Notes under the pieces: generated by a model
The model's database searches: none
Seen by the model: the letters and a program-made list of their open reading frames with translations, nothing else
Told to the model about the DNA's origin: nothing
Translations under genes and position numbers: made by a program
Shown: piece after piece, positions 1 through 64,000 of the stretch
How positions within the stretch are numbered: the first letter of the stretch is position 1
Layout: the number at the start of each line of letters is the position of its first letter
Assembly: GCA_964389975.1 (NCBI GenBank)
Contig: CAYMGJ010000002.1
Span: 3,109 to 67,108 of the forward strand
Origin: an uncultured Candidatus Saccharibacteria bacterium
Lineage (GTDB): Bacteria > Patescibacteriota > Minisyncoccia > Phycocordibacterales > PALSA-1337
Reading direction: 5' to 3'
DNA: 64,000 nt

Positions 1-135
1 TCTCAACCTTCAAGTTCAGGATCTCCTGCACCATCAGGTTCTCCATCAAGTTCAGGATCACCGAGTTCAAGTGGGTCTCCAGCACCAAGTGGTGCCACAT
101 ACGGTCCTACTGATTATTGTCTAAAGGCTTTCTAA
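1..135 (+). CDS. 3' end of an upstream gene (5'-truncated by window edge); Ser/Pro/Gly-rich C-terminus ending ...YGPTDYCLKAF
   Basis: Open frame from position 1 to TAA at 133-135; low-complexity SP-rich translation typical of secreted/surface protein linkers. Confidence 0.35.
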   Translation, partial: SQPSSSGSPAPSGSPSSSGSPSSSGSPAPSGATYGPTDYCLKAF

Positions 136-138
136 TCT

Positions 139-912
139 ATGACGAGTATTTCACTCGCACTCCCATTCATCTTCGGTCTTCTCATCGGTAGTTTTCTTAA
201 TGTTGTGGGTCTTCGCTACAACACAGGAATGTCTCTTGGTGGTAGATCAAAATGTTTTTCATGTAGCAAGGAACTTACATGGTCTGAACTTATACCCATA
301 CTGAGTTTCTTGTTCCAGAGAGGGAAGTGTCGTAAGTGTAAGAGCAAGATATCATGGCAGTATCCGGTTATAGAGTTACTATCGGGTGTACTTTTTGTAC
401 TCCTCTTTACTACGTTTCCTCCTACTGATCTTTTCAGTACCTTCACACTTCTAACCTACTTCATTATAACGGGATTACTTGTAGTCATAACCTTGTATGA
501 TATAAAGCACAAGATCATTCCTGATGGATTGGTATATACCTTTGCCATTATCGCATTCCTCCGTCTTTTCATTGGTGAAGATTTTTCTCTTCATATCCCA
601 TCAACCCTCAATCTTCTCGCAGGTCCAATTCTTGCATTACCTTTCGCACTCATCTGGTATTTTTCAAAAGGAAAATGGATGGGGCTTGGAGATGCAAAGC
701 TCATTCTCGGTATTGGTTGGCTCTTGGGTATTACCTCAGGACTTTCTGCACTTGCTCTGTCATTCTGGATTGCTGCTCCTGTAAGTATTGTATGGATGTA
801 TGTGGTGCTCAGAAAATTCAAAGCTCATTACGAAATTCCTTTCGGGCCATATCTCATACTGGGGATGTACCTTGTTCTCATATTTGGTATTGATGTGGTA
901 TCATTTAGATAG
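139..912 (+). CDS. pilD: Prepilin peptidase (type IV prepilin leader peptidase, A24 family)
   Basis: 257 aa polytopic membrane protein; N-terminal CxxC...CxxC zinc-binding tetracysteine (CFSCS...CRKCK); overall PilD-like topology; immediately followed by four prepilin genes. Confidence 0.85.
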   Translation: MTSISLALPFIFGLLIGSFLNVVGLRYNTGMSLGGRSKCFSCSKELTWSELIPILSFLFQRGKCRKCKSKISWQYPVIELLSGVLFVLLFTTFPPTDLFSTFTLLTYFIITGLLVVITLYDIKHKIIPDGLVYTFAIIAFLRLFIGEDFSLHIPSTLNLLAGPILALPFALIWYFSKGKWMGLGDAKLILGIGWLLGITSGLSALALSFWIAAPVSIVWMYVVLRKFKAHYEIPFGPYLILGMYLVLIFGIDVVSFR

Positions 913-917
913 GTAAT

Positions 918-1496
918 ATGATGACTATTTTTAAATTAAAAGCACAGAAACAGAAAGGCTTCACTCTCATAGAGCTTGTGGTTACTGTGACAATTTTTGC
1001 TTTCATGACCGCACTTCTTCTGGCTAAGTATGGAAAATTTAATCAAGATGTTCTCCTTACAAACCTTGCCTATGATGTCGCTCTCACCATACGTAATGCT
1101 CAAACGTTTGGTCTCAATGTACGCTCGGCCCCTGGAAATCTTAATGCTTTTGACAAGGCGTACGGAGTTCACTTTACTACAGGAAATTCTTTCATATTCT
1201 TCTCCGACACTAATGCTAATTCATCCTATGATTCAGGTGAAGAAATCGGGTCTCCGTATATAATTCGACGTTCGAATCTCACTATCTCAAAGGTGTGTGC
1301 GTTTAATGGTCAGTCATGTCCCGCAAATGATCCAACTACTGTTGTTGATATTTTGTTTAAGAGACCAGACCCAAATGCTATAATCAAGGGGTATAGCGGA
1401 GCTACATATTCAGTTGCAAACATCACTCTTACATCATCAGACGGATATACACGATTGATACTTGTTCGTTCTACGGGTCAGATTGCAGTTATTTAA
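918..1496 (+). CDS. Type IV pilin-like protein (class III signal peptide)
   Basis: N-terminus KQKG|FTLIELVVTVTIF: prepilin cleavage motif G/FTLIE with Glu5 and a hydrophobic helix. Confidence 0.75.
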   Translation: MMTIFKLKAQKQKGFTLIELVVTVTIFAFMTALLLAKYGKFNQDVLLTNLAYDVALTIRNAQTFGLNVRSAPGNLNAFDKAYGVHFTTGNSFIFFSDTNANSSYDSGEEIGSPYIIRRSNLTISKVCAFNGQSCPANDPTTVVDILFKRPDPNAIIKGYSGATYSVANITLTSSDGYTRLILVRSTGQIAVI

Positions 1497-1502
1497 AACT
1501 AT

Positions 1503-2195
1503 ATGATTTTCATCTCGCTCTTACACCACAAGAAAAAAGGATTCACTCTCATTGAGATGATTGTTTCTCTAGCACTCTTTACTGTTGTTGCAGTAATTGC
1601 CATTGGTGCATTTCTCAAGATCACTGACTCAAACAAGAAGTCACAGACTTTAAAAACATCAATTAACAATTTAAGTTTTGCTCTCGAATCAATGTCTCGA
1701 GAGATGCGTGTGGGGTCAAGCTATTACTGTAAGCCAAATCCAACCCCCCTAAGTTTCTCTGGTAATGTTGTTGCAAACGTTATTACAAACAACTCAACTC
1801 TTAATATAAGTACCTGTGATGATTTAATGAATAACCCTAATGGTTGGGTCATTGCCTTCCGATCTTCAAAGTCGGGAGTGGGTTCATCAATCCCTACCTG
1901 TAATCTCATCTATGCATATTGGTATCGACAGCATTCAAATGATTCAACTGCTTTTGAACTTAGAAAAGCTCAACAGACAACATGTGATCAAAATATCACA
2001 CAATCATCATTCTCATCCCTCATTTCTCCTGATGTAAAGTTCACTGGTTCACGGGTTGATGTGAATATAGCTGGAACTCCAACACCAACTCAACCCCAAG
2101 CCTCTTTCTGGTTCAAGGGATATGCAGGAGAAAGACTTCGTGAAAGAACTGAATTTGAAGTTCAAACATCTGTATCACAGAGATCAACTATTTAA
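1503..2195 (+). CDS. Type IV pilin/pseudopilin-like protein
   Basis: N-terminus KKKG|FTLIEMIVSLALF prepilin motif; Ser/Thr/Asn-rich globular part. Confidence 0.7.
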   Translation: MIFISLLHHKKKGFTLIEMIVSLALFTVVAVIAIGAFLKITDSNKKSQTLKTSINNLSFALESMSREMRVGSSYYCKPNPTPLSFSGNVVANVITNNSTLNISTCDDLMNNPNGWVIAFRSSKSGVGSSIPTCNLIYAYWYRQHSNDSTAFELRKAQQTTCDQNITQSSFSSLISPDVKFTGSRVDVNIAGTPTPTQPQASFWFKGYAGERLRERTEFEVQTSVSQRSTI

Positions 2196-2198
2196 TAT

Positions 2199-2774
2199 AT
2201 GAATACTCCATCTGTACATAACAAAGGGTTTACCATCATCGAGACACTTGTTGCTATTGCGATTCTCATGATTTCAATCGCTGGTCCTCTTACCATTGCT
2301 CAGAAGTCTCTTCTGTCTGCACTCTATGCACGTGATCAGGTTACTGCATCATTCCTCGCACAAGATGTTATTGAAAGTGTTAAGAACAAGAGAGACAACA
2401 ATATCTATGCGTCTCAAAGTTGGCTTGCAGGTATGAATGGTTTGTCGGGGGCACCTTCATGTTTTGCTGCAGGGGAGAGTGGAAATGAGTGTAAGATTGA
2501 AACTGTAGGAGTATCTCCAACAATTTCATCATGTTCCACATTCTCAGAAACATGTTCTCTCTATCAAGATGGTGCCGGTTTTAAAACAACAGGAACAATT
2601 AAATCTCCTTTTAGTCGTAGTTTCTATTTCAAAAAGACAAATGCAGGACAGGCTACACGAGCATGTAATACAAGTGATGAAAAGTGTACGATTGTAGTTA
2701 ATGTACGTTGGAAAACAGGTAGGGTTCAAAATATTGTCACTATCGAGAATGAGATGTTTAATATATATCGTTAA
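2199..2774 (+). CDS. Type IV pilin/pseudopilin-like protein
   Basis: N-terminus HNKG|FTIIETLVAIAIL prepilin motif. Confidence 0.7.
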   Translation: MNTPSVHNKGFTIIETLVAIAILMISIAGPLTIAQKSLLSALYARDQVTASFLAQDVIESVKNKRDNNIYASQSWLAGMNGLSGAPSCFAAGESGNECKIETVGVSPTISSCSTFSETCSLYQDGAGFKTTGTIKSPFSRSFYFKKTNAGQATRACNTSDEKCTIVVNVRWKTGRVQNIVTIENEMFNIYR

Positions 2775-2779
2775 TTATT

Positions 2780-5312
<2,533 letters not shown>

Positions 5313-5334
5313 ATCCTATGCTAGTATGTGAGCT

Positions 5335-5622
5335 ATGATTACGGTAAAAGAAGTTGAACATCTTGCACAACTTGCTCGTATAGAGCTTGATGAATCTGAG
5401 AAAGAAGGTCTCACTCGAGATATTGATTCAATCCTTTCCTATGTTGATGAATTAAAGAAAGCAACAGTTAATCTCGACTACTCTCCAACACCAGGCGTTC
5501 TGTACAATGTAACTCGAAAGGATGAATCTCATGTCTCTTTGGACAGGGATCGTGTACTTGCTGAGTCTCCTGATAGGGAGGGTGAATTTGTTGCGGTAAA
5601 GAAAATAATTGAACAAGATTAA
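5335..5622 (+). CDS. gatC: Asp-tRNA(Asn)/Glu-tRNA(Gln) amidotransferase subunit C
   Basis: 95 aa; MITVKEVEHLAQLARIELDESEKE N-terminus typical of GatC; overlaps gatA start. Confidence 0.85.
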   Translation: MITVKEVEHLAQLARIELDESEKEGLTRDIDSILSYVDELKKATVNLDYSPTPGVLYNVTRKDESHVSLDRDRVLAESPDREGEFVAVKKIIEQD

Positions 5623-7051
5623 TATGGCACTTGATCTCAAAAACCTTACTGTTGTAAAAGCTCATGAAGCTCTTATGAGAGGTGATTTCACGTGTGTTGA
5701 ACTTGCCCAAGCGTACCTCGATCGTATACGAGAAAAAGATTCTGATATTCACGGATATCTTGAAGTGTATTCAGATGTACTCGAGCAGGCAGAGAAAGCT
5801 CAGGAGAGATTCACTCAAGGAACAGCAACATTGCTTACCGGTATTCCATGTGCAGTGAAAGACAATATTTTAATACAAGGAAGAAGTGCAAGTAGTGCAT
5901 CTAAGATACTTGAGAAGTACACAGCTCCTTATGATGCAACAGTTATTAAGAAATTGAAGGAAGAGGGTGTTGTGTTCATCGGTCGAACTAATATGGATGA
6001 ATTTGCCATGGGAGGTTCAACTGAAAATTCAGCATATGGTGTTACCAAGAACCCTTTCGATCTTAATCGAGTTGCTGGGGGATCTTCAGGAGGATCTGCT
6101 GCAGTCCTTGCCTATGATGGAGCTCTCATCTCTCTTGGTTCTGATACGGGAGGTTCAATACGACAACCTGCAAGTTTCTGTGGACTTGTTGGTCTTAAAC
6201 CTACCTATGGTGCTGTTTCTCGTTATGGGGTGATGGCCATGGGATCATCTCTTGATCAAATCGGTCCTTTTGCAAAAACCGTCACTGATACAGAAATTCT
6301 CTTCAAGGCTTTGAAGGGTAAGGATGAACATGATGGAACAACCATATCTTCTTCGACATACACCCCACGAACAGCATCTCTAAAACCCATAATTGGTGTT
6401 CCACGAGATTTTCTTAAAGGTGATGGAATACATCCTGATGTCATGAAGAATTTTGAAGAAACTCTTGAGAAGTTTAAAAAACTAGGATATGAAATTGTCG
6501 ATGTTGAACTTCCTCATATTTCATATTCTCTTGCTGTATATTATGTCGTAATGCCTGCTGAGGTTTCTTCAAATCTTGCACGTTTCGATGGTATGCGTTT
6601 TGGTCTCCATGTTGATGGTAGAGATGGAATTCAGGACTATTTCCGTACTCGTGGTGCTGGATTTGGTAAGGAAGTTCGTCGACGTATTCTTCTTGGAACT
6701 TATGTTCTATCTTCAGGATATTATGATGCATATTACAATCGTGCTCTTGCAGTGAGGAGGATAATTACAGAAGATTTCGTGAAAGCATTTGAAAAAGTTG
6801 ATATACTTATAACACCAACCACTCCAGCTCCGGCATTCAAGATTGGTGAAAAGATTTCTGATCCTGTAACTATGTATCTTGAAGATATATTTACAGTACC
6901 AGCAAATCTCACGGGTATGCCAGCTCTTTCATTGCCTTCAGGTTGGAGTGAGTCACAGGGAGTACGTCTTCCTCTCGGAATTCAGATGACAGCAACTCAT
7001 GGCGCAGAAGATACTCTTTTCAAGGTGGGGAAGGAATTTTTGGGTGAGTAA
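5609..7051 (+). CDS. gatA: Glu-tRNA(Gln) amidotransferase subunit A (amidase signature family)
   Basis: 480 aa; amidase signature GGSSGGSAAVLA and catalytic Lys/Ser context; syntenic with gatC. Confidence 0.95.
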   Translation: MNKINMALDLKNLTVVKAHEALMRGDFTCVELAQAYLDRIREKDSDIHGYLEVYSDVLEQAEKAQERFTQGTATLLTGIPCAVKDNILIQGRSASSASKILEKYTAPYDATVIKKLKEEGVVFIGRTNMDEFAMGGSTENSAYGVTKNPFDLNRVAGGSSGGSAAVLAYDGALISLGSDTGGSIRQPASFCGLVGLKPTYGAVSRYGVMAMGSSLDQIGPFAKTVTDTEILFKALKGKDEHDGTTISSSTYTPRTASLKPIIGVPRDFLKGDGIHPDVMKNFEETLEKFKKLGYEIVDVELPHISYSLAVYYVVMPAEVSSNLARFDGMRFGLHVDGRDGIQDYFRTRGAGFGKEVRRRILLGTYVLSSGYYDAYYNRALAVRRIITEDFVKAFEKVDILITPTTPAPAFKIGEKISDPVTMYLEDIFTVPANLTGMPALSLPSGWSESQGVRLPLGIQMTATHGAEDTLFKVGKEFLGE

Positions 7052-7078
7052 ATTACGTTAAAGATATTTGAATATATT

Positions 7079-7681
7079 ATGATCGATGATACAAACATAG
7101 GTCTGCAGGTACCAGGATTCGACTTTGTCGGATATATACGTGCTGCCTATAATTTCATTATGGGTAATGAAACTGAGATTGCCGGAGCTATTCAACATAC
7201 TACTGGTTGGATCATTGGACTTTCAATTCCCGTATCTCTCGCACTTTTCATAGGTATCTTGTATTGTCTTGAGAGAATACACTCAATTCGTCGTCGTCAA
7301 GAAGAGAAGTATAATGCTCCGGTAGATATGGGATTTGATGAAGTAACTCAAGCTGATGGAGTGTTTACAAAAAAATGGCAGAAGGTACTTGAGTATGTTG
7401 AGTCTGATCGTGAGAATGATTGGAGACAGGCGATTCTCGAAGCTGATATTCTCCTTGGGGAATTGCTTGTGAAATTGGGATACAAAGGGGAGGGGATTGG
7501 TGAGCAGTTGCAAAGAGTTAACAAAGGAGATTTTAAATCACTCAATGAGGCATGGGAGGCTCATAAGGTGCGAAACAATATTGCTCATGAGGGATCAGAG
7601 CTTTCACTTACTCACCATGAAGCTCGACGTGTTGTGAGTCTATACAGAAAGGTTTTTGAAGAATTCTCCCTTACTTCATAG
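7079..7681 (+). CDS. Membrane protein with C-terminal HEPN-like domain (Rx4H motif RNNIAH)
   Basis: 200 aa; one TM helix (IIGLSIPVSLALFIGILYCL); C-terminal helical domain with KVRNNIAHEGSE (R-x4-H, position about 7571), resembling HEPN/DUF4145-type RNase folds. Confidence 0.45.
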   Translation: MIDDTNIGLQVPGFDFVGYIRAAYNFIMGNETEIAGAIQHTTGWIIGLSIPVSLALFIGILYCLERIHSIRRRQEEKYNAPVDMGFDEVTQADGVFTKKWQKVLEYVESDRENDWRQAILEADILLGELLVKLGYKGEGIGEQLQRVNKGDFKSLNEAWEAHKVRNNIAHEGSELSLTHHEARRVVSLYRKVFEEFSLTS

Positions 7682-7739
7682 GGTGTGTATACATAATCTC
7701 TTGCTTTTTAAATGTACAATGGTATTATGAGGGGGTTAT

Positions 7740-7811
7740 AGCGGGGTAGAGCAACGGTAGCTCGTCAGGCTCATAACCTGAAGATTGCCGGTTCGATTCC
7801 GGCCTCCGCAA
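7740..7811 (+). tRNA. tRNA-Met (anticodon CAU); has A11:U24 and a mismatched 1:72 pair, so could be initiator-type
   Basis: Manual cloverleaf: D-stem GAGC/GCTC, anticodon stem TCAGG/CCTGA with loop CTCATAA, T-arm GCCGG-TTCGATT-CCGGC, acceptor 6/7 paired. Confidence 0.8.
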
Positions 7812-7881
7812 CAAGAATGATATACAAAAACTGGCGAGATTCGCCAGTTTTTGCTATTCAAAGTTTCGAACCTAAGATATA

Positions 7882-8586
7882 ATGTTATATAAACATATGT
7901 CTAAAGAATACTTATATAAAAAAATAATCAAAGAAAGAATCAACGGAAAGTCTTTAAGGGATATTTCAAAGAAATATGGAGTGGCCAAGAGTACTGTTAG
8001 TCTTTGGTGTCGTAATGTTTTGTTATCAGAAGGTGCAAAAAATAAAATTAAGAATAAGTGGTTAAAGGAAACTTCTATTGGTAGAAAAAAAGGTGTTATG
8101 ATGAACAAACAACAGAAGGAGGGTAGAATACAGGGGGAATTTATAGAAGCCATCAATTTGCTGGGAGACCTTACCGTAAGAGATAATTTAATGATAGGCA
8201 TTGCGCTATATTGGGCTGAGGGGAGTAAAAAAGAGACTGGTGCAGGTTTTAATTTCATAAATTCAGACCCTCTAATGGTGAAATTTATGTTTGTCTGGCT
8301 TCAAAAACAAATGTACATAGCGCCTGATGAGATTTTTGTTAATCTTGTAATTAACCATGCTTTTGTAGCTCAGGAGCATGAAATATTGAAATTTTGGTCA
8401 AATCTGTTAGACTTGCCAATGAAGAGATTTGGTAATTCTATTTTTATCAAGACTCTTCATAAACGGGAGTATAAAAATGAGTCGTTGTATTGTGGTATGT
8501 TAAGAATGCGTGTTGCAAAAAGTTCTTGGTTAAGAAGAAGGATTTTGGGTTCAATCGAGGTTGTAAAAAATAATATGTCGGTGTAG
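7882..8586 (+). CDS. HTH-domain protein with LAGLIDADG-like motif (possible free-standing homing-endonuclease-like protein)
   Basis: 234 aa; N-terminal helix-turn-helix (SLRDISKKYGVAKSTVSLWCRN); central motif MIGIALYWAEGSKKETG resembling the LAGLIDADG acidic motif (hydrophobic-G-hydrophobic...E-G-S); lies between two CAU tRNA genes. Confidence 0.4.
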   Translation: MLYKHMSKEYLYKKIIKERINGKSLRDISKKYGVAKSTVSLWCRNVLLSEGAKNKIKNKWLKETSIGRKKGVMMNKQQKEGRIQGEFIEAINLLGDLTVRDNLMIGIALYWAEGSKKETGAGFNFINSDPLMVKFMFVWLQKQMYIAPDEIFVNLVINHAFVAQEHEILKFWSNLLDLPMKRFGNSIFIKTLHKREYKNESLYCGMLRMRVAKSSWLRRRILGSIEVVKNNMSV

Positions 8587-8647
8587 TTCAATGGTAGAAC
8601 GGAGGACTCATAAGCCTCAAACAATGGTCCGATTCCATTCACCGACA
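8577..8647 (+). tRNA. tRNA with CAU anticodon (Met or Ile2/lysidine type); atypical T-loop
   Basis: Acceptor GTCGGTG/CACCGAC perfectly paired, D-stem GTTC/GAAC, anticodon loop CTCATAA; T-loop reads TCCGATT (C at position 55), unusual, so pseudogene not excluded. Confidence 0.55.
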
Positions 8648-8712
8648 CAAATATACATTGCTGTTGTTCATATAAGTGCTAGAATATACGTGGTTACGTA
8701 GCTTGATATCGT

Positions 8713-9141
8713 ATGAAGACTATATGTGCGTGGTGTGTCGGTCTCATCATGACTGTGCTCGTTTCTTCTGCAATTGCAGGGACGAATACACTCAATACTG
8801 GTTCATCACTGAACCTTCAAACAAATGCTCCAACTCCTTCGGGAATTGTTGCATCATCGGATCCAGTTGTGCGGTTTGCACTGGATGAAAAAGTTCAGGA
8901 AAGCTGGGTTGAACGGTTCATGGAGAAAAGCAGTTTCGAATCGTTTACAATCGGTGTGGGGAATAGTAGGGGAGGTTCTGATACCTTTACCTTCCCCCCG
9001 ATCAAGCAATTCCAATTAGGCCCATATCAAGGTGATGTGAGGTTTCGCATTGAAAGCAGGTATCCTGTGGGGGATGGGCTTTCAGGAGAACCTCAAGCCT
9101 TTATCGGTTTTATCACACTTGAATTTCGGAGATCACATTGA
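8713..9141 (+). CDS. Hypothetical secreted protein
   Basis: 142 aa; N-terminal signal peptide MKTICAWCVGLIMTVLVSSAIAGT; GC-richer than neighbours; no recognisable domain. Confidence 0.45.
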   Translation: MKTICAWCVGLIMTVLVSSAIAGTNTLNTGSSLNLQTNAPTPSGIVASSDPVVRFALDEKVQESWVERFMEKSSFESFTIGVGNSRGGSDTFTFPPIKQFQLGPYQGDVRFRIESRYPVGDGLSGEPQAFIGFITLEFRRSH

Positions 9142-9233
9142 TGTGTTTCTCCTCGGAAACACAGCCAGCCTCCGGGTTGGCTTTTCCATTGTTACTTGCG
9201 TTTTATGGTATTTTTGATACATTTACTCCGTAT

Positions 9234-9307
9234 GCAGTCGTAGCTCAATTGGTTAGAGCACTCCCCTGTCACGGGAGAGGTTGCGGGTTCGAGTCCCGTC
9301 GACTGCG
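9234..9307 (+). tRNA. tRNA-Asp (anticodon GUC)
   Basis: Acceptor GCAGTCG/CGACTGC, anticodon stem CTCCC/GGGAG with loop CTGTCAC, T-arm GCGGG-TTCGAGT-CCCGT. Confidence 0.9.
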
Positions 9308-9385
9308 CATAATGTTGCTCAAAAAGAGGCCAAAGCCTCTTTTTGTTTGATTAACCTCTTCTTTTATATTATCATCACACATAGT

Positions 9386-9458
9386 GCCAATGTAGCTCAG
9401 TTGGTAGAGCACGCCCATGGTAAGGGCGAGGTCATCGGTTCAATCCCGATCATTGGCT
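9386..9458 (+). tRNA. tRNA-Thr (anticodon GGU)
   Basis: Acceptor GCCAATG/CATTGGC, anticodon stem CGCCC/GGGCG with loop ATGGTAA, T-arm ATCGG-TTCAATC-CCGAT. Confidence 0.9.
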
Positions 9459-9472
9459 CCCGAGTGCACTGT

Positions 9473-9545
9473 GCCAAAGTAGCTCAGTTGGTAGAGCATC
9501 ACTTTCGTAAAGTGAGGGTCGCCGGTTCAATCCCGGCCTTTGGCT
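9473..9545 (+). tRNA. tRNA-Thr (anticodon CGU)
   Basis: Acceptor GCCAAAG/CTTTGGC, anticodon stem TCACT/AGTGA with loop TTCGTAA, T-arm GCCGG-TTCAATC-CCGGC. Confidence 0.9.
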
Positions 9546-9548
9546 CAT

Positions 9549-9806
9549 ATGAAAAAGAACTCTACATTTCGAGAAAGGGTTTTTGATGTGGTATGTAAAA
9601 TTCCGAAGGGACAAACTCTTACCTATGCTGAAGTTGCACGTCGTGCAGGTAGTCCTCGTGCGTATCGTGCGGTAGGGAATATCCTTACAACAAACTATAA
9701 CCCAGATATTCCGTGTCATAGGGTGATAAAAAGTGATGGAACTCTGGGAGGGTATAACAGGGGAGAGGACATGAAGAAAAAGATATTGGAAGACGAGAGA
9801 TCTTGA
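9549..9806 (+). CDS. Methylated-DNA-protein-cysteine methyltransferase family protein (MGMT/Ogt DNA-binding and active-site domain only)
   Basis: About 85 aa; PCHRV active-site motif (IPCHRVIKSDGTLGGY) and HTH TYAEVARRAG; the alternative ATG at 9540 would overlap tRNA-Thr. Confidence 0.75.
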   Translation: MKKNSTFRERVFDVVCKIPKGQTLTYAEVARRAGSPRAYRAVGNILTTNYNPDIPCHRVIKSDGTLGGYNRGEDMKKKILEDERS

Positions 9807-9829
9807 CTCTTTTTGTTGTATGGGTTATG

Positions 9830-10091
9830 TTGTCACTGTGTGCCCTACGTCTTGTGCTGAAGGACGTACGTACACATGAGGGTGGGAGGTTTTGAGTTTC
9901 CCCTCCCGCCCTCCCATTGATCTTTTGTAAATTTGGGATTCCATGTGGAAACCCACGGTCAGGCATGACTTTTATGTGTTGGCAAAATGCCTTTAGGTAT
10001 GTGCCTGACTGTAGTTCTAAGTATCCCAGATGGGGTATGCAGTCGCTTGTATAGTGTGATGGGATCACATCACTGCAAGCGACTTTTTTTA
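9830..10091 (+). ncRNA. Candidate structured ncRNA 1 (unassigned family), ending in an intrinsic terminator
   Basis: ORF-free, GC-enriched segment with multiple hairpins (GGGAGG...CCTCCC; GTCAGGCA...TGCCTGAC with inner GGCA-AAA-TGCC) and a 9-bp stem terminator plus T7 at 10039-10091; strand inferred from terminator orientation. Confidence 0.3.
10039..10091 (+). terminator. Rho-independent terminator
   Basis: GCAGTCGCTTG...CAAGCGACTGC-like stem (with inner GTGAT/ATCAC hairpin) followed by TTTTTTT. Confidence 0.6.
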
Positions 10092-10129
10092 TTGACAAAA
10101 TATGTATATATAGTGTATAACTATATATG

Positions 10130-10422
10130 AAAGTTGTTTGCAATCTCCCGTGTGGGAGATGGAATATACCTCCAGCGATGCTTTGATTCCAGCTGTCATG
10201 TCGAGTGTTGTTGGAGGTATTCACTTTAACCAAGCACCTCAAGACTCCTCCTCCTTCTTGTTGTGTAAGGTACTCCCCGGGCTTGTCCTGGGGAGTTTTT
10301 GTGTGCTATGTTATGTGTATGGCAACGTACTGCGTAACACTACGGAGCCATCTGTAAGTAACCCACCCTCGGGTGAGAGTTGCTTGGTGTCCTTGCCCCT
10401 GTGGGTAGGGACACCTTTTTTC
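10130..10422 (+). ncRNA. Candidate structured ncRNA 2 or 5' leader, ending in an intrinsic terminator about 45 nt before prfB
   Basis: ORF-poor, hairpin-dense segment (TCTCCC-GTGT-GGGAGA; CCTCCA...TGGAGG; ACTCCCC...GGGGAGT) ending with GGTGTCC...GGACACC plus T7. Confidence 0.3.
10386..10422 (+). terminator. Rho-independent terminator
   Basis: 7-bp GC-rich stem GGTGTCC/GGACACC with loop, followed by TTTTTTCTT. Confidence 0.6.
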
Positions 10423-10465
10423 TTGCATACTAAAGGATTCCTCTGATACTCTATATATACATCAT

Positions 10466-11350
10466 ATGAATACCAAAGACGATATACAGAAGAAAATAGC
10501 TGATATTGAACAGGCTATGAACGCGCCTGATTTCTGGAACAATCCACCTCAGGCACAAGCACGTATTCGTGAACTTGCTGAACTTAAAAATTCTCTCATG
10601 GGTGTTGGAAAGTACGATGCTGGTCATGCCATTATGACCATTTTCTCAGGTGCAGGAGGTGATGACGCAGAAGACTTTTCTGCTATTCTGTATCGCATGT
10701 ACAAGAAGTTTTTTGAAAACAAAGGATGGAGTGTTGATATTCTTCATGTTCACGAAAACGACCATGGTGGTTTTCGGAACATAACGGTGGAGGTGAGGGG
10801 AAAGATGGTGTATGGAACACTCAAGAATGAAAGTGGTGTTCATCGTCTCGTTCGCATCTCTCCGTTTAATGCCAAGCAATTACGTCACACTTCCTTTTCT
10901 ATGGTGGAAGTCATTCCACAGTTTGAAAAGATACATGCTGGAGATGTGGAGCTTAAGGAAGGTGATCTTGAAATATCTATAGCTAAGTCAGGTGGACCAG
11001 GAGGTCAGAACGTTAACAAGCGAGAAACTGCTGTACGTATTGTTCACAAACCTACAGGACTATCTGTGCATGTAACTTCAGAACGATCGCAGGCTCAGAA
11101 CAAAGAAAAAGCACTCGATATCCTTCGAGGAAAGTTGTTTAAGAAAATGGATGAAGAACGTAGTGCACATGAGAAGGGTATGTATATTAGCAAGACTACT
11201 TCAATTGAGTGGGGTAATCAGATACGTTCATATGTACTTCATCCATACAAGATGGTAAAGGATCATCGTACCAATGTTGAGACCTCTCAGGTCGAGAAGG
11301 TTCTTGAGGGTGATCTCGATGATTTCATAGAAGCAGAGCGGGGGCTATAG
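10466..11350 (+). CDS. prfB: Peptide chain release factor 2 (short form, no programmed frameshift)
   Basis: 294 aa; GGQ motif ([20 protein letters not shown]); RF2-type SPF-region context; conserved C-terminal IRSYVLHPY; no CUU-UGA-C frameshift site or upstream short ORF. Confidence 0.9.
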
Positions 11351-11385
11351 CCTGAAGATTTTTTCATGTGCTATAATTACTCAAT

Positions 11386-12066
11386 ATGATTTATTTCGAC
11401 AAGGTATCGAAGATATACCCTGATGAATCTGTCGCTCTCGATGGGGTAAGTTTTGGCATTGAACCTAATGAGTTCATTACTGTCGTGGGTCATTCAGGTG
11501 CAGGTAAAACAACTCTCATCAAGATGCTCATTGCAGAAGATCGCCCTACTGCAGGAACTGTTTTCTTTGAATCATCAAATATTCATCGTCTCAAGAAGAA
11601 AGATATGAACAAATATCGTAGACGTATCGGTACTGTCTTTCAAGATTTCCGTCTCATTCCCAACAAGACTGCATATGAGAATATTGCTTTTGCAATGGAA
11701 GCCCTCGGACGTACTGATGGTGAGATTGCTTCAGATGTTCCTCATGTTTTAGAACTTGTTGATTTGGGACACAAGATATGGAGTTTTCCTCATGAACTTT
11801 CAGGGGGAGAGAAACAACGTGTTGCAATTGCACGTGCCATCGTTACACAACCAGATATCATCATTGCAGATGAACCAACGGGTAATCTCGATCCTGTAAA
11901 TACCTATGAGATTATAAAAATCCTTCAGAAGATTAATGAACTTGGCACTACTGTCTTTCTCACAACTCATAATAAGGGGGTGGTTGATACTGTAGGTGGT
12001 CGTGTCCTCACCATGGAGAAGGGTAAGATTGTGAGGGATGATAAGCATGGAAAATATAGCCTTTAA
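11386..12066 (+). CDS. ftsE: Cell-division ABC transporter ATP-binding protein FtsE
   Basis: 226 aa; Walker [13 protein letters not shown] signature [14 protein letters not shown], Walker B IIIADEP; followed by ftsX. Confidence 0.85.
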
Positions 12067-12069
12067 ATT

Positions 12070-13026
12070 ATGATATTTACAACATTCAAAAGAATAACTC
12101 GATCAGGTTTCGTTAATTTTTGGAGAAATGGTTTCCTTTCTTTCTCTGCTGTTGTTGTTCTCACGCTCTCACTCGTTGCATTTGGTGCTCTCATTTTCAG
12201 TTCAGCATTTGGCCGAGCAATTCTTAAGGAGGTAAAGAGTAAGGTTGATATTAATGTATATTTCGTACTTGATGCAGAAGAGACAGATATTGTTGCCTTA
12301 AAAAAGACTATTGAGAATCTTCCTGAGGTGCAAACAGTTGAGTATGTATCACGTGATCAAGCTCTCGCTGATTTTAAGGACAAGTGGAAAGACAATTCCC
12401 TCATTCTTCAAGGTCTCGATGAGATTGGAGACAATCCATTTCCTGCAGTACTTAACGTGAAGGCAAAAGAACCTTCTCAGTATGCTGGTATCGCTCGATT
12501 TCTTGATAGCAAAAATTCTTTTTCAAAAGATGGTGTGAGTATTGTAGAGAAGGTTAATTACAATCAGAACAAACTTATTATAGATCGTCTTGGTCGTATT
12601 ATACCCGCAATTGAAAAGACAGGATCAATTCTCGCTATCATACTTATCATCGTTGCAATCATCATTACATTCAATACTGTTCGTCTCATTATATATACCG
12701 CAAAGGATGAGATATCAGTCATGAGACTTGTGGGAGCTTCAAATATGTATATTCGTGGACCTTTTGTAGTATCAGGAATCATGTACGGTATTATTTCAGG
12801 TATTCTCACACTCGGCGTTCTGGCACTTGTTGCTTTCTACAGTGATGCTCTCTTTATGAAATTTGCTGGAGTACAGGGTGCGCAAGATTTCGATCTCCTT
12901 ATGAATGTGTTCTCATCATATTTCGTAACTAATTTTGGACAAATATTTGCTCTCATTATGGGGTCTGGTGTGATATTAGGAGCCGTATCAAGTTACCTTG
13001 CTGTCAAGAGATACTTACGTATATAA
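12070..13026 (+). CDS. ftsX: Cell-division ABC transporter permease FtsX
   Basis: 318 aa; TM1, large periplasmic domain, three C-terminal TM helices; synteny with ftsE. Confidence 0.8.
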   Translation: MIFTTFKRITRSGFVNFWRNGFLSFSAVVVLTLSLVAFGALIFSSAFGRAILKEVKSKVDINVYFVLDAEETDIVALKKTIENLPEVQTVEYVSRDQALADFKDKWKDNSLILQGLDEIGDNPFPAVLNVKAKEPSQYAGIARFLDSKNSFSKDGVSIVEKVNYNQNKLIIDRLGRIIPAIEKTGSILAIILIIVAIIITFNTVRLIIYTAKDEISVMRLVGASNMYIRGPFVVSGIMYGIISGILTLGVLALVAFYSDALFMKFAGVQGAQDFDLLMNVFSSYFVTNFGQIFALIMGSGVILGAVSSYLAVKRYLRI

Positions 13027-13047
13027 TACAGAACAATATATACCTTT

Positions 13048-14739
13048 ATGAAAAAAGACACTGCACGAAAGACATCACACAGAAAGAAAAAAGAATCACT
13101 TAATCATAAATACATTTTTGTCGTCGGTGGTGTTATGTCAGGTGTTGGTAAGGGTATTGCCACTTCTTCTATCGGTACACTACTTCAAGCTCGTGGATTC
13201 AATGTTAACCTTGCAAAGGTTGATCCATATCTCAATGTTGATGCAGGAACCATGAACCCTACTGAACATGGGGAGGTTTTTGTGCTTAATTCAGGTCTTG
13301 AAACTGATCAGGATATGGGTAACTATGAACGATTTCTCAATCGTGATTTGATGCATGAGGACTATATCACTTCAGGAATGGTGTACAAACATGTGATCGA
13401 CAAAGAAAGAAATCTTGGATATGGAGGTAAGTGTGTAGAGGCTGTTCCTCATATACGTGATGAGATTGTTCGTCGTTATGAACATGCTGCAAAACTCAAT
13501 GATAGCGAAATATCAATTATCGAGATTGGAGGAACTGTAGGTGACTATCAAAACATTATGTTCATTGAAGCCGCTCGCGTACTGAAGATTAAACATCCTG
13601 ATGATGTGATCTTTATTATGGTTAGTTACCTACCTATCCCTTCTAAGATTGGGGAAATGAAATCTCGCCCTACTCAAAACGCTGTTCATCAGCTTGCTGG
13701 ATATGGAGTGCATACTGATATCATCATTGCTCGTTCTGAAGTTCCTGTCGACAAGAAGAGAAAGGAAAAGATTGGTGTTGCATGTAATCTTCCTGAAGAA
13801 AACGTCATATCTGCTCCTGATATTGATAGTGTCTATGATGTTCCTTTGAATTTCGAGAGGGACAAGCTCGGGGATATTCTTGTGAAGGCTCTTAAACTTG
13901 ATACTCGTAAGGGACCAGGGCTTTCTTCATGGAAGAGGTTTGCTGAGGGTATAAAGACAACAACAGAGGAGGTTCACATTGCTATCGTCGGTAAGTATTT
14001 TTCAACAGGAGATTTCGTACTTACTGATGCATACCTTTCGGTGCTTGAGGCAATTAAATATTCAGCACAGGAACATAAGGTGAAACCTGTTATACACACT
14101 ATCAATGCTCGTGATTTTGAGGTTGAAAAGCCACAGTACAAGTCGCTTGATATGTTCCATGGAATTATCGTTCCTGGAGGTTTTGGAGAAACTGGTATAG
14201 AGGGGAAATTAAATGTAATTCGATATGCTCGAGAAAACAAAATTCCATATTTCGGACTCTGCTACGGTATGCAATTAATGTCGATTGAATATGCCCGAAA
14301 CGTTCTTAATCTTAAAGGCGCTCAAACTGCTGAGATCAATCCAAAAGCAGAACATCTCATTATCGACATCATGCCTGATCAGAAGAAGAAGCTTCTTGAA
14401 AAAGACTATGGAGGAAGTATGCGATTAGGAACATATGAAGCACACCTTACCCCTGGAACTATAGCTCATAAGGCATATGGTACGAATGTCATTTATGAAC
14501 GACATCGTCATCGCTTTGAGGTGAATCCTGAATATGTAGAACGTCTCACTCATGCTGGTCTTGTGTTCTCGGGAACTTCTCCTGACAGGAAACTTATGGA
14601 AATCGCTGAGCTTCCTGAGTCAGTGCACCCATTCTTTCTAGGAACACAATTCCATCCTGAATTTCTTGCTCGTCCTCTTGCTCCACATCCTCTCTTTAGT
14701 CGATTTATACAGGTGAGTAAGAAGAGGAAGATAAATTGA
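13048..14739 (+). CDS. pyrG: CTP synthase
   Basis: 563 aa; N-terminal synthetase domain (VVGGVMSGVGKGI) and C-terminal class I glutamine amidotransferase (GLCYGMQ, HPEF). Confidence 0.95.
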   Translation: MKKDTARKTSHRKKKESLNHKYIFVVGGVMSGVGKGIATSSIGTLLQARGFNVNLAKVDPYLNVDAGTMNPTEHGEVFVLNSGLETDQDMGNYERFLNRDLMHEDYITSGMVYKHVIDKERNLGYGGKCVEAVPHIRDEIVRRYEHAAKLNDSEISIIEIGGTVGDYQNIMFIEAARVLKIKHPDDVIFIMVSYLPIPSKIGEMKSRPTQNAVHQLAGYGVHTDIIIARSEVPVDKKRKEKIGVACNLPEENVISAPDIDSVYDVPLNFERDKLGDILVKALKLDTRKGPGLSSWKRFAEGIKTTTEEVHIAIVGKYFSTGDFVLTDAYLSVLEAIKYSAQEHKVKPVIHTINARDFEVEKPQYKSLDMFHGIIVPGGFGETGIEGKLNVIRYARENKIPYFGLCYGMQLMSIEYARNVLNLKGAQTAEINPKAEHLIIDIMPDQKKKLLEKDYGGSMRLGTYEAHLTPGTIAHKAYGTNVIYERHRHRFEVNPEYVERLTHAGLVFSGTSPDRKLMEIAELPESVHPFFLGTQFHPEFLARPLAPHPLFSRFIQVSKKRKIN

Positions 14740-14772
14740 TATTTTGTATACAAGGAGTATAGTTAAGTACGG

Positions 14773-15426
14773 ATGAGGGGATATGGTATCTCTTCAGGAA
14801 AGGTAAATATGGGACAGGATATAACTCTTTTTGTTGAAAAATACGCCGCACTTATTCGTACCGAGGCTCTTAGACATTGTCCTTCAGACATGTATTCCAT
14901 GTGGGGAGATGATCTCTTTTCCGTTGCTCTTGCAAGGGCTGCAAAGCTCCTGCCGTCCTTCGGGGAACTTGAAGACATAGCTCCCCTCGTTCGTATGTGT
15001 GCTCGTCAGGGGGCAATTGATTTTCTAAGGCATATCGATCATATATCTCGTGGACGTCGAAAACTGTTTTTCGAGGGAAAGATGAGAGATCCGTTATGCA
15101 GATCGATATCCTATGACATGGAATCCTCTGAGGGTATGCTTCTTTCTGAAGCTATCGCTGATCCGTCTGTACTTACATCATGGCAGTTACTCTTAAGGAC
15201 GGAATTATCTCAGATACTCAACTCTGTTGTTTCTTGCCTTAATGATCAACAACGACAAATTGTTGCCCTATATCATTTTGAAGAACTCAGCTACAAAGAA
15301 ATTGGAAAGATCTTTCGTTTTTCTGAGTCACGCGTTTGTCAAATCCATGGTAAGTCTATGGCGCGACTTCGCCGGGAAATCTCTAGGAAATTCGAGCTGG
15401 GGTTTTGTGATCTACTACCTACGTAA
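14773..15426 (+). CDS. Sigma-70 family alternative sigma factor (FliA/sigma-28-like regions 2 and 4)
   Basis: 217 aa; region 4.2 HTH LSYKEIGKIFRFSESRVCQIHGKSMARLRR; region 2-like DDLFSVALARAAKL...; start may be the internal ATG at 14809; visibly GC-richer than neighbours. Confidence 0.7.
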   Translation: MRGYGISSGKVNMGQDITLFVEKYAALIRTEALRHCPSDMYSMWGDDLFSVALARAAKLLPSFGELEDIAPLVRMCARQGAIDFLRHIDHISRGRRKLFFEGKMRDPLCRSISYDMESSEGMLLSEAIADPSVLTSWQLLLRTELSQILNSVVSCLNDQQRQIVALYHFEELSYKEIGKIFRFSESRVCQIHGKSMARLRREISRKFELGFCDLLPT

Positions 15427-15520
15427 TGTGGCTATAGTATTTCACAAGGCTCCGGCCTTTTTGTTACAAAGGTGAACTTACTTGAATATTCTCTAATTTT
15501 AGGGTATTTTGTAATGACAT

Positions 15521-15594
15521 TGCCGGATCGTCTAAAGGTAGGACGTCGCTCTCTGAAAGCGAAAATTTTGGTTCGATTCCAAGTCCGGCAGCCA
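15521..15594 (+). tRNA. tRNA-Gln (anticodon CUG), CCA encoded
   Basis: Acceptor TGCCGGA/TCCGGCA with U1:A72 and G73 discriminator (both typical of tRNA-Gln), anticodon stem TCGCT/AGCGA loop CTCTGAA, T-arm TTTGG-TTCGATT-CCAAG, 3' GCCA. Confidence 0.85.
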
Positions 15595-15635
15595 GTTTGA
15601 GACACGTTCGGACTCCGAGGAGCCTGTAAAATGCA

Positions 15636-16853
15636 ATGGCTAACAAAAAATCTAAAAAACAAAAAAGGAAGAAAACTCTACCTGTGGGATGGAAAAAAGA
15701 TGGGAAGAATTACCTCTATTATTTCAAGCCTAAAATCGCAAATACATATAAGATCAAAAAAATAGATTTTATAGGATTTGAAGTACCTCCAAAGGGCTTG
15801 AATTTATATGGGACGGGAGGTGGCTTTAATATGCGTCAAGCTAATAAGGTGGGAGGGAGTCATTTTTTGGCGTCCATAGAGAACAAATATAAAAAACAGA
15901 TTCATCTGACGATATTCAGCAACGGAAACGGTTCTAGGTCATTCAAGATCTTAAATAAGAACATTTCAATATCTCTTTCCTTTGAAAACTTTTCTGAAGT
16001 TATAAAGGATCTGGGTTATGAGATTAAGGCCAATCGAGACAAGGTTGTTATTAAGAGGTTGGCAAATTTTTTCCCAAAGGAGCTCTCTGCAGATCAAACG
16101 AGCGATTCTGCCGGAGCTAAGCTTGGAGATATTAACTTGAATGCTTTGGATGAAATAGGGCACGAGGCAGTTGCTGATTTTATAAAAAAGTATATTTCCT
16201 TGAATGCTGAAAATAATGAGGTATTAGAAAAGCTGCAAACAAATCTTGTTCTTCAGGGACAGAAGAAGACTCTTGATCAGGTCATAGCTAAGTTCGAATC
16301 TCGTTTGAAGGACGATGATTTGGATGAAAAGGACTGGCAAAAGTTTTTGCACGAGGAAGTGTTTTTCTTTCTTTCTAATTATGTTGAATCTATCAGGGAG
16401 ACAAATGTGAGTTTTGGTATGGCTGATGAAAGAGAAAGAAAGCCAGATTTCGTTTGGATCGATCTTTACGGATTTCTTGATGTGTTTGAGATAAAAACGC
16501 CGCAAACTGAGATTCTGGCAAAGAAAATTGATGACAGTCACGATAACTATTATTTTTCTCGATACGCTTCAATGGCAATCTCTCAGATCGAGAAATATAT
16601 GCTCTATTTGGAAAGAAATATTGATAATTATCAAAAATATCTTTCCCGTCAAACAAAGATTCCATTCTCGGTACTAAAGCCAAAAGCTTTCTTAATTATT
16701 GGCAACACGAAAGAATTTGAGACAAATGAAAAGAAGAAAAGAGATTTCAGAGTATTAAGGAGACTCTTCAAGAATATTGAGTTTATTACTTTTGATGAGC
16801 TTTTAGATAACCTTAAGAACTTGGCAAGCAAATTTGAAAAAGAAAAAAAATGA
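15636..16853 (+). CDS. Shedu-like anti-phage nuclease candidate (C-terminal DUF4263 PD-(D/E)xK domain; Lys-rich N-terminus and variable N-domain)
   Basis: 405 aa; C-terminal region matches DUF4263 landmarks: KDWQKFLHEEVF, PDFVWIDLYGFLDVFEIKTP (D...D-x-x-E-x-K), QIEKYMLYL (QxxxY), FLIIGNTKEF, EFITFDELLDNL; immediately 3' of tRNA-Gln. Confidence 0.6.
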   Translation: MANKKSKKQKRKKTLPVGWKKDGKNYLYYFKPKIANTYKIKKIDFIGFEVPPKGLNLYGTGGGFNMRQANKVGGSHFLASIENKYKKQIHLTIFSNGNGSRSFKILNKNISISLSFENFSEVIKDLGYEIKANRDKVVIKRLANFFPKELSADQTSDSAGAKLGDINLNALDEIGHEAVADFIKKYISLNAENNEVLEKLQTNLVLQGQKKTLDQVIAKFESRLKDDDLDEKDWQKFLHEEVFFFLSNYVESIRETNVSFGMADERERKPDFVWIDLYGFLDVFEIKTPQTEILAKKIDDSHDNYYFSRYASMAISQIEKYMLYLERNIDNYQKYLSRQTKIPFSVLKPKAFLIIGNTKEFETNEKKKRDFRVLRRLFKNIEFITFDELLDNLKNLASKFEKEKK

Positions 16854-17425
16854 AAAAAAGTGATGTGCTACAACTAATTAAAAATGATCCATGGATGATG
16901 AATATCATCCATATCGCCGAAAAGCTCAACCTTCCAGACTGGGTAATCGGAGCTGGTTTTGTCAGGAATAAGGTATGGGATCATTTGCATGGATATTCAA
17001 ATAAGGAAGTGGATACCCGGGACATCGACTTGGTGTATTTCGATCCAAATGGAAATGACCAGAAAGCAGATGAAGAACTATCATTGAAGCTTACCAAAGA
17101 AACCGGAATAAGCTTTGAGATAGTAAATCAGTTCTATGCCCATAAATGGAACGGCATACCCCCATACACTTCTACAGAGGATGCTATAGCTACATGGCCA
17201 GAAACGGCAACGGCTGTAGGAGTGACCTTGAAGGATGGTGAGCTTTGGCTAATTGCTCCATACACCATTGATGATATGGTTAATGTGATAGCTCGTCCAA
17301 GCCCTAGATTCAAAGGAAATCTTGAGGTGGTTAAGAAAAGAGCAGAAAGCAAGAAGTGGACGGAGAAATATCCAAAACTCAAGTTTGAGGATGTTTGGCC
17401 ATCGTTCCGAGAAGGGTCAAAATGA
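16850..17425 (+). CDS. Minimal nucleotidyltransferase-fold protein (pol-beta superfamily)
   Basis: 191 aa; hGxG...DxD signature IGAGFVRNKVWDHLHG...DIDLVYFD; ATGA start/stop overlap with the upstream Shedu-like gene (translational coupling). Confidence 0.55.
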   Translation: MKKSDVLQLIKNDPWMMNIIHIAEKLNLPDWVIGAGFVRNKVWDHLHGYSNKEVDTRDIDLVYFDPNGNDQKADEELSLKLTKETGISFEIVNQFYAHKWNGIPPYTSTEDAIATWPETATAVGVTLKDGELWLIAPYTIDDMVNVIARPSPRFKGNLEVVKKRAESKKWTEKYPKLKFEDVWPSFREGSK

Positions 17426-17776
17426 CATACTTAGATACTCCTGAAAACCCTTGTGATGCTCGTGGTCTGCTTTTGTATGCTCGTCCAATTCCAAACTCAA
17501 GCGGTACCGTTTGTCCTTCATCTCTTGCAACTTTTTGTCATACTCAACACGTGCAATACTCTGGTCAATCAGTAAGTCCATCAATCGGTTTATACGAAAC
17601 TGTAGGGCATTGTATTCGCTCTGTACACGTCCAACCTGTGCGTGATGGTATTCCACTTCGTTCTCGTTTGTCTTTCGTAGCTCGGTTACAAGATGTTCAA
17701 TAACGACATCGGGTATGTCGCTGAACTTTTGGAATGCTTGGGAGCTTCGTTGTTGTGTATGAAAGTCATCTTTCAT
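17417..17776 (-). CDS. Hypothetical coiled-coil protein (possibly a gene fragment)
   Basis: 119 aa, charged/helical, no recognisable motif; opposite strand, wedged between the island genes and a pseudogene. Confidence 0.3.
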   Translation of the reverse strand: MKDDFHTQQRSSQAFQKFSDIPDVVIEHLVTELRKTNENEVEYHHAQVGRVQSEYNALQFRINRLMDLLIDQSIARVEYDKKLQEMKDKRYRLSLELDEHTKADHEHHKGFQEYLSMSF

Positions 17777-17828
17777 ACGCTTTACTTTAGTTTACAGATG
17801 GTAGGAAAGCAATCTATAATGAAGTCTC

Positions 17829-18140
17829 TATGGAAGAGATTAAAAAAGATGAAGCGTTAGCAAAACTATCCAAGCAAAACGTGTATACAGGATTTAAGGT
17901 CTTGTTTAGTTATTTGGGTCTTTATAAGCGACAGATAATAGCGAGTCGTTTGAGGAACTTATGAAGAATAGAACGACCTTCATTATTGCTCACAGGCTTT
18001 CGACGGTCAGAAAAGCTGATAGTATCCTTGTTTTCAAGGAAGGTTCGATGATTGAAAAAGGGACGCATTCAGAATTGTTAAAAATTGAAGGAGGTGAATA
18101 TCGACGCCTATACGAGTTACAAATAGGACTTACAGAGTAA
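17829..18140 (+). pseudogene. Decayed C-terminal fragment of an ABC exporter ATP-binding domain (MsbA-like)
   Basis: Two frames read ...YKRQIIASRLRNL* (ABC signature/Q-R-Q-R-I-A-I-A-R-A-like remnant) then, frameshifted with Walker B deleted, MKNRTTFIIAHRLSTVRKADSILVFKEGSMIEKGTHSELLKIEGGEYRRLYELQ (H-loop and C-terminal tail); no TMD or Walker A upstream. Confidence 0.6.
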
Positions 18141-18384
18141 GCTGGTTAAGCGGCTTTATGCGGAGATAAGCGTAGGAAAAATGCTCGTAATCGTCATTTC
18201 CTTGCTGATTTGAGCCCAATTGATAGTTCTGAACGTGTCCACGAACCGCAATCAACTTCAGATAGGTTCTGAGTCCAAACATGTGCTAGGCAAGATTTTT
18301 GAATCTGTCTTAATTAGATCGGGGGACACCATCTTTGTGACATAGCTATATTCTTCGGTGTATATAATTTGATATAATTTATGC

Positions 18385-19029
18385 ATGAAGATTTTGTATG
18401 AAGTCAAACGAATCGAAGTCAAACGTACGTTTGTTATAGCAGATCATGTTGCTCATATGCATAACGGTAAGAAGTTAGGTAATAATCGTACTTTCTTAAA
18501 GAATATTTCTGAACAAGAATTTGAAAAAAAGTTAAGAGATATAAAATCAAAAATTTTGAAACTCAAAGAAAAAGATATAGACAAGTTGGTATCTCCTGAA
18601 TATGCCAAAAGAATTGAGGCATATAATAAGAGTAAGTGGTTTTTGGTAGAAATAAGTCCAAAGGAGCTTGGGGTGTGGAAACGAGCTGGTGGATTACCCC
18701 TGAGATGGACTAATCAGAGTTTGGTTGAAACGGCTGAAAAGGTAAGAAGAGGTTTTCTTCGAAATTCAAAATCTCTTAAAAGAAGGCCTAAACATACCAT
18801 TCCAAATATCTTAAATATAAAAGATCATATGCAACAAAGAGAGAAGTATCTGTATCCGATAGTATTTAAAAATGACACAGGAACACGAGGTAGAAAAAGA
18901 TTAAAAAGAAAGATGGTGGGTGATATTGATGATGGAAATATGAGATCTATTGCCTTGGCGATGAGTGGAAAGAATACACTCATTGTCTATTTCGGAGTTC
19001 CAACACATTCCCATGAACCACAAACCTAA
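18385..19029 (+). CDS. Hypothetical basic protein
   Basis: 214 aa, Lys/Arg-rich, no motif recognised. Confidence 0.45.
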   Translation: MKILYEVKRIEVKRTFVIADHVAHMHNGKKLGNNRTFLKNISEQEFEKKLRDIKSKILKLKEKDIDKLVSPEYAKRIEAYNKSKWFLVEISPKELGVWKRAGGLPLRWTNQSLVETAEKVRRGFLRNSKSLKRRPKHTIPNILNIKDHMQQREKYLYPIVFKNDTGTRGRKRLKRKMVGDIDDGNMRSIALAMSGKNTLIVYFGVPTHSHEPQT

Positions 19030-19201
19030 AAAGACCCCACTTATCATCTTGGGTATAACATCACTCGTTCTTTCTCGAGTAGCTTTTACTTTGATCAATG
19101 ATCCTGAAGGTCCAAATCTTCTCATTGTCGTAGTGCTTGCATTCATCATATTCATACCTCTTTATATAGTGTATTCTTTTGTGTCATCTCGATATAGGTG
19201 A
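19013..19201 (+). CDS. Small two-TM membrane peptide (hypothetical)
   Basis: About 62 aa from internal Met (MNHKPKKTPLIILGITSLVLSRVAF...FIIFIPLYIVYSF); overlaps the 3' end of the previous ORF in another frame. Confidence 0.3.
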   Translation: MNHKPKKTPLIILGITSLVLSRVAFTLINDPEGPNLLIVVVLAFIIFIPLYIVYSFVSSRYR

Positions 19202-19381
19202 TATGACTGCCTTACGAAAAACATGGAAAAGTTATGAATGTGTTGCGTCATATTTTAACTCTCTTCTCATTAGGTGCTTACAATATAGCGACGACACTTC
19301 ATTCAAGTGTTATGATTATAACTAATACCATTATGGTAGTGTTTATTGTGAGAAAGAAGGGGAGATGATATTATCCACATT

Positions 19382-19930
19382 ATGAAGAAAGAAATTGAGG
19401 TAAAAGTGAAGGTGTCTGATATTGATTCAGTTATAAAGTCACTATCAAATCTGGGGTGCATTTTGAGTGAACCAGTTACTCAAAATGATGTTGTTTATAT
19501 AAACTATAATCGCCCATTTATCGATTTCAGAGAAGGGGATATATTTCTACGTATTAGGAAGACGCAAGGTAAGGTGATATTCACTCTTAAGAAGGGAGAG
19601 GAAATGAATTCTATAGAAAAAGAATTTTCCGTAGATGATGCACAACAACTTCATGACACCCTCACACTTCTTGGCTTTCGTCCTGAAGTTGAAGTGACAA
19701 AAATACGGAGGAAGACTTCATATAATAATTATGAAATTTGTATTGATGATGTTCCTGGGCTCGGTTTCTTTATTGAACTCGAAGAAATCACAGAAAATGA
19801 TGCTATTGTTACTCAAAATGCAATGATTAATTTTCTAAACTCTATCGGTATAGATACAAAAGATAGAGTTATGAATGGATATGACACGCTTACATGGCTC
19901 AAGAATAATCCAGGACATCCTGTGAATTGA
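19382..19930 (+). CDS. CYTH-domain protein (class IV adenylyl cyclase CyaB / triphosphate tunnel metalloenzyme fold)
   Basis: 182 aa; N-terminal EIEVKVKV (ExExK) motif, FLRIRK...GKVIFTLKKGEE, later LGFFIELEEI acidic strand; length and motif order typical of CyaB-like CYTH. Confidence 0.75.
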   Translation: MKKEIEVKVKVSDIDSVIKSLSNLGCILSEPVTQNDVVYINYNRPFIDFREGDIFLRIRKTQGKVIFTLKKGEEMNSIEKEFSVDDAQQLHDTLTLLGFRPEVEVTKIRRKTSYNNYEICIDDVPGLGFFIELEEITENDAIVTQNAMINFLNSIGIDTKDRVMNGYDTLTWLKNNPGHPVN

Positions 19931-19954
19931 TACAAAAGCTACATTTAAAATTCT

Positions 19955-20407
19955 ATGAATAATCGATTGCCACTTGAAATATTTGCTATATATCTTTCTC
20001 CATATTCAGCTCATGCCATTGAAGTAGATGGAAAGGTTTTTCCAACACTCGAACATGCATATCAATGTCAGAGGTATACAGATGACAGTATTATTGAAGA
20101 GATTCGCAAACAAAGGAGTCCTGTGTTGGCTTGGGAGACATCCTCAAGATATAAACACATACAGATTCCGGAATTCAAGAATGAAAATTATAAGTTAAAA
20201 GTTATGGAATATCTCATGCGTCTCAAGGCTTCGCAACATGAGGAGATACGAAAGATATTACGAGATTCAGGTAATATACCTATTGTAAAACATATCACCA
20301 CATATCCACCTGGTGATGGATTTTGGGATGATGGAGAAGATGGTACGGGTTTTAATCATATAGGAAAAATATGGATGAAAATTCGTGAAGAATTAAGAAA
20401 TAATTAA
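19955..20407 (+). CDS. NADAR-domain protein (YbiA-like; ADP-ribose/N-glycoside processing fold)
   Basis: 150 aa; EHAYQCQRY, LAWETS, KLKVMEYLMRLKASQHEEIRKILRDSGNIPIVKHI, DGFWDDGEDGTGFNHIGKIWMKIREEL match the NADAR (DUF1768) pattern (F-x-G-x-G-x-D-G-x-G-x-N-x-L-G). Confidence 0.7.
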   Translation: MNNRLPLEIFAIYLSPYSAHAIEVDGKVFPTLEHAYQCQRYTDDSIIEEIRKQRSPVLAWETSSRYKHIQIPEFKNENYKLKVMEYLMRLKASQHEEIRKILRDSGNIPIVKHITTYPPGDGFWDDGEDGTGFNHIGKIWMKIREELRNN

Positions 20408-20412
20408 AATCA

Positions 20413-20838
20413 ATGCAGTCAGACATAATTTCATATCTTAATAGTCAATCAGTTGGAGTTCTTGCTCTTGAGAGAGTAGATGGTGCTCCTCATGGAGCCA
20501 CACTTCACTATGTATATAGCCCATCTTTGAATGCGCTACTTTTTGAAACTCACAAAGACTCTCGTAAGGCAGAGTTATTGATATCAAAGAATACAGCCCG
20601 AGCATCATTTGTTGTGGGAACAGATGAATCAACCAAGATAACACTTCAGATAGATGGGAGTGTTCATATTCTCACTCAAGAAGAAAGGATAATCTTTGAA
20701 CAGGAGTATATTAGAAAGTTTCAGAAAAAAGCTGAGAAGATGAAGAGTGATGCTATTGTCTGTTTCAAGCTTGTTCCTCATTGGTGGAGATTTATCGATT
20801 GGTCATCTTCAGAGGGGAAGAAGGTGTTAACATCTTAA
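20413..20838 (+). CDS. Pyridoxamine 5'-phosphate oxidase-like FMN-binding split-barrel protein (general stress protein 26 family)
   Basis: 141 aa; size and pattern (GVLALERVDGAPHGATLHYV...) of PNPOx-like small FMN-binding proteins. Confidence 0.55.
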   Translation: MQSDIISYLNSQSVGVLALERVDGAPHGATLHYVYSPSLNALLFETHKDSRKAELLISKNTARASFVVGTDESTKITLQIDGSVHILTQEERIIFEQEYIRKFQKKAEKMKSDAIVCFKLVPHWWRFIDWSSSEGKKVLTS

Positions 20839-20864
20839 CCATGTATATTTGATATACTATAGCA

Positions 20865-21029
20865 ATGGACTCAAAACAACTCATATGGATAGGTATGATT
20901 GTTGGATCAGGAATCGGAGGATTTATCCCCGTGTTGTGGGGTGATGGAATGTTCTCCTTCTCTTCAATTATCTTCTCTGCACTTGGTGGCATTCTCGGTA
21001 TTTATGGAGCTTTTAAATTAACACGATAA
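20865..21029 (+). CDS. Small Gly-rich membrane peptide (54 aa), hypothetical
   Basis: ORF below the 60-aa track threshold: MDSKQLIWIGMIVGSGIGGFIPVLWGDGMFSFSSIIFSALGGILGIYGAFKLTR; its TAA overlaps the ATG of tspO (TAATG). Confidence 0.35.
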   Translation: MDSKQLIWIGMIVGSGIGGFIPVLWGDGMFSFSSIIFSALGGILGIYGAFKLTR

Positions 21030-21424
21030 TGCAATCATACTCATGGTATCAATCTTTACTTAAACCAAGTTGGGCACCACCCTCATGGATTTTCGGTCCT
21101 GTATGGACTGTCCTCTATGTACTCATAGCTCTATCGTATGGATATGTGGGGTATCTTTTCTTCACTAAGAGAATACCTTTCATTGTCATTCTTCCATTCA
21201 TTCTCAATATCATTTTTAATGTAATATTTACCCCCATTCAGTTTGGTCTCAAGAATAATATACTCGCAGCAGTCGATATTATATGTGTTCTCGGAACACT
21301 CATATGGGCAGTTATCGCTATATATCCGTATGCACGATGGGTGTCATATATCAATATTCCATATCTTCTCTGGGTTTGTTTTGCAACTGTGTTGCAAGTA
21401 ACCGTTACCTCTATGAATCGATAG
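21029..21424 (+). CDS. tspO: TspO/MBR family tryptophan-rich sensory protein (short form)
   Basis: 131 aa; hallmark WYQSLLKPSWAPPSWIFGPVWTVLY N-terminus and 4-5 TM helices; shorter than typical (about 155 aa). Confidence 0.8.
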   Translation: MQSYSWYQSLLKPSWAPPSWIFGPVWTVLYVLIALSYGYVGYLFFTKRIPFIVILPFILNIIFNVIFTPIQFGLKNNILAAVDIICVLGTLIWAVIAIYPYARWVSYINIPYLLWVCFATVLQVTVTSMNR

Positions 21425-21466
21425 AGATTGACTCAAATCTCTTTCACGCTAGTATATAGTTAGACT

Positions 21467-22615
21467 TTGAAAATTAAAGAAAGGTATTCTATGAACATAC
21501 AGCCGCATTCAATTATCGGTTTACCTGGTCATGTAAAAATCGCCACTCTTACAGGTGGTCCGTGTGGTGGTAAGACGGGTGCACTTGCACATCTACGAGA
21601 TCGGTTCTCTTCTCGGGGGTATCGAGTGTTTGTTGCTCCAGAATCTGCAACATCTATTGTGCAACAGGGTATGAGTCGAAATGTGGTGGGAGGTCGCAAG
21701 TTTCAACACCTCATTGTCAGAGATACATTGTTTAGACAATCTGAAATCGTTAATACTGCATGTTCATCTTCCCAGAAAACTCTCATTCTTTTTGATCGAG
21801 GGATTCCTGATGGAAGAGCGTATATTGAAGAGGGGGATTATGTAGACATCCTCACTCATTATGGTCTGACGCATCATCAGGTGTGTCACGAGAATTGTCA
21901 CGGTGTTTTTCATCTTCGTACCACCGCACACGGTGCGGAGAGTTTCTATACCCTGATGAACAATCAGGCTCGTACTGAAACACCCGAACAAGCTCGGGAG
22001 CTTGATGGAAAAACTCTCGATGCATGGAGAGCACACCCTCACGTGAGAGTGTTTGATAACAACACAACGTTTGAGGGGAAGCTTCATCGAGTGTACGCCG
22101 AAATCTGTTCTCTCATCGGTGACCCTCTTCCGCTCGAGTGTGAACGGAAATTTCTCATTTCTGACTTCAGTATTAGGGACATACCTGTGCCATGTGCTGA
22201 AAGTCATATCGTTCAAGACTATCTCGTATCATCTTCGATTCAGAGTGAGATGCGTGTACGTGCACGAACTGACAGGTTTGGAACTTCGTATTATTTCACG
22301 ACAAAAACTCCTATTAGTACAGGAGTTCGTATTGAACAAGATCGACTCATCTCTGGGGCAGAGTACAGGGCACTTCTTGCCTTAAGAAATTTAGAAACAC
22401 ACACAATTAAGAAAAAGAGAATTTGTTTTTTCTATGATGAGCAGTTGTGGGAAATCGATATCTATGGTGATCATCATCGTGGTTTAGTCACCATGGAAAT
22501 CGAACTCTCCGACCGTAATTCACAATTCAAGATTCCTGATTTTTTCAACAGTGTAATCGAAGTTACTGGAAACAAAGAGTATTCGAATGCATGGCTTGCT
22601 GGATTGAGGAATTGA
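21467..22615 (+). CDS. Fusion protein: NadR/RNK-like P-loop nucleoside kinase domain (AAA_28-type) plus C-terminal CYTH domain
   Basis: 382 aa; Walker A GGPCGGKTG, DRGIPDGRAY; C-terminal ERKFLISDF (ExKF) ... TMEIELSD ... EVTG pattern of a CYTH triphosphate tunnel; GC-richer than flanks. Confidence 0.6.
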   Translation: MKIKERYSMNIQPHSIIGLPGHVKIATLTGGPCGGKTGALAHLRDRFSSRGYRVFVAPESATSIVQQGMSRNVVGGRKFQHLIVRDTLFRQSEIVNTACSSSQKTLILFDRGIPDGRAYIEEGDYVDILTHYGLTHHQVCHENCHGVFHLRTTAHGAESFYTLMNNQARTETPEQARELDGKTLDAWRAHPHVRVFDNNTTFEGKLHRVYAEICSLIGDPLPLECERKFLISDFSIRDIPVPCAESHIVQDYLVSSSIQSEMRVRARTDRFGTSYYFTTKTPISTGVRIEQDRLISGAEYRALLALRNLETHTIKKKRICFFYDEQLWEIDIYGDHHRGLVTMEIELSDRNSQFKIPDFFNSVIEVTGNKEYSNAWLAGLRN

Positions 22616-22685
22616 TTCACAGAAGCTCGGGGAGAAAATCCCCCAGCTTCTTTTTTTTGTGATAGAATGGTGGGGAATTTTAATT

Positions 22686-23033
22686 ATGAAGACATACACA
22701 ACTATCGATGAGTACATTCTGTCTTTTTCAGATGGGGTACAAAATACATTACAACAATTACGGAAGACAATTCATGCAATCGCTCCTGAAGCCGTAGAAG
22801 ATATTAAGTATGGAATTCCAACTTTTGTACTGAAGGGTAATCTCGTTCATTTTGGCGCCTATGAAAAACATATTGGTTTCTATCCAACTCCATCTGGTGT
22901 CGCTGCATTTAAGAAGGAGATTTTAAATTACAAACATTCAAAGGGTGCTATTCAATTTCCTCTTGATGAACCACTTCCTCTTGATCTCATTCGGAAAATT
23001 GTTGCATTTCGTGTGAAAGAAAATCTAGCTTGA
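22686..23033 (+). CDS. DUF1801 (YdhG-like) domain protein
   Basis: About 115 aa from MKTYTTIDEY; pattern IKYGIPTF...HFGAYEKHIGFYP typical of DUF1801; track ORF begins 27 nt earlier. Confidence 0.55.
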   Translation: MKTYTTIDEYILSFSDGVQNTLQQLRKTIHAIAPEAVEDIKYGIPTFVLKGNLVHFGAYEKHIGFYPTPSGVAAFKKEILNYKHSKGAIQFPLDEPLPLDLIRKIVAFRVKENLA

Positions 23034-23061
23034 ATAAAAAAGATAGTATATACTTAATTAC

Positions 23062-23187
23062 ATGGCAAAAAGAAAAAGTGCAATCACAAAATCATCCCGA
23101 TCTCGCAAGACAGCAAAACGACGTGCAATTAAGCATGCGTTTCTAAAAGCAAAAGCTGCAAAGCGCGGTAAGAAGGGAAAGAAATAG
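23062..23187 (+). CDS. Small highly basic peptide (41 aa), hypothetical
   Basis: MAKRKSAITKSSRSRKTAKRRAIKHAFLKAKAAKRGKKGKK; below track threshold; followed by a terminator hairpin. Confidence 0.25.
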   Translation: MAKRKSAITKSSRSRKTAKRRAIKHAFLKAKAAKRGKKGKK

Positions 23188-23199
23188 TGTACAAAGAAA

Positions 23200-23223
23200 A
23201 AACAGTCACGAGACTGTTTTTTC
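23200..23223. terminator. Bidirectional hairpin terminator between convergent genes
   Basis: AAACAGTC-ACGA-GACTGTTT flanked by A-run and T-run. Confidence 0.55.
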
Positions 23224-23225
23224 TT

Positions 23226-24491
23226 TTACTGACCCGCAGACATCCCTGCAATATATCCTGTTGTCCAACACAACTGAAGACTATATCCTCCTGATGGTCT
23301 ATCTATGTTGAGAACATCTCCACTTACATAAAGATTATGTATCTTCTTTGATTGCATGGTTTTGAAATCAATCTCATTTAAATCAATTCCTCCAGAAGAT
23401 ACCACTGCTTTATCCGATCCGAGAAGTCCGCTAATTTGAAGTGGAATGCCTTTAAGTGAATCTATGAGCCTCATTCGTTCTTCACGAGTTATACTATTGT
23501 TATTCTTCTCTCCATCAATACGTGCAAAGCCAAGTGATATTTCAACAAGTCGATGGGGAATGAGAGAATCAAGTGAGTTTTTTATCTTCTTCTTGTCATC
23601 TTTTTTAAAGAGTTCTTGTAGTGTTGTATTTAACATTCCATGATCGAGATGGGGTAGAAGATCGATTCTCATCTCCACATCTCCATATTTAAGGAGTTCC
23701 CCAATATCCTTACTCATATTCAATACCGTCGGTCCACTTATCCCAAAATGAGTAAAGAGAATCTTACCCTTATGTGATTCTTGTTTCTGATTGTTTTGAT
23801 ATGTTGTAAGTTTTACATTGGTCAATGCAAGTCCCTTCAAGTTTTTTGCCCATCCATCTCGGGTGGCGAGTGGCACAAGAGCATCATTGGTAGGGATGAC
23901 GGTATGGCCCATATCTTTAAACCAATTAAAACCTTCTCCTGTTGATCCTGTTTCAGGTCGTGATGTTCCTCCTGTTGCTATGATATATTTTTTTCCTCGT
24001 ATAACTTTCTTGTTTTTAAGAACAATACCTTGTATTTCTTGTTTTGTGTGTTCAATACGAAGAACAGGGGAATCGGTAAGTATTTCAACACCTCCTTCTT
24101 TCATATATGATACAAGTACATCCCATACTGATTGAGATGAGTTACTTACGGGAAAAACTCTCTTTTCCGCTTCAACTTTTGTTGGCATACCACGTGAGTT
24201 GAAGAAGGTAAGTGTGTCTTTCACATTAAACTGAGAGAATGCTGAAAAAAGATATTTGTCACTCTCTTTATATTTTTTGAGAAAAACACGGACATCCTCT
24301 TCGGCATTGGTAACATTACAACGTCCACCACCCGTGATGAGGAGCTTCACACCAAGACTAGGATTTTTCTCTATGAGTATGACTTTCCCTTTGCCATGCA
24401 GTGCATGTGCAGCTGTACCCGCCGCCATCATGCCAGCAGGTCCTCCTCCTACAACAACAACATCATATTCAGGGATATCCATATATCTCAT
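23226..24491 (-). CDS. HI0933/YhiN-family FAD-dependent flavoprotein (BaiN-like)
   Basis: About 421 aa from MRYMDIPEYDVVVVGGGPAGMMAAG (Rossmann GxGxxG), ...ITGGGRCNVTN...; the track ORF extends 63 codons upstream with no sequence support. Confidence 0.85.
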   Translation of the reverse strand: MRYMDIPEYDVVVVGGGPAGMMAAGTAAHALHGKGKVILIEKNPSLGVKLLITGGGRCNVTNAEEDVRVFLKKYKESDKYLFSAFSQFNVKDTLTFFNSRGMPTKVEAEKRVFPVSNSSQSVWDVLVSYMKEGGVEILTDSPVLRIEHTKQEIQGIVLKNKKVIRGKKYIIATGGTSRPETGSTGEGFNWFKDMGHTVIPTNDALVPLATRDGWAKNLKGLALTNVKLTTYQNNQKQESHKGKILFTHFGISGPTVLNMSKDIGELLKYGDVEMRIDLLPHLDHGMLNTTLQELFKKDDKKKIKNSLDSLIPHRLVEISLGFARIDGEKNNNSITREERMRLIDSLKGIPLQISGLLGSDKAVVSSGGIDLNEIDFKTMQSKKIHNLYVSGDVLNIDRPSGGYSLQLCWTTGYIAGMSAGQ

Positions 24492-24513
24492 TTTACCATG
24501 AATACGATATACT

Positions 24514-25023
24514 ATGAGTATGAAAAAGGTAATGGTCAATGACATGATGCAAAGTGGGTATGAATATGAGCTCACTGAGCCTATGGGAAAAAACTTTGAT
24601 TCTGAGTTCAATCCTGAACTTACCCCACAAGAGATGCTGGAACTCGGAGTCTTCGGTGGCAAGTATATGACCGATTGCAAAGATGAATTTCCTTCAGATT
24701 GGTTTACTCATGCAAAGCTCTGTCATGAGAAGCATGATGCCCAACTCAATCTCTTTGGTGCCAATGCAAGTCAGCCACTCTCAATATGGAAAGCAAAGGG
24801 ATGGATTTACAAAGATGATCCTCGTGGATGGTTTCAATGGTATTGTCGCTACTATATGGGACGACGTATACCAGAAGAAGATACACGACAAATACAGAGA
24901 TGGAAAGCTATACGAAGACATATTGTGCAGGTGAAAAACAATTGCAGGGAAGGAGATATTTTCTGTAGGGCACGTCAACGTCAGGCGATTCTTCACTGGG
25001 CATATGATAGCAGGAGGATATAG
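24514..25023 (+). CDS. Hypothetical Trp/Tyr/Arg-rich protein (conserved-looking, unassigned)
   Basis: 169 aa; motifs ELGVFGGKYM, RGWFQWYCRYYMGRR, RWKAIRRH; divergent from the flavoprotein gene with a 22-nt spacer; GC-richer. Confidence 0.45.
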   Translation: MSMKKVMVNDMMQSGYEYELTEPMGKNFDSEFNPELTPQEMLELGVFGGKYMTDCKDEFPSDWFTHAKLCHEKHDAQLNLFGANASQPLSIWKAKGWIYKDDPRGWFQWYCRYYMGRRIPEEDTRQIQRWKAIRRHIVQVKNNCREGDIFCRARQRQAILHWAYDSRRI

Positions 25024-25052
25024 GGGAATGTTGATAAACTGAATATCAAAGG

Positions 25053-28000
25053 ATGCTAATATATACACATATGCATCCCCGTCAAACAATTCTTGGTCTC
25101 TTTCTCAGTGTTGCTCTCGTATCGGTATTCATATATACAAGTATTAATCTCCTTGAACCATCTCTTGTTCAGCCTACATCTCAGCCTGCAGCAGTTTCAG
25201 ATTTCAACTCATCCCTCATTGCCCACTACACTTTCGATGATGGAACAGCAACTGATGCAACGGGGTCACATGCAGGAACAGTTTCAGGAGCTACAGCAAC
25301 AGAAGGAAAGATTGGTGGAGCACTTGCTTTTGATGGTGCAACTAACTATGTAGATCTTGGTGACATGACTGCAGTGGAAGGGCAAAGTGCTCTTTCAGTA
25401 TCTATGTGGGTAAAGAACAATGCTTCTGCTAATGTTTCAGGAGGGGATACTATGATATCCAAGGAAGGTTCAGGAGCTGATACTCTCTCCTTGTCATGGG
25501 CTCAAAATGAAGACGTATCATTTTGTCTTGTAGGTAGTACATCAGGTGTGAGTTGTGGTGGAGCAGATACCGCAACCGCATCATATGTTGATGGTATTCC
25601 CGAGGGAAGTGGTACTAATTGGAATCACATTGTTGGAGTTCTCGATTCTGGTACAGTTAAAGTATATGTAAATGGTATTCAAGGGGGAGTGGCAGGAACT
25701 CTTTCTTCCCCTACTCAAAACAGTGTTCATTCTCTTAAAATTGGTTCCACATGGGCAGGCTCCATCGACGATGTCCGTATCTACAACAAAGCACTATCTA
25801 CTCAAGAAATTGCAGATCTCTATGCACTTGGTGGAGGAGTGGTAGGTCAAGCACCACCACCTCCCGTTACACCACCAACAGATCCTGCTACCCCTCCTGT
25901 TACACCACCAGTTACCCCACCCACCACTCCTCCTGTACAAGAAGTGAGTGTACGAAGTACTGCTCCATCTCCTGTATCATGGACTCCTCCCATTGGTATT
26001 CCTGAACCTCCATTTGGTATTCGTGAATCTCACTATATGTATCAATTAGGTACCAATGAAACTTGTACTACTACTCCTCACAAATGCTATGACTTCGGCT
26101 CAGGTCTTGAACCATATCGTGATGCTGGTGCTGGGCCATATACTCATTATATTGATCCAAGCTCTCCTTCATGTACCAATACTTCAAATCCCTATGGAAC
26201 GAAGACAAAGCCGAGGTGTGGAATACCTGCTATGACAAGTATTGTTCCTGGGTCTGTTGTTGAATTACATGGAACGTATGACAGGACAAATGCGGGGAAT
26301 CTCTGGACATTCACTGTTCATGGTACTTTAGAGAAACCAATTTTTGTTCGTGGAGAATCTCAGCAAAACAAAGTTGCCATTACAAATATACCTTTACGAG
26401 TCAGATCTTCATATACCATTTTCGAGAATCTCCATATGATAACGGGTAAGGTTGATATTCGTGCTGCAGATGCTGTAGAAAATGTCTCATATGTTTCTCT
26501 ACGACATTCTGATCTTACCAATGAATCGTCAACGGGTGTTAATGGGTATACTAATAACGCTTCAAAGTATGTAGTCTTCTTTGACAACAAGGTGTATACG
26601 GATAACTTTGATCTTAATGGCCCTGAATTTCCTGAACGTGATGTCCATGGAATTGGTTTTGCTGCATACGCAGAAAATGTATGGATTGTGGACAATGATA
26701 TTCGAGGAATGTCAGGTGATGCCATTGGTAATGGTCATGGGGGACAATATACAGTGAAGAATTTCTATATCGGACGAAATCTTCTCCATGATACTGGAGA
26801 AAATGCCGTTGACCTCAAAGAGGTTGAAAACTTTGTTGTGTCTCAAAACAAAATGTATAACTTTAAAGGCCTTTCATCAGGATCTGATGGTGGTGCTGTC
26901 GTTATCCACTACGGGCCAGCTGTTTCTCCCAAGAATGCATGGTTTCTCTTCAATGAGATATATAATGCAACGGATGTCGGAATTCAAGTGGGTGGAGATC
27001 AGGTCTATGATTCATTTTTCATAGGTAATATTGTTCACGATATTCATAATTCATCACTTACTGGTCTTGCATTCACAACGTGGAATAGTTGTACGATGTA
27101 TTTTGTCCATAATGTTTTCTACAACAATGATAACGGAGTGAAGGCCATGAGTTCTGGAGGCTGTACTAAGCTCATTTTTCAAAACAATATTGTATCGAAT
27201 TTCCAGAACCCAAATCCTATGGCATTTTCAATGACAAACAATGCTACTTTCCTCGCTGTCTCAAAGGTATCAAACAATATCTTCTATCAACCAGGAAAGA
27301 CCTTAAATGTAGTTTGTACTGGTTGCCTCGAATCTAACCCTCTCTTCAACAACCCTTCTTCAAATGATTTCTCACTACAATCAGGATCACCTGCAATCAA
27401 TACTGCTGACAATACGATTATGGAAGACCTCGCTTCCCGTTTCTATACATCCTATGGTATTGATATACGTAAAGATTTTCTAGGAAACAATCGAAGAGCA
27501 AATACACCATGGGATATTGGTGCATATGAATATGGAGCAACGGGTGGAACTCAACCACCTCCAGCTGTTGTTGTTCAACCAACAGACACCCTTCCTCCAA
27601 GTCCAGCAGGAATGGCTGTAACAAACATCACTTCAAACAGTGCTACTGTTTCGTGGAATACCTCTGAGGCAGGTACAACCCAAGTTGAATATGGCCTCAC
27701 TACTGCATATGGTAATACTACAACTCGAGTTTCAACATATACAACATCTCACACACAGAATCTCTCAAATCTCCAAGGGAATACCCTCTACCACTATCGT
27801 GTAATATCTCTCGATCAAGCAGGGAATGTAGGTATTTCTCCTGATCAAACCTTCACCACCCTTACCTCAACAGACAATGATGGTGATGGTGTGCTCAATG
27901 CAGTTGATCGATGTCCACTTACACCTTCTTCATTGAGAACTATGGTTAATACCTATGGATGTCCTCTTCCTCGCACTACTCGATTCACTCTTTCTCTTAA

Positions 28001-28916
28001 TCTTGCATCACAAGATCTCATTTCTGTACCCGCATTTGATATTTCCAATACCTATGGAAAAATTAGCTACTCACAAACTTCAAATCCCTACAAACTCATA
28101 CGTAATACTGATGATCAGATTGATATTGATTCAAACCTCACCATTACCAAAGGATTGGTATCACTTGATTCAACACAACTTCCTGAACTCAACAAACGAG
28201 CTACCATTACTCTCTACAATCTCAATATCACGTCACCTCGAATCCTCAAGGATGGAAATGTATGTAGTGGATGTACCTTCATCTCATACACCAATGGAAC
28301 ACTCATATTCTCTGTACCAAGCTTCTCTACCTACAGTGTCATAGATGATTCAGATCCCACCCCAACAACCCATACTGTTTCAGTTACCAAGATGGGTTCA
28401 GGTACCGGTACGGTAACTGGTACAGGCATATCATGTGGAAGTGATTGTTCTGAAACCGTATCATCAAGTATCACTCTCACTGCATCTCCATCATCAGATT
28501 CAACATTCTCTGGATGGTCAGGAGGATACTGTACAGGTACTTCATCATGTACTATCACTCCTTCTTCTGATATCACCATCATAGCTACCTTCGCCTATGT
28601 CCCTACGGTTGCTCTTCCAGAACCTAGTATTTCTCCATCTCCCCGTATTTCCCCCGTTATCACCACTCCTTCTCCTTCCATATCTCCACGAAGTATATCA
28701 ATCACACCTCTTCCTCGTGTATCACCTGTTGTTACTCCTACAAAAACATTGAAACCAGATCTTGTTCTTGAAGATACCACCCCTCTACCTGAATTCTTAG
28801 TACCAACCCTATGGGAGCAATTCATTGCATATATACAGCATGTATATCAAGTATCACTCTCTCTCATTACTACAACATGGATGAGAATATGGGGTGGGGT
28901 TGTTAGTATATTTTAA
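25053..28916 (+). CDS. Giant secreted multi-domain protein: LamG-like jelly-roll, Pro/Thr linker, right-handed beta-helix (pectate-lyase-like) module, fibronectin-III, TSP3-like Ca-binding motif, conserved C-terminal tail
   Basis: 1287 aa; signal/anchor N-terminus; LamG pattern (YTFDDGTATD...LSVSMWVK...VYVNG...DDVRIYNKALS); PbH1-like repeats (NNIVSNF, GNIVHDI); Fn3 (SATVSWNTSEAGTTQVEYGLTTAYG...YHYRV); DNDGDGVLNAVDRCP; tail TTTWMRIWGGVVSIF. Confidence 0.85.
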   Translation: MLIYTHMHPRQTILGLFLSVALVSVFIYTSINLLEPSLVQPTSQPAAVSDFNSSLIAHYTFDDGTATDATGSHAGTVSGATATEGKIGGALAFDGATNYVDLGDMTAVEGQSALSVSMWVKNNASANVSGGDTMISKEGSGADTLSLSWAQNEDVSFCLVGSTSGVSCGGADTATASYVDGIPEGSGTNWNHIVGVLDSGTVKVYVNGIQGGVAGTLSSPTQNSVHSLKIGSTWAGSIDDVRIYNKALSTQEIADLYALGGGVVGQAPPPPVTPPTDPATPPVTPPVTPPTTPPVQEVSVRSTAPSPVSWTPPIGIPEPPFGIRESHYMYQLGTNETCTTTPHKCYDFGSGLEPYRDAGAGPYTHYIDPSSPSCTNTSNPYGTKTKPRCGIPAMTSIVPGSVVELHGTYDRTNAGNLWTFTVHGTLEKPIFVRGESQQNKVAITNIPLRVRSSYTIFENLHMITGKVDIRAADAVENVSYVSLRHSDLTNESSTGVNGYTNNASKYVVFFDNKVYTDNFDLNGPEFPERDVHGIGFAAYAENVWIVDNDIRGMSGDAIGNGHGGQYTVKNFYIGRNLLHDTGENAVDLKEVENFVVSQNKMYNFKGLSSGSDGGAVVIHYGPAVSPKNAWFLFNEIYNATDVGIQVGGDQVYDSFFIGNIVHDIHNSSLTGLAFTTWNSCTMYFVHNVFYNNDNGVKAMSSGGCTKLIFQNNIVSNFQNPNPMAFSMTNNATFLAVSKVSNNIFYQPGKTLNVVCTGCLESNPLFNNPSSNDFSLQSGSPAINTADNTIMEDLASRFYTSYGIDIRKDFLGNNRRANTPWDIGAYEYGATGGTQPPPAVVVQPTDTLPPSPAGMAVTNITSNSATVSWNTSEAGTTQVEYGLTTAYGNTTTRVSTYTTSHTQNLSNLQGNTLYHYRVISLDQAGNVGISPDQTFTTLTSTDNDGDGVLNAVDRCPLTPSSLRTMVNTYGCPLPRTTRFTLSLNLASQDLISVPAFDISNTYGKISYSQTSNPYKLIRNTDDQIDIDSNLTITKGLVSLDSTQLPELNKRATITLYNLNITSPRILKDGNVCSGCTFISYTNGTLIFSVPSFSTYSVIDDSDPTPTTHTVSVTKMGSGTGTVTGTGISCGSDCSETVSSSITLTASPSSDSTFSGWSGGYCTGTSSCTITPSSDITIIATFAYVPTVALPEPSISPSPRISPVITTPSPSISPRSISITPLPRVSPVVTPTKTLKPDLVLEDTTPLPEFLVPTLWEQFIAYIQHVYQVSLSLITTTWMRIWGGVVSIF
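28089..28565. repeat. 477-bp perfect direct repeat, copy 1 (inside giant gene 1)
   Basis: Identical at nucleotide level to 34175-34650 (offset 6086 bp); encodes the KLIRNTDDQIDIDSN...SGWSGGYCTGTSSCTITPS segment. Confidence 0.85.
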
Positions 28917-28950
28917 TGATTGATTTCCCCAACCTCTTTGTGATTGATGT

Positions 28951-28966
28951 GGGGTATAATAGAGGG
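28951..28966 (+). promoter_or_regulatory. Conserved GGGGTATAATAGAGGGG motif 6 nt upstream of ATG (combined -10-like TATAAT and purine-rich SD-like element)
   Basis: Near-identical motif recurs at 35084-35099 upstream of the third giant gene. Confidence 0.3.
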
Positions 28967-28971
28967 GTACT

Positions 28972-31900
28972 ATGAATACACAAAAAAACACCCTCGCTCT
29001 TGCGACATTATCTTTATTAATAATTACGAGTATAGTTTTTGTTTCCCGAGAGATATTCTCTCCATCACAAGAAATTGTAATGGATGCAATCGATCATAAA
29101 GCGGCGGTAGCAGATTTTGACAATGCTCTCATTGCAAAATTTTCTTTTGAAGAAGGAAGTGGAAATACAACCACTGATTCCATAGGTTCTCGAACAGGGA
29201 CATTAACAAATGGACCTTCGTGGATATCGGGCAAGGTGGGGAGTGGGGCCCTCTCATTTGATGGGGTGGATGACTTTGTTGACGCGGGAGATATTACGTC
29301 TGCAGGGGGAGTTGGTTCTCTCAGTGTTGCGGTATGGGTAAAACCGAGTTCATCTTCTGGTTCACTATCTGTTGTTACCAAATCACGTAGTGGTTTTACA
29401 TCATGGCAAATTGCTCGTAGTGCACAAGGTCGTTACTATTTCGCAACAGGGAATGAAACAGGATCATTTGTATATGCAGCTTCGGATTCTTTCTTTCCTG
29501 ATACTGATTGGCATCATGTTGTGGGTGTATATGATGGTGCCCATGCCAATGTGTATGTCGATGGAGTCGCTGTCATAGCTAACCCTCCAGCTCTCACAGG
29601 TACAATGAAGAGTGTTCCATATCCAGTATGTATTGGAGGAACTGCTGATGGGGGAGGGGCAAAATGTATTTCTGGTATGGCTGGTTCTGTTGATGATTTC
29701 CGTATATATAATAGGGCGCTTACAGATCAGGAAATCTCAGACCTCTATGTAGCTGGTGGCGGTAGTCTTGGTCCCGATGTAACATCTCCTACGATTTCAT
29801 TGACCCCTCTTGTTTCAACCACAGATCTCAAAGATTCACTTACCCTCGAAGCATCTGCATCTGACAATATTGGAGTTGCTGGTGTTCAGTTTAAAGTTGA
29901 TGGAGATGATATTGGAAATGAAGATACCACAACTCCATACTCTGTATCATGGAATACAACAACTGTTCCTAACGGTAGCCATACACTAACAGCAGTTGCG
30001 CGTGATGATGCAGGTAATACTAAGACATCAGCAGAAATTATTGTGACCGTAACAAATCCTCTCGATGTAACAAATCCAACCGTATCGGTTACTTCATCAG
30101 GTGGTACTAAATCAGGTACAATCACCATAACTGCAGACGCATCCGATGATCGTGGTGTTGCTGGCGTACAATTCAAGATTGATGGTAATGATTTAGAGAC
30201 AGAAGACGTCACTGCCCCATATTCAGTATCACTTGATACAACCCTCTATTCAAATGCAAGCCATTCCCTCACTGCTCTAGCTCGTGATGGGGCTGGTAAT
30301 ACAACAGAATCAAGTGCTGTGACCATAACTATTTTAAACACAGACACAACACCACCTACTGTATCAAATCCTCTTCCAACTGGAGTCATTTCACGAAATC
30401 TTACCCAAGCAACACTCCAGGTTACAACAAATGAATATGCTACGTGTCGATATTCAACAACTGCAAATATACCCTATGCATCAATGGTATCGGGTAACAC
30501 ATTCTCAACGGTAAGTGGATCTCTTCATACAAAGAGTGTTCCTGTTTCAATCAACACATCATATACATACTATGTTCGTTGTATTGATCAATCATCAAAT
30601 CCAACACTTTCTGATACAACAATTACATTTAGAACACCTGCCGCTACACCCGCAAATCAAGTTGTTATAGATTCAAGTTCTCTCATCGATGTGCCTACAG
30701 CAGCTCTCTGGGCTCGACGTGTTAACTTTAGTCCAAGTGATGGGGAAACTGTAAAGGCAAATCCCCCTGCATTTAGTTGGTTATATCGTCCAAATCTCGA
30801 ACTTGAAGTTCAACCATGGTTGCGAGACAGAAAGATATACCTCTTTGTATTTCAGGCAGCGTATAGTGAGGCAGACCTTAGAGCATCACGAAATCTTGCG
30901 GTCAATGTTCTTACACGTTCAAATGCATACAATTTCCTTGATGAATTTACCCCAGGGTCAACAGTGTATTGGCGCATTGGATATATCGTTGATACAAGTA
31001 TTGGTGAAAATGTTCCCAATGGTCTTGATCGTAATTTTGTAAGTACAACATCGGTTGCTACAATTGCTCCTTTTCAATCTCAGGCTGTATGGGGTGCAGT
31101 GCGAAGTTTTACTATCGATGACAATGCTATTTCATGGGATCGATCAATGCTTGCAGATGAAACATACCTTGCATCAAAGTCACATCCCCGAATATTTTTT
31201 AACAACAATAACAAGGCTGCATTTTGGACAACGACACAACAAGATCCAGATTGGTCACGTGTAAAGACATATCTTGATAGTCAGATTATTAATCCTTCCG
31301 TATGGAGTCATTCATACATTGGAAACATTACATGGGATGGTGGAATGCTTCTTGCTGCAGATGCCTTTATGTGGCAAATGACAGGGGATCAGAAATATCT
31401 TAATAATTTGTCTCCAAAGCCTCAAGAACTTCTTGTAACATATGCACAGGCGTATATCAGTTCAGGAGCATTTATGGAAGATATGGATACCGCAGGACGA
31501 GGTAGTCAGATATATTACGTTGGTCTTGCATATGATTGGCTCTATGATGTTATGACTGAGGAGCAACGAACCCTTGTTCGTCAGGCTATAGAAACTCAAC
31601 AGCAATTCCATCTTTACGCAGCAACATTCTCTGCGGGTCCTAATAGTGGATGTGGGTATCCCCTTGAATCAACCGATGATCCCAAGAGAAATCTCTATCC
31701 TCTCGGACGAAAAACAACTGAAGGATGTTATATGTATGGTTCAGAAAGTCATCAATACCATGGTGTTCATCAGACACTTGTAGGAGCTCTTGCTGCATAT
31801 ACAGAGAGTCCTGTATCACGAAAAACTCTCGAACTTCTTCTTGGTATGATGATCGGTCGTCCTCTGTTTAATGCTGTTGAAGGAGTCGATGGGGGAGGTG

Positions 31901-34900
31901 CGTATATTGGTTTGTACGAAACCATATTCCTCAAGGGTCTTCTTCGCTCAACATCAGTATTCCCTGAAGCCCATCTCGAACGGAACCCATTCTTGAGAAC
32001 AAGTGCAGATTGGTTTAGTCGTATACGTCCTGTTGGAGCAGAGACAGAAATGTTTCTCTGGGGAGATGCTTCTGGTAGTGGAGTAGTTGATTGGAATTAT
32101 TTCGGATACACCTTGTCAGGAATGACGGGGCTTAATTGGGTTGCCCAGCATTACAACAATCAAAGGGCAATTAATCCTCTCAATGAATTCTATTCGATAA
32201 ATCAAGATGGTGTGTTCTTGTTTGAAAAATATGCAGCAAAGAGATACTTTTCAACATTCTCTACAAAGTCAGAAACGCGCCCTCTCGCACAAGTGTTTCC
32301 TGCTGGTGGGTGGGTTCTTGCTTGTACATATCAATCAACTGATCCACGTTGTTTCAAGCAAGGTCTTGGTTTTGCTTTTGCTGCACGCCCTACTGTGAAT
32401 GGTGGTCACGCTGCTAATGCAGAAGGTTCATATGAACTATGGGCATACGGTCAAACAATTACAGAAAATGGTTCAATGCAGTGGTTTCATAACAAGAATG
32501 CTGCAAACCACAACCTCATTCTTGTAAATGGAGCTGGGCCATACCAGTATGACAAAGCGTTAGCATATGCACGAATCTTTGCATTTGATGATGGTAATTC
32601 AGCTTCAATACCTTATGTCTATGCAGCAAGTGATACGTCTGATTCATATCAACTTCTTCCTACAGGAAAAGAGGTGACTGTACGAAAGGCAAATCGTCAC
32701 TTCCTCATGGTGAAGAACAAGTATTTCGTTGTGTTTGACGATCTTGAAACAGCACAACCTGCAAAATTTACATCTGTATATCACGTACTTGATGATCCTC
32801 TCACTAAAGACCAGACAAAACCAGCGACATATTCATATGTTAAAACACGAACTTCAGCTCGTCTTGCGACAACACCTGGACGATTCTCATATTACAATCC
32901 AACGCCAGTTAAGGTATATGTTGCTGATACAGCACATACAACAGATGGATCTCTCGAGGTTCTTTACAGAAGTGGGGCAACTGATCTCTCTACAAACCCT
33001 ATTTCAGGTCAGATTATTGGAGAAATAGATCAACGTTCTTCATACTGTTATCTTCCAAATTATCTTGATAGCGGAAATTGTTCTGATGCCCGAAAGAATT
33101 CAGTATGGATATCAAACAAAAATGATTCAAATACATATAACTTCTTGAAAGTTATATACCCTCAGAAGCCTGGTACAAATGAAACTCCAGTTATAGAGAG
33201 ACTTGATGACTATACTGTAAGTGTGACTGATAGTAGTGGTACAGATATTATTTCATTCAATACTGACTCAGCTTCTCAGTACGGTGCAAATCTTGTTGTT
33301 GATACAGCTACTCTCGTACCACGTCCTGTTCCAGATGGAGGATTCGGAGTGAGACTTACCCCACGAACAGGTTCATATCCTGTTGTTGCTATCACCTCAC
33401 CAATTTCAGGGACAACACGAAGCGACCCTGCTTCATTCACTATTACCGCAACAGCTACTGATGCTGACGGCACTGTGTCTAAAGTTGATTTCTATAACGG
33501 AACAACAAAGATTGGTACTGATACAACTTCTCCATATTCATATACATGGTCAGCTGTTACTGCTGGTTCATACACTCTCTATGCACGAGCAACTGATAAT
33601 TCAGGTAATGTGGGGTCATCAGTAGGTGTTTCAGTTACTGTTACAGGGACTTCATTACCCACCGACACCACCCCTCCAACCATCTCTAACATTACGGTAA
33701 GCAACACAACAACAAGTGGTACTACCATCTCATGGACAACAAATGAAAACTCAACAACTCAAATTGAATATGGTCTCACCACAGGATATGGAAGTGTCAC
33801 TCAGTTCATAGCTACACCAAGTCTCAATCACTCACAAACAATCTCAGGTCTACAAGGTAATACGGTATATCACTACCGTGTAGCATCTCATGATGCAGCT
33901 GGTAATGAAGTACTGTCTCCTGATCAAACTTTCACCACCCTTACCTCAACAGACAATGATGGTGATGGTGTACTCAATACCGTTGATCGATGTCCACTTA
34001 CACCTCCTTCTCTCAGAAGTGTTGTAAATACCTATGGATGTCCTCTTCCTCTCCTTACCTCAAACAAGTTCCCAACAGTAACTGATCTTGCTAACAAAGA
34101 CATTACCGCACTCACTACACTTGAGCTTGGTAATACCTATGGAAAGGTAACCTATGGAGACACCGGCACCCCTTACAAACTCATACGTAATACTGATGAT
34201 CAGATTGATATTGATTCAAACCTCACCATTACCAAAGGATTGGTATCACTTGATTCAACACAACTTCCTGAACTCAACAAACGAGCTACCATTACTCTCT
34301 ACAATCTCAATATCACGTCACCTCGAATCCTCAAGGATGGAAATGTATGTAGTGGATGTACCTTCATCTCATACACCAATGGAACACTCATATTCTCTGT
34401 ACCAAGCTTCTCTACCTACAGTGTCATAGATGATTCAGATCCCACCCCAACAACCCATACTGTTTCAGTTACCAAGATGGGTTCAGGTACCGGTACGGTA
34501 ACTGGTACAGGCATATCATGTGGAAGTGATTGTTCTGAAACCGTATCATCAAGTATCACTCTCACTGCATCTCCATCATCAGATTCAACATTCTCTGGAT
34601 GGTCAGGAGGATACTGTACAGGTACTTCATCATGTACTATCACTCCTTCTGCTGACGCTACTGTCATTGCTAATTTCGACGCAATCCCTGTTGCTCCTGT
34701 CATTCAGACACGTACCACAGGTGGATCAGGTGGTGGATCATCACGCACAACAACAAATACCATTACAACACCTGTATCTAATCCATATACTCCAAAGACA
34801 CAGAAGACCGTCACAACAAACCCCTATGTAAAGTCACAAACATCTCCAAAGACTACCGTAGGAACTCCTTCAATTAATATTCCCGATGACAACATCACAC

Positions 34901-35055
34901 CTGAAGACTCTGAACCATTCCCAACCTTCGTTGTGCCAACTATGTGGGAACAGATTACTGCATATATACAGCATGTATATCAGACATCAATCTCTCTCAT
35001 TACTACAACATGGATGAGAATATGGGGTGGGGTGGTGGGTCTCATCGGTAACTAG
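28972..35055 (+). CDS. Giant secreted multi-domain protein: LamG-like, three bacterial Ig-like repeats, alginate-lyase/heparinase II/III-like polysaccharide lyase region, further Ig-like repeats, Fn3, TSP3-like motif, paralogous C-terminal module
   Basis: 2027 aa; LamG (FSFEEGSGNTTTD...VAVWVK...VYVDG...DDFRIYNRALT); Ig repeats (GVAGVQFKVDGDDIG...TTPYSVSWNTT); heparinase-like WFHNKNAANHNLILVNGAGPYQYD; Fn3; DNDGDGVLNTVDRCP; tail TTTWMRIWGGVVGLIGN. Confidence 0.85.
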   Translation: MNTQKNTLALATLSLLIITSIVFVSREIFSPSQEIVMDAIDHKAAVADFDNALIAKFSFEEGSGNTTTDSIGSRTGTLTNGPSWISGKVGSGALSFDGVDDFVDAGDITSAGGVGSLSVAVWVKPSSSSGSLSVVTKSRSGFTSWQIARSAQGRYYFATGNETGSFVYAASDSFFPDTDWHHVVGVYDGAHANVYVDGVAVIANPPALTGTMKSVPYPVCIGGTADGGGAKCISGMAGSVDDFRIYNRALTDQEISDLYVAGGGSLGPDVTSPTISLTPLVSTTDLKDSLTLEASASDNIGVAGVQFKVDGDDIGNEDTTTPYSVSWNTTTVPNGSHTLTAVARDDAGNTKTSAEIIVTVTNPLDVTNPTVSVTSSGGTKSGTITITADASDDRGVAGVQFKIDGNDLETEDVTAPYSVSLDTTLYSNASHSLTALARDGAGNTTESSAVTITILNTDTTPPTVSNPLPTGVISRNLTQATLQVTTNEYATCRYSTTANIPYASMVSGNTFSTVSGSLHTKSVPVSINTSYTYYVRCIDQSSNPTLSDTTITFRTPAATPANQVVIDSSSLIDVPTAALWARRVNFSPSDGETVKANPPAFSWLYRPNLELEVQPWLRDRKIYLFVFQAAYSEADLRASRNLAVNVLTRSNAYNFLDEFTPGSTVYWRIGYIVDTSIGENVPNGLDRNFVSTTSVATIAPFQSQAVWGAVRSFTIDDNAISWDRSMLADETYLASKSHPRIFFNNNNKAAFWTTTQQDPDWSRVKTYLDSQIINPSVWSHSYIGNITWDGGMLLAADAFMWQMTGDQKYLNNLSPKPQELLVTYAQAYISSGAFMEDMDTAGRGSQIYYVGLAYDWLYDVMTEEQRTLVRQAIETQQQFHLYAATFSAGPNSGCGYPLESTDDPKRNLYPLGRKTTEGCYMYGSESHQYHGVHQTLVGALAAYTESPVSRKTLELLLGMMIGRPLFNAVEGVDGGGAYIGLYETIFLKGLLRSTSVFPEAHLERNPFLRTSADWFSRIRPVGAETEMFLWGDASGSGVVDWNYFGYTLSGMTGLNWVAQHYNNQRAINPLNEFYSINQDGVFLFEKYAAKRYFSTFSTKSETRPLAQVFPAGGWVLACTYQSTDPRCFKQGLGFAFAARPTVNGGHAANAEGSYELWAYGQTITENGSMQWFHNKNAANHNLILVNGAGPYQYDKALAYARIFAFDDGNSASIPYVYAASDTSDSYQLLPTGKEVTVRKANRHFLMVKNKYFVVFDDLETAQPAKFTSVYHVLDDPLTKDQTKPATYSYVKTRTSARLATTPGRFSYYNPTPVKVYVADTAHTTDGSLEVLYRSGATDLSTNPISGQIIGEIDQRSSYCYLPNYLDSGNCSDARKNSVWISNKNDSNTYNFLKVIYPQKPGTNETPVIERLDDYTVSVTDSSGTDIISFNTDSASQYGANLVVDTATLVPRPVPDGGFGVRLTPRTGSYPVVAITSPISGTTRSDPASFTITATATDADGTVSKVDFYNGTTKIGTDTTSPYSYTWSAVTAGSYTLYARATDNSGNVGSSVGVSVTVTGTSLPTDTTPPTISNITVSNTTTSGTTISWTTNENSTTQIEYGLTTGYGSVTQFIATPSLNHSQTISGLQGNTVYHYRVASHDAAGNEVLSPDQTFTTLTSTDNDGDGVLNTVDRCPLTPPSLRSVVNTYGCPLPLLTSNKFPTVTDLANKDITALTTLELGNTYGKVTYGDTGTPYKLIRNTDDQIDIDSNLTITKGLVSLDSTQLPELNKRATITLYNLNITSPRILKDGNVCSGCTFISYTNGTLIFSVPSFSTYSVIDDSDPTPTTHTVSVTKMGSGTGTVTGTGISCGSDCSETVSSSITLTASPSSDSTFSGWSGGYCTGTSSCTITPSADATVIANFDAIPVAPVIQTRTTGGSGGGSSRTTTNTITTPVSNPYTPKTQKTVTTNPYVKSQTSPKTTVGTPSINIPDDNITPEDSEPFPTFVVPTMWEQITAYIQHVYQTSISLITTTWMRIWGGVVGLIGN
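34175..34650. repeat. 477-bp perfect direct repeat, copy 2 (inside giant gene 2)
   Basis: Identical to 28089-28565; flanks are similar but diverged. Confidence 0.85.
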
Positions 35056-35083
35056 TTCTCCCCATAGTTTGATACTGGGTGAG

Positions 35084-35099
35084 AGGGTATAATAGGGGT
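35084..35099 (+). promoter_or_regulatory. Conserved GAGGGTATAATAGGGGTA motif 5 nt upstream of ATG
   Basis: Same motif as at 28951-28966. Confidence 0.3.
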
Positions 35100-35103
35100 A
35101 TAT

Positions 35104-37263
35104 ATGAAAATACGAATATATCATATAGTTTTCATCCTCCTCGCTTTTTTCTTGGTCACTCAGTCAGTCCAAGCTTTTAGTTTGTTTACTCCAAAAAAAT
35201 CTCTCACCTCAGGTCTTGTAGGATGGTATACATTTGATGGTAAGGATATAACAAATGGGAGAATCAACGATGTGTCGGGTAATGGGAATAATGGTGTTGT
35301 TTCAAATATTTCAACATCAACTTTCTATGTATCAGGAAAGGTGGGGCAGGGGATAAAATTAGATGGAACTGATGACTTTATAAAACCAGGTATATTTACT
35401 GATGGTCAATCTGTCCTCACTGTTTCTTTTTGGATTAAGTCAAATGCAAGTACTAATCCAGGTATTCCCATATCAAAGGGGCGATTTGCTGCTGCAACAG
35501 CTGGTTCATGGGACTTTCAGAGATCTGGTGCTGGAACTTGGTCTATGAACCTTGCAAATTCAAGCGCAGCTGTGGTTACTGCAAATGGACCAAGTGCGCA
35601 TAACAATACTAATTGGCAATTCGTAACGGGAGTATATAATGGTTCAACTGTAACACTCTATGTAAATGCAGTTGCTGGAACTCCTGTTGCTCAAACTGGT
35701 GCTGTACAGACAGCACTCTCATATCCCATCTGCATTGGTGCTATAAATGGTGACTCGAGTGGTACTTGTAGTCAATCAAGATTTGCTGGAATTATAGATG
35801 ATATACGTATTTACAATCGAGCACTCTCAGCAAGTGAAGTTCTTCAGCTTTACAATCAGGGAGGAGGAAACAAACAGAATGTTGTTGCAAAAAATTCTCT
35901 TACCTCAGGTCTTGTGGGTTGGTGGACTTTTGATGGGAAGGATGTGGTTAATGGGAGAGCGAATGATGTGTCAGGCAACGCGAATCATGGTCGTTTGATT
36001 AGTATTTCAACCTCCACTTTCTATACCACAGGGAAAATTGGACAAGGGTTTAGATTTGATGCCATCGATGACTATGTTGATGTTGGTGATTTGAGTGGGG
36101 TTGAAGGAAAAACTGCTTTAACAGTATCTGCATGGGTCAAAAGTACAGAAACAGAAAATGTTTCTGGAAGTGATATGATTATTAGTAAAACTGGATCAGG
36201 TTCAGATACTTTCGAAATGTATTGGGAGCAGAACGAAAGTGTTAGTTTTTGTGTAGTTGGTTCTTCTGGTACTAGTTGTGGAGGAGCAGATACAGCTATC
36301 GCTTCGTATGCAAGTGGTATACCAATTGGGTCTGGGAAAAATTGGTACCATATTGTCGGAGTATATGATTCTGTTTCAAGTATTGTTAAGGTATATGTAA
36401 ATGGTGTGCAAGGCGGTGTTACCGGATCCCTCTCTTCTCTCACTCAGAATAGTACACATACCATAAAGATTGGGAATTCATGGTCTGGAACGATTGATGA
36501 TGTTCGCATTTATAGTCGAGCCCTCTCAGCAAGTGAAGTTCTCCAGCTTTACAATCAAGGGGGAGGAACCAAACAGAGTGTTGTTGCAAAAAATTCAGTA
36601 ACTTCAGGAATTATAGGGTGGTGGACGTTCGATGGAAAAGATATGGTGAATGGCGTGGCTGTAAATTTAGCAACAACCTCAGCTTTCTACGGTAGACCTT
36701 CAAATATCTCAACTTCTACCTTCTATACCTCAGGTAAACTCGGTCAAGCGTTGAGATTTGATGCAACCGATGACACTATGGTTGCGGGGGATATGACAAA
36801 TGCTGATAACGTAAGTGTCTTAACTACTTCAGTTTGGGTTAAGCCAGCGGTTGCTGATACATCTGCGATTACGTTTTTCTCAAAAACTAGAGGGGGTTTT
36901 GATACTTGGTTTCTTGCACGAAATGGCTTTGAAAATTTTTGGGCAGAGATGTGCAGTGCTTCTACGTGTGTTGATGCGATAAGTGATGCTACGTTTGCAG
37001 ATACCAATTGGCATCATCTTGTTAGTGTGTACAACGGAACAGATCTCCGTCTTTATGTTGATGGCGTTCTTGCTGATTCAACCCCACCATCTCTAACGGG
37101 GACGATAAAGGACAGGTCAGATAGTATATGCTTCGGTGGTACGTGGAATGGATCAAGTTGTAGTCAGTCGTATACGGGTGGTGGGCTCCTTGATGATGCA
37201 CGTATTTATAGTAGAGCTCTTTCAGCAAGTGAAGTGCTACAGTTGTATAATCAAGGGAAATAG
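35104..37263 (+). CDS. Secreted protein of four tandem LamG-like (concanavalin-A-like lectin) domains
   Basis: 719 aa; signal peptide MKIRIYHIVFILLAFFLVTQSVQAFS; four repeats each ending in a near-identical DD(I/V)RIY(N/S)RALSASEVLQLYNQGGG unit. Confidence 0.85.
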   Translation: MKIRIYHIVFILLAFFLVTQSVQAFSLFTPKKSLTSGLVGWYTFDGKDITNGRINDVSGNGNNGVVSNISTSTFYVSGKVGQGIKLDGTDDFIKPGIFTDGQSVLTVSFWIKSNASTNPGIPISKGRFAAATAGSWDFQRSGAGTWSMNLANSSAAVVTANGPSAHNNTNWQFVTGVYNGSTVTLYVNAVAGTPVAQTGAVQTALSYPICIGAINGDSSGTCSQSRFAGIIDDIRIYNRALSASEVLQLYNQGGGNKQNVVAKNSLTSGLVGWWTFDGKDVVNGRANDVSGNANHGRLISISTSTFYTTGKIGQGFRFDAIDDYVDVGDLSGVEGKTALTVSAWVKSTETENVSGSDMIISKTGSGSDTFEMYWEQNESVSFCVVGSSGTSCGGADTAIASYASGIPIGSGKNWYHIVGVYDSVSSIVKVYVNGVQGGVTGSLSSLTQNSTHTIKIGNSWSGTIDDVRIYSRALSASEVLQLYNQGGGTKQSVVAKNSVTSGIIGWWTFDGKDMVNGVAVNLATTSAFYGRPSNISTSTFYTSGKLGQALRFDATDDTMVAGDMTNADNVSVLTTSVWVKPAVADTSAITFFSKTRGGFDTWFLARNGFENFWAEMCSASTCVDAISDATFADTNWHHLVSVYNGTDLRLYVDGVLADSTPPSLTGTIKDRSDSICFGGTWNGSSCSQSYTGGGLLDDARIYSRALSASEVLQLYNQGK

Positions 37264-37280
37264 AAATATTTCATATGTTA

Positions 37281-37310
37281 AACAACCGCTGATAGTATCA
37301 GCGGTTGTTG
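37281..37310. terminator. Perfect 13-bp palindromic hairpin between convergent genes (probable bidirectional terminator)
   Basis: AACAACCGCTGATA-GT-ATCAGCGGTTGTT. Confidence 0.5.
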
Positions 37311-37313
37311 AGT

Positions 37314-37931
37314 TTAGGAACGTGGCTGGACATCCGGAACAGATGGGCCGCGTGCCTGTGCAAATATTATTTTTGAACGTAGTAGAAGTGTTCCCAGAAG
37401 CATGTCTGCTAGTGGTAATACTACATTAAAATTTTTGTGCATATAACGATGATGAAGAAGATGGTGCCCATTTAGTTTCTGGAACCACCAACCTTTTTCA
37501 AGTCTTCTTTGCTTCGGAAGATGCATACACCAGTGTAGGTACTCATACGTTGCAAAATACAAGGAACATGCAATAGCTGAACCACATATGAGCGCCCATT
37601 TCTCGAGGATGATCGCTGTTATGAGAAAAGGAATCTGACAAGTAATTACAATGACAGGGCCGTTCCACCATGCCATAGGAATTGTTTTCTTGTCGTTTTC
37701 ATTAATGAGGTGGTATGTGTGATCAGCACGGAAAATTCCATGATGAACCACAGCGTGTGCTTGAAAGGGGTATCTCCACTTAAGGGTGATTCGATGCATA
37801 AAGAAGCGGTGGAGTGTCCATTCGAAGAAAGAAGAAAAAACAATACCGCTTAAAAAACCAACAATGAGAAGGATATAGAAGGAGTTCATAAGTAAGGTGC
37901 TGATTTCGTTGTTTAGGAGCTTTCCATTCAT
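37314..37931 (-). CDS. Fatty acid hydroxylase / sterol desaturase superfamily membrane protein
   Basis: 205 aa; histidine boxes HRFFMH, HAVVHH, HHLLHH; 4 TM helices. Confidence 0.7.
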   Translation of the reverse strand: MNGKLLNNEISTLLMNSFYILLIVGFLSGIVFSSFFEWTLHRFFMHRITLKWRYPFQAHAVVHHGIFRADHTYHLINENDKKTIPMAWWNGPVIVITCQIPFLITAIILEKWALICGSAIACSLYFATYEYLHWCMHLPKQRRLEKGWWFQKLNGHHLLHHRYMHKNFNVVLPLADMLLGTLLLRSKIIFAQARGPSVPDVQPRS

Positions 37932-38011
37932 AAGTATATCTTTAAAAGTTAGAATCTGCCATTGAAATTATGCATAACCTTGACATATATTACAACATAA
38001 TATATATTTAT

Positions 38012-39247
38012 ATGACATTTATGCACAAGAAAACATCATACTCAGGGCCACAGAAACGATTTGGCGGACGACCTCACTTTAGTAAAGGACCTCGAAACTT
38101 TAGCAAACCACAACAGAGAACTCGTAATCGTGCCCCTCAGGGACAATATATTGAACACGCTCGCTTCATTAACAAAGCAGTTATCACTGAAGAGGTTGAG
38201 CACTTTACCCCAGAACACACCTTCGCTGATTTTCATATCGATGAAGTATTGAAAGCGGGTATTATCGCTAAGGGATACAAACTCCCAACTCCCATTCAAG
38301 ATCGATCAATTCCTCATGTTTTAAAAGGTGAGGATATTGTCGGTATTGCAAATACAGGGACAGGTAAAACTGCTGCATTTCTCATACCTTTAATCGACAA
38401 GGTGTTAAAAGATCGAAAGCAAAGAATACTCATCGTTGTTCCAACTCGTGAACTTGCCATCCAGATTCAAGAAGAACTCAAAGGCTTTACTCGAGGTATG
38501 AAAATATTCTCAGTATGTTGTGTGGGTGGTGCCTATATTGGTAAACAACTTTCAGAACTTCGTTATGTTAATGAATTTATCATTGGTACTCCTGGACGAT
38601 TGAAGGATCTCATAGAGCGTAAAGCTATCTCTCTCAATCAATTTCAAACTATTGTACTTGACGAAGCTGATCGAATGCTTGATATGGGATTTGTGAATGA
38701 CATGCGTTTCCTTATGGCTGGTATGCCTAAACCACGTCATACTCTCTTTTTCTCAGCAACTCTTTCTCCTGAAATTGAGCGATTGATCGGTGAATTTTTA
38801 CATGAGCCAGTTCGTATTTCAGTAAAGACTCGAGATACCTCAAAGAATATTGAACAAGATATTGTTCGTGTTGCTCGGGGAATGAACAAGATTGATGTAC
38901 TTCGAGAACTTCTTTCTAAGGAAGATTTTCAGAAAGTAATTATCTTCGGTAGGACAAAGCACGGAGTTGAAAAACTTTCACGAGCATTGATTGAAAAAGG
39001 ATTTAAGGCAGAGTCAATCCATGGGGACAAAAATCATGGTCAACGTCAGCGTGCTCTCAAGGGCTTTAAGGAAAATCAAGTTCAGATTCTTGTTGCAACT
39101 GATGTTGCGGCTCGAGGTCTTGATATTCCTGATGTAAGTCATGTGATTAACTTTGATATTCCTGCTACATATGATGACTATGTGCATCGCATTGGTCGAA
39201 CTGGCCGTGCAAACAAGAAAGGTAAGGCGCTTACATTTGTTGAATAG
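38012..39247 (+). CDS. DEAD-box ATP-dependent RNA helicase
   Basis: Q-motif (FADF...PTPIQ), motif I GTGKTAAF, motif II DEAD (VLDEADRM), SAT, HRIGRTGRA; basic N-terminal extension; the track ORF starts at 37970, true start uncertain. Confidence 0.9.
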   Translation: MTFMHKKTSYSGPQKRFGGRPHFSKGPRNFSKPQQRTRNRAPQGQYIEHARFINKAVITEEVEHFTPEHTFADFHIDEVLKAGIIAKGYKLPTPIQDRSIPHVLKGEDIVGIANTGTGKTAAFLIPLIDKVLKDRKQRILIVVPTRELAIQIQEELKGFTRGMKIFSVCCVGGAYIGKQLSELRYVNEFIIGTPGRLKDLIERKAISLNQFQTIVLDEADRMLDMGFVNDMRFLMAGMPKPRHTLFFSATLSPEIERLIGEFLHEPVRISVKTRDTSKNIEQDIVRVARGMNKIDVLRELLSKEDFQKVIIFGRTKHGVEKLSRALIEKGFKAESIHGDKNHGQRQRALKGFKENQVQILVATDVAARGLDIPDVSHVINFDIPATYDDYVHRIGRTGRANKKGKALTFVE

Positions 39248-39299
39248 GTTAAGATTGAAATATATCCTCAGGTACAGTACTATGAGGATATATTTTTTT

Positions 39300-40442
39300 A
39301 TGTATAAATATATAATATTATTTCTCATTCTCTGTTCTCCTGTTTATGCTCAAGAACCAATTCTTCTTCAGGATACGATTACAACTGTAAAAGCTCGTGT
39401 CATCGAGGTTTTGCACGAAGAACAAAAGCAAGTTCCAGGGACTGATGTTACAAGTACTTTCCAATCCTTGAAGGTTAAGATCTTAGAGGGTGATCAAGAG
39501 GGTGATACGATTGATGTGAGTGATGATTATCTTAGGCTTGAGGTAGGAGACACATTTCTCCTTAATCGTGTTGTAAGTGGACATGATGGGAAAGAAAGTT
39601 ATACAGTATCAGACTCATATCGTATCCCATCTCTCATATTCTTTTCGGTTATTTTTGTGATAGTTGTCCTCGCTATCGGAGGTGTTCAAGGTATTAGGGG
39701 ACTTCTAAGTCTCCTTGGAAGTTTTTTTCTCATTCTCTATGTTCTCATTCCAAGTATTCTTCATGGATATTCTCCTATTCTTGTAAGTATTGGTGTATCT
39801 GCGCTTATTATCGTTGTTGGTTCATATATTACTCACGGTTTTAACAAGACAACAACTTCTGCTGTTCTCGGTATGATTGTAACTGTTGTCTTTACAGGAC
39901 TTATGGCCTACTGGGCTGTCCACTCTTCTCATCTTACGGGCTTTGAGTCTGATGAGGCGGTGTATCTTAATCTAAATACGCGTGGGACTCTTGATATAGC
40001 GGGGATATTATTAAGTGGAATTATGATCGGGTTACTTGGGGTATTGTATGATGTTGCTATTGGTCAATCAATCTCTGTTGAGGAATTACATCGAATCGCA
40101 CCTCATGTATCACGTAGAAAGATATATACACGAGCATTACGTATGGGGCGTGAACATATTGGGGCATTAGTAAATACTCTTGCTATTGCATATGTTGGGG
40201 CATCACTTCCCCTACTTCTCCTCTTTTCTCTCTCTGAGAGTTCTCTTTCTGTGGTTATAAACAGGGAGATCTTTGCAGCAGAAATTATACGAACCCTCAT
40301 TGGAAGCATTGGTCTTGTTCTTGCCGTTCCAATCACTACTCTTCTTGCGGTATTGATGGTGGTCCGCATCAAGGGTTCTGGGTCAGAGGATGATATTAGA
40401 AATGAGCAAAACGCACTCGAGCATCTATCTCATAAACATTAG
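39300..40442 (+). CDS. Multi-pass membrane protein with N-terminal extracytoplasmic domain (YibE/F-like)
   Basis: Signal peptide MYKYIILFLILCSPVYAQEP, about 120-aa soluble domain then 7-8 TM helices; YibE/F assignment is by topology only; the track ORF starts upstream overlapping the helicase. Confidence 0.4.
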   Translation: MYKYIILFLILCSPVYAQEPILLQDTITTVKARVIEVLHEEQKQVPGTDVTSTFQSLKVKILEGDQEGDTIDVSDDYLRLEVGDTFLLNRVVSGHDGKESYTVSDSYRIPSLIFFSVIFVIVVLAIGGVQGIRGLLSLLGSFFLILYVLIPSILHGYSPILVSIGVSALIIVVGSYITHGFNKTTTSAVLGMIVTVVFTGLMAYWAVHSSHLTGFESDEAVYLNLNTRGTLDIAGILLSGIMIGLLGVLYDVAIGQSISVEELHRIAPHVSRRKIYTRALRMGREHIGALVNTLAIAYVGASLPLLLLFSLSESSLSVVINREIFAAEIIRTLIGSIGLVLAVPITTLLAVLMVVRIKGSGSEDDIRNEQNALEHLSHKH

Positions 40443-40456
40443 GGTATACTATATCC

Positions 40457-41005
40457 ATGTCTCATATACAAAAAGCTATATTTGGTGGAGGTTGTTTCTG
40501 GTGTACTGAAGCTGTGTTCAAGATGCTCTCTGGTGTTTCTGTGGTACTTCCTGGCTATGCTGGGGGTACAGTAGCGAATCCAACATATGAACAGATCTGT
40601 ACCGGAACTACTGGTCATGCAGAAGTTGTCTATATTGAATATGATGAGGATATTGTTTCGTACAAAACTCTCCTCACTATTTTCTTTGCATCCCATGATC
40701 CAACCACTCTCAATCGACAGGGAAATGATGTAGGGACTCAATATCGATCATCGATATTTTTCACCACACCCACTCAAGAGAAAGAGGCTCATGAATTTAT
40801 TCAAGATCTTGAAAATTCATCTCACGATGGAGATCATATTGTAACTGAGGTTACTCCTCTCACCACATTATATATGGCTGAAAACTATCATGAAGATTAT
40901 TACGCGCGAAACAAAACTGCTCCATATTGTCAGCTCGTGATACAACCTAAGCTTGAAAAAGTACAGAGACACTATGCCCAGTTACTCAAGGAAGAATATC
41001 GATGA
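40457..41005 (+). CDS. msrA: Peptide methionine (S)-sulfoxide reductase
   Basis: 182 aa; active-site GGGCFWCTEAVF. Confidence 0.95.
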   Translation: MSHIQKAIFGGGCFWCTEAVFKMLSGVSVVLPGYAGGTVANPTYEQICTGTTGHAEVVYIEYDEDIVSYKTLLTIFFASHDPTTLNRQGNDVGTQYRSSIFFTTPTQEKEAHEFIQDLENSSHDGDHIVTEVTPLTTLYMAENYHEDYYARNKTAPYCQLVIQPKLEKVQRHYAQLLKEEYR

Positions 41006-41017
41006 TATACTTATCTC

Positions 41018-41398
41018 ATGAATGAAGATGAATTAAAGAAGAAATTAACCCCAGAACAGTACAAGGTGCTTCGAGAGAAAGGTACTGAAGCACCTTTCTC
41101 TGGTAAATATATTCATGAAAACAAAGATGGTATATATACCTGTGTTGTCTGTGGCAACAAACTCTTCTCTTCTCAAGCTAAATTTGATTCAGGTACAGGT
41201 TGGCCAAGTTTCGATCAAGCTTTACCGGGCGCTGTCAAAATGAACGAGGACATTAGTCATGGAATGCATAGGGTTGAAATTATATGTGCCCAGTGTAACT
41301 CTCATCTCGGACATGTTTTTGATGATGGACCTACAAAAACAGGTAAACGATATTGTCTTAATTCCGTGTGTCTTGATTTGAAAACCGATGAACACTAA
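41018..41398 (+). CDS. msrB: Peptide methionine (R)-sulfoxide reductase
   Basis: 126 aa; two CxxC zinc motifs (CVVCGNKLF...CAQCNSHLGHVFDDGP) and the catalytic RYCLNS region. Confidence 0.95.
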   Translation: MNEDELKKKLTPEQYKVLREKGTEAPFSGKYIHENKDGIYTCVVCGNKLFSSQAKFDSGTGWPSFDQALPGAVKMNEDISHGMHRVEIICAQCNSHLGHVFDDGPTKTGKRYCLNSVCLDLKTDEH

Positions 41399-42188
41399 TT
41401 TTTCTAAAGATATTCATAAGGCATTAGCTTTCGATCTTGATGGGACTCTTGCAGAGAGCAAGAATGATATGACGGAAGAAATGGGAAGTGTACTTGCTTC
41501 ACTTCTTACGTATATGCCTTTGGCGATAGTATCGGGGGCATCAAAGAATCAGTTTATGTCCCAGTGCATTCAACATATTCCTGCTTCTGAAGATCAATTT
41601 AAAAATCTATACCTCTTTCCTGAAAATGGAGCATCTCTCTATGTATTCAGACATGGTGGATGGGTTGCTCATTATGAAGAGAATCTTTCTGATATTCAAA
41701 AGACAAAAATCATGTCGGTTTTAGGAGAAGTTATCCATATCTTCGGACTTCATGAAATTGATGGTTTTGGTCCTCTCATAGAAGATCGGGGAGCTCAGAT
41801 TACTCTCTCATGTCTTGGACAGCATGCATCACTTGAGGCAAAAACCGCATGGGATCCTGATCAGAACAAGAGAAGAGATATGCTTTCATATATGCAACCT
41901 CTCTTACCTGATTTCGATATTAAAATGGGTGGAGCAACTTCAGTTGATATCACGAAGAAGGGAACTAACAAACATTATGCACTTACTATGTATTTGAAAT
42001 TACTCTCCCTCAATCAATCAAATGTACTGTACTATGGAGATGCCATCTTCCCTGGAGGAAATGACTATATTGTAGAAGAGTTCGGGTATCCGTATGTTCA
42101 TGTGCATAATCCACAGGAAACCCTTGAATCTCTCCGTGGTATACTACAAGAGTATGAAAAAACTACTCGAAGAGAGACCCTGGGGTAA
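41388..42188 (+). CDS. HAD-superfamily hydrolase, subfamily IIB (sugar-phosphate phosphatase-like)
   Basis: 266 aa; motif I AFDLDGTLAE, cap domain, motif IV GDAIFPGGND. Confidence 0.75.
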   Translation: MNTNFSKDIHKALAFDLDGTLAESKNDMTEEMGSVLASLLTYMPLAIVSGASKNQFMSQCIQHIPASEDQFKNLYLFPENGASLYVFRHGGWVAHYEENLSDIQKTKIMSVLGEVIHIFGLHEIDGFGPLIEDRGAQITLSCLGQHASLEAKTAWDPDQNKRRDMLSYMQPLLPDFDIKMGGATSVDITKKGTNKHYALTMYLKLLSLNQSNVLYYGDAIFPGGNDYIVEEFGYPYVHVHNPQETLESLRGILQEYEKTTRRETLG

Positions 42189-42495
42189 TTTTGTTCGCTA
42201 TACACATAATGAACAAACAACGGTAAAGATAATTACAATTAAGCCTGGAGAGGGTCTGTCTTTACAGTCTCATGAAAAGCGTCGAGAGTTCTGGAGAATA
42301 TTAAAAGGTCGACCACATATAGTACTTGGTGATACAGAGATAGATGCTGTGTCTGGAGATGAGTTTGAAATTCCTGAAAGAACTCTCCATCAAATTTCAA
42401 GTATTAATGATGAGGTTCAATTTCTCGAAATTGCATTTGGAGAATTTGATGAGAATGATATTATGCGAATTAGTGATCGATATGGCAGAGCTTAA
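42154..42495 (+). CDS. Cupin-domain protein resembling the type II mannose-6-phosphate isomerase C-terminal domain
   Basis: About 113 aa from MKKLLEERPWGNF; cupin motifs IKPGEGLSLQSHEKRREFWRIL and EIPERTLHQISSIND; the track ORF starts earlier, overlapping the HAD gene. Confidence 0.6.
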   Translation: MKKLLEERPWGNFVRYTHNEQTTVKIITIKPGEGLSLQSHEKRREFWRILKGRPHIVLGDTEIDAVSGDEFEIPERTLHQISSINDEVQFLEIAFGEFDENDIMRISDRYGRA

Positions 42496-44320
42496 AGATC
42501 ATCTTGTACCTGTTGGTGTACTTTCACGAAATGAATCAATTGGACTTTTGGGCTACTATTCCAAGGACTCAAAAGGTTATTTCTATTTCTCATGGAGTGA
42601 TGATGGAGTCTCATTCGAAACTGATACCAAGAGAGTCCGTTTTATGAAGGGGAGAGTATCTCACGGAGCTCATGAATGTTCACATTTTCGTTTTTCATAT
42701 GCAAAGCTCTATATAGCTACCTATATACGCACCTTTGAATCTCAATCATATCTCTGTGTTGCTCAATCAAAAGACTTATATACATGGGAGGTTGTATCAG
42801 AAATGGAAGCTATGAAGGCTCCTGCTGTTCTTGTTTCTGATATGACAATTAAGAAAGAGAGAGTTATCTACCACGGTGGGGCATTCATACGATGTCTAAC
42901 ATCAAGAGATATGAAGCTGTGGAGCGATGACGATCATCTTCTTGCAACTTCACGATATGGTTTTTTTGATGAAGGATCTCTCAATCTCATTCAAACTATG
43001 CCTCATAAAGAGGGAACTCTCCTTCTCTATGAGACAAAGGAATACAAAGATGATGTATATAGTTTGTGTATTGGAAGTATCCTTTTTGATTATGAAAATC
43101 CACGTCGTATCCGTAGTCGTTCTCGTGAGCCTATGTGGAAAAGTGAAATGCTATTCCCCCGTGATGTGTCATGTACTCTCATAGGTTCTGTATCTATCGG
43201 AACCATTCTCTACGTCTTCTGGTCAACCCCCTATGATCTCATCATTGCAAAGATTGATAATCTAAGCTCTATTGTAGAAATATATCGTGGTGTAGGTACC
43301 ATCATGACAAAACATGAGGACAATCCAATCAAGGAACCACACCCACATCATTCATGGGAGAATGAATCTGTATGCAATCCTGCCGCTCTCTATGATGGTA
43401 AGACTATCCATCTTCTCTATCGAGCTATGGGTTCTGATGGTATATCGAGAATTGGATATGATAGCAGTGTTGATGGATTTAATTTCAAAGGATCACTCCC
43501 ATACCCTATCTATGCAATGAAAAATCCACGTATGGCTGTACAAGTTCCAACGCGTTCTCAACATATGAATACAAGTATATCGGGTGGTAGTTGGGGAGGT
43601 GCAGAAGACCCACGCGCAGTATCTATTGATGGAAAAATTTATGTAACATTCAATGCTTTTGATGGTTGGGATTTCATACGTATCTGTGCCATCTCAATTG
43701 ATGAAAAAGATTTTAAGAAGAAGAAATGGAATTGGTCGAGTCCAGTATTCATATCTCCTCCTCATGAGATTCATAAGAACTGGGTTTTGTTTCCTGAGAA
43801 GATCAATGGAAAATTTGCGGTGATTCATAGTATTAACCCACGTGTTCAAATTGATTACTTTGATTCTTTTGGTGATTTTGAAAAAGGAAAAAAGAAGATA
43901 CGAAGTGCATTTGGAACAAAGGTACCACGAGATTCATGGGATACATGGGTGCGGGGAGCTGGTCCTCCTCCCCTTAAGACCGACAAGGGATGGCTTGTTT
44001 TCTATCATGCCATGGACAAAGAAGAACCTCATATTGGATACAAATTAGGTGCTCTGCTACTTGATCTTGATAATCCGGAGAAGATAATTGCACGTGCGAA
44101 GGCTCCAGTGCTCTGTCCTGATCAGTGGTATGAAAATGAATACAAGTTTGGTGTCGTCTATGCATGCGGTGCTGTAGTTAAAGACAATACACTTTTCATA
44201 TATTATGGAGGTGGTGATCGTCATGTTTGTGTAGCTTCTGCGCCCTTTGACGTCTTTATGGAGAAACTTATAAAAGATACTCCGGTGTCGCTTAATCAGT
44301 CAATTATTAATCGAATATAG
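42482..44320 (+). CDS. Tandem double GH130-like (glycoside phosphorylase/hydrolase, DUF377) beta-propeller protein
   Basis: About 613 aa from MAELKDH; two modules each with the ...DPR... and C-terminal YYGGGD / hydrophobic pattern (GAEDPRAVSIDGKIYVTFNA; LFIYYGGGDRHVCVASAP); the track ORF start at 42344 runs through the cupin stop region and is unsupported. Confidence 0.7.
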   Translation: MAELKDHLVPVGVLSRNESIGLLGYYSKDSKGYFYFSWSDDGVSFETDTKRVRFMKGRVSHGAHECSHFRFSYAKLYIATYIRTFESQSYLCVAQSKDLYTWEVVSEMEAMKAPAVLVSDMTIKKERVIYHGGAFIRCLTSRDMKLWSDDDHLLATSRYGFFDEGSLNLIQTMPHKEGTLLLYETKEYKDDVYSLCIGSILFDYENPRRIRSRSREPMWKSEMLFPRDVSCTLIGSVSIGTILYVFWSTPYDLIIAKIDNLSSIVEIYRGVGTIMTKHEDNPIKEPHPHHSWENESVCNPAALYDGKTIHLLYRAMGSDGISRIGYDSSVDGFNFKGSLPYPIYAMKNPRMAVQVPTRSQHMNTSISGGSWGGAEDPRAVSIDGKIYVTFNAFDGWDFIRICAISIDEKDFKKKKWNWSSPVFISPPHEIHKNWVLFPEKINGKFAVIHSINPRVQIDYFDSFGDFEKGKKKIRSAFGTKVPRDSWDTWVRGAGPPPLKTDKGWLVFYHAMDKEEPHIGYKLGALLLDLDNPEKIIARAKAPVLCPDQWYENEYKFGVVYACGAVVKDNTLFIYYGGGDRHVCVASAPFDVFMEKLIKDTPVSLNQSIINRI

Positions 44321-44323
44321 TAT

Positions 44324-46255
44324 ATGTTCTCACTTTCACGCTCAAACAAAAATCCGATTATAGTTCCTGATACAGGAATTGAATGGAAGGCATATGGTAC
44401 TTTCAATTGTTCTCCTGCTCGACAGGGAACTAAAAAGTTCCTTTTCTATCGAGCAATGTCTCGTCCAAAACGTTTTGAATCTTCTCACTTCAGTATGTCT
44501 ATCATTGCGCGTGCAGAAGAGACAGAACGTGGTATACGTGGTCATCGTCCTTTCATTGTTCCAGAAGAAGAGTGGGAAAGATTTGGATGTGAAGATCCCC
44601 GTGTGTCGCGTATAGAGGGTATGAACTATATTTTCTACACAGCTCTCGGATCATACCCATTTCGAGGTGATCATATTCGAGTTGCAGTTGCCCTTACAAA
44701 AGATCTTAATCATATACAAGAACGTCATCTTGTTACACCTTTCAATGCAAAGGCCATGTCATTGTTCCCTGAAAAAATTCAAGGTCGCTATGTTGCATTG
44801 TTTGCTCCATATACTGATGATGGAAAAATTTCTAAAATATCAATTGCAAAATTTGATGCATTGGAGGATATGTGGAATGAGGGATATTGGAAGAAATGGA
44901 ATGATACTATCGAAAACAACAGAATACAAATTCCTTGTAATTCAGGAGAACAGGTTGAGGTAGGGGCACCTCCATTGAAAACAGAGTATGGATGGCTACT
45001 CATATATTCTCATATTCAAAACTATTTCTCTGATTCAAAAATTTTCGGTATTCAAGCAGTTCTTCTTGATCTCAAAAATCCTCAGAAGATTATTGCACAA
45101 ACACGAGGTCACTTCCTTGTCCCTGAAGAAAAATATGAAAAAGAGGGGAATGTTCATGATATAACATTTCCGTCGGGAGCAGAGTTAAAGGGTGACAAGT
45201 TGACGGTATATTATGGAGGTGCTGATACAGTGGTTGCTCAAGCTCATATATCTCTTAAGGGTCTTCTTTCTTCAATGAAATTCTTTGGATCAATGCCGGG
45301 GGAACTTGAGGCTCTCTATGAGCGAAGAACATTTTCAAGAGATTTTAAACAACCCCTTCTTCTTCCACGACCAGATCATGAGTGGGAATCATATGCAGTA
45401 TTTAATCCAGCTGCAATTGCATTTGGTGCTACAACACATATCCTCTATCGAGCAATGTCTCGGGACAATACGTCTGTCGTAGGGTATGCACAGTCATATG
45501 ACATGAAGCGTGTTCGAGTCCGTGATATTACCCCTGCATATGTTCCACGTCTACCTTTCGAAGCAAAGAATGTTCCTGGAGGAAATTCTGGTTGTGAAGA
45601 TCCTCGTATTACCTTGATCGGAGATACTATTTTCATGACATATACCGCATACAACGGAACTGATCTTCCATGTATTGCCCTCACATCGATTTCGAAGAAA
45701 GATTTCATCTCAGGACTATGGACATGGAGTTTGCCAACAAAAATTAGTGCTGATGGAGTTGATGACAAGGATGGAATGCTGTTCCCAGAAAAAATTAAAG
45801 GTAACTATGTATTGATCCACCGGGTTAATCATTGTGTGTGTTTTGATTACTCACCGACACTTGAGTTCAAGAACAGGAATGCATTTAAGAATATCAATAT
45901 ACTATCTCCTCGACGAGGAATGTGGGATAGCAAGAAGGTGGGGGGTGCCATGCCACCATTTAAGTTAAAACAAGGATGGCTTATGCTCTATCACGGTATC
46001 GGTGAAGATGGTCACTATCGTGTTGGTGCTGCTCTTCTTGATTTGAAAAATATTGAGAAAGTAATTGCTCGTAGTACATATCCACTCTTTGAACCTGAAA
46101 TGCCGTATGAACGTGAGGGAATTATCCCAAATGTTGTATTTCCATGTGGGGCAGTGATACGTAAGGGTAGATTACATATATATTACGGAGGTGCTGATAC
46201 GGTGGTGAATGTTGCGTCAATGGATATACGAGATATTCTCGATAGTTTACGTTAG
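44324..46255 (+). CDS. Tandem double GH130-like beta-propeller protein (paralog of the previous gene)
   Basis: 643 aa; CEDPRVSRIEGMNYIFYTA, LTVYYGGADTVVAQA, GCEDPRITLIGDTIFMTYTA, LHIYYGGADTVVNVASMD. Confidence 0.7.
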   Translation: MFSLSRSNKNPIIVPDTGIEWKAYGTFNCSPARQGTKKFLFYRAMSRPKRFESSHFSMSIIARAEETERGIRGHRPFIVPEEEWERFGCEDPRVSRIEGMNYIFYTALGSYPFRGDHIRVAVALTKDLNHIQERHLVTPFNAKAMSLFPEKIQGRYVALFAPYTDDGKISKISIAKFDALEDMWNEGYWKKWNDTIENNRIQIPCNSGEQVEVGAPPLKTEYGWLLIYSHIQNYFSDSKIFGIQAVLLDLKNPQKIIAQTRGHFLVPEEKYEKEGNVHDITFPSGAELKGDKLTVYYGGADTVVAQAHISLKGLLSSMKFFGSMPGELEALYERRTFSRDFKQPLLLPRPDHEWESYAVFNPAAIAFGATTHILYRAMSRDNTSVVGYAQSYDMKRVRVRDITPAYVPRLPFEAKNVPGGNSGCEDPRITLIGDTIFMTYTAYNGTDLPCIALTSISKKDFISGLWTWSLPTKISADGVDDKDGMLFPEKIKGNYVLIHRVNHCVCFDYSPTLEFKNRNAFKNINILSPRRGMWDSKKVGGAMPPFKLKQGWLMLYHGIGEDGHYRVGAALLDLKNIEKVIARSTYPLFEPEMPYEREGIIPNVVFPCGAVIRKGRLHIYYGGADTVVNVASMDIRDILDSLR

Positions 46256-46272
46256 TGTGATATACTGAAAAT

Positions 46273-46698
46273 ATGAAGAAAATGCTTCTCTGGTTACTGA
46301 TTATCTGTGGTTCTGGTGCATTTCTTGCACTCGGGACTTTTCTTGTTGTAAAAAGTATTCAATCATCAAATGATACCGCTGATGTTGTGGTGATATCTCC
46401 GATAAAAAATTCGGTAATATCATCTCCAGTTGCTATCGCTGGACGTGCTCGTGGATCATGGTTTTTTGAAGGGAGTTTCCCTGTCGTTTTGAAAGATGCT
46501 TATGGAACTGTTTTGGCTGAGAGTCATGTTACAGCCCAGGGTGAATGGATGACACAGGATTATGTTTCTTTTGTTGGTACATTACAATATCAAAAGCAAA
46601 TTCCTGATGCTAAGGGTGTGTTGATATTTATAAAAGACAATCCTTCTGGTTTACCTGAGAATGATGAGTCGGTGGAGGTTCCTATTATTTTTAAATAA
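46273..46698 (+). CDS. Secreted Ig-like domain protein (Gmad2/GerM-like fold, tentative)
   Basis: 141 aa; signal/anchor then beta-rich domain (VVISPIKNSVISSPVAIAGRARGSWFFEGSFPVVL...). Confidence 0.4.
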   Translation: MKKMLLWLLIICGSGAFLALGTFLVVKSIQSSNDTADVVVISPIKNSVISSPVAIAGRARGSWFFEGSFPVVLKDAYGTVLAESHVTAQGEWMTQDYVSFVGTLQYQKQIPDAKGVLIFIKDNPSGLPENDESVEVPIIFK

Positions 46699-46703
46699 TA
46701 TTC

Positions 46704-47453
46704 ATGGACATACTTTCACATGGGTTATGGGGTGCTGCTACTTTCGGGAGAAAGAATAGGGCAAGTTTCTGGATGTCTTTTCTTTTCGGTATTATGCCTG
46801 ATTTTCTTGCTTTCGTTCCATTTCTTGCTGGTTCATGGATTGGTGTCTTTACCTATCCTCACTGGGCAACAGGAAGTACACCGAGCCCTGATGCATTTCC
46901 TTCTTTTGTATATCTAGCATATTCATATACCCATAGTCTCATTATTTTTGCACTTGTTTTTCTTCTTGTATGGATACTCCGCAAGAAGCCTCTCTATGAG
47001 ATGTTTGCATGGCCTCTTCATATCATATTTGATATCCCTCTCCACTCAACAGATTTCTTCCCGACACCATTTCTCTGGCCTCTCTCAGATTTCCATATTG
47101 ATGGCATACCATGGTCAGAACCATATATATTCTTACCCAATGTTGTATTTCTTATTGTTATCTATCTATATTTCCTCGTGTACAAGAAGGGGTGGAAACG
47201 TCTTTCAAGAAAAGGGGAACATGAATCATCCCTATGGTTTCGTAGTGAGAAATTGAGTTTGGTGTGGAAGCCTATATCATGGCAGGGATGGCTTGTCTCA
47301 TGTGTATATATTGGTATTATTATCCCTACAGCTTACAATCTCAGTTCTCAATCTCATTCTCTCTCTGATTTCCTCATATCATTTTCTGTCCCTTTCATTA
47401 TCTCAACTTCGATATTTCTTGGTATTTGTTATGTGAAAGGTAAGCGAGCCTAG
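46704..47453 (+). CDS. Polytopic membrane protein (YdjM/DUF457-like membrane-bound hydrolase, tentative)
   Basis: 249 aa; MDILSHGLWGAA start with conserved His, 6-7 TM helices. Confidence 0.35.
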   Translation: MDILSHGLWGAATFGRKNRASFWMSFLFGIMPDFLAFVPFLAGSWIGVFTYPHWATGSTPSPDAFPSFVYLAYSYTHSLIIFALVFLLVWILRKKPLYEMFAWPLHIIFDIPLHSTDFFPTPFLWPLSDFHIDGIPWSEPYIFLPNVVFLIVIYLYFLVYKKGWKRLSRKGEHESSLWFRSEKLSLVWKPISWQGWLVSCVYIGIIIPTAYNLSSQSHSLSDFLISFSVPFIISTSIFLGICYVKGKRA

Positions 47454-47468
47454 TGTATACTAGGTAGT

Positions 47469-48476
47469 ATGAAAACCATCATACAAGAATACGCCCCCCT
47501 TATTCGCTCAGCAATCGATTCATCACATTCAATACTTCTTCATTGTCACCCTCATGCCGATCCTGACAGTGTGGGATCTGCTCTTGCTATGAAGTTTGCA
47601 CTTGAAGGACTTGGAAAGAAAGTTACTGTTATTCAAGGTGATAGTCCTATATCAAAAGAATTTCATTTCCCTGGTATTGAGAGTATTGTTCCTCAATCTG
47701 TTCCTCAAACTGATTTTTCTCAATTTGATCTTTTCATTATGCAGGATAGCGGGTCACTTGATATGGTTTCAAGGAATCCTTTTACATTGCCAGATAGTTT
47801 ACAGACTATCGTCATCGATCACCATATTACAAATACAAAATATGGGAAGATAAATTGTGTAGATCCTTCATACTCATCAACAGCAGAGCTTCTCCATGAT
47901 TTGTTTAAAGAGATGAATATTCCTCTCAATCATGATATTGCCCTTAACCTCTTTATGGGAATGTATACTGATACAGGAGGATTCCGGCATGAAAATACAA
48001 CAACAAGATCTTGGGAAACTGCTGTAGAACTCATTCACTATGTCCCTGATTATCATAAAACTATTTTCATTATGGAGAATAGTAGGAGTTTAAATTCTCT
48101 AAGATTTGAAGGGATCGCATGGAATTCAATACAGACATTTTATGACAACAAGCTTGTAGTTGTAGCAATTTCTTATGATGATCTCAAGAAACATGACATA
48201 TCTCTTGAAGATGCTTCTGCTTCATATATATCAAACAAGCTAAAGTCAGTTATTGGTTTTGATATTGCAGTTACTCTTGTTGAATATGAACCTGGTATTG
48301 TAAAAGGTAGTTTACGTACTCGAAACTCTGAAAAGTATGATCTCAGTGTGCTTGCTCGAGGGATAAGTGAAGTGGGTGGGGGACATAAGGCTGCTGCCGG
48401 GTTTTCTATCAAAGGAACAGTTTCTCAGGCTATTGAGCAAGTGGTCAAAACAGTTAAAGATGTATATAATTTCTAA
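47469..48476 (+). CDS. DHH-family phosphoesterase (NrnA-like bifunctional oligoribonuclease/pAp phosphatase)
   Basis: 335 aa; DHH motifs HCHPHADPDSVGSALAM, IDHH, and C-terminal DHHA1 GGGHKAAAGF. Confidence 0.8.
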   Translation: MKTIIQEYAPLIRSAIDSSHSILLHCHPHADPDSVGSALAMKFALEGLGKKVTVIQGDSPISKEFHFPGIESIVPQSVPQTDFSQFDLFIMQDSGSLDMVSRNPFTLPDSLQTIVIDHHITNTKYGKINCVDPSYSSTAELLHDLFKEMNIPLNHDIALNLFMGMYTDTGGFRHENTTTRSWETAVELIHYVPDYHKTIFIMENSRSLNSLRFEGIAWNSIQTFYDNKLVVVAISYDDLKKHDISLEDASASYISNKLKSVIGFDIAVTLVEYEPGIVKGSLRTRNSEKYDLSVLARGISEVGGGHKAAAGFSIKGTVSQAIEQVVKTVKDVYNF

Positions 48477-48478
48477 TT

Positions 48479-49141
48479 ATGGAAGAGAAAAAAGAAGAAA
48501 AAAAGAAACAAGCTCCAGTATATGTATCGATGATCGGTATCATCCTCATTTTTGGAGTCTTGTATATTATTAATTCAGTTGAAAAGGTAACTACCACATC
48601 TCCTGCGGCAACATCTTCGGAGACAGTGCCGTTATCATCATCATTAACAACTACACCTGTACAACGTATGCATACTATATCTATAGAAACAAATAAAGGA
48701 ACAATCGTGTTTGAAACATATGACAATGACGCACCACATACTGTGAAGAATTTTATTACCCTTGCTAATAAGGGATATTACAATGGCGTTATCTTTCATC
48801 GTGTTATCGAAGGATTTATGATTCAAGGAGGTGATCCTACGGGAACTGGTCGTGGAGGTCCAGGATATACTTTTGCTGATGAACTCAATCCTCAAACAGA
48901 TTCTTACAAGAAAGGATATACTCGTGGAACAGTTGCTATGGCAAATGCTGGTCCAAACACTAATGGTAGTCAGTTCTTCATTATGCATAAGGATACTCCA
49001 CTTCCAAATGCATATAGTATCTTTGGACATGTGGTAAGTGGAATGGAGGTTGTTGATGCAATCGCAACAACTGAGACTGATTCAAGTGACAAACCTCTTC
49101 AACCTATCATCATGAACAAGGTGACGGTATCAGAGAAATAA
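48479..49141 (+). CDS. Peptidyl-prolyl cis-trans isomerase, cyclophilin type, membrane-anchored
   Basis: 220 aa; N-terminal TM helix; FHRVIEGFMIQGGDP, GTVAMANAGPNTNGSQFFI. Confidence 0.9.
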   Translation: MEEKKEEKKKQAPVYVSMIGIILIFGVLYIINSVEKVTTTSPAATSSETVPLSSSLTTTPVQRMHTISIETNKGTIVFETYDNDAPHTVKNFITLANKGYYNGVIFHRVIEGFMIQGGDPTGTGRGGPGYTFADELNPQTDSYKKGYTRGTVAMANAGPNTNGSQFFIMHKDTPLPNAYSIFGHVVSGMEVVDAIATTETDSSDKPLQPIIMNKVTVSEK

Positions 49142-49143
49142 TT

Positions 49144-49908
49144 ATGTCAGAATATTACAACCCTCTTCGAACTAAAAATCTTTTTGATCCTGAGAGCGAT
49201 GCTCCCTTCAGAATTTCTCGTTCTAAGATTGAATTGTTCCAGGGTTGTCCTCTTTGTTTCTATCTTGACCGTCGTCTCGGTGTCGGTCGTCCTCCTGGAT
49301 TTCCTTTTGCCCTTAACTCAGCTGTCGATACACTTCTCAAGAAAGAGTTTGATGTTCATCGTGCTGAGAAGACATCACATCCTCTAATGGAAGCTTATGG
49401 ACTTACTGATATTGTTCCTTTTCAGCATAAGAAGCTTGATGTATGGCGTGAGAATTTCAAGGGTGTTGAATATCATTTTGAACCAGCCCAGTTTGTTATA
49501 ACGGGAGCAGTTGATGATATATGGGTTGATTCAAAGGGGAAGTTAATTATCGTTGATTATAAATCAACGAGTAAAGAAGAAAAGGTTACTTTGGATAAAG
49601 AGTGGCAGATTAGCTACAAGCGTCAGATGGAGATATATCAGTGGCTTTTCCGCAACAATGGATTTGAAGTATCTGATACAGGGTATTTCGTATACTGTAA
49701 TGGTAAAACAGATAGAAAAGCTTTTGATGCAAAGCTTGAGTTTGATATTGATCTCATACCATACACAGGTGATCCCTCATGGATACCTGATACCCTCATG
49801 GATATGAGAAAGTGTCTTATGCAGGAAACCCCTCCAAAGCCAGCGTCTTCGTGTGACTATTGTCTCTATCGTAAGGCTGCTCGTGATGTACAAAGCAAGA
49901 AGAAGTGA
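49144..49908 (+). CDS. Cas4/RecB-like PD-(D/E)xK nuclease with four-cysteine cluster (stand-alone)
   Basis: 254 aa; N-terminal CPLCFY, motif II/III VDDIWVD...IIVDYKS, QMEIYQW (QxxxY), C-terminal CDYCLY. Confidence 0.7.
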   Translation: MSEYYNPLRTKNLFDPESDAPFRISRSKIELFQGCPLCFYLDRRLGVGRPPGFPFALNSAVDTLLKKEFDVHRAEKTSHPLMEAYGLTDIVPFQHKKLDVWRENFKGVEYHFEPAQFVITGAVDDIWVDSKGKLIIVDYKSTSKEEKVTLDKEWQISYKRQMEIYQWLFRNNGFEVSDTGYFVYCNGKTDRKAFDAKLEFDIDLIPYTGDPSWIPDTLMDMRKCLMQETPPKPASSCDYCLYRKAARDVQSKKK

Positions 49909-49953
49909 TAAAATACTCTTGTAGTTTATTATTAGTTTTTAATATATTTCAGT

Positions 49954-50406
49954 ATGTTTAAGAAATTCTGTGCATATTTCTGCACACCTGATATGGGTCT
50001 CGTTTTTCTAAGAATTGCTCTTGGAATCTTTATTATTCATGGATGGAGTAAGTTTTCACATATGGAACAAACTATCGGATTCTTCGGAATGCTCGGTCTT
50101 GCTCCATTTTGGGCTTATGTAGTAGCAACAGTTGAGCTTGTCGGAGGTATTGCAATACTTCTCGGAATATATGCTCGATACGTGGGAGCACTTCTCGCTA
50201 TCATCATGGTAGTTGCGATGGCTCAGACTTCATGGGAAACGGGATTCATGGCTCATACATATGAATTCGTACTTCTTTTTGCAGCTCTCGCTATCTCAGC
50301 AATGGGTTCAGGAAAGTTCTCTGTACTCAAGTCTTCATGTGGATGTGATTGCAAAGATGGTTCATGCTCATGTGGAACATCAAAGACTGAGGCTTCTCAA
50401 GCTTAG
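49954..50406 (+). CDS. DoxX-family membrane protein with Cys-rich C-terminal tail
   Basis: 150 aa; 4 TM helices; tail SSCGCDCKDGSCSCGTSK. Confidence 0.7.
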   Translation: MFKKFCAYFCTPDMGLVFLRIALGIFIIHGWSKFSHMEQTIGFFGMLGLAPFWAYVVATVELVGGIAILLGIYARYVGALLAIIMVVAMAQTSWETGFMAHTYEFVLLFAALAISAMGSGKFSVLKSSCGCDCKDGSCSCGTSKTEASQA

Positions 50407-50420
50407 TTTTTAAATGAAAA

Positions 50421-50468
50421 AACGCAGTGTGTTCTATTGGTACCCGCAATAGTTTCACTGCGTTTTTT
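50421..50468. terminator. Bidirectional intrinsic terminator between convergent genes
   Basis: AACGCAGTG...CACTGCGTT stem flanked by A6 and T6. Confidence 0.6.
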
Positions 50469-50601
50469 CTTTGGAATTAAAATATATATTACATAGTTTT
50501 TTCTTGTGTATATATTGTGGCGACTATCACAACATATATATTGTATGAATATGGAATGAATTTTTACTGAAGAAAAGATAAAGGAAGGATAAAGTATATT
50601 G

Positions 50602-51270
50602 TTATGCATCAATAATATATCCACGTCCAGGTATGTTTCTAATCAATGTCTTTTTCTTGTCATCATGTATTTTCTTTCTGAGGTTTAGGATATGAGATTC
50701 AATTGTATTAGAAAATGGATCACTGTCTGCATTCCATACATATTCCATTATCATACCTCGTGAAAGTACGGTTCCTTTGTTGCGTAAGAGAAACTCAAGG
50801 AGATTAAATTCTTTACGGGTAAGGTAGATTTTTGTTTTACCTCTATGTACTAATTGTTTCTTGGTATCAAGTGTTACATCCTCTTTGGTAAGGACTGTGT
50901 TGGTGATGACATGTGGTCGACGTGCGAGTGCTTGTATTCGAGCTTTAAGTTCATCGTATGAAAATGGTTTGACCATATAGTCATCTGCACCATGTTCAAA
51001 GACTTCAACCTTCTTACTTAACTCATGGTGTACGGTAAGAAATATGATGGGGGCTTGTATGTGTGTATTTCTAATTTCATCGAGTACCATTAAGCCACTT
51101 TTTCCAGGAAGTGAATAGTCGAGGATTATAATATCGTATGAATTAGTTCGAGCCATATATGATCCTTCAATTCCTGTATAGGCACGATCAACAGTGAATA
51201 TATCAGATACGAGACATTGAAATATGAAGTTTGAAATCTCGATATCATCTTCAATTAGAAGTATTTTCAT
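50602..51270 (-). CDS. OmpR-family two-component response regulator (orphan)
   Basis: 222 aa; receiver MKILLIEDD...DYSLPGKSG and C-terminal winged-helix (TRKEFNLLEFLL...RGKGY-like); no histidine kinase in the window. Confidence 0.85.
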   Translation of the reverse strand: MKILLIEDDIEISNFIFQCLVSDIFTVDRAYTGIEGSYMARTNSYDIIILDYSLPGKSGLMVLDEIRNTHIQAPIIFLTVHHELSKKVEVFEHGADDYMVKPFSYDELKARIQALARRPHVITNTVLTKEDVTLDTKKQLVHRGKTKIYLTRKEFNLLEFLLRNKGTVLSRGMIMEYVWNADSDPFSNTIESHILNLRKKIHDDKKKTLIRNIPGRGYIIDA

Positions 51271-51435
51271 AATTCAGATTATACGTATGTTATACAAAAA
51301 AACTATGAATATAAGTGGAAATGTGGGGGATAGATTTTAGTAAAATTTTATCCTTTTCGAAAGATGGCTCTATGTAGGTATCTTTTCATTCTGTATTCGG
51401 GTTCATTTTTATGGTAATATAGTGAAATACGTAAA

Positions 51436-52719
51436 TTGTCCATGGATACTTTATTTGCATCAATACTCTCACATATGGAGATCGTCATCGAACATGGAGG
51501 ATATCTCGTCCTGTTCCTCGTATCAGTTCTTGAGGGTGTTCCCATTGTTGGTCCCTTTGTTCCTGGTCATACGATAGTTATTCTTTCAGGTTTTCTTTCG
51601 AAGATAGGGGTTTTGGATTTGAGTTATGTACTTGCTCTTTCTATGGCAGGTGCTTTTATGGGTGATCTATTGGGCTTTATGTGTGGTCGAAAATTTGGTT
51701 TTGTATTCCTCAATAGATTTGGAAAGTACTTCTTCATCAAAGACCAGCATGTTGAGAAGGTGAAGACTATTGTGCAAAAACATAGTGGTAAATCGATAAT
51801 ATTGGGTCGTTTTAGTCCACTTACCCGAGCCCTCGCCCCATATATCACAGGCGCAAGTGGTGTGTCATTGCGTAGTTTTTGGTTCTTCGATCTCATCGGG
51901 GTCATTTTATGGGCATGTGTATCAATTGGTTTGGGTTTTGTGTTTGGTGCAAGTTACAAGGTTGCAGCAGTATTTTTTGGTAAGTTCATACTGGCAGCCA
52001 TTATCATTGGTGTATTCACAGTGTGGTCATATCATTTCATTAATCGTCAATTCCATATCTTTGCACGATATGAACTCATTACTCTCTTTCTCAATCTCTC
52101 TGGTCTCTATGTATTTTTCAAGATGATACAGGATGCCCTTGTACAATCTTCAGCTATTGTTGGTTTTGATGTATGGTTCAATCTCCTCCTTCTTTCTAAT
52201 ACGAAGCCATTCCTTGCTTCTTTTTTCATCTTCATGACTAATACCTTTAGTCCAACATCTCTTATGATGTTAATGATAATTGGTATTTGCTATTTCTTGT
52301 ACCGCAAGCAGTGGAGATATGCATTCATTACATTTTTCTCATATAGTGGTGGTATGTTTCTGAGTGGGTTCATCAAAGAAATGGTATTGCGAGCTCGTCC
52401 CGTCGATTCAATTGTAAGTGCAGGAGGGTATAGCTTTCCAAGTGGTCATGCCACTGCAATCATGATTGTATGTGTCATCGCAATATATACTCTTGCTCGA
52501 CGATTTACTTCTACAACAAAACGAGAGATGTTTATCGTATCTCTCGTTCTTCTAACCCTACTCATTGGATTTAGTCGTCTCTATCTCGGTGTACACTGGT
52601 TCTCTGATGTGATTGCTGGTTTTGCTCTGGGTCTTTTCTGGACAACATTTATCATCCTCGCAGTTCGATATTTGGGGATGTTTGTACAGAACTATATACA
52701 CTTAGGAGACAAGAGATGA
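51436..52719 (+). CDS. DedA (SNARE-associated/VTT) domain fused to PAP2 phosphatase (undecaprenyl-pyrophosphate phosphatase-like)
   Basis: 427 aa; N-terminal DedA pattern (GYLVLFLVSVLEGVPIVGPFVPGHTIVI), C-terminal PAP2 motifs KEMVLRARP, SFPSGHA, SRLYLGVHWFSDV. Confidence 0.75.
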   Translation: MSMDTLFASILSHMEIVIEHGGYLVLFLVSVLEGVPIVGPFVPGHTIVILSGFLSKIGVLDLSYVLALSMAGAFMGDLLGFMCGRKFGFVFLNRFGKYFFIKDQHVEKVKTIVQKHSGKSIILGRFSPLTRALAPYITGASGVSLRSFWFFDLIGVILWACVSIGLGFVFGASYKVAAVFFGKFILAAIIIGVFTVWSYHFINRQFHIFARYELITLFLNLSGLYVFFKMIQDALVQSSAIVGFDVWFNLLLLSNTKPFLASFFIFMTNTFSPTSLMMLMIIGICYFLYRKQWRYAFITFFSYSGGMFLSGFIKEMVLRARPVDSIVSAGGYSFPSGHATAIMIVCVIAIYTLARRFTSTTKREMFIVSLVLLTLLIGFSRLYLGVHWFSDVIAGFALGLFWTTFIILAVRYLGMFVQNYIHLGDKR

Positions 52720-54207
52720 TCCTGTCATTGCTTTTGGAACTGGAATTGAGAGAAGGGTAAGGATTGTTGGAGCAATATCTGCAAGTCCTCCATCTTTGAG
52801 AGTATGTGACGTGTCTGTGAGAATCGCAGGTACAGGATTAGTTGTGTGAGCTGTATGAAGTGTTCCTGATACAGGATCAACATTAACTTCAGCATTTCCA
52901 TGATCTGCAGTTATGAATGCAATTCCTCCTTTCTTGTTGAGTGCCTCTATTACTCTCTGTAATTGAGTATCTACTGTCTCAATCGCTGTGATGATGGCGG
53001 GAACATTTGCGGTATGACCAACCATGTCTGGATTTGCAAAGTTGATGAATATGAAATCGATACCTTTCTCGATTTCCTCAATTGCTTTGTCAGCAATACC
53101 CTCAGCTCTCATCTCAGGGGCTTGATCATGAGTCTTCACGTCCTTCCTACTTGGAAGCATGATATCAACTTCCTTTTCATATGGTTTCTCACGTCCTCCA
53201 TTAAGGAAATATGTTGCATGGGCAAATTTCTCTGTTTCTGCAATGTGACTCTGGGCAAGTCCTGCACGTGATATCTCTGCTCCTAGTGTTGTTTCAACTG
53301 CTGTGGGAGGGAATGCAACAACACAGGTATAGTCGACACAATATTCGGTAAGGGTAACAACGTGGATGTTGTCATTCTTCTGTTTCTCAAGAAGTTTCTG
53401 AGTGAACATGCGTGCACGATCAGCTCTGAAATTAAAGAAGAATACTCCATCGTTTTGTGCAAAAGCACATCCAATACCTTGAAGATTTGCACATACTGTT
53501 GGTTCAAGTAGTTCATCATTTTTTCCAAGTTTGTATTGTTCCTCGAGATACTGAGAAGGAGAAATATTACATACATTTCCTTTACATTCAAACATAGCTT
53601 GCTCTACTCTCGACAGTCTGTCCCAGTTGTTGTCACGATCCATGGCATAGTATCGTCCTGAAATGGTTGCAATGAAGAATTCAGGTCCAAGTTCATCGAT
53701 GAGGGCTTCAAGTTCTTTTACAAACTTTGATGCACTTTGTGGAGGCGTGTCTCGTCCATCGGTAAAGACATGTATTGCTACTCTTTTCATTCCTTGAGCT
53801 TTAGCTTCACGGAGAAAAGCAAAGAGATGATTCTGATGACTATGTACTCCTCCAACACTTACAAGTCCTTGTACATGAAGAGTTGAATCATTTTTGCGTA
53901 CATGTTCAAAGAGATCAACGAAAGCTTTGTTTGAGTGAAAAGCTCCTTCCGCTATTGCCTTGTCGATTCGTACAAGATCAGTATCAACGGGCTTACCAGC
54001 ACCGATGGTTGTATGTCCCACCTCACTGTTTCCCATTTGACCCTCAGGAAGTCCTACAGCATTGCCAGATGCCTTGAGAAGAGAGTGGGGGTATGATGCC
54101 CATAGGGAGTTAAAGAATGGTGTTTTTGATGCAAGAATTGCATTATGAAGCGTATCTTCACGATATCCCCATCCATCAAGAACTATGAGCATTACTGGTT
54201 TTTTCAT
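52702..54207 (-). CDS. gpmI: 2,3-bisphosphoglycerate-independent phosphoglycerate mutase
   Basis: 501 aa; metalloenzyme motifs (VLDGWG, ADHGN, serine-phosphatase active site) across the full length. Confidence 0.95.
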   Translation of the reverse strand: MKKPVMLIVLDGWGYREDTLHNAILASKTPFFNSLWASYPHSLLKASGNAVGLPEGQMGNSEVGHTTIGAGKPVDTDLVRIDKAIAEGAFHSNKAFVDLFEHVRKNDSTLHVQGLVSVGGVHSHQNHLFAFLREAKAQGMKRVAIHVFTDGRDTPPQSASKFVKELEALIDELGPEFFIATISGRYYAMDRDNNWDRLSRVEQAMFECKGNVCNISPSQYLEEQYKLGKNDELLEPTVCANLQGIGCAFAQNDGVFFFNFRADRARMFTQKLLEKQKNDNIHVVTLTEYCVDYTCVVAFPPTAVETTLGAEISRAGLAQSHIAETEKFAHATYFLNGGREKPYEKEVDIMLPSRKDVKTHDQAPEMRAEGIADKAIEEIEKGIDFIFINFANPDMVGHTANVPAIITAIETVDTQLQRVIEALNKKGGIAFITADHGNAEVNVDPVSGTLHTAHTTNPVPAILTDTSHTLKDGGLADIAPTILTLLSIPVPKAMTGSSLVS

Positions 54208-54215
54208 ATTTTTTG

Positions 54216-55535
<1,320 letters not shown>

Positions 55536-55589
55536 TCACAGTATATCAAAAAATGTGGTTTTTGAAAGGTAATGTAGATACAAGAAAAA

Positions 55590-55800
55590 ACCCTGACGCC
55601 ATAGTGCGTCAGGGGCTCATAATTACTCTGTAACCTAGCGGTGATGCCTGATCATTCTCTCTAAAGCATGATTCGGAGTATAAGGGATTGGAGTTAACCT
55701 ATTTCTCGGGTGTAGACCTTTCAGTTTTGTCGGTTTAGACGGAAGCTCATTCATAAAAAGACCAGGCCCTCGATGATGAATCGGGTGTCTGGTCTTTTTA
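55590..55800 (-). ncRNA. Candidate small RNA (unassigned) bounded by two hairpin terminators
   Basis: 360-nt ORF-free intergenic region; minus-strand terminator CCCTGACGC...GCGTCAGGG plus T6 at 55590-55616 and a bidirectional hairpin AAGACCAG...CTGGTCTT at about 55757-55796; strand and extent uncertain. Confidence 0.2.
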
Positions 55801-55862
55801 TTTATATGTCCTCTTTAAAAATCTTTATTTTAAGGGCAAAAAATGCTAAAGTGTTGTGTAAT

Positions 55863-56486
55863 ATGATTCCTGTTGCTTTGGGAGAACAATCTGAACGATG
55901 GAACAAGGTTTACAGCAAATCAGGAACGCTGCCTTGGACCAAGGTCCCTTTTTCAGAAGGGGTTAAAAAATATCTAAGCTCACTTAACAAAGATGAGCCT
56001 CTTTTGGTTTCTGGCTGTGGTACAGGAGAAACTGTGAATACTCTCAACGAACAAGGATTCGATAAGGTTACAGGTACTGATATTTCAGCGGAGGCTATAA
56101 ATCGAGCAAAGAAATCATTTCCTCAACTTACCTTTAGGGTTGTGGCAACTGAGGACCTCAAAAATGAAGAACAAATCAAGGGCTCAAATATTCTGGATTG
56201 GTTGAACTTACATCAAATTACTCCTGAATCTTTAGAACATTATCTTTCATCGCTTACAGAAGTTGCTGCGTCACTTTGTATTACCTGGATTTTCCACGAG
56301 GGGGCAGAAAAAAGCAGGTCCTACGTACATGAAGGGGAGGTTTATTTTCATAACCCTGTTAATGTCTCAAATATTTTGAGTGTCAGAGGTTTTAAGTTGC
56401 AGGATCAAACTAAATTTCAGTTTACATCTCAGGGAGAAAAACCTATTGTTCACGAGGCTATTACGCAAATTTATGCAAAGTCCTAA
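55863..56486 (+). CDS. Class I SAM-dependent methyltransferase
   Basis: About 207 aa from MIPVALGEQ; motif I LVSGCGTGE, motif II-like DKVTGTDIS; the track ORF start at 55773 lies inside a terminator hairpin. Confidence 0.65.
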   Translation: MIPVALGEQSERWNKVYSKSGTLPWTKVPFSEGVKKYLSSLNKDEPLLVSGCGTGETVNTLNEQGFDKVTGTDISAEAINRAKKSFPQLTFRVVATEDLKNEEQIKGSNILDWLNLHQITPESLEHYLSSLTEVAASLCITWIFHEGAEKSRSYVHEGEVYFHNPVNVSNILSVRGFKLQDQTKFQFTSQGEKPIVHEAITQIYAKS

Positions 56487-57474
56487 AAAGAACATCTTAA
56501 TAATCGGTGGCACAGGCATTGTGGGGAAACCTACGGTTATGCAACTTATCAAGCATAATGAATACAATGTATATTCTATTGCTTTGAAAAAGACAGATTT
56601 CCCTCCAAGTGTAAAACAATATATAGTCGATCGAACGACTGAAGAATATAAAGAGCTTATCGAAAAGTTAAACTCAGAGGTAGACGTTTGGGACGCAGTC
56701 ATTGATATCGTGGCTTTCAATGCAGAAAGTGCAAAGAGTACCTACTCACTTTTTAAGAACGAGGCACAGCATATAATTACGTTAAGTACGAGCTTAGTTT
56801 ACGATCGAACTAAAGAAGATTTAGATCCTATTGCTGAAGATGTTCAACTTGCACCGGAAGGACAATTTGGAGGTTACGTAGATGGAAAGATGAGGCTAGA
56901 GAAGTTCTGGCACTCGATTACAGATGTAAATTGGACCTTACTGCGACCATATCACATCTTAGGAGCCGAATCTCTCCTCGGTTGTATCCCAGAGCACAAT
57001 AGAGATCCTAAATTGATTGAGCGACTTAAGAAAGGTGAGATATTGAGACTTTGCAACGGAGGAAATATCCAGTTCAATTACATTCATCCAAAAGATATCG
57101 CTACTGCGGTTTATAAAATTATCGGCAATACTAATACGTTTAAACAAGTTTATAATCTGGTAAACCCTCAGCCGATCCTCGCTAAAGATTATTACGCTGA
57201 GATTTCTAAGCAAGTCGGCGGCACTTTAAATATCGAGCCAGTACCACTGGATAAAATCTGGTCCGAAATGAAAGGTTGGGAGATGACAACTCTGCCTCAT
57301 ATTTACAGTGTGGAGAAAATGCAAAAGGATATTAACTTTACTCCAAGTATTTCTCTTGAAGAAGGTATCCGAGATGCCATAGAATATCCTGCAAAAATTA
57401 TGTCTACAGAAATTCCCATTCATCAGAGAATGAATAAGCTGCCACATCCTAAGAAGCCTGAGTGGTTGAAATAA
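56473..57474 (+). CDS. NAD-dependent epimerase/dehydratase (extended SDR) family protein
   Basis: About 333 aa from MQSPKKNILIIGGTGIVGK (Rossmann GxxGxxG); the upstream part of the track ORF overlaps the methyltransferase and is unsupported. Confidence 0.8.
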   Translation: MQSPKKNILIIGGTGIVGKPTVMQLIKHNEYNVYSIALKKTDFPPSVKQYIVDRTTEEYKELIEKLNSEVDVWDAVIDIVAFNAESAKSTYSLFKNEAQHIITLSTSLVYDRTKEDLDPIAEDVQLAPEGQFGGYVDGKMRLEKFWHSITDVNWTLLRPYHILGAESLLGCIPEHNRDPKLIERLKKGEILRLCNGGNIQFNYIHPKDIATAVYKIIGNTNTFKQVYNLVNPQPILAKDYYAEISKQVGGTLNIEPVPLDKIWSEMKGWEMTTLPHIYSVEKMQKDINFTPSISLEEGIRDAIEYPAKIMSTEIPIHQRMNKLPHPKKPEWLK

Positions 57475-57554
57475 TATAAACAGAGACAATCTTCCAAAAA
57501 AAAGAGTTCTCACATAAAAGTCAATAGGTATCGTTATCTACGTAAAGATGCACA

Positions 57555-58730
57555 TTACCTCGTATCCTCAAGTCGTAGTATTGATATGAGAGTGAGAATA
57601 CAGATGATACCAAGTATCATAAAGAGATATGGATCAGTGGTATATACAAGACCTACTACAGTGATGAGTGGTGCTATGAAATATGATATTGGACGGGTAA
57701 TTCTAAACATACTAAGAATATGGGATTCTGATGGAGGAACTTTCTTAAAGAAATATGTTTCAATCATAACTTCTGCAGCCGCTGCTCCAATACGACTTAT
57801 GAACAAAATGAGTGCCCAGAGGAAGAAGTTTCTTGTTGTTATGAACGTCATGCTACATGTTGCAATACCGAGGATGATAAAGCCGATAGCGAGAAGTTCT
57901 TTTTCTCCCCATTTTTTGTCAGCAAGTTTTCCTAATGGTAATTGCACAAAAACAAATGGTATGAGCATGATGGTGAAAATGATACTGATTTCTCCCCAGT
58001 TAAATCCAATGTGTTGTGAGAGATAGAGGGGGGTATAGATAGTCATCCATGCATAGAAGGTTTGGAGTATTATGTTAATGAAAAATATTTTTGTAATATT
58101 CTTGTCTCGTAATACTGCTCGTATTGTTGCACGTGGTGGAACGGTATGATATTGAGGATCTTTAAATGTACTGAAGTTTTTATGAATGATATAGAGGAGT
58201 ATGAAAAGGAGACCAAAGGCTGCAATATAGATGCCTTTGTAATCATTACCGATAATGAGCATTCCTCCGAGGAGGGGACCAAGTATCCATGCTATATTAA
58301 GCCCCGTCATGTAGAGTCCTCGTATTGTGCCTGTGTGCGCAATGTCGGTATTCTTTTCAAGGAAAATATCAACAGTGAATCCGATAAGGTTAATGATTGA
58401 GAGGGCAAGGATAAGGAGGGGGATAACTACATGTCCTGCATTTGAAAATATGATTCCATAGAAGAGAACAATTTGAATACCGATAAGACACAGTGAGGTT
58501 GTGTAATTACCTAGTTTCTTTATCACTTTGTTGATGAGAAGGAATCCGATGATGGTACAGAGTGAAATGATGAGATAAATACTACTTACTGTTTTTTCAT
58601 CAACAAAGGTTGAGAGAAAACTCGAGTTAAAGTATGTTGCTATAGTGATATGGAGGGTAACAAAAAAACCGACCATGCTCGTTGTGTAGAGCATGGAGGT
58701 TTTTTTTACTGGGTGCAGATGACGCATCAT
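57555..58730 (-). CDS. MFS transporter
   Basis: 391 aa; 12 predicted TM helices with MFS-like loop motif between TM2 and TM3. Confidence 0.75.
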   Translation of the reverse strand: MMRHLHPVKKTSMLYTTSMVGFFVTLHITIATYFNSSFLSTFVDEKTVSSIYLIISLCTIIGFLLINKVIKKLGNYTTSLCLIGIQIVLFYGIIFSNAGHVVIPLLILALSIINLIGFTVDIFLEKNTDIAHTGTIRGLYMTGLNIAWILGPLLGGMLIIGNDYKGIYIAAFGLLFILLYIIHKNFSTFKDPQYHTVPPRATIRAVLRDKNITKIFFINIILQTFYAWMTIYTPLYLSQHIGFNWGEISIIFTIMLIPFVFVQLPLGKLADKKWGEKELLAIGFIILGIATCSMTFITTRNFFLWALILFISRIGAAAAEVMIETYFFKKVPPSESHILSMFRITRPISYFIAPLITVVGLVYTTDPYLFMILGIICILTLISILRLEDTR

Positions 58731-58748
58731 TGCACTATTATATCATCC

Positions 58749-60674
58749 CTATATCGTTAACAGAACAGGGATAACGATAGGGCGCTTCGCTGTTTTTTGA
58801 AGAAGGAATTTTCCAATATTGTCTGATACATTTTCTTTTATGAAATCAACATTGATTGGATTCATTCCTTTTGTTGAGTCTTCTATTGTATTCTTGATGA
58901 TAATACGAGCCTGATGAAGTAGTTCCTGTGATTCTCGGAGATATACGAATCCTCGTGAGATGATATCGGGAGATTTCTTGAGTTTTCCTGTCTGGCTATT
59001 GATAATTGCAAAGACAATAAAGATACCATCTTGTGCAAGCATCTGTCGGTCTCGAATCACAACATCCTGAATATCTCCTACAGAGAATCCATCAACCATA
59101 ACGATTCCTGATGGTGCCTTTTCCTTAAGTTTAATTATTCGTGAACCTTTCTCTTGTATTTCTACAATCGATCCATTGTCAGGAATGATTATCTGATCAT
59201 CAGTAAGTCCATTTGCTTCACGGGCAATTTCTCCGTGTACACGAAGCATGTAGTGATATCCGTGAACAGGCATAAAGAACTTAGGTCGAATCTTCTTATG
59301 AATCCATGCTGTCTCATCACGATTGGCATGTCCTGAAGAGTGCACATCAGCAATACGATAGTGAATGATATTAGCCCCTTGTCGTGAAAGGTTGTCCTTC
59401 AGTTTCTGCACAGCTCTCTCATTTCCAGGAACAATTGATGATGAAAGGAGAATGGTATCTCGCTTCGTGATCTTGATATATTTATGAGTTTTGTTTGAAA
59501 TACGCATCATTGCTGCAAACTCATCTCCCTGTGCTCCTGTTGCGAGAACAACAATTCTCTCAGGCGGATAGTTATCAATCTGTTCGACGGTAATGATTGT
59601 GTCCTTCTTTGGTTTGAGAAGTCCAAGATGACGACATATTTCAATATTTGTCTTCATGCTTCGTCCCTCTACAACAACCTTCTTGCCATATTTTTCTGAG
59701 AATTCTATGATCTTAAGCATTCGCTCGAGAAGAGATGCAAATGTTGCGATGATAAGTCTGCCTTTTGCATTTTTAATAATTTCTTCTATGTTCTTATGAA
59801 CTGTTTTTTCTGGAATTGAAAATCCTGGATTTTCGACATTTGTAGAATCAGCCATGAGCAAAAGAACATTCTGATTTTTAAATGCACGATCGTACTCTTC
59901 ATTCTCTTGTTCTGTAGGAATTCCATTGTCATGATCAAGTTTGAGGTCTCCTGTGTGTACAATAGATCCAATTGGAGTTTCGATGATAACTCCCATAGCA
60001 TCAGGGATGGTGTGGGTTACTGCAAAGAATTTAATTTTTAGTGCTCCTATAACAATAGTTTCATCTTTTTCCACTATCTTGATATCCAAAGGTGGAACAT
60101 GAGGAAATTCCTCCTGACGCTTCTTTACCATTACTGACGTAAGCATACGGGTGTAGAGAGGTGGATTTCCAATACGTGGCATAACATAAGGAATACCTCC
60201 AATATGATCGAGGTGACCGTGAGTTACAATCACTGCACGAATGCGATCCTTTCGTTCTTCAAGATATTTTGTGTTAGGAAGGATATAGTCAATTCCAGGT
60301 GTATTTTCATCTTTAAATTGAAAACCAATATCAATAACAACAATATCATTGCCATATTCAACCATGGTCATGTTCTTTCCGATTTCCTCCACTCCTCCAA
60401 GGGGAATGATTCGAATTGATTCGGGTGCAAGGGGTGGAACTGTATCTTCGACTTTTTTATGCACTTGTGTTGCTTCTGGTGGGCGTGCTGGACGTGGTCT
60501 CATTCCAGATTTAAGGGAGCGTGAACTACGTGCAAAAGGAGGTCGAGGTCTATCTCGATGTGGTCGTTCTGCTGGTTTTGTTGGTTGTGGTGTATTCATT
60601 GTATTAGTTTTCTTGATTAGGGGTAAATATTTTCCATACGTTTTCTGTTGAGATGTACCATGAGTTTGTGTCAT
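58749..60674 (-). CDS. rnj: Ribonuclease J (metallo-beta-lactamase / beta-CASP RNase) with Arg/Pro-rich N-terminal extension
   Basis: MBL motif VTHGHLDHIGG, beta-CASP region and C-terminal domain; first about 90 aa are R/P-rich low complexity; start ambiguous (the ATG at 60599 would avoid overlap with the upstream gene). Confidence 0.85.
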   Translation of the reverse strand: MTQTHGTSQQKTYGKYLPLIKKTNTMNTPQPTKPAERPHRDRPRPPFARSSRSLKSGMRPRPARPPEATQVHKKVEDTVPPLAPESIRIIPLGGVEEIGKNMTMVEYGNDIVVIDIGFQFKDENTPGIDYILPNTKYLEERKDRIRAVIVTHGHLDHIGGIPYVMPRIGNPPLYTRMLTSVMVKKRQEEFPHVPPLDIKIVEKDETIVIGALKIKFFAVTHTIPDAMGVIIETPIGSIVHTGDLKLDHDNGIPTEQENEEYDRAFKNQNVLLLMADSTNVENPGFSIPEKTVHKNIEEIIKNAKGRLIIATFASLLERMLKIIEFSEKYGKKVVVEGRSMKTNIEICRHLGLLKPKKDTIITVEQIDNYPPERIVVLATGAQGDEFAAMMRISNKTHKYIKITKRDTILLSSSIVPGNERAVQKLKDNLSRQGANIIHYRIADVHSSGHANRDETAWIHKKIRPKFFMPVHGYHYMLRVHGEIAREANGLTDDQIIIPDNGSIVEIQEKGSRIIKLKEKAPSGIVMVDGFSVGDIQDVVIRDRQMLAQDGIFIVFAIINSQTGKLKKSPDIISRGFVYLRESQELLHQARIIIKNTIEDSTKGMNPINVDFIKENVSDNIGKFLLQKTAKRPIVIPVLLTI

Positions 60675-62349
60675 ACCATCGATCTGAAGGGATAGTTATC
60701 GGTCCGAAGTGTATTCCTTGTATTTTCTTTGGAATCACATACATATATTCTGGTGAATAGAGGAATATTGCGGGGACATCTTCAGTGACAAGTTTTTCAA
60801 AAGCCTTGTACTTCTCTGCTTTCACTTTCTCGCTTCCGGTGGTTCGTGCTTCTTCAAGGAGTTTGTCTGCGCTACTGTTTACATACATGGCAATGTTGAG
60901 TCCTGGAGCAAGTCTTTGAGATGAATGCCAGAATGCATAGAGATCGAGGTCTTTTCCGATAAATTCTCCAAAAAGGAGAGCGTCATATTTTCTTGTCTTT
61001 ATAATATTCTGTGAAAGATCACCGTATTCAAATACCTTTACCGTAACATCTGCACCGAGCAATTCCCATTGTTTTTCAAGTATCTCTGCTGTTTTCTTGA
61101 GATCAGGAGAATCTGCTGTAGCTATCTCAAATGAAAGAACTTGTGTACCTTTCTTGTCTTTTTTTTCAAGTATACCGTCTTTGTTAATTGTCCATCCTGC
61201 TTTGGTGAGTAATGTCTTTGCTCCATCAATGTCGAGAGTTTTCTTGTTGTCCCTGCTACTGTTTTCTGCGGGAAGAGGTCCATCAATGCGTACTCCATAT
61301 CCATACAAGACTTCGGAAACAAGAGTATCCTTGTCGACTACCATATTGAGTGCCTGACGTACTTCTTTGTTTGCAAGTACTGGTGCTTGATTTTGATTAA
61401 AGAATACCCCAAAGATTCGAGGGAGAGGTGAGTGAAGTACTGATACATCTTGATCATCTGAAATTTTCTCTGCTTCCTCTGGTGAAATACCAGCTATGCT
61501 TTGTATTGCACCACTTGAATATGCATCAAGTGCAGCCATTTCATTTGGATAGAATTGTATAGTTATGTGTGATATATATGCTTTTCCATCATAATATCGA
61601 GAGAAAGGTGATAGTTCATATGAAAGGGGTATTCCACCATTGTCTCGGGAAATCTTTTCAATTTGATATGGACCTGATCCAATTGGTTCAATATTGAATT
61701 GACTGTAGATAAATTGTTCTGAACTTACATTCTTCCAAATGTGTTTGGGAATGATTCCAAGGGTAGTGTTTGAAAGGAAAGGGGAATATGGTTGTTTGAG
61801 TATGAATTGAATATTCTTCTCATCAATTTTCTTTACCGATATATTTCCCCAATCAGCACGTCGTGGACTTTTCAGTGTATTGTCTTCAACTTTTTGAATG
61901 GTGAATTCAATATCATCAGTTGTAAGAGGGGTGCCATCATGAAAACGTATATTGTCTTTTAATGTAAATGAATATACAAGTCCATCTTCTGATATGGAAT
62001 ATTTTTCTGCGAGATCACCCACGAGTTTTCCATGGTCATATTTCATAAGTCCAGAATATATGAGTGTGGAAAGATCACGATCAACATCAGTTATCGCAAG
62101 TATTGGATTGATTGAACGAGGAAGTCCGATCACTCCTTCGGTGAATGAACCACCATAGGCAGGTATGGGAACAACAAAGAGCTGATGAGCTTCCCATGCA
62201 AGTATCATTGAACTCATAACTGCAATGAGGGTAAGGACGCCAAAGACAACACGTTCAGTTGGTGAGAAATGTCGTATGAGATTGAGAATCTTCTCTCCTC
62301 CCTTGATACGGAATTCTTTTTTAGGAATCATAGTGAATAGGTTGTTCAC
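60604..62349 (-). CDS. ABC transporter substrate-binding protein, family 5 (oligopeptide/dipeptide-binding-like), membrane-anchored
   Basis: 581 aa; N-terminal TM anchor; size and conserved segments of OppA/DppA-type SBP (cluster C). Confidence 0.75.
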   Translation of the reverse strand: MNNLFTMIPKKEFRIKGGEKILNLIRHFSPTERVVFGVLTLIAVMSSMILAWEAHQLFVVPIPAYGGSFTEGVIGLPRSINPILAITDVDRDLSTLIYSGLMKYDHGKLVGDLAEKYSISEDGLVYSFTLKDNIRFHDGTPLTTDDIEFTIQKVEDNTLKSPRRADWGNISVKKIDEKNIQFILKQPYSPFLSNTTLGIIPKHIWKNVSSEQFIYSQFNIEPIGSGPYQIEKISRDNGGIPLSYELSPFSRYYDGKAYISHITIQFYPNEMAALDAYSSGAIQSIAGISPEEAEKISDDQDVSVLHSPLPRIFGVFFNQNQAPVLANKEVRQALNMVVDKDTLVSEVLYGYGVRIDGPLPAENSSRDNKKTLDIDGAKTLLTKAGWTINKDGILEKKDKKGTQVLSFEIATADSPDLKKTAEILEKQWELLGADVTVKVFEYGDLSQNIIKTRKYDALLFGEFIGKDLDLYAFWHSSQRLAPGLNIAMYVNSSADKLLEEARTTGSEKVKAEKYKAFEKLVTEDVPAIFLYSPEYMYVIPKKIQGIHFGPITIPSDRWYDTNSWYISTENVWKIFTPNQEN

Positions 62350-62407
62350 AAGAATACAGGTACTATCGACGAATTAAGTTCGTAGTATATTCTGTTGAAA
62401 GTTTATA

Positions 62408-62638
62408 TTAAATAAGAGAAACGAGTGCTGAAAGGGCAAAGAGAACCCCTATAATAATAGTTACAATGAAGAGTGTCTTTTCAAAGCCACGTCGGGTATG
62501 AAAAGCAGAGCTAAAGTTGTCACCACCGCCAAAAGCACCACCGATTTGAGCACCAGTGCGCTGAAGTAGTATTGCGATTACGAGAATAACCGCGAGTACA
62601 ATCTGTATATACGGAAGTAGAGAAGCAATAGTCTTCAT
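62408..62638 (-). CDS. secG: Preprotein translocase subunit SecG
   Basis: 76 aa; two TM helices with the Gly-rich LLQRTGAQIGGAFGGG loop. Confidence 0.8.
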   Translation of the reverse strand: MKTIASLLPYIQIVLAVILVIAILLQRTGAQIGGAFGGGDNFSSAFHTRRGFEKTLFIVTIIIGVLFALSALVSLI

Positions 62639-62682
62639 TGCCGGATACTATAGCATGTCGATGGGTTGGATGCAAGTTATCT

Positions 62683-62713
62683 AAAAAAAGCCCGGTCCCC
62701 TTGCGAGGACCGG
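62683..62713 (-). terminator. Rho-independent terminator
   Basis: CCGGTCC-CCTTGCGA-GGACCGG followed by T7 on the minus strand. Confidence 0.6.
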
Positions 62714-62726
62714 ATTGGTGATGAGC

Positions 62727-63209
62727 TTATAGCCCAAATGCGTCGAATAGCTTAGCATCTTCATCTTCGAGCATGTAGTGTTCTTTGAAGTCACGGCTCA
62801 CACTCCTAATCTGCTCTTCATCCATAGCGAGAAGGATTTCAATCTCAATTCGAAGAAGGCGCGAGAGATTGATTACATGAGTTCCATAGTCACTCCGTTG
62901 ATAGAGGCATGAGAGTGTGAATCCGATGGCGAATATAAGTGATGGTGTAAATGTAATCTTCACCATAAACCATAGTTGTGTACTGAGGTTGTTAGGTGCA
63001 GACCGTATTGAAACTGTGTAAAAAATCCAGAAAAGGAGAAATGCTGGCACAGAAAGCCATAGCCCTTTTTTGTATAGTCGGTGCTGTGTTTCCCATGCGC
63101 GTGCCGTAATATGGGGATCCATGGCACTCATATTGCCCCATCGTGTATTCCAGAGTTTTAGGAGTGCAGATTGAGAAGTACTTGTTGCGAGGAACTGACG
63201 GTTTTTCAT
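62727..63209 (-). CDS. Hypothetical membrane protein
   Basis: 160 aa; two or three TM helices; no motif recognised. Confidence 0.45.
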   Translation of the reverse strand: MKNRQFLATSTSQSALLKLWNTRWGNMSAMDPHITARAWETQHRLYKKGLWLSVPAFLLFWIFYTVSIRSAPNNLSTQLWFMVKITFTPSLIFAIGFTLSCLYQRSDYGTHVINLSRLLRIEIEILLAMDEEQIRSVSRDFKEHYMLEDEDAKLFDAFGL

Positions 63210-63327
63210 AGGGTTGTTCAGAAGTCTGAAATTACTATATATAGTAATTTAAAATATGTCAATTTATCTCATAAGAGTCATTCGCTATAATACTGACACA
63301 TATTATCAGTTTTAAATGTACCATCAC

Positions 63328-63642
63328 ATGTCAAAAAACAAAGATATTTCAAAGAAGATACAGCCATTGGGAGATCGAGTTATTATCCGTGAAGACAGTG
63401 AATCTCATGAACGAAAAACTGCTTCAGGTATCATCATTCCTTCTTCAGCGAATGAAGAGAAGGGTGGAAAGAGAGGTGAAGTCGTTGCAGTTGGTACAGG
63501 TCACTTTGAACACGGTACCCATATCCCTCTATCTGTTAAGGTTGGTGATATTGTTATATTTCAATGGGGAGACAAGATTAAGGTTGATGGAGAGGAATAT
63601 ATTATTGTTAAGGAAGTTGAAATTCTTGCTATTATCAAGTAA
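63328..63642 (+). CDS. groES: Co-chaperonin GroES
   Basis: About 104 aa from MSKNKDIS; IQPLGDRVIIRE, mobile-loop and roof hairpin pattern; the track ORF starts 12 nt earlier. Confidence 0.9.
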   Translation: MSKNKDISKKIQPLGDRVIIREDSESHERKTASGIIIPSSANEEKGGKRGEVVAVGTGHFEHGTHIPLSVKVGDIVIFQWGDKIKVDGEEYIIVKEVEILAIIK

Positions 63643-63654
63643 CTACTATCATAT

Positions 63655-64000
63655 ATGTCAAAGAAAATTCTTTTCAATGAAGAAGCTCGTAAGGCTATTA
63701 AACGTGGGGTTGATGCAGTTGCTGATGTTGTAAAGATCACTATTGGTCCCCGTGGAAGAAATGTCATTCTTGATAAGGGGTATGGTAGTCCTACTATTAC
63801 GAATGATGGTGTTTCTATAGCTAAGGAAATTACCTTGAAAGATCGATTTGAGAATATGGGTGCTGAGATTATAAAAGAAGTTGCAACAAAGACAAATGAT
63901 AGTGCTGGTGATGGTACTACAACTGCAACAGTTCTTACCCAAGCAATTATCACTGAAGGTATGAGACATACAACAATGGGTGTTAATGCTATGGGTGTTA
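63655..64000 (+). CDS. groEL: Chaperonin GroEL (5' part; truncated by window end)
   Basis: [59 protein letters not shown]...DGTTTATVL; not in the ORF track because the frame runs off the window. Confidence 0.9.

Follow-up and report, generated by a model that had tools for sequence, protein, structure and literature searches.

A gene for a Shedu-like nuclease (SduA) that begins shortly after a tRNA-Gln gene, and whose stop codon overlaps the start codon of a gene for a minimal nucleotidyltransferase (NTase), raises the question of whether the two genes form an undescribed two-gene variant of the Shedu defence system or whether an ordinary Shedu gene has acquired a passenger. The locus was found in a stretch of 64,000 nucleotides, referred to here as the window, from the genome of a member of the Patescibacteria (Parcubacteria-type), an ultra-small CPR bacterium. 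Its comparison with related loci argues against cooperation between NTase and Shedu, and the locus is probably a small acquired defence islet composed of a stand-alone Shedu nuclease and a passenger NTase. The features on which this reading is built are the following.

15521..15594, + strand: tRNA-Gln(CTG) with encoded CCA (ARAGORN; Rfam RF00005, 59 bits)
15595..17460, + strand: transferred two-gene cassette of ~1.86 kb, made up of a spacer, the SduA and NTase genes and a tail of 35 nt (alignment to L027)
15636..16853, + strand: SduA PD-(D/E)xK nuclease, 405 aa (PF14082, PADLOC SduA, fold match)
16843..16853, + strand: SduA/NTase junction, an A8 run leading into the ATGA stop/start overlap
16850..17425, + strand: minimal nucleotidyltransferase of PF06042 (DUF925, NTase group XX), 191 aa (PF06042, 2LA3)
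17417..17776, − strand: probable recombinase relic, an internal fragment (119-aa ORF), convergent with SduA and NTase
17830..18140, + strand: decayed ABC exporter gene, with 44-aa N-terminal and 59-aa C-terminal pieces left and ~500 aa between them gone

The Shedu nuclease and its insertion site

The original prediction placed a DUF4263/Shedu nuclease domain in the C-terminal 150 residues of SduA, an assignment on which profile searches, fold comparison and catalytic columns agree. The SduA_C profile (PF14082) matches the protein with E = 2.5e-29 and 102.9 bits (cutoff 27) over positions 3–159 of 159, as do 19 SduA models of PADLOC (best E = 2.6e-30), and the motif segments that had been quoted are all found in the translation. 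Within the nuclease domain (residues 230–390, nt 16323–16805), the D...ExK...QxxxY alignment holds: Asp276, Asp282, Glu285, Lys287, Gln317 and Tyr321 are invariant in 26 family members, and the catalytic residues align with their counterparts in 8ps4 and 8ti9. A family profile retrieved 8ps4, 8ti9 and 8ti8 from the PDB at E = 1.9e-14 to 1.2e-10, and the best nine PDB matches of an AF2 model in Foldseek were all Shedu chains (8ti8, 8ps4, 8ti9, 8ps5; E 1e-8 to 7e-7, TM to target ≤0.69), with part of the nuclease core being weakly modelled (pLDDT <50, residues 248–281). The ORF at 15636–16853 is a genuine Shedu nuclease, in which an N-terminal domain of regulatory or sensor type is fused to the nuclease.

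Ahead of the nuclease domain, SduA displays a Lys-rich tail (residues 1–17), a clade-specific N-terminal domain (residues ~18–150) and helical linkers. The N-terminal part had been left without an assignment, and this was confirmed: no Pfam match was obtained for the N-terminal ~200 residues, and when 1.84 billion representatives were searched exhaustively, 10 matches only were returned, comprising short proteins and the family members P0003 and P0064, with no detectable foreign domain in any of them. The N-terminal domain gave no clear PDB match in a whole-chain fold search; it is well modelled (pLDDT 79–93 at residues ~10–150) and contains motifs conserved in the family.

The solved Shedu proteins from B. 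cereus (8ti8/8ti9) and E. coli (8ps4/8ps5) share with SduA the C-terminal DUF4263 PD-(D/E)xK domain with its D...ExK...QxxxY signature, a size of ~400 residues, a helical linker, the arrangement of an N-terminal regulatory part before a C-terminal nuclease, and a location on mobile or defence islets (PMC10441436). They differ from it in sequence, with identities of about 16–22%, and in the N-terminal ~200 residues, for which relatives are detectable within a largely Patescibacteria clade alone, and SduA has an ultra-small CPR bacterium as its host. Aligned over all 410 columns, the SduA model and E. coli SduA superpose with a TM of 0.35 and an rmsd of 17.5. By analogy with the solved proteins, SduA would form a homo-oligomer in which the N-terminal domain holds the C-terminal nuclease off until a feature of invading DNA is sensed, whereupon the nuclease would cut DNA. 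Both the anti-phage function and the oligomeric gating are predicted on this basis.

The insertion site is the 3′ flank of a host gene, tRNA-Gln(CTG), and the start of SduA lies 42 nt beyond its 3′ end, as had been claimed. The tRNA was the only match in an Rfam scan of 14.5–20 kb, and a search of the whole window for an attR copy of its 3′ end (≤3 mismatches) recovered solely the tRNA itself. A promoter scan gave a number of sites not above chance and none between tRNA-Gln and SduA; that SduA is transcribed by read-through from the promoter of the tRNA is no more than a guess. Downstream of the gene pair, the decayed ABC-transporter remnants that had been reported are present at 17830–18140. 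Positions 17961–18140 encode the C-terminal end (~55 residues) of an ABCB/MsbA-type exporter (PDB matches, E down to 2e-23), and the 44-residue product of 17830–17964, which was matched by no tool, is presumably the N-terminus of the exporter. PADLOC scans of the CYTH, NADAR, PNPOx-like and AAA_28 genes further downstream gave no match; the defence island is not extended past ~18.2 kb.

The nucleotidyltransferase and its linkage to Shedu genes

The second gene had been read as a nucleotidyltransferase of the pol-beta fold, and its product indeed matches PF06042 (NTP_transf_6) over residues 22–178 with E = 1.2e-49 and 168.7 bits (cutoff 25). The hG[GS] motif (Gly34-Ala-Gly36) and the DxD motif (Asp58-x-Asp60) are intact, with Gly34, Gly36, Asp58 and Asp60 invariant in 32 homologues. 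At the profile level NTase matches PDB entry 2LA3 (E = 7.7e-25), and its AF2 model (pLDDT 86.8) superposes on this structure with a TM of 0.83, followed by class II CCA-adding enzymes (TM ~0.5); the modelled fold resembles the head of a CCA-adding enzyme. The protein in 2LA3, S. pneumoniae NP_344798.1, is likewise a single-domain minimal nucleotidyltransferase with hG[GS] and DxD motifs, and is matched over its full length. Neither the substrate nor the role of PF06042/DUF925 is known (PMC2794190), and the position after SduA is the sole feature that distinguishes the NTase of the window from unlinked members of the family.

The overlap of the SduA stop codon and the NTase start codon is real: the two share the sequence ATGA at 16850–16853. 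Of the 38 crude same-strand gene pairs of the window no other overlaps by 4 nt, and 19 of the 38 are spaced by ≤20 nt. In L027, the one other locus with the pair, the A8 run that precedes the overlap is A7, as a result of which SduA is 3 residues longer and the overlap measures 14 nt. The genes are tightly arranged at both loci and, as judged from these overlaps, operonically or translationally coupled. Substitutions between the two loci point to purifying selection on both genes, with dN/dS values of ~0.13 for SduA and 0.43 for NTase, the latter being maintained and not decaying.

A two-gene Shedu variant with NTase as its second component was not borne out by the gene neighbourhoods of relatives. 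Among 15 independent loci of the full-length family to which SduA belongs, and among about nine more distant Shedu loci, NTase is present at none, and a tblastn search with NTase of 26 loci of SduA relatives gave no match; the nearest outgroup relatives of SduA, at 70–71% identity (L028, L040/L041, L042 and L043), are among those without it. Conversely, SduA is absent from all eight independent NTase loci. These include the closest NTase relatives (77–78% identity; L030 and L031), which adjoin HAD and NUDIX genes, while those related at 68% (L032–L036) lie beside a MetRS gene or between NUDIX and PLD genes, downstream of DnaJ and DAC. Annotated homologues carried by plasmids and chromids stand alone. 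The sample, 15 SduA-family loci and eight NTase loci, is one in which a rare association within a sub-clade could have been missed. The sole second instance of the pair, in L027, has 97% nucleotide identity to the first, and the two appear to be one lineage of the same cassette and not an independent recurrence. This lack of recurrent linkage is the outcome that had been named in advance as refuting the two-gene variant. Since the genes are paired only in this lineage, the locus looks like an ordinary Shedu system with a passenger gene, and not like a new two-gene system.

Nor was a nucleotidyltransferase found among described Shedu partners: NTase has no PADLOC match, and a literature search on DUF4263 together with nucleotidyltransferases, and on 2LA3, yielded nothing relevant and no precedent. 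The neighbours of SduA vary across the 15 family loci, in agreement with Shedu working as a single gene in defence-island or mobile-element contexts (PMC10441436). The premise that Shedu is a single-gene system no longer holds strictly, KELShedu having two components (PMC12577705). In KELShedu (KELA+KELB) and in type 1F Shedu, as here, a DUF4263 nuclease and a second gene share an operon; the second gene there encodes a protein that binds dsDNA or a histidine kinase, in a pairing either proven experimentally or recurrent (PMC12577705; PMC10441436), whereas the PF06042 neighbour in the window recurs at no other sampled Shedu locus.

A shared cassette and the serine recombinase of its relatives

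That the islet was acquired at the 3′ flank of tRNA-Gln, as originally proposed, is now backed by L027. Window positions 15564–17460 match this contig by blastn with 97.3% identity over 1,897 nt. The blastn match starts within the tRNA, and an element carrying the tRNA 3′ end was considered and discarded, as base-by-base alignment places the start of the block after the host-specific tRNAs. The left border lies at most about 12 nt past the tRNA 3′ end and the right border is sharp, at 17460/17461. In the same alignment, neither the tRNAs nor the outer flanks on either side correspond, being unrelated or divergent: the cassette of L027 follows a different tRNA-Gln, the FtsX encoded upstream has just 43% amino-acid identity to that of the window, and gene order differs. 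A 97%-identical block in an otherwise divergent genome demonstrates horizontal acquisition directly and shows that SduA and NTase travel as a cassette. Since the block holds exactly these two genes between sharp borders, with no recombinase within, the pair acts as a transfer unit; a functional two-gene module would also move in this way.

The transfer would be an artefact, and SduA and NTase a vertically inherited resident pair, if L027 were a chimeric metagenome assembly. This is very improbable. The L027 contig, from Logan, was assembled automatically and measures only 3,047 bp, and tRNA genes are classic joints of chimeras; however, an identity of 97.3% and not 100% makes L027 a distinct sequence, the left junction is spanned by no exact k-mer of assembler length common to both sequences, with mismatches every few bases from the 3′ half of the tRNA through the 12 nt that open the spacer, the right flank diverges abruptly, and related elements in other genomes are also found at tRNA flanks with intact recombinases.

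It is with such a recombinase that SduA is recurrently associated. Clustering of the neighbours at the 15 SduA loci gave one recurrent family only, a large serine recombinase convergent with SduA and located at tRNA 3′ flanks; this neighbour, and its relic in the window, had been missed earlier. In the relatives the enzyme is intact (Resolvase, Recombinase and zinc-ribbon domains), and SduA and the recombinase are found directly after a tRNA gene. Of the SduA-bearing elements, those of L027 and L014 immediately follow the 3′ end of tRNA-Gln(ctg), that of L004 is close to tRNA-Gln(ttg) and that of L040 comes after tRNA-Arg, with partial tRNA 3′ ends at L041, L043 and L028; in L014 a type I R-M system adjoins the element. 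Between SduA and the recombinase there is a variable slot, which is occupied by NTase in the window and by an orphan 112-residue ORF, unrelated to NTase, in L040/L041, where it overlaps SduA by 11 nt. In L028, L014 and L043 SduA and the recombinase abut.

These elements resemble small integrative islands mobilised by large serine recombinases (CcrB/XisF-like), and genomic islets at tRNA flanks, in that SduA and a convergent recombinase are located directly after a tRNA gene, and differ from them in being unusually small, about 3 kb, with one cargo gene and an optional slot gene. No long direct repeats were seen at the SduA elements, as expected for serine recombinases. Insertion at tRNA flanks is likely to be mediated by the recombinase.

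In the window, the position and orientation of the recombinase in L014, L028, L040 and L043 are those of the ORF at 17417–17776, an orphan whose sole relative is a partial match, P0214. The Resolvase catalytic domain, the Recombinase domain and the zinc ribbon are all absent from this ORF, which was for that reason filed as a probable gene fragment and not as a recombinase. The profile built from the four recombinases adjacent to SduA matches it at positions 345–426 (E = 2.6e-6 in a two-sequence search) and P0214 collinearly at 397–511 (E = 1.6e-8), and residues 333–412 of the L004 recombinase match it by tblastn (E = 3e-4); there is also a weak match to CcrC (E = 0.074), and neither the L028 nor the L014 recombinase was matched in direct BLASTP. 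The scores are weak and fall in a coiled-coil region prone to compositional matches. With this moderate evidence, the ORF is probably a relic of the serine recombinase, corresponding to the coiled coil that follows the zinc ribbon and cut on its C-terminal side at the cassette border. A 36% amino-acid match of the ORF in L027 was set aside, being the product of 14 codons inside the shared block with no homology outside it. With no more than an internal fragment of the recombinase left, the islet of the window is probably immobile now.

A phage origin of the pair was also considered and dropped: scans of IMG/VR for the SduA and NTase families returned nothing, and PF06042 nucleotidyltransferases were absent from the phage records and viral collections searched. 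In the reading that we favour, that of a stand-alone Shedu nuclease with a passenger, NTase would have been captured in the cargo slot between SduA and the convergent recombinase, and would be a self-contained PF06042 enzyme beside SduA as the active component. It would be co-transcribed and co-transferred with SduA and yet represent a lineage-specific passenger and not a conserved Shedu partner. The delivering element would then have decayed, leaving the recombinase fragment, and the neighbouring ABC exporter would have been gutted.

Possible roles of the nucleotidyltransferase

Two other readings give NTase a part in defence. In the first, which is unlikely, the locus is a lineage-specific two-gene Shedu variant in which NTase and SduA act together. 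NTase might, for instance, add nucleotides to 3′ ends of nucleic acids sensed or created by Shedu, switch SduA off by nucleotidylation, or produce a small signal. The ATGA overlap, the transfer of both genes as a discrete 1.86-kb block into a divergent genome, and the purifying selection on both, with the catalytic motifs of NTase intact, are all compatible with such a variant. In addition, E. coli SduA is reported to sense DNA ends (10.1101/2023.08.10.552762), the fold of NTase is that of enzymes that add to 3′ ends, and multi-component Shedu systems exist, as exemplified by KELShedu (PMC12577705) and by type 1F with its histidine kinase. Against it stands, besides the missing recurrence at any of the sampled loci, the 97% identity of the two instances and the missing PADLOC match, the finding that neither partner is specialized: SduA has the same architecture and invariant residues as its relatives without NTase, and NTase is 77–78% identical to unlinked homologues. 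The slot that holds NTase is filled in L040 by an unrelated orphan ORF that likewise overlaps SduA, and the overlap geometry is not kept, with 4 nt in the window and 14 nt in L027. There is a slim chance that a nucleotidyltransferase resembling the CCA-adding head was recruited in this one lineage as a working Shedu partner, within a self-sufficient two-gene cassette that moves between tRNA-Gln flanks; such a partner might tail or cap DNA or RNA 3′ ends sensed or made by Shedu, or nucleotidylate SduA into an inactive state.

A nucleotidyltransferase beside a nuclease is also found in MNT-HEPN (MntA-HepT), where the MNT antitoxin silences the HEPN toxin through AMPylation, an analogy at which the original prediction had hinted. 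MntA and NTase show a marginal structural likeness (Foldseek E ~0.1, TM 0.24, about 80 residues). The nuclease of that system is a HEPN protein and that of the window a PD-(D/E)xK enzyme, and the gene order and missing co-occurrence of SduA and NTase are unlike those of a dedicated toxin–antitoxin pair.

The second reading, also improbable, is that NTase serves accessory defence, counter-defence or RNA repair independently of SduA and is not a neutral passenger, being selected for itself and stacked on Shedu as a second single-gene system, for instance by mending tRNA or RNA 3′ ends damaged in phage conflict. It accords with the likeness of NTase to the CCA-adding head, with the maintenance of the gene in the cassette, with the clustering of defence genes in islands (PMC10441436), and with the presence of PF06042 genes in regions that vary: next to ccdAB on a plasmid of Klebsiella, adjacent to an IS on a Pseudomonas plasmid, and with toxin–antitoxin genes in a cassette-like array of Vibrio. 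However, most close Patescibacteria relatives lie among housekeeping genes (MetRS, DnaJ, DAC, NUDIX, HAD), the gene has no PADLOC match, the family is absent from the phage and viral collections, and it has no known function (PMC2794190). The passenger reading, in which NTase is likely to be functionally independent of SduA, accounts best for the locus.

The SduA–NTase locus reveals no new defence principle. If NTase and Shedu did cooperate, this would be the first role for PF06042, a family of unknown function since 2009, and a new mode of Shedu regulation. What the locus adds is a well defined Shedu clade, largely of Patescibacteria, whose N-terminal domain is its own, and the observation that Shedu in tiny genomes is carried by elements of ~3 kb, which lie at the 3′ flanks of tRNA genes and combine a single nuclease and a single large serine recombinase with a slot for cargo. 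This is useful for the annotation of defence in CPR bacteria, in which such systems are sparsely described, and for the mining of small serine integrases with targets at tRNA flanks.

Gene content of the islet

The tRNA-Gln gene, both open reading frames and the ATGA overlap between the SduA stop and the NTase start lie where the original prediction had placed them. The sequence, also deposited as GCA_013572825.1, comes from a metagenome-assembled genome of Patescibacteria/Parcubacteria type, a placement with which the source names of homologues agree.

Features of the islet in the window
15521-15594, tRNA-Gln(CTG) gene (ARAGORN, confirmed by Rfam)
15636-16853, SduA, 405-residue Shedu-type ORF (ORF call)
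16850-17425, NTase, 191-residue nucleotidyltransferase ORF (ORF call)
17417-17776, minus strand, ORF at the recombinase position in the window
17961-18140, C-terminal piece (~55 residues) of an ABCB/MsbA-type ABC exporter (sequence matches)

The overlap alone carries little weight, because closely packed genes are the norm here: in the window, 19 of 38 same-strand gene pairs are no more than 20 nt apart.

Assignment of the first gene to the DUF4263/Shedu nucleases was borne out by profile searches, in which residues 230-390 matched the full Pfam SduA_C profile (PF14082; E = 2.5e-29) and the protein matched 19 PADLOC SduA models. SduA is one of ~67 sequences that form a compact family (47-100% identity, nearly all from Patescibacteria) with conservation spanning the full 400 residues. 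The catalytic columns Asp276, Asp282, Glu285, Lys287, Gln317 and Tyr321 are invariant in the family alignment and align with those of E. coli SduA (8ps4) and B. cereus Shedu (8ti8/8ti9) in profile searches (E = 1.9e-14 to 1.2e-10). The AF2 model (mean pLDDT 71.9; 79-93 in the N-terminal domain) gave significant PDB matches to Shedu structures only. Searched exhaustively against 1.84 billion representatives, the N-terminal 200 residues have no relatives outside the family, which points to a putative private sensor domain in this SduA clade and fits the variety already described among the N-terminal domains of Shedu proteins (PMC10441436).

The predicted nucleotidyltransferase identity of the second gene also held: the protein matches PF06042 (NTP_transf_6; E = 1.2e-49), with no PADLOC match, and its model (pLDDT 86.8) superposes on 2LA3, annotated as 'CCA-adding enzyme head domain', at a TM score of 0.83. 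The next structural matches are class II CCA-adding enzymes (TM ~0.5), while the likeness to MNT antitoxins is marginal. Gly34/Gly36 and Asp58/Asp60 are invariant across homologues. The protein is typical of PF06042/DUF925, which constitutes NTase-fold group XX and has a predicted activity (PMC2794190).

Recent transfer of the two-gene block

The only other locus with both genes, L027, is a 3-kb contig encoding SduA at 98% and NTase at 96% amino-acid identity, and its DNA is 97.3% identical to window positions 15564-17460. In a base-by-base alignment, differences run along the whole length of the two tRNA-Gln genes; high identity begins no more than ~12 nt past the tRNA 3' end and stops abruptly at 17460/17461, 35 nt beyond the NTase stop codon. 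The upstream FtsX genes are only 43% identical, and the CTP synthase and sigma-like genes present between FtsX and the tRNA of the window are missing from L027. Given this high identity amid a differing tRNA, FtsX and gene order, the 1.86-kb block with its two genes was recently transferred between genomes that are themselves divergent, and in each it occupies a site of one type; it carries no recombinase and has identical ends in both. The proposal of an acquired islet is thereby confirmed and the borders of the shared block are delimited. SduA and NTase thus travel together, and the two pairs represent one lineage and no independent recurrence.

Both genes look maintained, judging from dN/dS values of ~0.13 for SduA and ~0.43 for NTase, calculated from very few substitutions. 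The homopolymer at the junction is A8 in the window (16843-16850) and A7 in L027 (2103-2109), a difference that adds three residues to the C-terminus of SduA in L027 and extends the overlap from 4 to 14 nt; this site could be slippage-prone or reflect a sequencing or assembly error. That the L027 evidence as a whole is an assembly artefact is highly improbable.

Neighbours of SduA and NTase relatives

A search with tblastn for the NTase in 26 SduA-relative loci, fetched from genome and metagenome collections, gave no match in any, and none of the nearest outgroup SduA relatives (70-71% identity), individually inspected, has an NTase. Counting only loci with sufficient downstream sequence, the NTase accompanies SduA at 0 of 15 independent loci within its own full-length family, and at 0 of ~9 Shedu loci that are more distant. 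Neither family was present in the viral/phage collections searched, and the NTase is absent from the Shedu neighbours named in the literature, namely R-M, BREX, transposable elements, prophages, histidine kinases and KELA. With 806 matches, the NTase family is very large, and its members adjoin other genes: HAD-hydrolase and NUDIX genes for relatives at 77-78% identity, and, at 68%, MetRS or flanking NUDIX/PLD genes with DnaJ and DAC upstream; on plasmids and chromids, the annotated homologues stand alone. The pairing is not recurrent, the outcome that the original prediction had itself named as refuting it, and the undescribed two-gene Shedu–NTase system that it proposed is not supported. A functional module specific to this lineage would accord with the joint transfer and maintenance of both genes; beside these neighbourhood counts it is unlikely.

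PF06042 genes repeatedly adjoin NUDIX hydrolase genes in Patescibacteria, and Vibrio replicons have several of them each, within cassette-array-like regions alongside TA genes (loci for both: L030:455-2142; L033:5407-6546, also L034-L036; L038). These contexts hint that the family serves nucleotide metabolism or has an accessory role. An accessory NTase independently selected and stacked beside Shedu, for example for RNA or tRNA 3'-end repair, would suit the resemblance to CCA-adding enzymes; we consider this quite doubtful.

Neighbour clustering at 15 SduA loci identified one recurrent family only, a large serine recombinase similar to CcrB and XisF and made up of Resolvase, Recombinase and Zn-ribbon domains. 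It is convergent and immediately 3' of SduA in L028, L014, L040/L041 and L043; a more distant recombinase lies upstream in L004 and L002. In Patescibacteria, minimal elements of ~3 kb immediately follow tRNA genes for Gln or Arg.

Minimal elements with one SduA and one convergent large serine recombinase
L014:4105-7479
L040:3355-6382
L043:1-2549
L028:1850-4525

The L014 element occupies the 3' flank of tRNA-Gln(ctg), with the FtsE-FtsX-CTP synthase synteny of the window; those of L040 and L004 flank the 3' ends of tRNA-Arg and tRNA-Gln(ttg), respectively, and those of L041, L043 and L028 adjoin cut or remnant tRNA 3' ends. Type I R-M genes (HsdR, HsdM; L014:7794-11616) lie directly past the L014 element, making this tRNA-Gln site a genuine defence island. 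Between SduA and recombinase lies a variable cargo slot, empty in L028, L014 and L043, filled in L040/L041 by an unrelated orphan 112-residue ORF with its own SduA overlap, and occupied in the window by the NTase.

The minus-strand ORF 17417-17776 is an orphan with a sole relative, the partially matching protein P0214. A four-recombinase profile matches the ORF at profile positions 345-426 and P0214 collinearly at 397-511, and weak tblastn and CcrC matches also support a recombinase origin. These matches suggest that the ORF is a piece from the interior of a recombinase gene in decay, with its C-terminal side ending at the cassette border; as they fall in a coiled-coil region, the evidence is moderate.

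The 'ABC remnants' reported downstream are real, 17961-18140 being the C-terminal end of an exporter. We take 17830-17964 to be its N-terminus; of the gene (17830-18140) only the first 44 and the last 59 codons are left, in pieces overlapping by ATGA, just 3' of a strong promoter-like site (17791-17820; TTTACA-18-TATAAT, 11/12 matches). Between these remnants and a CYTH gene, a 214-residue Lys/Arg-rich ORF (18385-19029) has no Pfam, NCBIfam or PADLOC match. A compact nucleotide/ADP-ribose-flavoured trio follows (19382-20838), comprising CYTH (triphosphate tunnel), NADAR (ADP-ribose processing) and PNPOx-like genes, none matched by PADLOC. The small sigma-70-like ORF between CTP synthase and tRNA-Gln (14773-15426), with a strong region 4 and a weak region 2, is missing from the otherwise syntenic L014 and so may represent a further insertion at this hotspot. 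Small unrelated ORFs lie within 60 nt 3' of other SduA relatives (L013:1699-2268, with an RxxxxH motif that by eye looks HEPN-like; L004:9173-10029; L003:4745-5578); one is a DUF5677 protein and none is shared between loci. In L042 (577-3816) a 672-residue MORC/GHKL-type ATPase with a C-terminal sigma70_r4-like HTH (PADLOC MzaB, E = 6e-10) stops 19 nt 5' of a 70%-identical SduA relative, with RadC downstream, and may represent a different Shedu partnership.

Proposed origin and action of the islet

Taken together, SduA is probably a stand-alone Shedu in a decayed tRNA-flank mini-element, with the NTase as a passenger and an overlap of little weight. By analogy with 8ti8 and 8ps4, the nuclease would presumably act as a homo-oligomer, its private N-terminal domain holding the PD-(D/E)xK activity in check until DNA of an invader is sensed. 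The mini-element would have brought SduA in before decaying, and the NTase would be co-transcribed and co-transferred with a function of its own. The mini-element architecture is modestly new next to known integrative islets, and the SduA gene adds a member to the known Shedu family, within a private-N-domain clade in CPR bacteria.

Follow-up and report, generated by a model that had tools for sequence, protein, structure and literature searches.

YbiA of Escherichia coli is an N-glycosidase that acts on phosphoribosylamino-pyrimidines of the riboflavin pathway. The founding NADAR paper, by de Souza and Aravind in 2012, is said to have described NADAR-Nudix(-Macro/SLOG) neighborhoods that process NAD+ and ADP-ribose. 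An association of NADAR with Nudix proteins is also reported for NAD/ADPr networks (Iyer et al. 2022, PMC9503650). Every NADAR class assayed to date hydrolyzes guanine-ADP-ribose in vitro (PMC11125620, PMC12945103). Mutation of the essential Glu or Asp of the characterized NADARs (E125, D171, E167) abolishes activity (including PMC12945103), and a K-to-R change of the basic residue is tolerated in vitro. What stand-alone NADARs do physiologically is acknowledged to be unsettled (PMC11125620, PMC11543638). Within the CYTH superfamily, class IV adenylyl cyclases are marked by an HFxxxxExExK motif, by replacement of the first Arg of RxR with V, C, or L, and by replacement of the second Glu of the beta-8 ExE with Ala (Vogt et al. 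2021, PMC8233210). Annotations as "cyclase" that derive from TIGR00318 or are of the archaeal type are documented as unreliable (PMC8233210).

Here we compare with these systems three short genes for a CYTH, a NADAR, and a PNPOx-like protein that lie within the window, which is the whole stretch of 64,000 nucleotides that was analyzed, from an uncultured Candidatus Saccharibacteria bacterium. The preliminary description of this DNA did not recognize the combination as a described system, and no description of it was found in the literature searched, although an earlier mention of CYTH in de Souza and Aravind 2012 is possible. The reading that we favor, with a confidence that stops just short of an even chance, is that the three proteins are chromosomal accessory enzymes of a Patescibacteria (CPR, Paceibacteria-like) bacterium, forming a facultative subcluster in a loosely conserved neighborhood of nucleotide-handling and stress genes, possibly a housecleaning or salvage set.

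Organization of the locus

The three genes and the other features of the array are listed in Table 1. The preliminary description was correct in placing three open reading frames on one strand, separated by 24 nt (CYTH to NADAR) and 5 nt (NADAR to PNPOx). Its domain assignments also held, each above its own Pfam threshold: CYTH (PF01928, 6.7e-18, 65.6 bits versus a cut-off of 23.2), NADAR (PF08719, 6.1e-16, 59.5 bits versus 35.1), and PNPOx_N (PF01243, 1.9e-8, 35.1 bits versus 28.1). The motifs that it quoted, EIEVKVKV in the CYTH protein and DGFWDDGEDGTGFNHIG in the NADAR protein, are both present.

Table 1. Features of the same-strand array, in window coordinates
Feature	Coordinates	Strand	Basis
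Promoter-like site, TTGTGA-17-TATTAT with upstream TG	19346..19374	+	Consensus scan; lies 8 nt ahead of the start codon of CYTH
CYTH/triphosphate-tunnel metalloenzyme (TTM), 182 aa, phosphohydrolase type (type A)	19382..19930	+	Pfam, PDB match, motifs
NADAR (YbiA-fold) protein, 150 aa, Lys-variant clade	19955..20407	+	Pfam, YbiA alignment
Small PNPOx-like split-barrel protein, 141 aa	20413..20838	+	Pfam PNPOx_N; flavin binding presumed
Predicted small membrane protein, 54 aa	20865..21029	+	Open reading frame; next gene of the same-strand array
TspO/MBR family membrane protein	21029..21424	+	Pfam TspO_MBR, 1.7e-28; same array
AAA_28 P-loop kinase-like domain fused to type C CYTH	21467..22615 (alternative start 21491)	+	Pfam AAA_28, NeuTTM match
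Terminator-like hairpin GGGGAGAAAATCCCC, then T-rich tail	22629..22643	+	First such site downstream of the cluster
DUF1801 protein, last gene of the same-strand array	22659..23033	+	Pfam DUF1801, 1.6e-16

The tight spacing of the trio is uninformative because it is typical of the window. There, coding density is 88%, 41 of 56 neighboring genes pair up on one strand, and same-strand runs reach 12 genes. Gaps between same-strand genes have a median of 21 nt, and 59% of them are no longer than 30 nt. The boundary of the trio is arbitrary because the array runs on through four more genes. The promoter-like site, inside the 352-nt gap upstream of the CYTH gene, is weak evidence because shuffled sequence yields such sites as often. 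Between 19488 and 22628 the only terminator-like site on the plus strand was a weak 5-pair hairpin (21612-21626) inside the AAA_28 gene. The genes are probably co-transcribed within the longer array, from 19382 to about 22640, rather than as a closed three-gene operon, a prediction based on gene spacing, which is unremarkable here. Two candidate regulatory elements upstream of the CYTH gene were rejected. An Rfam scan of 17700-23300 for a riboswitch gave a best E value of 0.037, far under the gathering score, and the 186-nt leader folded about as its shuffles did (z = -0.32).

The AAA_28 domain of the fusion protein (residues 28-203) matches Pfam at 3.1e-18, and the C-terminal domain (residues ~223-378) matches NeuTTM NE1496 (2fbl/3typ) at 3e-6, with ECERK, RVR, and EIE aligning with TTM motifs. 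Some genes of the array recur near homologs of the trio. For example, in L007, L034, and L053 TspO_MBR lies no more than 4 kb from NADAR, and in L034 it is adjoined by a homolog of the 54-aa small membrane protein; DUF1801 is found near CYTH in L145 and L146 and near NADAR in L027.

The PNPOx-like protein has few relatives. Only 3 homologs were found in 5.8 billion clusters, PDB sequence matches reached just E = 0.2, and the AlphaFold2 model, built from a 3-sequence alignment, had a mean pLDDT of 46.9. The homolog in L136 is full length at 25% identity (blastp 4e-18). The protein is fast-evolving and rare, with four known lineages, in three of which (the window, L055, and L136) its gene adjoins NADAR.

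The CYTH protein and the question of signaling or defense

The CYTH protein has the determinants of a TTM-type triphosphate phosphohydrolase and not those of a cyclase. ExExK lies at residues 4-8 (E4-I-E6-V-K8), within EIEVKVKV at residues 4-11, and is invariant in 40 homologs. Only M-K-K precedes E4, and none of the homologs aligned has the HF motif. In L56-R57-I58-R59, which aligns with A54-L-R56-L-R58 of SaTTM, R57 and R59 are invariant in the 40 homologs, as are both Glu residues of E132-L-E134, where the cyclase YpAC-IV has E-I-A. Residue 55, before RxR, is F in the window; because members of the family have F, I, V, L, or Y there, it does not correspond to the W/Y conserved in thiamine triphosphatases. 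The pattern that defines phosphohydrolase-type TTMs, intact ExExK, RxR, and ExE without a conserved aromatic residue before RxR, is thus the pattern found. We made the phosphohydrolase-type call because HF is missing before ExExK and both the Arg pair of RxR and the Glu pair of ExE are kept. The nearest solved structure is that of the triphosphatase SaTTM (7ns8, 3.8e-14), and class IV cyclase structures match more weakly (4.5e-5). The protein shares with the class IV cyclases CyaB and YpAC-IV (PDB 2fjt, 3n0y) the CYTH fold and ExExK, but it lacks the HFxxxxExExK extension and keeps the first Arg of RxR and the second Glu of ExE.

At odds with these three motif tests, the NCBIfam model TIGR00318 for "class IV adenylate cyclase" gives the protein 85.8 bits, above its cut-off of 57.95, and NCBI labels relatives of the protein with that name. 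This points to a systematic misannotation of patescibacterial CYTH proteins that have none of the cyclase determinants, and claims of cAMP signaling in these organisms that rest on the annotation would therefore be unfounded.

The preliminary description had suggested that a CYTH cyclase and an ADP-ribose-removing enzyme could form a signaling or damage-reversal module, lying immediately after a defense islet. In a signaling or defense module of this sort, CYTH would be a nucleotide cyclase, and NADAR would degrade or reset an ADP-ribose-derived signal in functional connection with the nearby Shedu islet. We regard this as highly improbable. The TIGR00318 score speaks for it, but annotations from that model are documented as unreliable (PMC8233210), and all three cyclase determinants are absent. 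A Shedu gene does lie upstream, adjoined by a tRNA-Gln gene and an integrase fragment. However, it ends at 16853, and the 2.5 kb between it and the trio hold NTP_transf_6, an integrase fragment, an ABC-transporter fragment, and an unknown 214-aa protein, so that the islet is near but not immediately adjacent. Neither Shedu nor other defense genes were found beside homologous pairs in other genomes. The NADAR protein resembles the anti-phage NADAR model NF053876 (DS32_2) weakly, at 52.6 bits against a cut-off of 240, and it is conserved like a core protein, unlike a defense gene. PADLOC gave no match for the CYTH, NADAR, or PNPOx-like protein or for the AAA_28-CYTH fusion, and no ADP-ribosyltransferase, effector, or sensor was found among the neighbors in the window. 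There is no support for cyclic-nucleotide signaling or for an anti-phage system.

The CYTH and NADAR families are also not mobile or viral. A search of the viral contigs in IMG/VR found no NADAR relatives and only two weak CYTH relatives; phage NADARs are at most 36% identical. In a search for island boundaries over 15400-25200, the 3' end of tRNA-Gln was not repeated directly, and no other att-like repeat was found. The GC content is 0.34-0.37 across 18.5-20.5 kb, which is somewhat low, and the edges of this region are not sharp. The trio is present in L001 and L002, two independent assemblies of the same organism.

The NADAR protein and its neighbors in other genomes

The nearest solved relative of the NADAR protein is E. 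coli YbiA (2b3w), at 2.9e-19 by sequence and 1e-22 with a profile, and the alignment to the YbiA core begins at about residue 13 of the 150-aa protein. In an alignment of 32 homologs, 46 columns are invariant. The first catalytic Glu (E33) is invariant, as is R40 at the K50/K95 position, and the D121/W124 motif is kept. However, the position of the YbiA catalytic Glu is occupied by K112 in phmmer, profile, and HMM alignments and in all 32 subfamily members, so that LVEHT of YbiA reads IVKHI in this clade. The Glu replaced here is the one conserved in the last strand throughout the YbiA family (E125 of the P. nicotianae NADAR). In the 150 closest cluster representatives, this column holds Glu in 96 and Lys in 29. 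W60 and D125 are specific to the clade, and a 4-residue insertion precedes the DGFW motif. The model for the riboflavin-intermediate N-glycosidase, TIGR02464, scores 55 bits, below its cut-off of 73.7. With Lys at the catalytic-Glu position, neither YbiA-like nor ADP-ribosyl-hydrolase chemistry is to be assumed. Sequence identity of the NADAR proteins between loci is 68-75%, compared with 56-61% for RF2, 62-71% for FtsE, 44-52% for FtsX, and 70% for PyrG. In terms of sequence, this is a YbiA-fold protein of a distinct, near-core Lys-variant clade with about 70% identity throughout Paceibacteria-type Patescibacteria.

In 4 of 50 Patescibacteria species loci, a CYTH gene lies right beside the NADAR ortholog, on one side or the other. 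The CYTH protein is of type A in L010 and a stand-alone type C protein in L037, L041, and L049. A tblastn search with the AAA_28 fusion as the query had seemed to place NadR-like kinases beside NADAR in L037 and L041; the genes found are these type C CYTH genes, which match the C terminus of the fusion. The adjacency gave a Fisher p of 0.016 when compared with nonadjacent positions of those loci, and binomial p values of 1e-5 to 1e-3 when compared with genome-wide chance, all of which are optimistic because related lineages are non-independent samples. Look-ups of close CYTH orthologs located the pair in L139 and L142 as well. In L136 all three genes occur on one strand in the permuted order PNPOx-NADAR-CYTH. 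By themselves, the 51 species loci and the 80 CYTH loci from metagenomes had suggested that the trio is not conserved, a conclusion that these three finds revise. Another candidate pair, P0236/P0081, was dismissed when its contig proved to have no NADAR.

It is possible that the trio reflects neutral juxtaposition, in which unrelated small accessory genes are tightly packed and the other occurrences of the pair represent inherited order rather than selection. The dense coding, the 21-nt median gap, and the long same-strand runs of the window are what this explanation expects, and neighbors are diverse, with 74 Pfam families in 92 NADAR neighbors and 133 in 133 CYTH neighbors. An adjacent CYTH gene is missing from about 46 of the 50 NADAR orthologs, neither NADAR nor PNPOx was found at any of 80 metagenomic CYTH loci, no PNPOx-like gene lies beside NADAR orthologs in 51 species loci, and 5 of 6 close CYTH orthologs chosen blindly showed no linkage. 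The upstream gene of the closest NADAR relative, that of L055 at 85% identity, is not CYTH, and the type A positives are confined to two small clades. Linkage is also opposed by the very unequal rates at which the three proteins evolve, with identities of about 70% for NADAR, 47-63% for CYTH, and 25-79% for PNPOx. However, each of the five type A pair loci has different flanking genes, while the pair stays within 24 nt; the gaps are 1-9 nt in L136, L139, and L142, where the flanking genes differ each time. The permuted same-strand order in L136 is impossible by simple inversion, and a second, distantly related CYTH subfamily flanks NADAR, on both sides, in three more species. The adjacency is also above chance expectation. 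We judge neutral juxtaposition to be unlikely. The linkage of CYTH and NADAR is real but facultative, a minority pattern. The operon suggested in the preliminary description is partly supported, in that adjacency is nonrandom, in 4 of 50 loci and in L136, L139, and L142, but it is not the rule: the partner is missing at about 90% of NADAR orthologs and at every one of the 80 CYTH loci sampled.

The most common neighbor of NADAR is NUDIX, which accounts for 13 of 92 direct neighbors but only 15 of the 564 remaining positions. The odds ratio is 6, with p = 2e-5, an optimistic value given the non-independence of related lineages. NUDIX genes were detected with an iterated HMM; a regular expression for the Nudix box misses most of them. 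These proteins are closest to (d)NTP pyrophosphohydrolases and are not like ADP-ribose pyrophosphatases. His_Phos_1, NTPase_I-T, UDG, and guanylate kinase are further neighbors, and a tRNA_bind protein follows NADAR in L142. Two unrelated folds of nucleotide pyrophosphatase or triphosphatase thus recur directly beside NADAR: NUDIX is the more frequent, and CYTH is represented by two subfamilies. The rare PNPOx-like protein is a further recurrent neighbor.

An alternative role for such a neighborhood is reversal of nucleic-acid ADP-ribosylation or RNA-end repair. NADAR would strip from guanine or cytosine of DNA or RNA the ADP-ribose put on by foreign ADP-ribosyltransferase toxins, much as an orphan antitoxin might, and CYTH and NUDIX would process RNA 5' ends or by-products that carry a triphosphate or derive from ADP-ribose. 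The in vitro activity common to all NADAR classes tested so far (PMC11125620, PMC12945103) is consistent with this role, as are the conserved E33, R40, and D121/W124 and the tRNA_bind protein of L142. The strong conservation of NADAR would fit protective housekeeping in epibiotic bacteria exposed to toxins. However, the equivalent of the essential Glu/Asp is Lys in every member, and the N-terminal extension with which DarT1-associated NADARs bind DNA is missing from the protein. No ADP-ribosyltransferase was found in the window or among the families listed for the 92 ortholog neighbors, and the NUDIX neighbors are not of the ADP-ribose-pyrophosphatase kind. This role is rather improbable. Core-like conservation, neighbors that act on NTPs, and loss of the essential acidic residue point away from toxin reversal and toward small-molecule nucleotide chemistry.

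Proposed role and comparison with described systems

If the trio is a facultative housecleaning or salvage set, as we favor, the CYTH protein, or NUDIX in other genomes, would act first and dephosphorylate a tri- or diphosphorylated ribosyl compound, which might be a damaged or noncanonical NTP or a nucleotide derived from NAD or ADP-ribose. NADAR could then cut the phosphoribosyl product of that step at its N-glycosidic bond, by analogy with YbiA, and the PNPOx-like protein might handle the released base by redox chemistry. A bolder version, which we consider quite unlikely, makes the Lys-variant NADAR a fifth catalytic type in which K112 replaces the class-defining Glu, Asp, or His and W60 and D125 co-vary with it. 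The near-core protein would act downstream of interchangeable type A CYTH, type C CYTH, or NUDIX enzymes, with a PNPOx-like flavoprotein in some lineages, in an undescribed two- or three-step route for destruction of damaged nucleotides or salvage of ribose phosphate. If this were true, salvage would draw on scavenged nucleotides in organisms that are unable to make nucleotides. If the cluster is only a loose neighborhood, the finding is an ordinary one. A core-like NADAR clade in ultra-small bacteria with recurrent NTP pyrophosphatase and triphosphatase neighbors nevertheless offers a lead on the role of stand-alone NADARs.

Among described enzymes, the archaeal SaTTM (Saci_0718) is most like the CYTH protein. 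Both are single-domain proteins of similar size (~180-200 aa) with ExExK, A/x-x-R-x-R, and ExE with both Glu residues, but they share only ~30% identity, the window protein is patescibacterial, and adjacency to NADAR, which the window protein shows in a subset of genomes, has not been reported for SaTTM. The AAA_28 fusion recalls plant TTM1 and TTM2, in which a P-loop kinase-like domain is also joined to CYTH. The plant kinase domain is of the phosphoribulokinase/uridine kinase type, whereas that of the fusion is AAA_28/NadR-like; ExExK is absent from TTM1/2 but kept in the bacterial fusion, which does not have the C-terminal membrane anchor of the plant proteins.

YbiA, at 160 aa, is likewise a stand-alone core fold. 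It and the NADAR protein both keep the first catalytic Glu and the basic residue, as well as D-x-x-W and G-x-N-x-x-G. The NADAR protein differs in its Lys for Glu, its insertion, W60 and D125, and its TIGR02464 score below the cut-off, and no riboflavin-synthesis gene was found among its neighbors in the window or among the families listed for ortholog neighbors. In DarTG1, which consists of the DarT1 toxin and a NADAR antitoxin, a NADAR domain is likewise encoded by a small gene that is tightly clustered with others on one strand. The window NADAR has no DarT/ART neighbor, its residue at the distinguishing position is Lys instead of Asp, and no DNA-binding extension is present at its N terminus. 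The patescibacterial NADARs share their association with NUDIX with the NADAR-Nudix(-Macro/SLOG) neighborhoods. Macro, SLOG, ART, and sirtuin were not among the neighbor families listed (the top 25 families per set). In contrast to those neighborhoods, the partners here include CYTH/TTM proteins of two subfamilies and a PNPOx-like protein, and the NUDIX proteins look like NTP pyrophosphatases.

Gene array and surroundings

ORF calling reproduced the coordinates of the three same-strand genes reported in the preliminary description, including the gaps of 24 nt (CYTH to NADAR) and 5 nt (NADAR to PNPOx-like), and both the family assignments and the quoted motifs stood up when checked, with each protein scoring above its Pfam gathering score. 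The trio was also present in two independent assemblies of the organism (locus L001, GCA_013572825.1, and Logan contig L002). The nearest homologues of all three proteins came from Patescibacteria/CPR metagenome-assembled genomes (Paceibacteria, Parcubacteria, Taylorbacteria, Zambryskibacteria, and others), which assigns the window to a CPR bacterium. The tight spacing is not meaningful by itself because same-strand genes in the window are generally packed (median gap, 21 nt; 41 of 56 neighboring gene pairs codirectional; coding density, 88%). The same-strand array continues past position 20838 with genes for a 54-aa membrane protein, TspO, the AAA_28 fusion, and DUF1801, at gaps of 26, -1, 42, and 43 nt.

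Features of the CYTH-NADAR-PNPOx region and its 5' surroundings
Feature	Position	Strand	Remarks
tRNA-Gln	15521-15594
Shedu SduA			After tRNA-Gln; PADLOC, 2.6e-30
NTP_transf_6 gene	16850-17425		Overlaps end of Shedu gene by 4 nt
Integrase fragment	17417-17776	-	119 aa; PHROG integrase, profile positions 424-513 of 651
ABC ATPase C-terminal fragment	17961-18140		59 aa
Protein without family			214 aa; after ABC ATPase fragment
Promoter-like site	19346-19374		In 352-nt gap 5' of CYTH
CYTH	19382-19930	+	182 aa; Pfam CYTH, 6.7e-18
NADAR	19955-20407	+	150 aa; Pfam NADAR, 6.1e-16
PNPOx-like	20413-20838	+	141 aa; Pfam PNPOx_N, 1.9e-8
AAA_28 (NadR-like P-loop kinase) plus NeuTTM-like CYTH fusion	21467-22615	+	382 aa
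Terminator-like hairpin	22629-22643		First 3' of cluster

Neither a riboswitch nor a stable structure was found in the leader upstream of CYTH. Two small hydrophobic, membrane-like candidate ORFs lie inside this "empty" gap (18965-19366), the first of 78 aa from 18965 with a likely shorter ATG start inside, the second spanning roughly 19235-19369 (about 44 aa).

The segment from tRNA-Gln to the ABC ATPase fragment (15521-18140) probably represents what is left of a decayed element that had inserted at the tRNA gene, although no repeat resembling an att site was detected. The trio, previously placed immediately after the defense islet, is near the islet but not contiguous with it, beginning 2.5 kb past Shedu. 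An NTP_transf_6 gene (62% identity) was also found 2 to 4 kb from NADAR in two other species (L017, 8126-8665; L019, 1477-2016). Because neither species had a Shedu hit, NTP_transf_6 may be part of a nucleotide-enzyme neighborhood rather than of a defense system. Farther out, the release factor 2 (RF2) ORF (10466-11350) begins at position 75 of the PCRF domain profile, as would be expected if the N-terminal part were read from a different frame through the usual programmed +1 frameshift, and two very large same-strand ORFs (1287 and 2027 aa) occupy 25053-35055, beyond the trio region.

Character of the three proteins

The CYTH protein passed the NCBIfam "class IV adenylate cyclase" equivalog (TIGR00318; 85.8 bits versus a cutoff of 57.95). 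However, annotations of this sort have been shown to be unreliable, and in true cyclases an HF motif stands four residues ahead of ExExK, the first Arg of RxR gives way to a small residue, and the second Glu of ExE gives way to Ala (Vogt et al. 2021, PMC8233210). With the motif register set by alignment to SaTTM (A54-L-R56-L-R58; F-I-E135-I-E137) and the class IV adenylyl cyclase YpAC-IV (HFVGKYEVELK; F-A-E-I-A), E4-I-E6-V-K8 was preceded by just M-K-K, and R57, R59, E132, and E134 were invariant among 40 aligned homologues. The best solved-structure match was SaTTM (3.8e-14), which is a triphosphatase and forms no cyclic nucleotide, ahead of YpAC-IV (4.5e-5), whose HF motif and E-I-A the window protein lacks. 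Because all three cyclase determinants are missing and SaTTM is the best match, the protein is predicted to be a phosphohydrolase-type triphosphate tunnel metalloenzyme (TTM), and the "cyclase plus signal" module proposed in the preliminary description loses its basis. No PADLOC model matched the three trio proteins or the AAA_28 fusion, and with the cyclase determinants also missing a signaling or defense role is very improbable.

Patescibacteria CYTH homologues P0129, P0153, P0191, and P0219 are called class IV adenylate cyclases by NCBI and JGI, apparently via TIGR00318. Such naming is probably a systematic misannotation because the aligned family carries none of the published determinants.

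Pfam and NCBIfam flagged only the N-terminal AAA_28 half of the fusion, whose residues ~223 to 378 matched NeuTTM (NE1496, PDB 2fbl/3typ) at 3e-6, with ECERK, RVR, and EIE aligning with TTM motifs. This second CYTH domain, 1 kb from that of the trio, belongs to a different subfamily (type C), barely alignable with that of the trio (type A). Divergent second CYTH paralogues were also seen 1 to 4 kb from type A CYTH genes in several metagenomic loci (L077/L078, 2375-2965; L131, 3758-4369; L133, 739-1335; L096/L098, 6218-6760); CYTH paralogues tend to cluster, as in the window.

The NADAR protein, whose nearest solved relative is Escherichia coli YbiA, retains E33 as the first catalytic Glu, R40 as the basic residue that binds phosphate, and D121/W124. 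The class-defining residue, essential in mutagenesis (including PMC12945103), is Glu in YbiA-type and general NADARs, Asp in DarT1-associated NADARs, and His in phage NADARs. In contrast, three independent alignments placed an invariant Lys, K112 (codon 20288-20290), at this position. Among the 150 nearest cluster representatives (174 aligned domains), the column held Glu in 96 and Lys in 29. W60 covaries with K112 (17/29 K-type versus 1/96 E-type), as does D125 within a tight subfamily. Scores fell below the cutoffs of the riboflavin-glycosidase equivalog (55 versus 73.7 bits) and the anti-phage NADAR model (52.6 versus 240 bits). Its fold and most of its motifs make the protein a NADAR, but it falls outside every characterized class.

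The clade is very tight: the best 120 of 388 NADAR homologues were 65 to 85% identical, 46 columns were invariant among 32 aligned sequences, and of the 7481 NADAR representatives recovered when 1.84 billion cluster representatives were searched exhaustively, only 11 scored below 1e-30. In shared loci, including L004, L010, and L014, with 10466-14739 as the part of the window set against NADAR, interspecies identity was 68 to 75% for NADAR, 70% for PyrG, 62 to 71% for FtsE, 56 to 61% for RF2, and 44 to 52% for FtsX. NADAR is thus as conserved as the core proteins PyrG and FtsE and more so than RF2 and FtsX, which is unusual for an "accessory" enzyme.

The PNPOx-like protein is rare and fast-evolving: 5.8 billion clusters gave three hits, and a further full-length homologue in L136 was 25% identical (blastp, 4e-18). 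A structure model from the shallow alignment was too low in confidence for use (pLDDT, 46.9). The gene adjoins NADAR in three of four lineages, and the contig of the remaining lineage stops 38 nt past it; seen from the rare PNPOx side, the link is strong.

Conservation of the linkage

In 51 NADAR species loci searched by tblastn and HMM, a type A CYTH orthologue lay directly 5' of NADAR solely in L010, and no PNPOx-like gene was found. Type C CYTH genes directly adjoined NADAR downstream in L037 and L041 and upstream in L049. The closest relative (L055; NADAR 85% identical) retained the NADAR-PNPOx adjacency, with an upstream gene other than CYTH. From the CYTH side, NADAR was directly 3' in one of six close orthologues picked blindly (L142) and missing there in five. 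Two nonblind picks, selected because their CYTH and NADAR hits came from contigs of equal length, contained a CYTH-NADAR pair (L139) and all three genes on a single strand, 9 and 1 nt apart, in the order PNPOx-NADAR-CYTH (L136), which inversion cannot yield. A tyrosine integrase gene (L136, 3132-4016, minus strand) lies directly upstream of this permuted trio. Taken with the integrase fragment close to the trio in the window, it hints that the cluster may sometimes travel with integrative elements.

It is possible that the trio genes are juxtaposed neutrally. NADAR and PNPOx-like genes were absent from all 80 metagenomic CYTH loci (positive control on L136 to L141 passed), in which the 133 direct CYTH neighbors represented 133 different Pfam families, and a neighbor-joining tree intermixed type A positives, in two small clades, with negatives. 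However, CYTH directly adjoined NADAR in 4 loci of an unbiased 50-species sample, more often than at other positions of the same loci (Fisher P = 0.016) or by chance (binomial P = 1e-5 to 1e-3, assuming 1 to 3 CYTH genes per genome), and the flanking genes differed in each positive locus. We consider neutral juxtaposition unlikely. The adjacency holds in these loci and is missing from most NADAR loci; we conclude that NADAR and CYTH are genuinely, though facultatively, linked.

NUDIX is the commonest partner of NADAR. The 92 direct neighbors comprised 74 families (Pfam E ≤ 0.001), with 13 NUDIX, 3 His_Phos_1, and 3 CYTH, and iterated HMM searches placed NUDIX at 13/92 adjacent versus 15/564 other positions of the same loci (odds ratio, 6; P = 2e-5). 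NADAR is thus statistically associated with two unrelated folds of nucleotide tri- or pyrophosphatase. TspO, the 54-aa protein, NTP_transf_6, DUF1801, HI0933-like, and RF2-FtsEX were each found in a few species no more than 6 kb from NADAR. Because genes of the window array reappear in this way, the setting fits a loosely syntenic chromosomal neighborhood rather than a mobile cassette. Viral contigs contained no NADAR relatives and just two weak CYTH matches.

Possible function and relation to known systems

YbiA acts on GTP-derived phosphoribosylamino-pyrimidines. By analogy, NADAR might cut the N-glycosidic bond of a phosphoribosyl compound from which CYTH or NUDIX would first have stripped phosphates, the starting compound being triphosphorylated or diphosphate-linked, and the PNPOx-like protein might then act on the released base. 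This sequential route is the preferred reading, somewhat short of probable as a whole. In a rival reading, the genes would serve to undo ADP-ribosylation of nucleic acids or to process RNA ends. The neighboring NUDIX proteins were nearest NudI-, NudG-, and MutT-type (d)NTP pyrophosphohydrolases (all scores below cutoffs) and showed no likeness to ADP-ribose pyrophosphatases; we regard this alternative as unlikely.

What remains is a facultative yet nonrandom association of NADAR with CYTH and NUDIX, along with a NADAR clade that is unusual and strongly conserved, which together provide a testable lead on the unsettled role of stand-alone NADARs. All three trio proteins belong to known superfamilies, and the association of NADAR with Nudix was already known (PMC9503650). 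No paper was found that links NADAR with CYTH in the relevant sense or describes NADAR in Patescibacteria, in a search that did not cover the founding 2012 NADAR paper. The CYTH/PNPOx partnership of NADAR and its Lys-variant clade appear to be new, though within families already known.

Follow-up and report, generated by a model that had tools for sequence, protein, structure and literature searches.

A tandem cluster of predicted exported LamG-domain proteins with candidate carbohydrate-active modules in a Candidatus Saccharibacteria genome

Three consecutive genes in a Candidatus Saccharibacteria genome encode what we consider, on balance, to be a cluster of exported glycan-binding proteins (P1, P2 and P3), two of which, P1 and P2, are mounted on a common C-terminal stalk with a private tail; within this reading, we infer surface display, the class of substrate, the anchoring role of the tail and the operon. 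Domain comparisons support exported LamG lectin-domain proteins equipped with candidate carbohydrate-active modules. The first-pass annotation had proposed a surface attachment or glycan-degrading apparatus, and this proposal holds for the exported LamG proteins with their PL15 homologue and beta-helix fold, but not for the tail as a sorting signal.

Organization of the gene cluster

The three ORFs together span 12,211 nt, or 19% of the window (the whole 64,000-nt stretch of DNA analysed), and the ORF calls agree with the earlier description of three real neighbouring same-strand genes of about 12 kb. The public copy of P1 (P0001, NCBI), otherwise identical, begins at Met7, which gives 1281 aa and a start at 25071.

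25053..28916, + strand: P1 gene, 1287 aa (ORF list and translation)
28953..28965, + strand: GGTATAATAGRGG motif, 7-9 nt 5' of the P2 start
28972..35055, + strand: P2 gene, 2027 aa (identical to P0121 in the representative library)
35086-35098, + strand: second copy of the GGTATAATAGRGG motif, preceding P3
35104..37263, + strand: P3 gene, 719 aa
37281..37309, unstranded: perfect 13-bp hairpin between the convergent P3 and FA_hydroxylase genes

P1, P2 and P3 are probably co-transcribed as one cluster. The intergenic gaps are short (55 nt between P1 and P2, 48 nt between P2 and P3), and the hairpin after P3 (dG -23.4 kcal/mol, z -5.65), to which no structure in either gap is comparable, is likely the terminator at the end of the unit. 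Additionally, the GGTATAATAGRGG motif has three matches at ≤1 mismatch against 0.13 expected, and the only two exact ones are the sites before P2 and P3.

Predicted export signals and LamG domains

Each protein begins with a strongly hydrophobic segment (Kyte-Doolittle 19-residue mean 2.0–2.3) and carries Laminin_G_3 (PF13385) far above the Pfam cutoff of 27.6 bits (68, 89 and 227 bits in P1, P2 and P3, respectively), bearing out the earlier view of an N-terminal signal or anchor with a LamG domain. The signal peptide of P3 looks cleavable (VQA|F). Inspection by eye revealed no clear AxA cleavage site at the P1 N-terminus, and neither P1 nor P2 has an obvious signal-peptidase site in this segment, so both ends of these two proteins could be membrane-associated.

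25089..25145, + strand: P1 hydrophobic signal or signal-anchor (KD19 2.3, the highest window in P1)
25332..25814, + strand: P1 LamG (PF13385, 68 bits)
29263..29739, + strand: P2 LamG (PF13385, 88.6 bits)
35200-35868, 35899-36567 and 36592-37257, + strand: P3 LamG repeats (PF13385, 226.9 bits, three stretches)

P3 had been described as four LamG repeats; the three Pfam stretches and the 696–699 nt spacing of its internal DNA repeats indicate three instead. Judged by sequence identity, repeat 2 is a paralogue of the P1 LamG domain (56% identical) and repeat 3 of the P2 LamG domain (42%).

The shared cassette and its Nup98-like domain

P1 (residues 843-1287) and P2 (residues 1563-2025) share a 445-aa cassette with 67% identity (BLASTP), in the order Fn3, TSP3 repeat, Nup98/ZU5-type beta-sandwich, InlB-B repeat, Pro/Ser/Thr linker and predicted helix. 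The conserved tail singled out in the first-pass annotation has the sequences quoted there, but it is just the end of this longer shared part.

near 27579 (P1 residue 843), just 5' of Fn3, + strand: start of the P1 cassette (BLASTP of P1 against P2)
27600..27860, + strand: P1 Fn3-like domain (fn3 27.2 vs 25; Pur_ac_phosph_N 36.3 vs 30)
27864..27962, + strand: P1 TSP3-type Ca-binding repeat, DNDGDGVLNAVDRCP...GC (PF02412, 19.7 bits, sub-threshold)
27972..28343, + strand: P1 homologue of the Nup98/ZU5-type autoproteolytic domain (PF04096 profile and hhalign)
28377..28601, + strand: P1 divergent InlB B-repeat (Flg_new_2; PF18998, 28.1 vs 23.6)
28602..28790, + strand: P1 Pro/Ser/Thr-rich linker (translation)
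28791..28913, + strand: P1 tail, EFLVPTLWEQFIAYIQHVYQVSLSLITTTWMRIWGGVVSIF, predicted helix
33676..35052, + strand: P2 cassette copy, linker Thr/Asn/Lys-rich (BLASTP, codon-level comparison)
34057-34428, + strand: P2 Nup98/ZU5-like domain (cassette comparison)
34921-35052, + strand: P2 tail (cassette comparison)
28089..28565 = 34174-34650, + strand: 477-nt block of 100% identical DNA (longest common substring)

The Fn3 domain claimed for P1 exceeds both cutoffs, and P2 has Fn3 and the same TSP3 motif within the cassette, as had been noted. The TSP3-like Ca-binding motif is present in P1, where it also matches NF053612 in the corresponding motif region, but its PF02412 score stays beneath the cutoff (16–20 vs 25 bits). 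Across the 477-nt stretch, 30-codon blocks are 100% identical in both protein and DNA, which would stem either from a recent gene conversion or from a collapse in the assembly. AF2 modelled the cassette poorly (pLDDT 32).

Profile comparisons identify the beta-sandwich of the cassette, overlooked by the earlier annotation, as a homologue of the Nup98/ZU5-type autoproteolytic domain (APD). PF04096 scored 23.2 bits, and with P1 or P2 alone it stayed under its cutoff of 28.4; a 17-sequence profile aligned with the human NUP98 APD (hhalign, probability 95%, E 3.8e-8), and a PDB hmmsearch with the domain profile gave Nup98 as the best match (2.7e-6), with nucleoporin APDs making up 21 of 24 matches. 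Homology to the Nup98/Nup145/Nup116 domain (peptidase S59) extends at profile level over about 100 residues, with YGkI.F, LNkpA.vTL and a terminal F.V.[H]F[S/T].Y as common segments. Unlike the Nup98 APD, the prokaryotic domain is extracellular, resides in bacterial and archaeal surface proteins and has an invariant Cys pair. GAIN-B, ZU5 and Nup98 belong to a wider 'ancient autoproteolytic domain', according to Liao et al. (2014), as cited in PMC10084454. The Nup98/ZU5-like domain recurs ahead of anchors in giant surface proteins of Saccharibacteria and Woesearchaeota genomes.

Active self-cleavage of this domain is unlikely, although it deserves some weight. Cleavage would proceed by an N-to-O acyl shift, at Phe1091|Ser1092 in P1 and Phe1813|Ser1814 in P2, and would yield an enzyme-bearing ectodomain non-covalently joined to an anchored stub of ~195 aa. 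The homology is solid, the alignment is in register at the scissile site (the HF|S equivalent in P1 is S1090-F1091-S1092), and of 32 non-duplicate copies, 28 have Ser or Thr directly after the conserved Phe, 12 of them as His-Phe-Ser/Thr, the commonest variant. Two prokaryotic ORFs end exactly at the conserved Phe, where Nup98 ends after cleavage. Where a protein has a single copy, the domain usually closes, or nearly closes, the series of globular modules ahead of the linker and anchor, as GAIN does in adhesion GPCRs. However, P1 and P2 have SFS instead of the HFS of Nup98, with Ser in place of His, and Gly, Ser, Arg and Glu are common at this position. The presence of 2–6 domain copies in some proteins looks structural, and Liao et al. 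(2014) reportedly found the autoproteolytic site decayed in many ZU5 domains. If the domain does cleave itself, shedding or force-dependent release would be possible, as in Nup98-Nup96, GAIN or SEA domains.

Candidate carbohydrate-active modules of P2 and P1

29794..30336, + strand: P2 Big_7 Ig-like repeats, first two (PF17957; boundaries read from sequence)
30676..33378, + strand: P2 PL15-type polysaccharide-lyase module (profile A2 against PDB; DUF4962)
31750-31752, + strand: P2 His927, putative catalytic residue
31903-31905, + strand: P2 Tyr978, putative catalytic residue
32407-32409, + strand: P2 His1146, putative catalytic residue
33379-33645, + strand: P2 Big_7, third repeat (PF17957)
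25950..27587, + strand: P1 right-handed beta-helix module (AF2 model, Foldseek, homologues)
27339-27533, + strand: P1 choice-of-anchor Q cap, closing the beta-helix module (NCBIfam NF041518, 31.2 bits vs 25)

By sequence and profile comparison, the P2 module is a genuine full-length homologue of PL15-type lyases, which substantiates the alginate-lyase/heparinase II/III-like region proposed earlier. A four-sequence profile (A2) of the region matched Atu3025 in the PDB with an E of 1.1e-35 over residues 7-674 and the PL15_2 exo-heparinase 6LJA at 7.9e-27, and DUF4962 exceeded its cutoff when the region was scanned by itself (32.3 vs 28.7). The module is collinear with Atu3025 (oligo-alginate lyase, PDB 3A0O) and BIexoHep (6LJA) over the N-terminal beta domain, the alpha/alpha toroid and the C-terminal beta sheet, at roughly 20–25% identity as estimated from the printed alignment rather than from tool output. 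Equivalents of Atu3025 His311, Tyr365 and His531, whose roles are described in PMC11921355, are conserved in P2 and invariant across alignment A2. Unlike the PL15 enzymes, this module is embedded in a 2027-aa predicted surface protein. A word-indexed search returned only three relatives of the module at E≤1e-5, and a fusion of LamG with PL15 was seen in one database relative only (P0127). The bacterial Ig-like repeats reported for P2 are likewise present, with PF17957 at 144.8 bits in three stretches and Big/Fn3-like PDB matches.

The beta-helix of P1 is supported at fold level only. The AF2 model is a parallel beta-helix (pLDDT 76, pTM 0.85), and PF13229 is present in eight homologues (30–45% identity), while the region itself has no Pfam match. 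Foldseek against the PDB retrieved the GH136 lacto-N-biosidase (1e-8) and PL9 Pel9A (1.5e-7), then PL6 alginate lyase/chondroitinase B and the AlgG epimerase (E 1e-8 to 1e-4 and TM 0.4–0.5 for the whole set); compared with these enzymes, the P1 module has 9–16% identity and neither a family assignment nor identified catalytic residues. The earlier 'pectate-lyase-like' label is justified for the modelled fold alone, and the module could be non-catalytic. Its own family, marked by WTPPIGIPxPxFGI...GPYTHYVD, is widespread and uncharacterised, with members in Planctomycetota, tubeworm endosymbionts, CPR and DPANN.

It is improbable that P1–P3 serve solely for adhesion or as the scaffold of a surface coat, with beta-helix and PL15-like modules that bind glycans without cutting them. 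Beta-helices are often adhesins (PfbA is among the P1 fold matches), the P1 module has no family-level match, and LamG and Ig-like domains predominate; however, P2 and its relatives all retain the three residues of the PL15 catalytic site, and an enzyme in decay would not be expected to do so.

The C-terminal tail

The tail probably serves the two paralogues as an anchor or docking helix of their own, by analogy with relatives that carry peptidoglycan-binding domains or membrane helices at the same position. It is under purifying selection (P1 vs P2, dN 0.10, dS 0.49, dN/dS 0.20) and adjoins a linker that is only 27–36% identical between the two proteins. The P1 tail was modelled as a single helix with low confidence (pLDDT 52–58). 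Membrane insertion is uncertain, since the tail is weakly hydrophobic with an internal Arg (best windows: P1 KD 21-residue mean about 1.28, hand-computed; P2 KD19 1.34 and Wimley-White octanol -6.3) and lacks the basic end of its relatives' anchors.

The first-pass annotation had suggested a lineage-specific sorting or anchoring signal; such a signal would be read by dedicated machinery in the manner of LPXTG/sortase, PEP-CTERM/exosortase or the T9SS CTD, and we regard this reading as quite improbable. Like LPXTG, PEP-CTERM, PGF-CTERM and T9SS CTD signals, the tail forms the very end of the protein and is preceded by a low-complexity spacer; its purifying selection and the choice-of-anchor domain of P1 also fit such a role. 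In contrast to those signals, it has no LPXTG, PEP or PGF motif, no basic end and no Pfam match even at E≤10, consistent with the earlier statement that it is not an LPXTG, PEP-CTERM or T9SS signal. Sorting signals recur within and across genomes, whereas searches of the window in all six frames, of 1.84 billion representative proteins, of GTDB genomes and of JGI metagenomes found the tail in P1 and P2 alone, and no processing-enzyme gene was present among the Pfam-scanned ORFs beside the cluster or elsewhere in the window. As the earlier annotation itself had reasoned, this confinement to P1 and P2 points to paralogy rather than a shared sorting signal.

Genomic context and relatives

A prophage or phage-derived depolymerase/tail-fibre region is hardly credible: the LamG repeats match phage virion families (phrog_8510) and beta-helix tailspikes are among the distant fold matches of P1, but PHROG matches do not extend beyond the LamG domains, the proteins carry secretion signals, and the cluster is flanked by genes with housekeeping functions (HI0933-like flavoprotein, DEAD helicase, MsrA), among which a Pfam scan found no phage structural or integrase genes. 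The Pfam scan of ORFs in the window also revealed no uronate-utilisation genes.

Proteins with concanavalin/LamG domains are treated as typical candidate attachment proteins in Patescibacteria and DPANN (PMC12911398, PMC7414124). The giant members in CPR and DPANN resemble P1–P3 in their N-terminal signal, LamG, Ig/Fn3 spacers, very large size and tandem genes. A tandem arrangement of LamG, beta-helix and giant LamG genes is seen again at two loci, one from Saccharibacteria (L009), where a 1514-aa LamG protein is followed by a 1656-aa protein with LamG, beta-helix, Nup98-like domain and PG_binding_1, and one from Falkowbacteria (L013). The best full-length relatives are just 37–43% identical to the proteins described here, and P1 and P2 end in an orphan helix in contrast to PG_binding_1, dockerin-like or membrane-helix anchors. 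Across homologues, this C-terminal position is taken by interchangeable attachment modules (dockerin-like, PG_binding_1, T9SS CTD, PEP-CTERM-like, or membrane helix with basic tail).

Proposed function

In the exported glycan-binding cluster that we favour, P1 would combine a LamG lectin with a beta-helix carbohydrate-active module, P2 would join LamG and Ig-like spacers to a PL15-type exo-lyase module with its His/Tyr/His set intact, and P3 would be a secreted lectin of three LamG domains. P1 and P2 would be mounted on the same 445-aa stalk, whose Pro/Ser/Thr-rich spacer would traverse the wall and whose terminal aromatic-rich helix of 35-40 aa would tether the protein to the membrane or to a partner. 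The LamG domains would bind the target glycan, and the P2 lyase, possibly with the P1 beta-helix, may cut a polymer that contains uronic acid and is borne by a host cell, a capsule or a biofilm matrix. The cluster belongs to a kind of large glycan-binding surface protein already common in ultra-small Patescibacteria-type bacteria.

Three predicted exported lectin-domain proteins encoded by consecutive genes

The ORF list bears out the three consecutive same-strand genes of the first-pass annotation, here called P1, P2 and P3:

25053-28916, + strand: P1, 1287 aa, consecutive with P2 and P3
28972-35055, + strand: P2, 2027 aa
35104-37263, + strand: P3, 719 aa

The genes are likely co-transcribed. 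P1 and P2 are separated by 55 nt and P2 and P3 by 48 nt, with no hairpin and no long gap between them, and a perfect 13-bp hairpin (dG -23.4, z -5.65) lies 3' of P3, ahead of a convergent gene. A scan for consensus promoters and terminators did no better than on shuffled sequence and missed this hairpin. P2 and P3 are both preceded, 7-9 nt ahead of the start codon, by the motif GGTATAATAGRGG (28953-28965 and 35086-35098), and these two sites are its only exact matches in the 64-kb window. It may be a combined -10 and Shine-Dalgarno/ribosome-binding element, and such a fusion of -10 box and ribosome-binding site would imply very short leaders. Identical P1 and P2 proteins are present in NCBI data on a contig of 70.9 kb, where the P1 copy begins at Met7, and an identical copy of P3 with its downstream neighbours is found on the 5-kb contig JACCEA012531206.1 of GCA_013573075.1 (locus L001). 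The accession number of the latter contig may point to a very large assembly, in which case the organism could be a passenger in a different sequencing project. The flanking genes are of the housekeeping type (HI0933-like flavoprotein, DEAD helicase, YibE/F and MsrA). A prophage origin is unlikely, since the PHROG matches are at LamG level only and confined to the LamG domains.

All three proteins start with a signal or anchor segment, as had been proposed; the N-terminus is the most hydrophobic segment of each (Kyte-Doolittle 19-residue mean 2.0-2.3). P3 has a canonical signal-peptidase site (VQA↓F). No such site was seen by eye in the N-termini of P1 and P2, so these segments may be retained signal-anchors.

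LamG domains are present in all three proteins, with Laminin_G_3/concanavalin-A-like lectin (PF13385) scores of 68.2 bits in P1, 88.6 in P2 and 226.9 in P3, far over the gathering cutoff of 27.6. P3 had been described as four LamG repeats, but only three were found, both as Pfam stretches and as DNA repeats spaced 696-699 nt apart. The second repeat shares 56% identity with the LamG domain of P1 and the third 42% with that of P2; P3 therefore looks assembled from duplicated lectin domains of its neighbours. Two indirect observations point to Patescibacteria as the source: taxon-named LamG homologues belong only to 'Patescibacteria group bacterium' or unclassified bacteria, and the tandem arrangement of LamG, beta-helix and giant-LamG proteins also occurs in Saccharibacteria and Falkowbacteria MAGs. 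The CTP synthase encoded in the window shares 41% identity with its Falkowbacteria counterpart.

Catalytic and beta-helix modules

P2 most likely keeps lyase chemistry on some uronic-acid polymer, as the catalytic residues of family PL15 are conserved in its sequence. When the ~900-aa region was scanned alone, DUF4962 scored 32.3 against a cutoff of 28.7. The profile of a four-sequence alignment of the module matched the PL15 oligo-alginate lyase Atu3025 (PDB 3A0O) with an E value of 1.1e-35 over chain residues 7-674 of 776, and the PL15_2 exo-heparinase 6LJA with 7.9e-27. P2 is collinear with the PL15 lyases from the N-terminal beta domain through the (alpha/alpha)6 toroid to the antiparallel beta sheet. 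His311, Tyr365 and His531 of Atu3025 align to His927, Tyr978 and His1146 of P2, and all three are invariant in the alignment. In Atu3025, His311 and Tyr365 have been proposed to act as base and acid, and the H531A substitution strongly lowers activity (PMC11921355). The alginate-lyase/heparinase-like region first noticed in P2 is thus a PL15 homologue, and the bacterial Ig-like repeats of the same protein are also confirmed, as three Big_7 repeats. A further Ig/Fn3-like segment at P2 458-553 (window 30343-30630), …ATCRYSTTANIPYASM…YYVRCIDQSSN…, has no Pfam match at E<=10; the same motif also ends an unrelated protein (P0110).

The central module of P1 had been called a pectate-lyase-like beta-helix. 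The fold stands, but 'pectate-lyase-like' holds at the level of fold only, because the nearest folds share just 9-16% identity. The central 546 residues match no Pfam family at E<=10 except for a weak DUF5123 match; eight homologues of this region with 30-45% identity carry PF13229 (Beta_helix). The AlphaFold (AF2) model built from the P1 homologue alignment is a right-handed parallel beta-helix (pLDDT 76, pTM 0.85). Its closest solved folds in the PDB (Foldseek) are GH136 lacto-N-biosidase first and PL9 Pel9A (1.5e-7), with PL6 alginate lyase/chondroitinase B and the AlgG epimerase as further neighbours. The profile of the nine-sequence beta-helix alignment gave only marginal matches to the PDB. 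Invariant Arg, Lys and Asp residues are present in the family alignment, and a choice-of-anchor Q domain (NCBIfam NF041518; P1 763-827, 31.2 bits against a cutoff of 25) closes the module. The beta-helix (window 25950-27587) belongs to an apparently uncharacterised family marked by WTPPIGIPxPxFGI...GPYTHYVD, at 27-49% identity (loci L003-L080, found with a three-sequence alignment as query). Its members occur in Planctomycetota, Phycisphaerae, Kiritimatiellota and sulfur-oxidising tubeworm endosymbionts, and also in CPR (Saccharibacteria, Falkowbacteria) and DPANN (Woesearchaeota, Nanoarchaeia).

A surface apparatus for glycan binding and glycan cutting, as the first-pass annotation suggested, is the best-supported reading of the predicted products of P1-P3. 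It agrees with the literature, in which CPR and DPANN LamG/concanavalin proteins are already regarded as attachment candidates (PMC12911398, PMC7414124).

A shared cassette with a private tail

The C-terminal tail common to P1 and P2 is indeed shared, but the common region reaches much further: the tail is the end of a 445-aa cassette (P1 843-1287 and P2 1563-2025, 67% identity by BLASTP). The cassette consists, in order, of an Fn3 domain, a TSP3-type repeat, a ~125-aa beta-rich domain, an InlB-B repeat (Flg_new_2, over cutoff), a low-complexity linker and the tail. The TSP3 part is one complete repeat, DNDGDGVLNxVDRCP...GC, and the full DxDxDGxxDxxDxCP...GC motif is present in both proteins; with the TSP3 profile PF02412 they reach 16-19.7 bits, short of its cutoff of 25. 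Divergence between P1 and P2 is very uneven along the cassette. Fn3 has a dS of 1.2 and the linkers share 27-36% identity, and a 477-nt block (28089-28565 in P1, 34174-34650 in P2) is base-for-base identical between flanking parts with dS 0.2-2.6. This block reflects either recent gene conversion or assembly collapse.

The 37-codon core of the tail has 31 residues identical between P1 and P2, seven synonymous-only differences, a dN of 0.10 and a dS of 0.49. This pattern indicates that the tail is functional, since time to diverge has elapsed and yet the sequence has been held constant. The tail is peculiar to the two paralogues. An HMM of the two tails found no other match when the window was translated in all six frames, and HMMER, run exhaustively over 1.84 billion representative proteins, found the tail in P1 and P2 only, apart from three artefacts. 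The latter (P0122-P0124) are translated tandem repeats whose score was summed over 8-11 partial stretches, and they were rejected as spurious. The exhaustive scan replaced a word-indexed search with a 49-aa tail alignment, which came back empty but had missed P1 itself. Scans of 185,579 GTDB species genomes and of JGI metagenomes with back-translated tail patterns gave pattern matches but no relative confirmed by tblastn. The rest of the source genome, evidently not a GTDB representative, was covered via the protein library only. None of 120 P1 homologues ends in the tail; they end instead in dockerin-like repeats, PG_binding_1, a T9SS CTD, a PEP-CTERM-like end, a membrane helix plus basic residues, or LamG.

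What the tail does can be stated only in graded terms. It may quite possibly serve as a weak anchor in the membrane or at an interface. Rich in aromatic residues and of moderate hydrophobicity (best 19-residue Kyte-Doolittle mean ~1.3; Wimley-White octanol -6.3 in P2), it contains an internal Arg and follows a wall-spanner-like Pro/Ser/Thr spacer. At the place that it occupies, the closest relatives of the cassette have a Gly/Ser linker and then either PG_binding_1, in CPR, or, in Woesearchaeota and others, a membrane helix that ends in a Lys/Arg tail. The end of the P1/P2 tail is not basic, with one Lys or Arg in the last 12 residues. A docking or oligomerisation helix is a less probable alternative. 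The AF2 model of the cassette, built from a two-sequence alignment (pLDDT 32), predicts the tail as one continuous helix at low confidence; this model served for the helix call alone. The small share of probability left over falls to a tail with no specific role. A dedicated, lineage-specific sorting signal, as first suggested, is improbable: recurrence in other proteins had been named beforehand as the check, and in every dataset searched the tail is carried by P1 and P2 alone, which points to paralogy. The accompanying statement that the tail is not of the LPXTG, PEP-CTERM or T9SS type holds, with no motif by regular expression in the last 120 residues, no PGF and no Pfam match; a single 'PEP' lies in the P1 linker ~100 residues ahead of the C-terminus, outside the tail.

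A Nup98-like domain ahead of the tail

The ~125-aa beta-rich domain of the cassette (P1 974-1097), earlier overlooked, is a homologue of the autoproteolytic domain of the nucleoporin Nup98. Its copies are the following:

27972-28343, + strand: Nup98-like domain of P1
34057-34428, + strand: Nup98-like domain of P2
database loci L009, L019, L027 and L083-L106: further copies

PF04096 (Nup98-Nup96 S59 autopeptidase) matches over nearly the whole model with 23.2 bits against a cutoff of 28.4, and P1 and P2 on their own stay under the gathering score. A four-sequence profile had no Nup98 match in the PDB and reached an hhalign probability of 9%. The signal became clear once metagenomic relatives were added, when a metagenome scan with that profile gave 24 loci and these a 17-sequence profile. 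The larger profile aligns with human NUP98 732-894 (sequence checked against the PDB) at an hhalign probability of 95% and an E value of 3.8e-8. Against the PDB, its top match is the Nup98 domain (2.7e-6), and 21 of 24 matches are Nup98, Nup116 or Nup145 domains. PF04096 is also the sole recurrent Pfam family among the profile members (11 of 17, best 3e-8), and NCBIfam holds no model for the domain.

The cleavage site of Nup98 falls in register with a conserved motif. NUP98 has WVFKVSHF↓SKYGL, P1 and P2 have LIFSVPSF-STYSV, and a relative has LIFTVPHF-STYEI; the scissile position in P1 and P2 thus reads Ser-Phe-Ser, not His-Phe-Ser. The Phe is invariant in the 17-sequence alignment. Among 32 non-duplicate copies, 28 carry [x]-F-[S/T]-x-[Y/F/W], three diverge there and one ORF ends at the Phe; in brief form, the motif at the Nup98 cleavage position reads [H/G/S]-F-[S/T]-x-[Y/F]. 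Immediately before the Phe, the 28 motif-bearing copies have His 12 times, Ser eight times, Gly six times and Arg or Glu twice, and HF[S/T] is accordingly found in 12. Two independent metagenomic ORFs (L094 3-593, L099 1-123) have their stop codon directly after '...TVPGF', whose Phe is the residue at which Nup98 itself ends after self-cleavage.

Outside the profile set, the named genomes with the domain are represented by one Saccharibacteria protein, in the order LamG, beta-helix, Nup98-like domain and PG_binding_1, and three Woesearchaeota ORFs. The domain is absent from all of the ~70 non-CPR/DPANN beta-helix loci examined. Some proteins carry two to six copies (L101 717-8858, six; L105 1-7572, four; L100 1-7137, two). 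These are single giant ORFs of >2300 aa, rich in N-x-S/T sequons, and suggest that the domain may also act as a repeated stalk module.

Liao and co-workers reportedly extended ZU5-like domains to bacteria and archaea, so the occurrence of a Nup98/ZU5 fold in prokaryotes is probably no novelty in itself. One ancient HFS autoproteolytic domain has been proposed as the common ancestor of GAIN subdomain B, ZU5 and Nup98 (Liao et al. 2014, as cited in PMC10084454). Self-cleavage of P1 and P2 at the Nup98-like domain is, on these comparisons, unlikely but conceivable. We give the same low weight to the broader proposal that the P1/P2 stalk contains a working prokaryotic HFS-type self-cleaving domain, by which the giant proteins on the surface of Patescibacteria and DPANN episymbionts would be cut just outside the anchor, with the ectodomain held non-covalently and then shed, or released under load, during host attachment. 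If true, bacteria and archaea would have a counterpart of the juxtamembrane autoproteolysis of adhesion GPCRs and mucins, and the Nup98 domain could plausibly derive from this prokaryotic version.

Other genes in the window

Several genes outside P1-P3 deserve mention. A 169-aa ORF at 24514-25023 (containing ...RGWFQWYCRYYMGRR...) ends 30 nt ahead of P1 and matches nothing in Pfam or PHROG. The divergent HI0933-like gene probably begins later than its annotated TTG start, with which the first 167 nt of this ORF overlap. A PMM-like HAD phosphatase gene is followed, within 41388-46255, by two tandem ~650-aa genes, each with a C-terminal GH130 mannoside-phosphorylase domain and a ~340-aa N-terminal extension without Pfam match. 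At 15636-16853, adjoining tRNA-Gln, lies a candidate gene for defence against phages; its 405-aa product has a C-terminal Shedu SduA nuclease domain (PF14082, 103 bits). Five tRNA genes (Met, Met, Asp, Thr, Thr) lie at 7740-9546, the two tRNA-Met(CAT) ~840 nt apart.

Implications for episymbiont attachment

How ultra-small episymbiotic bacteria recognise and hold their host cells is largely an open question. If none of the readings offered here holds, the locus is simply one more CPR LamG protein set. The P1-P3 cluster is a well-resolved example of such a surface toolkit, combining lectins, a uronate lyase that looks intact and a module with the beta-helix fold. Lineages swap the C-terminal attachment end of these proteins freely, with a predicted orphan helix in P1 and P2, and a Nup98/ZU5-type domain is placed just ahead of the anchor in CPR bacterial and DPANN archaeal proteins. 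If this domain cleaves, it would add a new regulatory step to episymbiont adhesion and would bear on the origin of the module used in nuclear pores and adhesion GPCRs.
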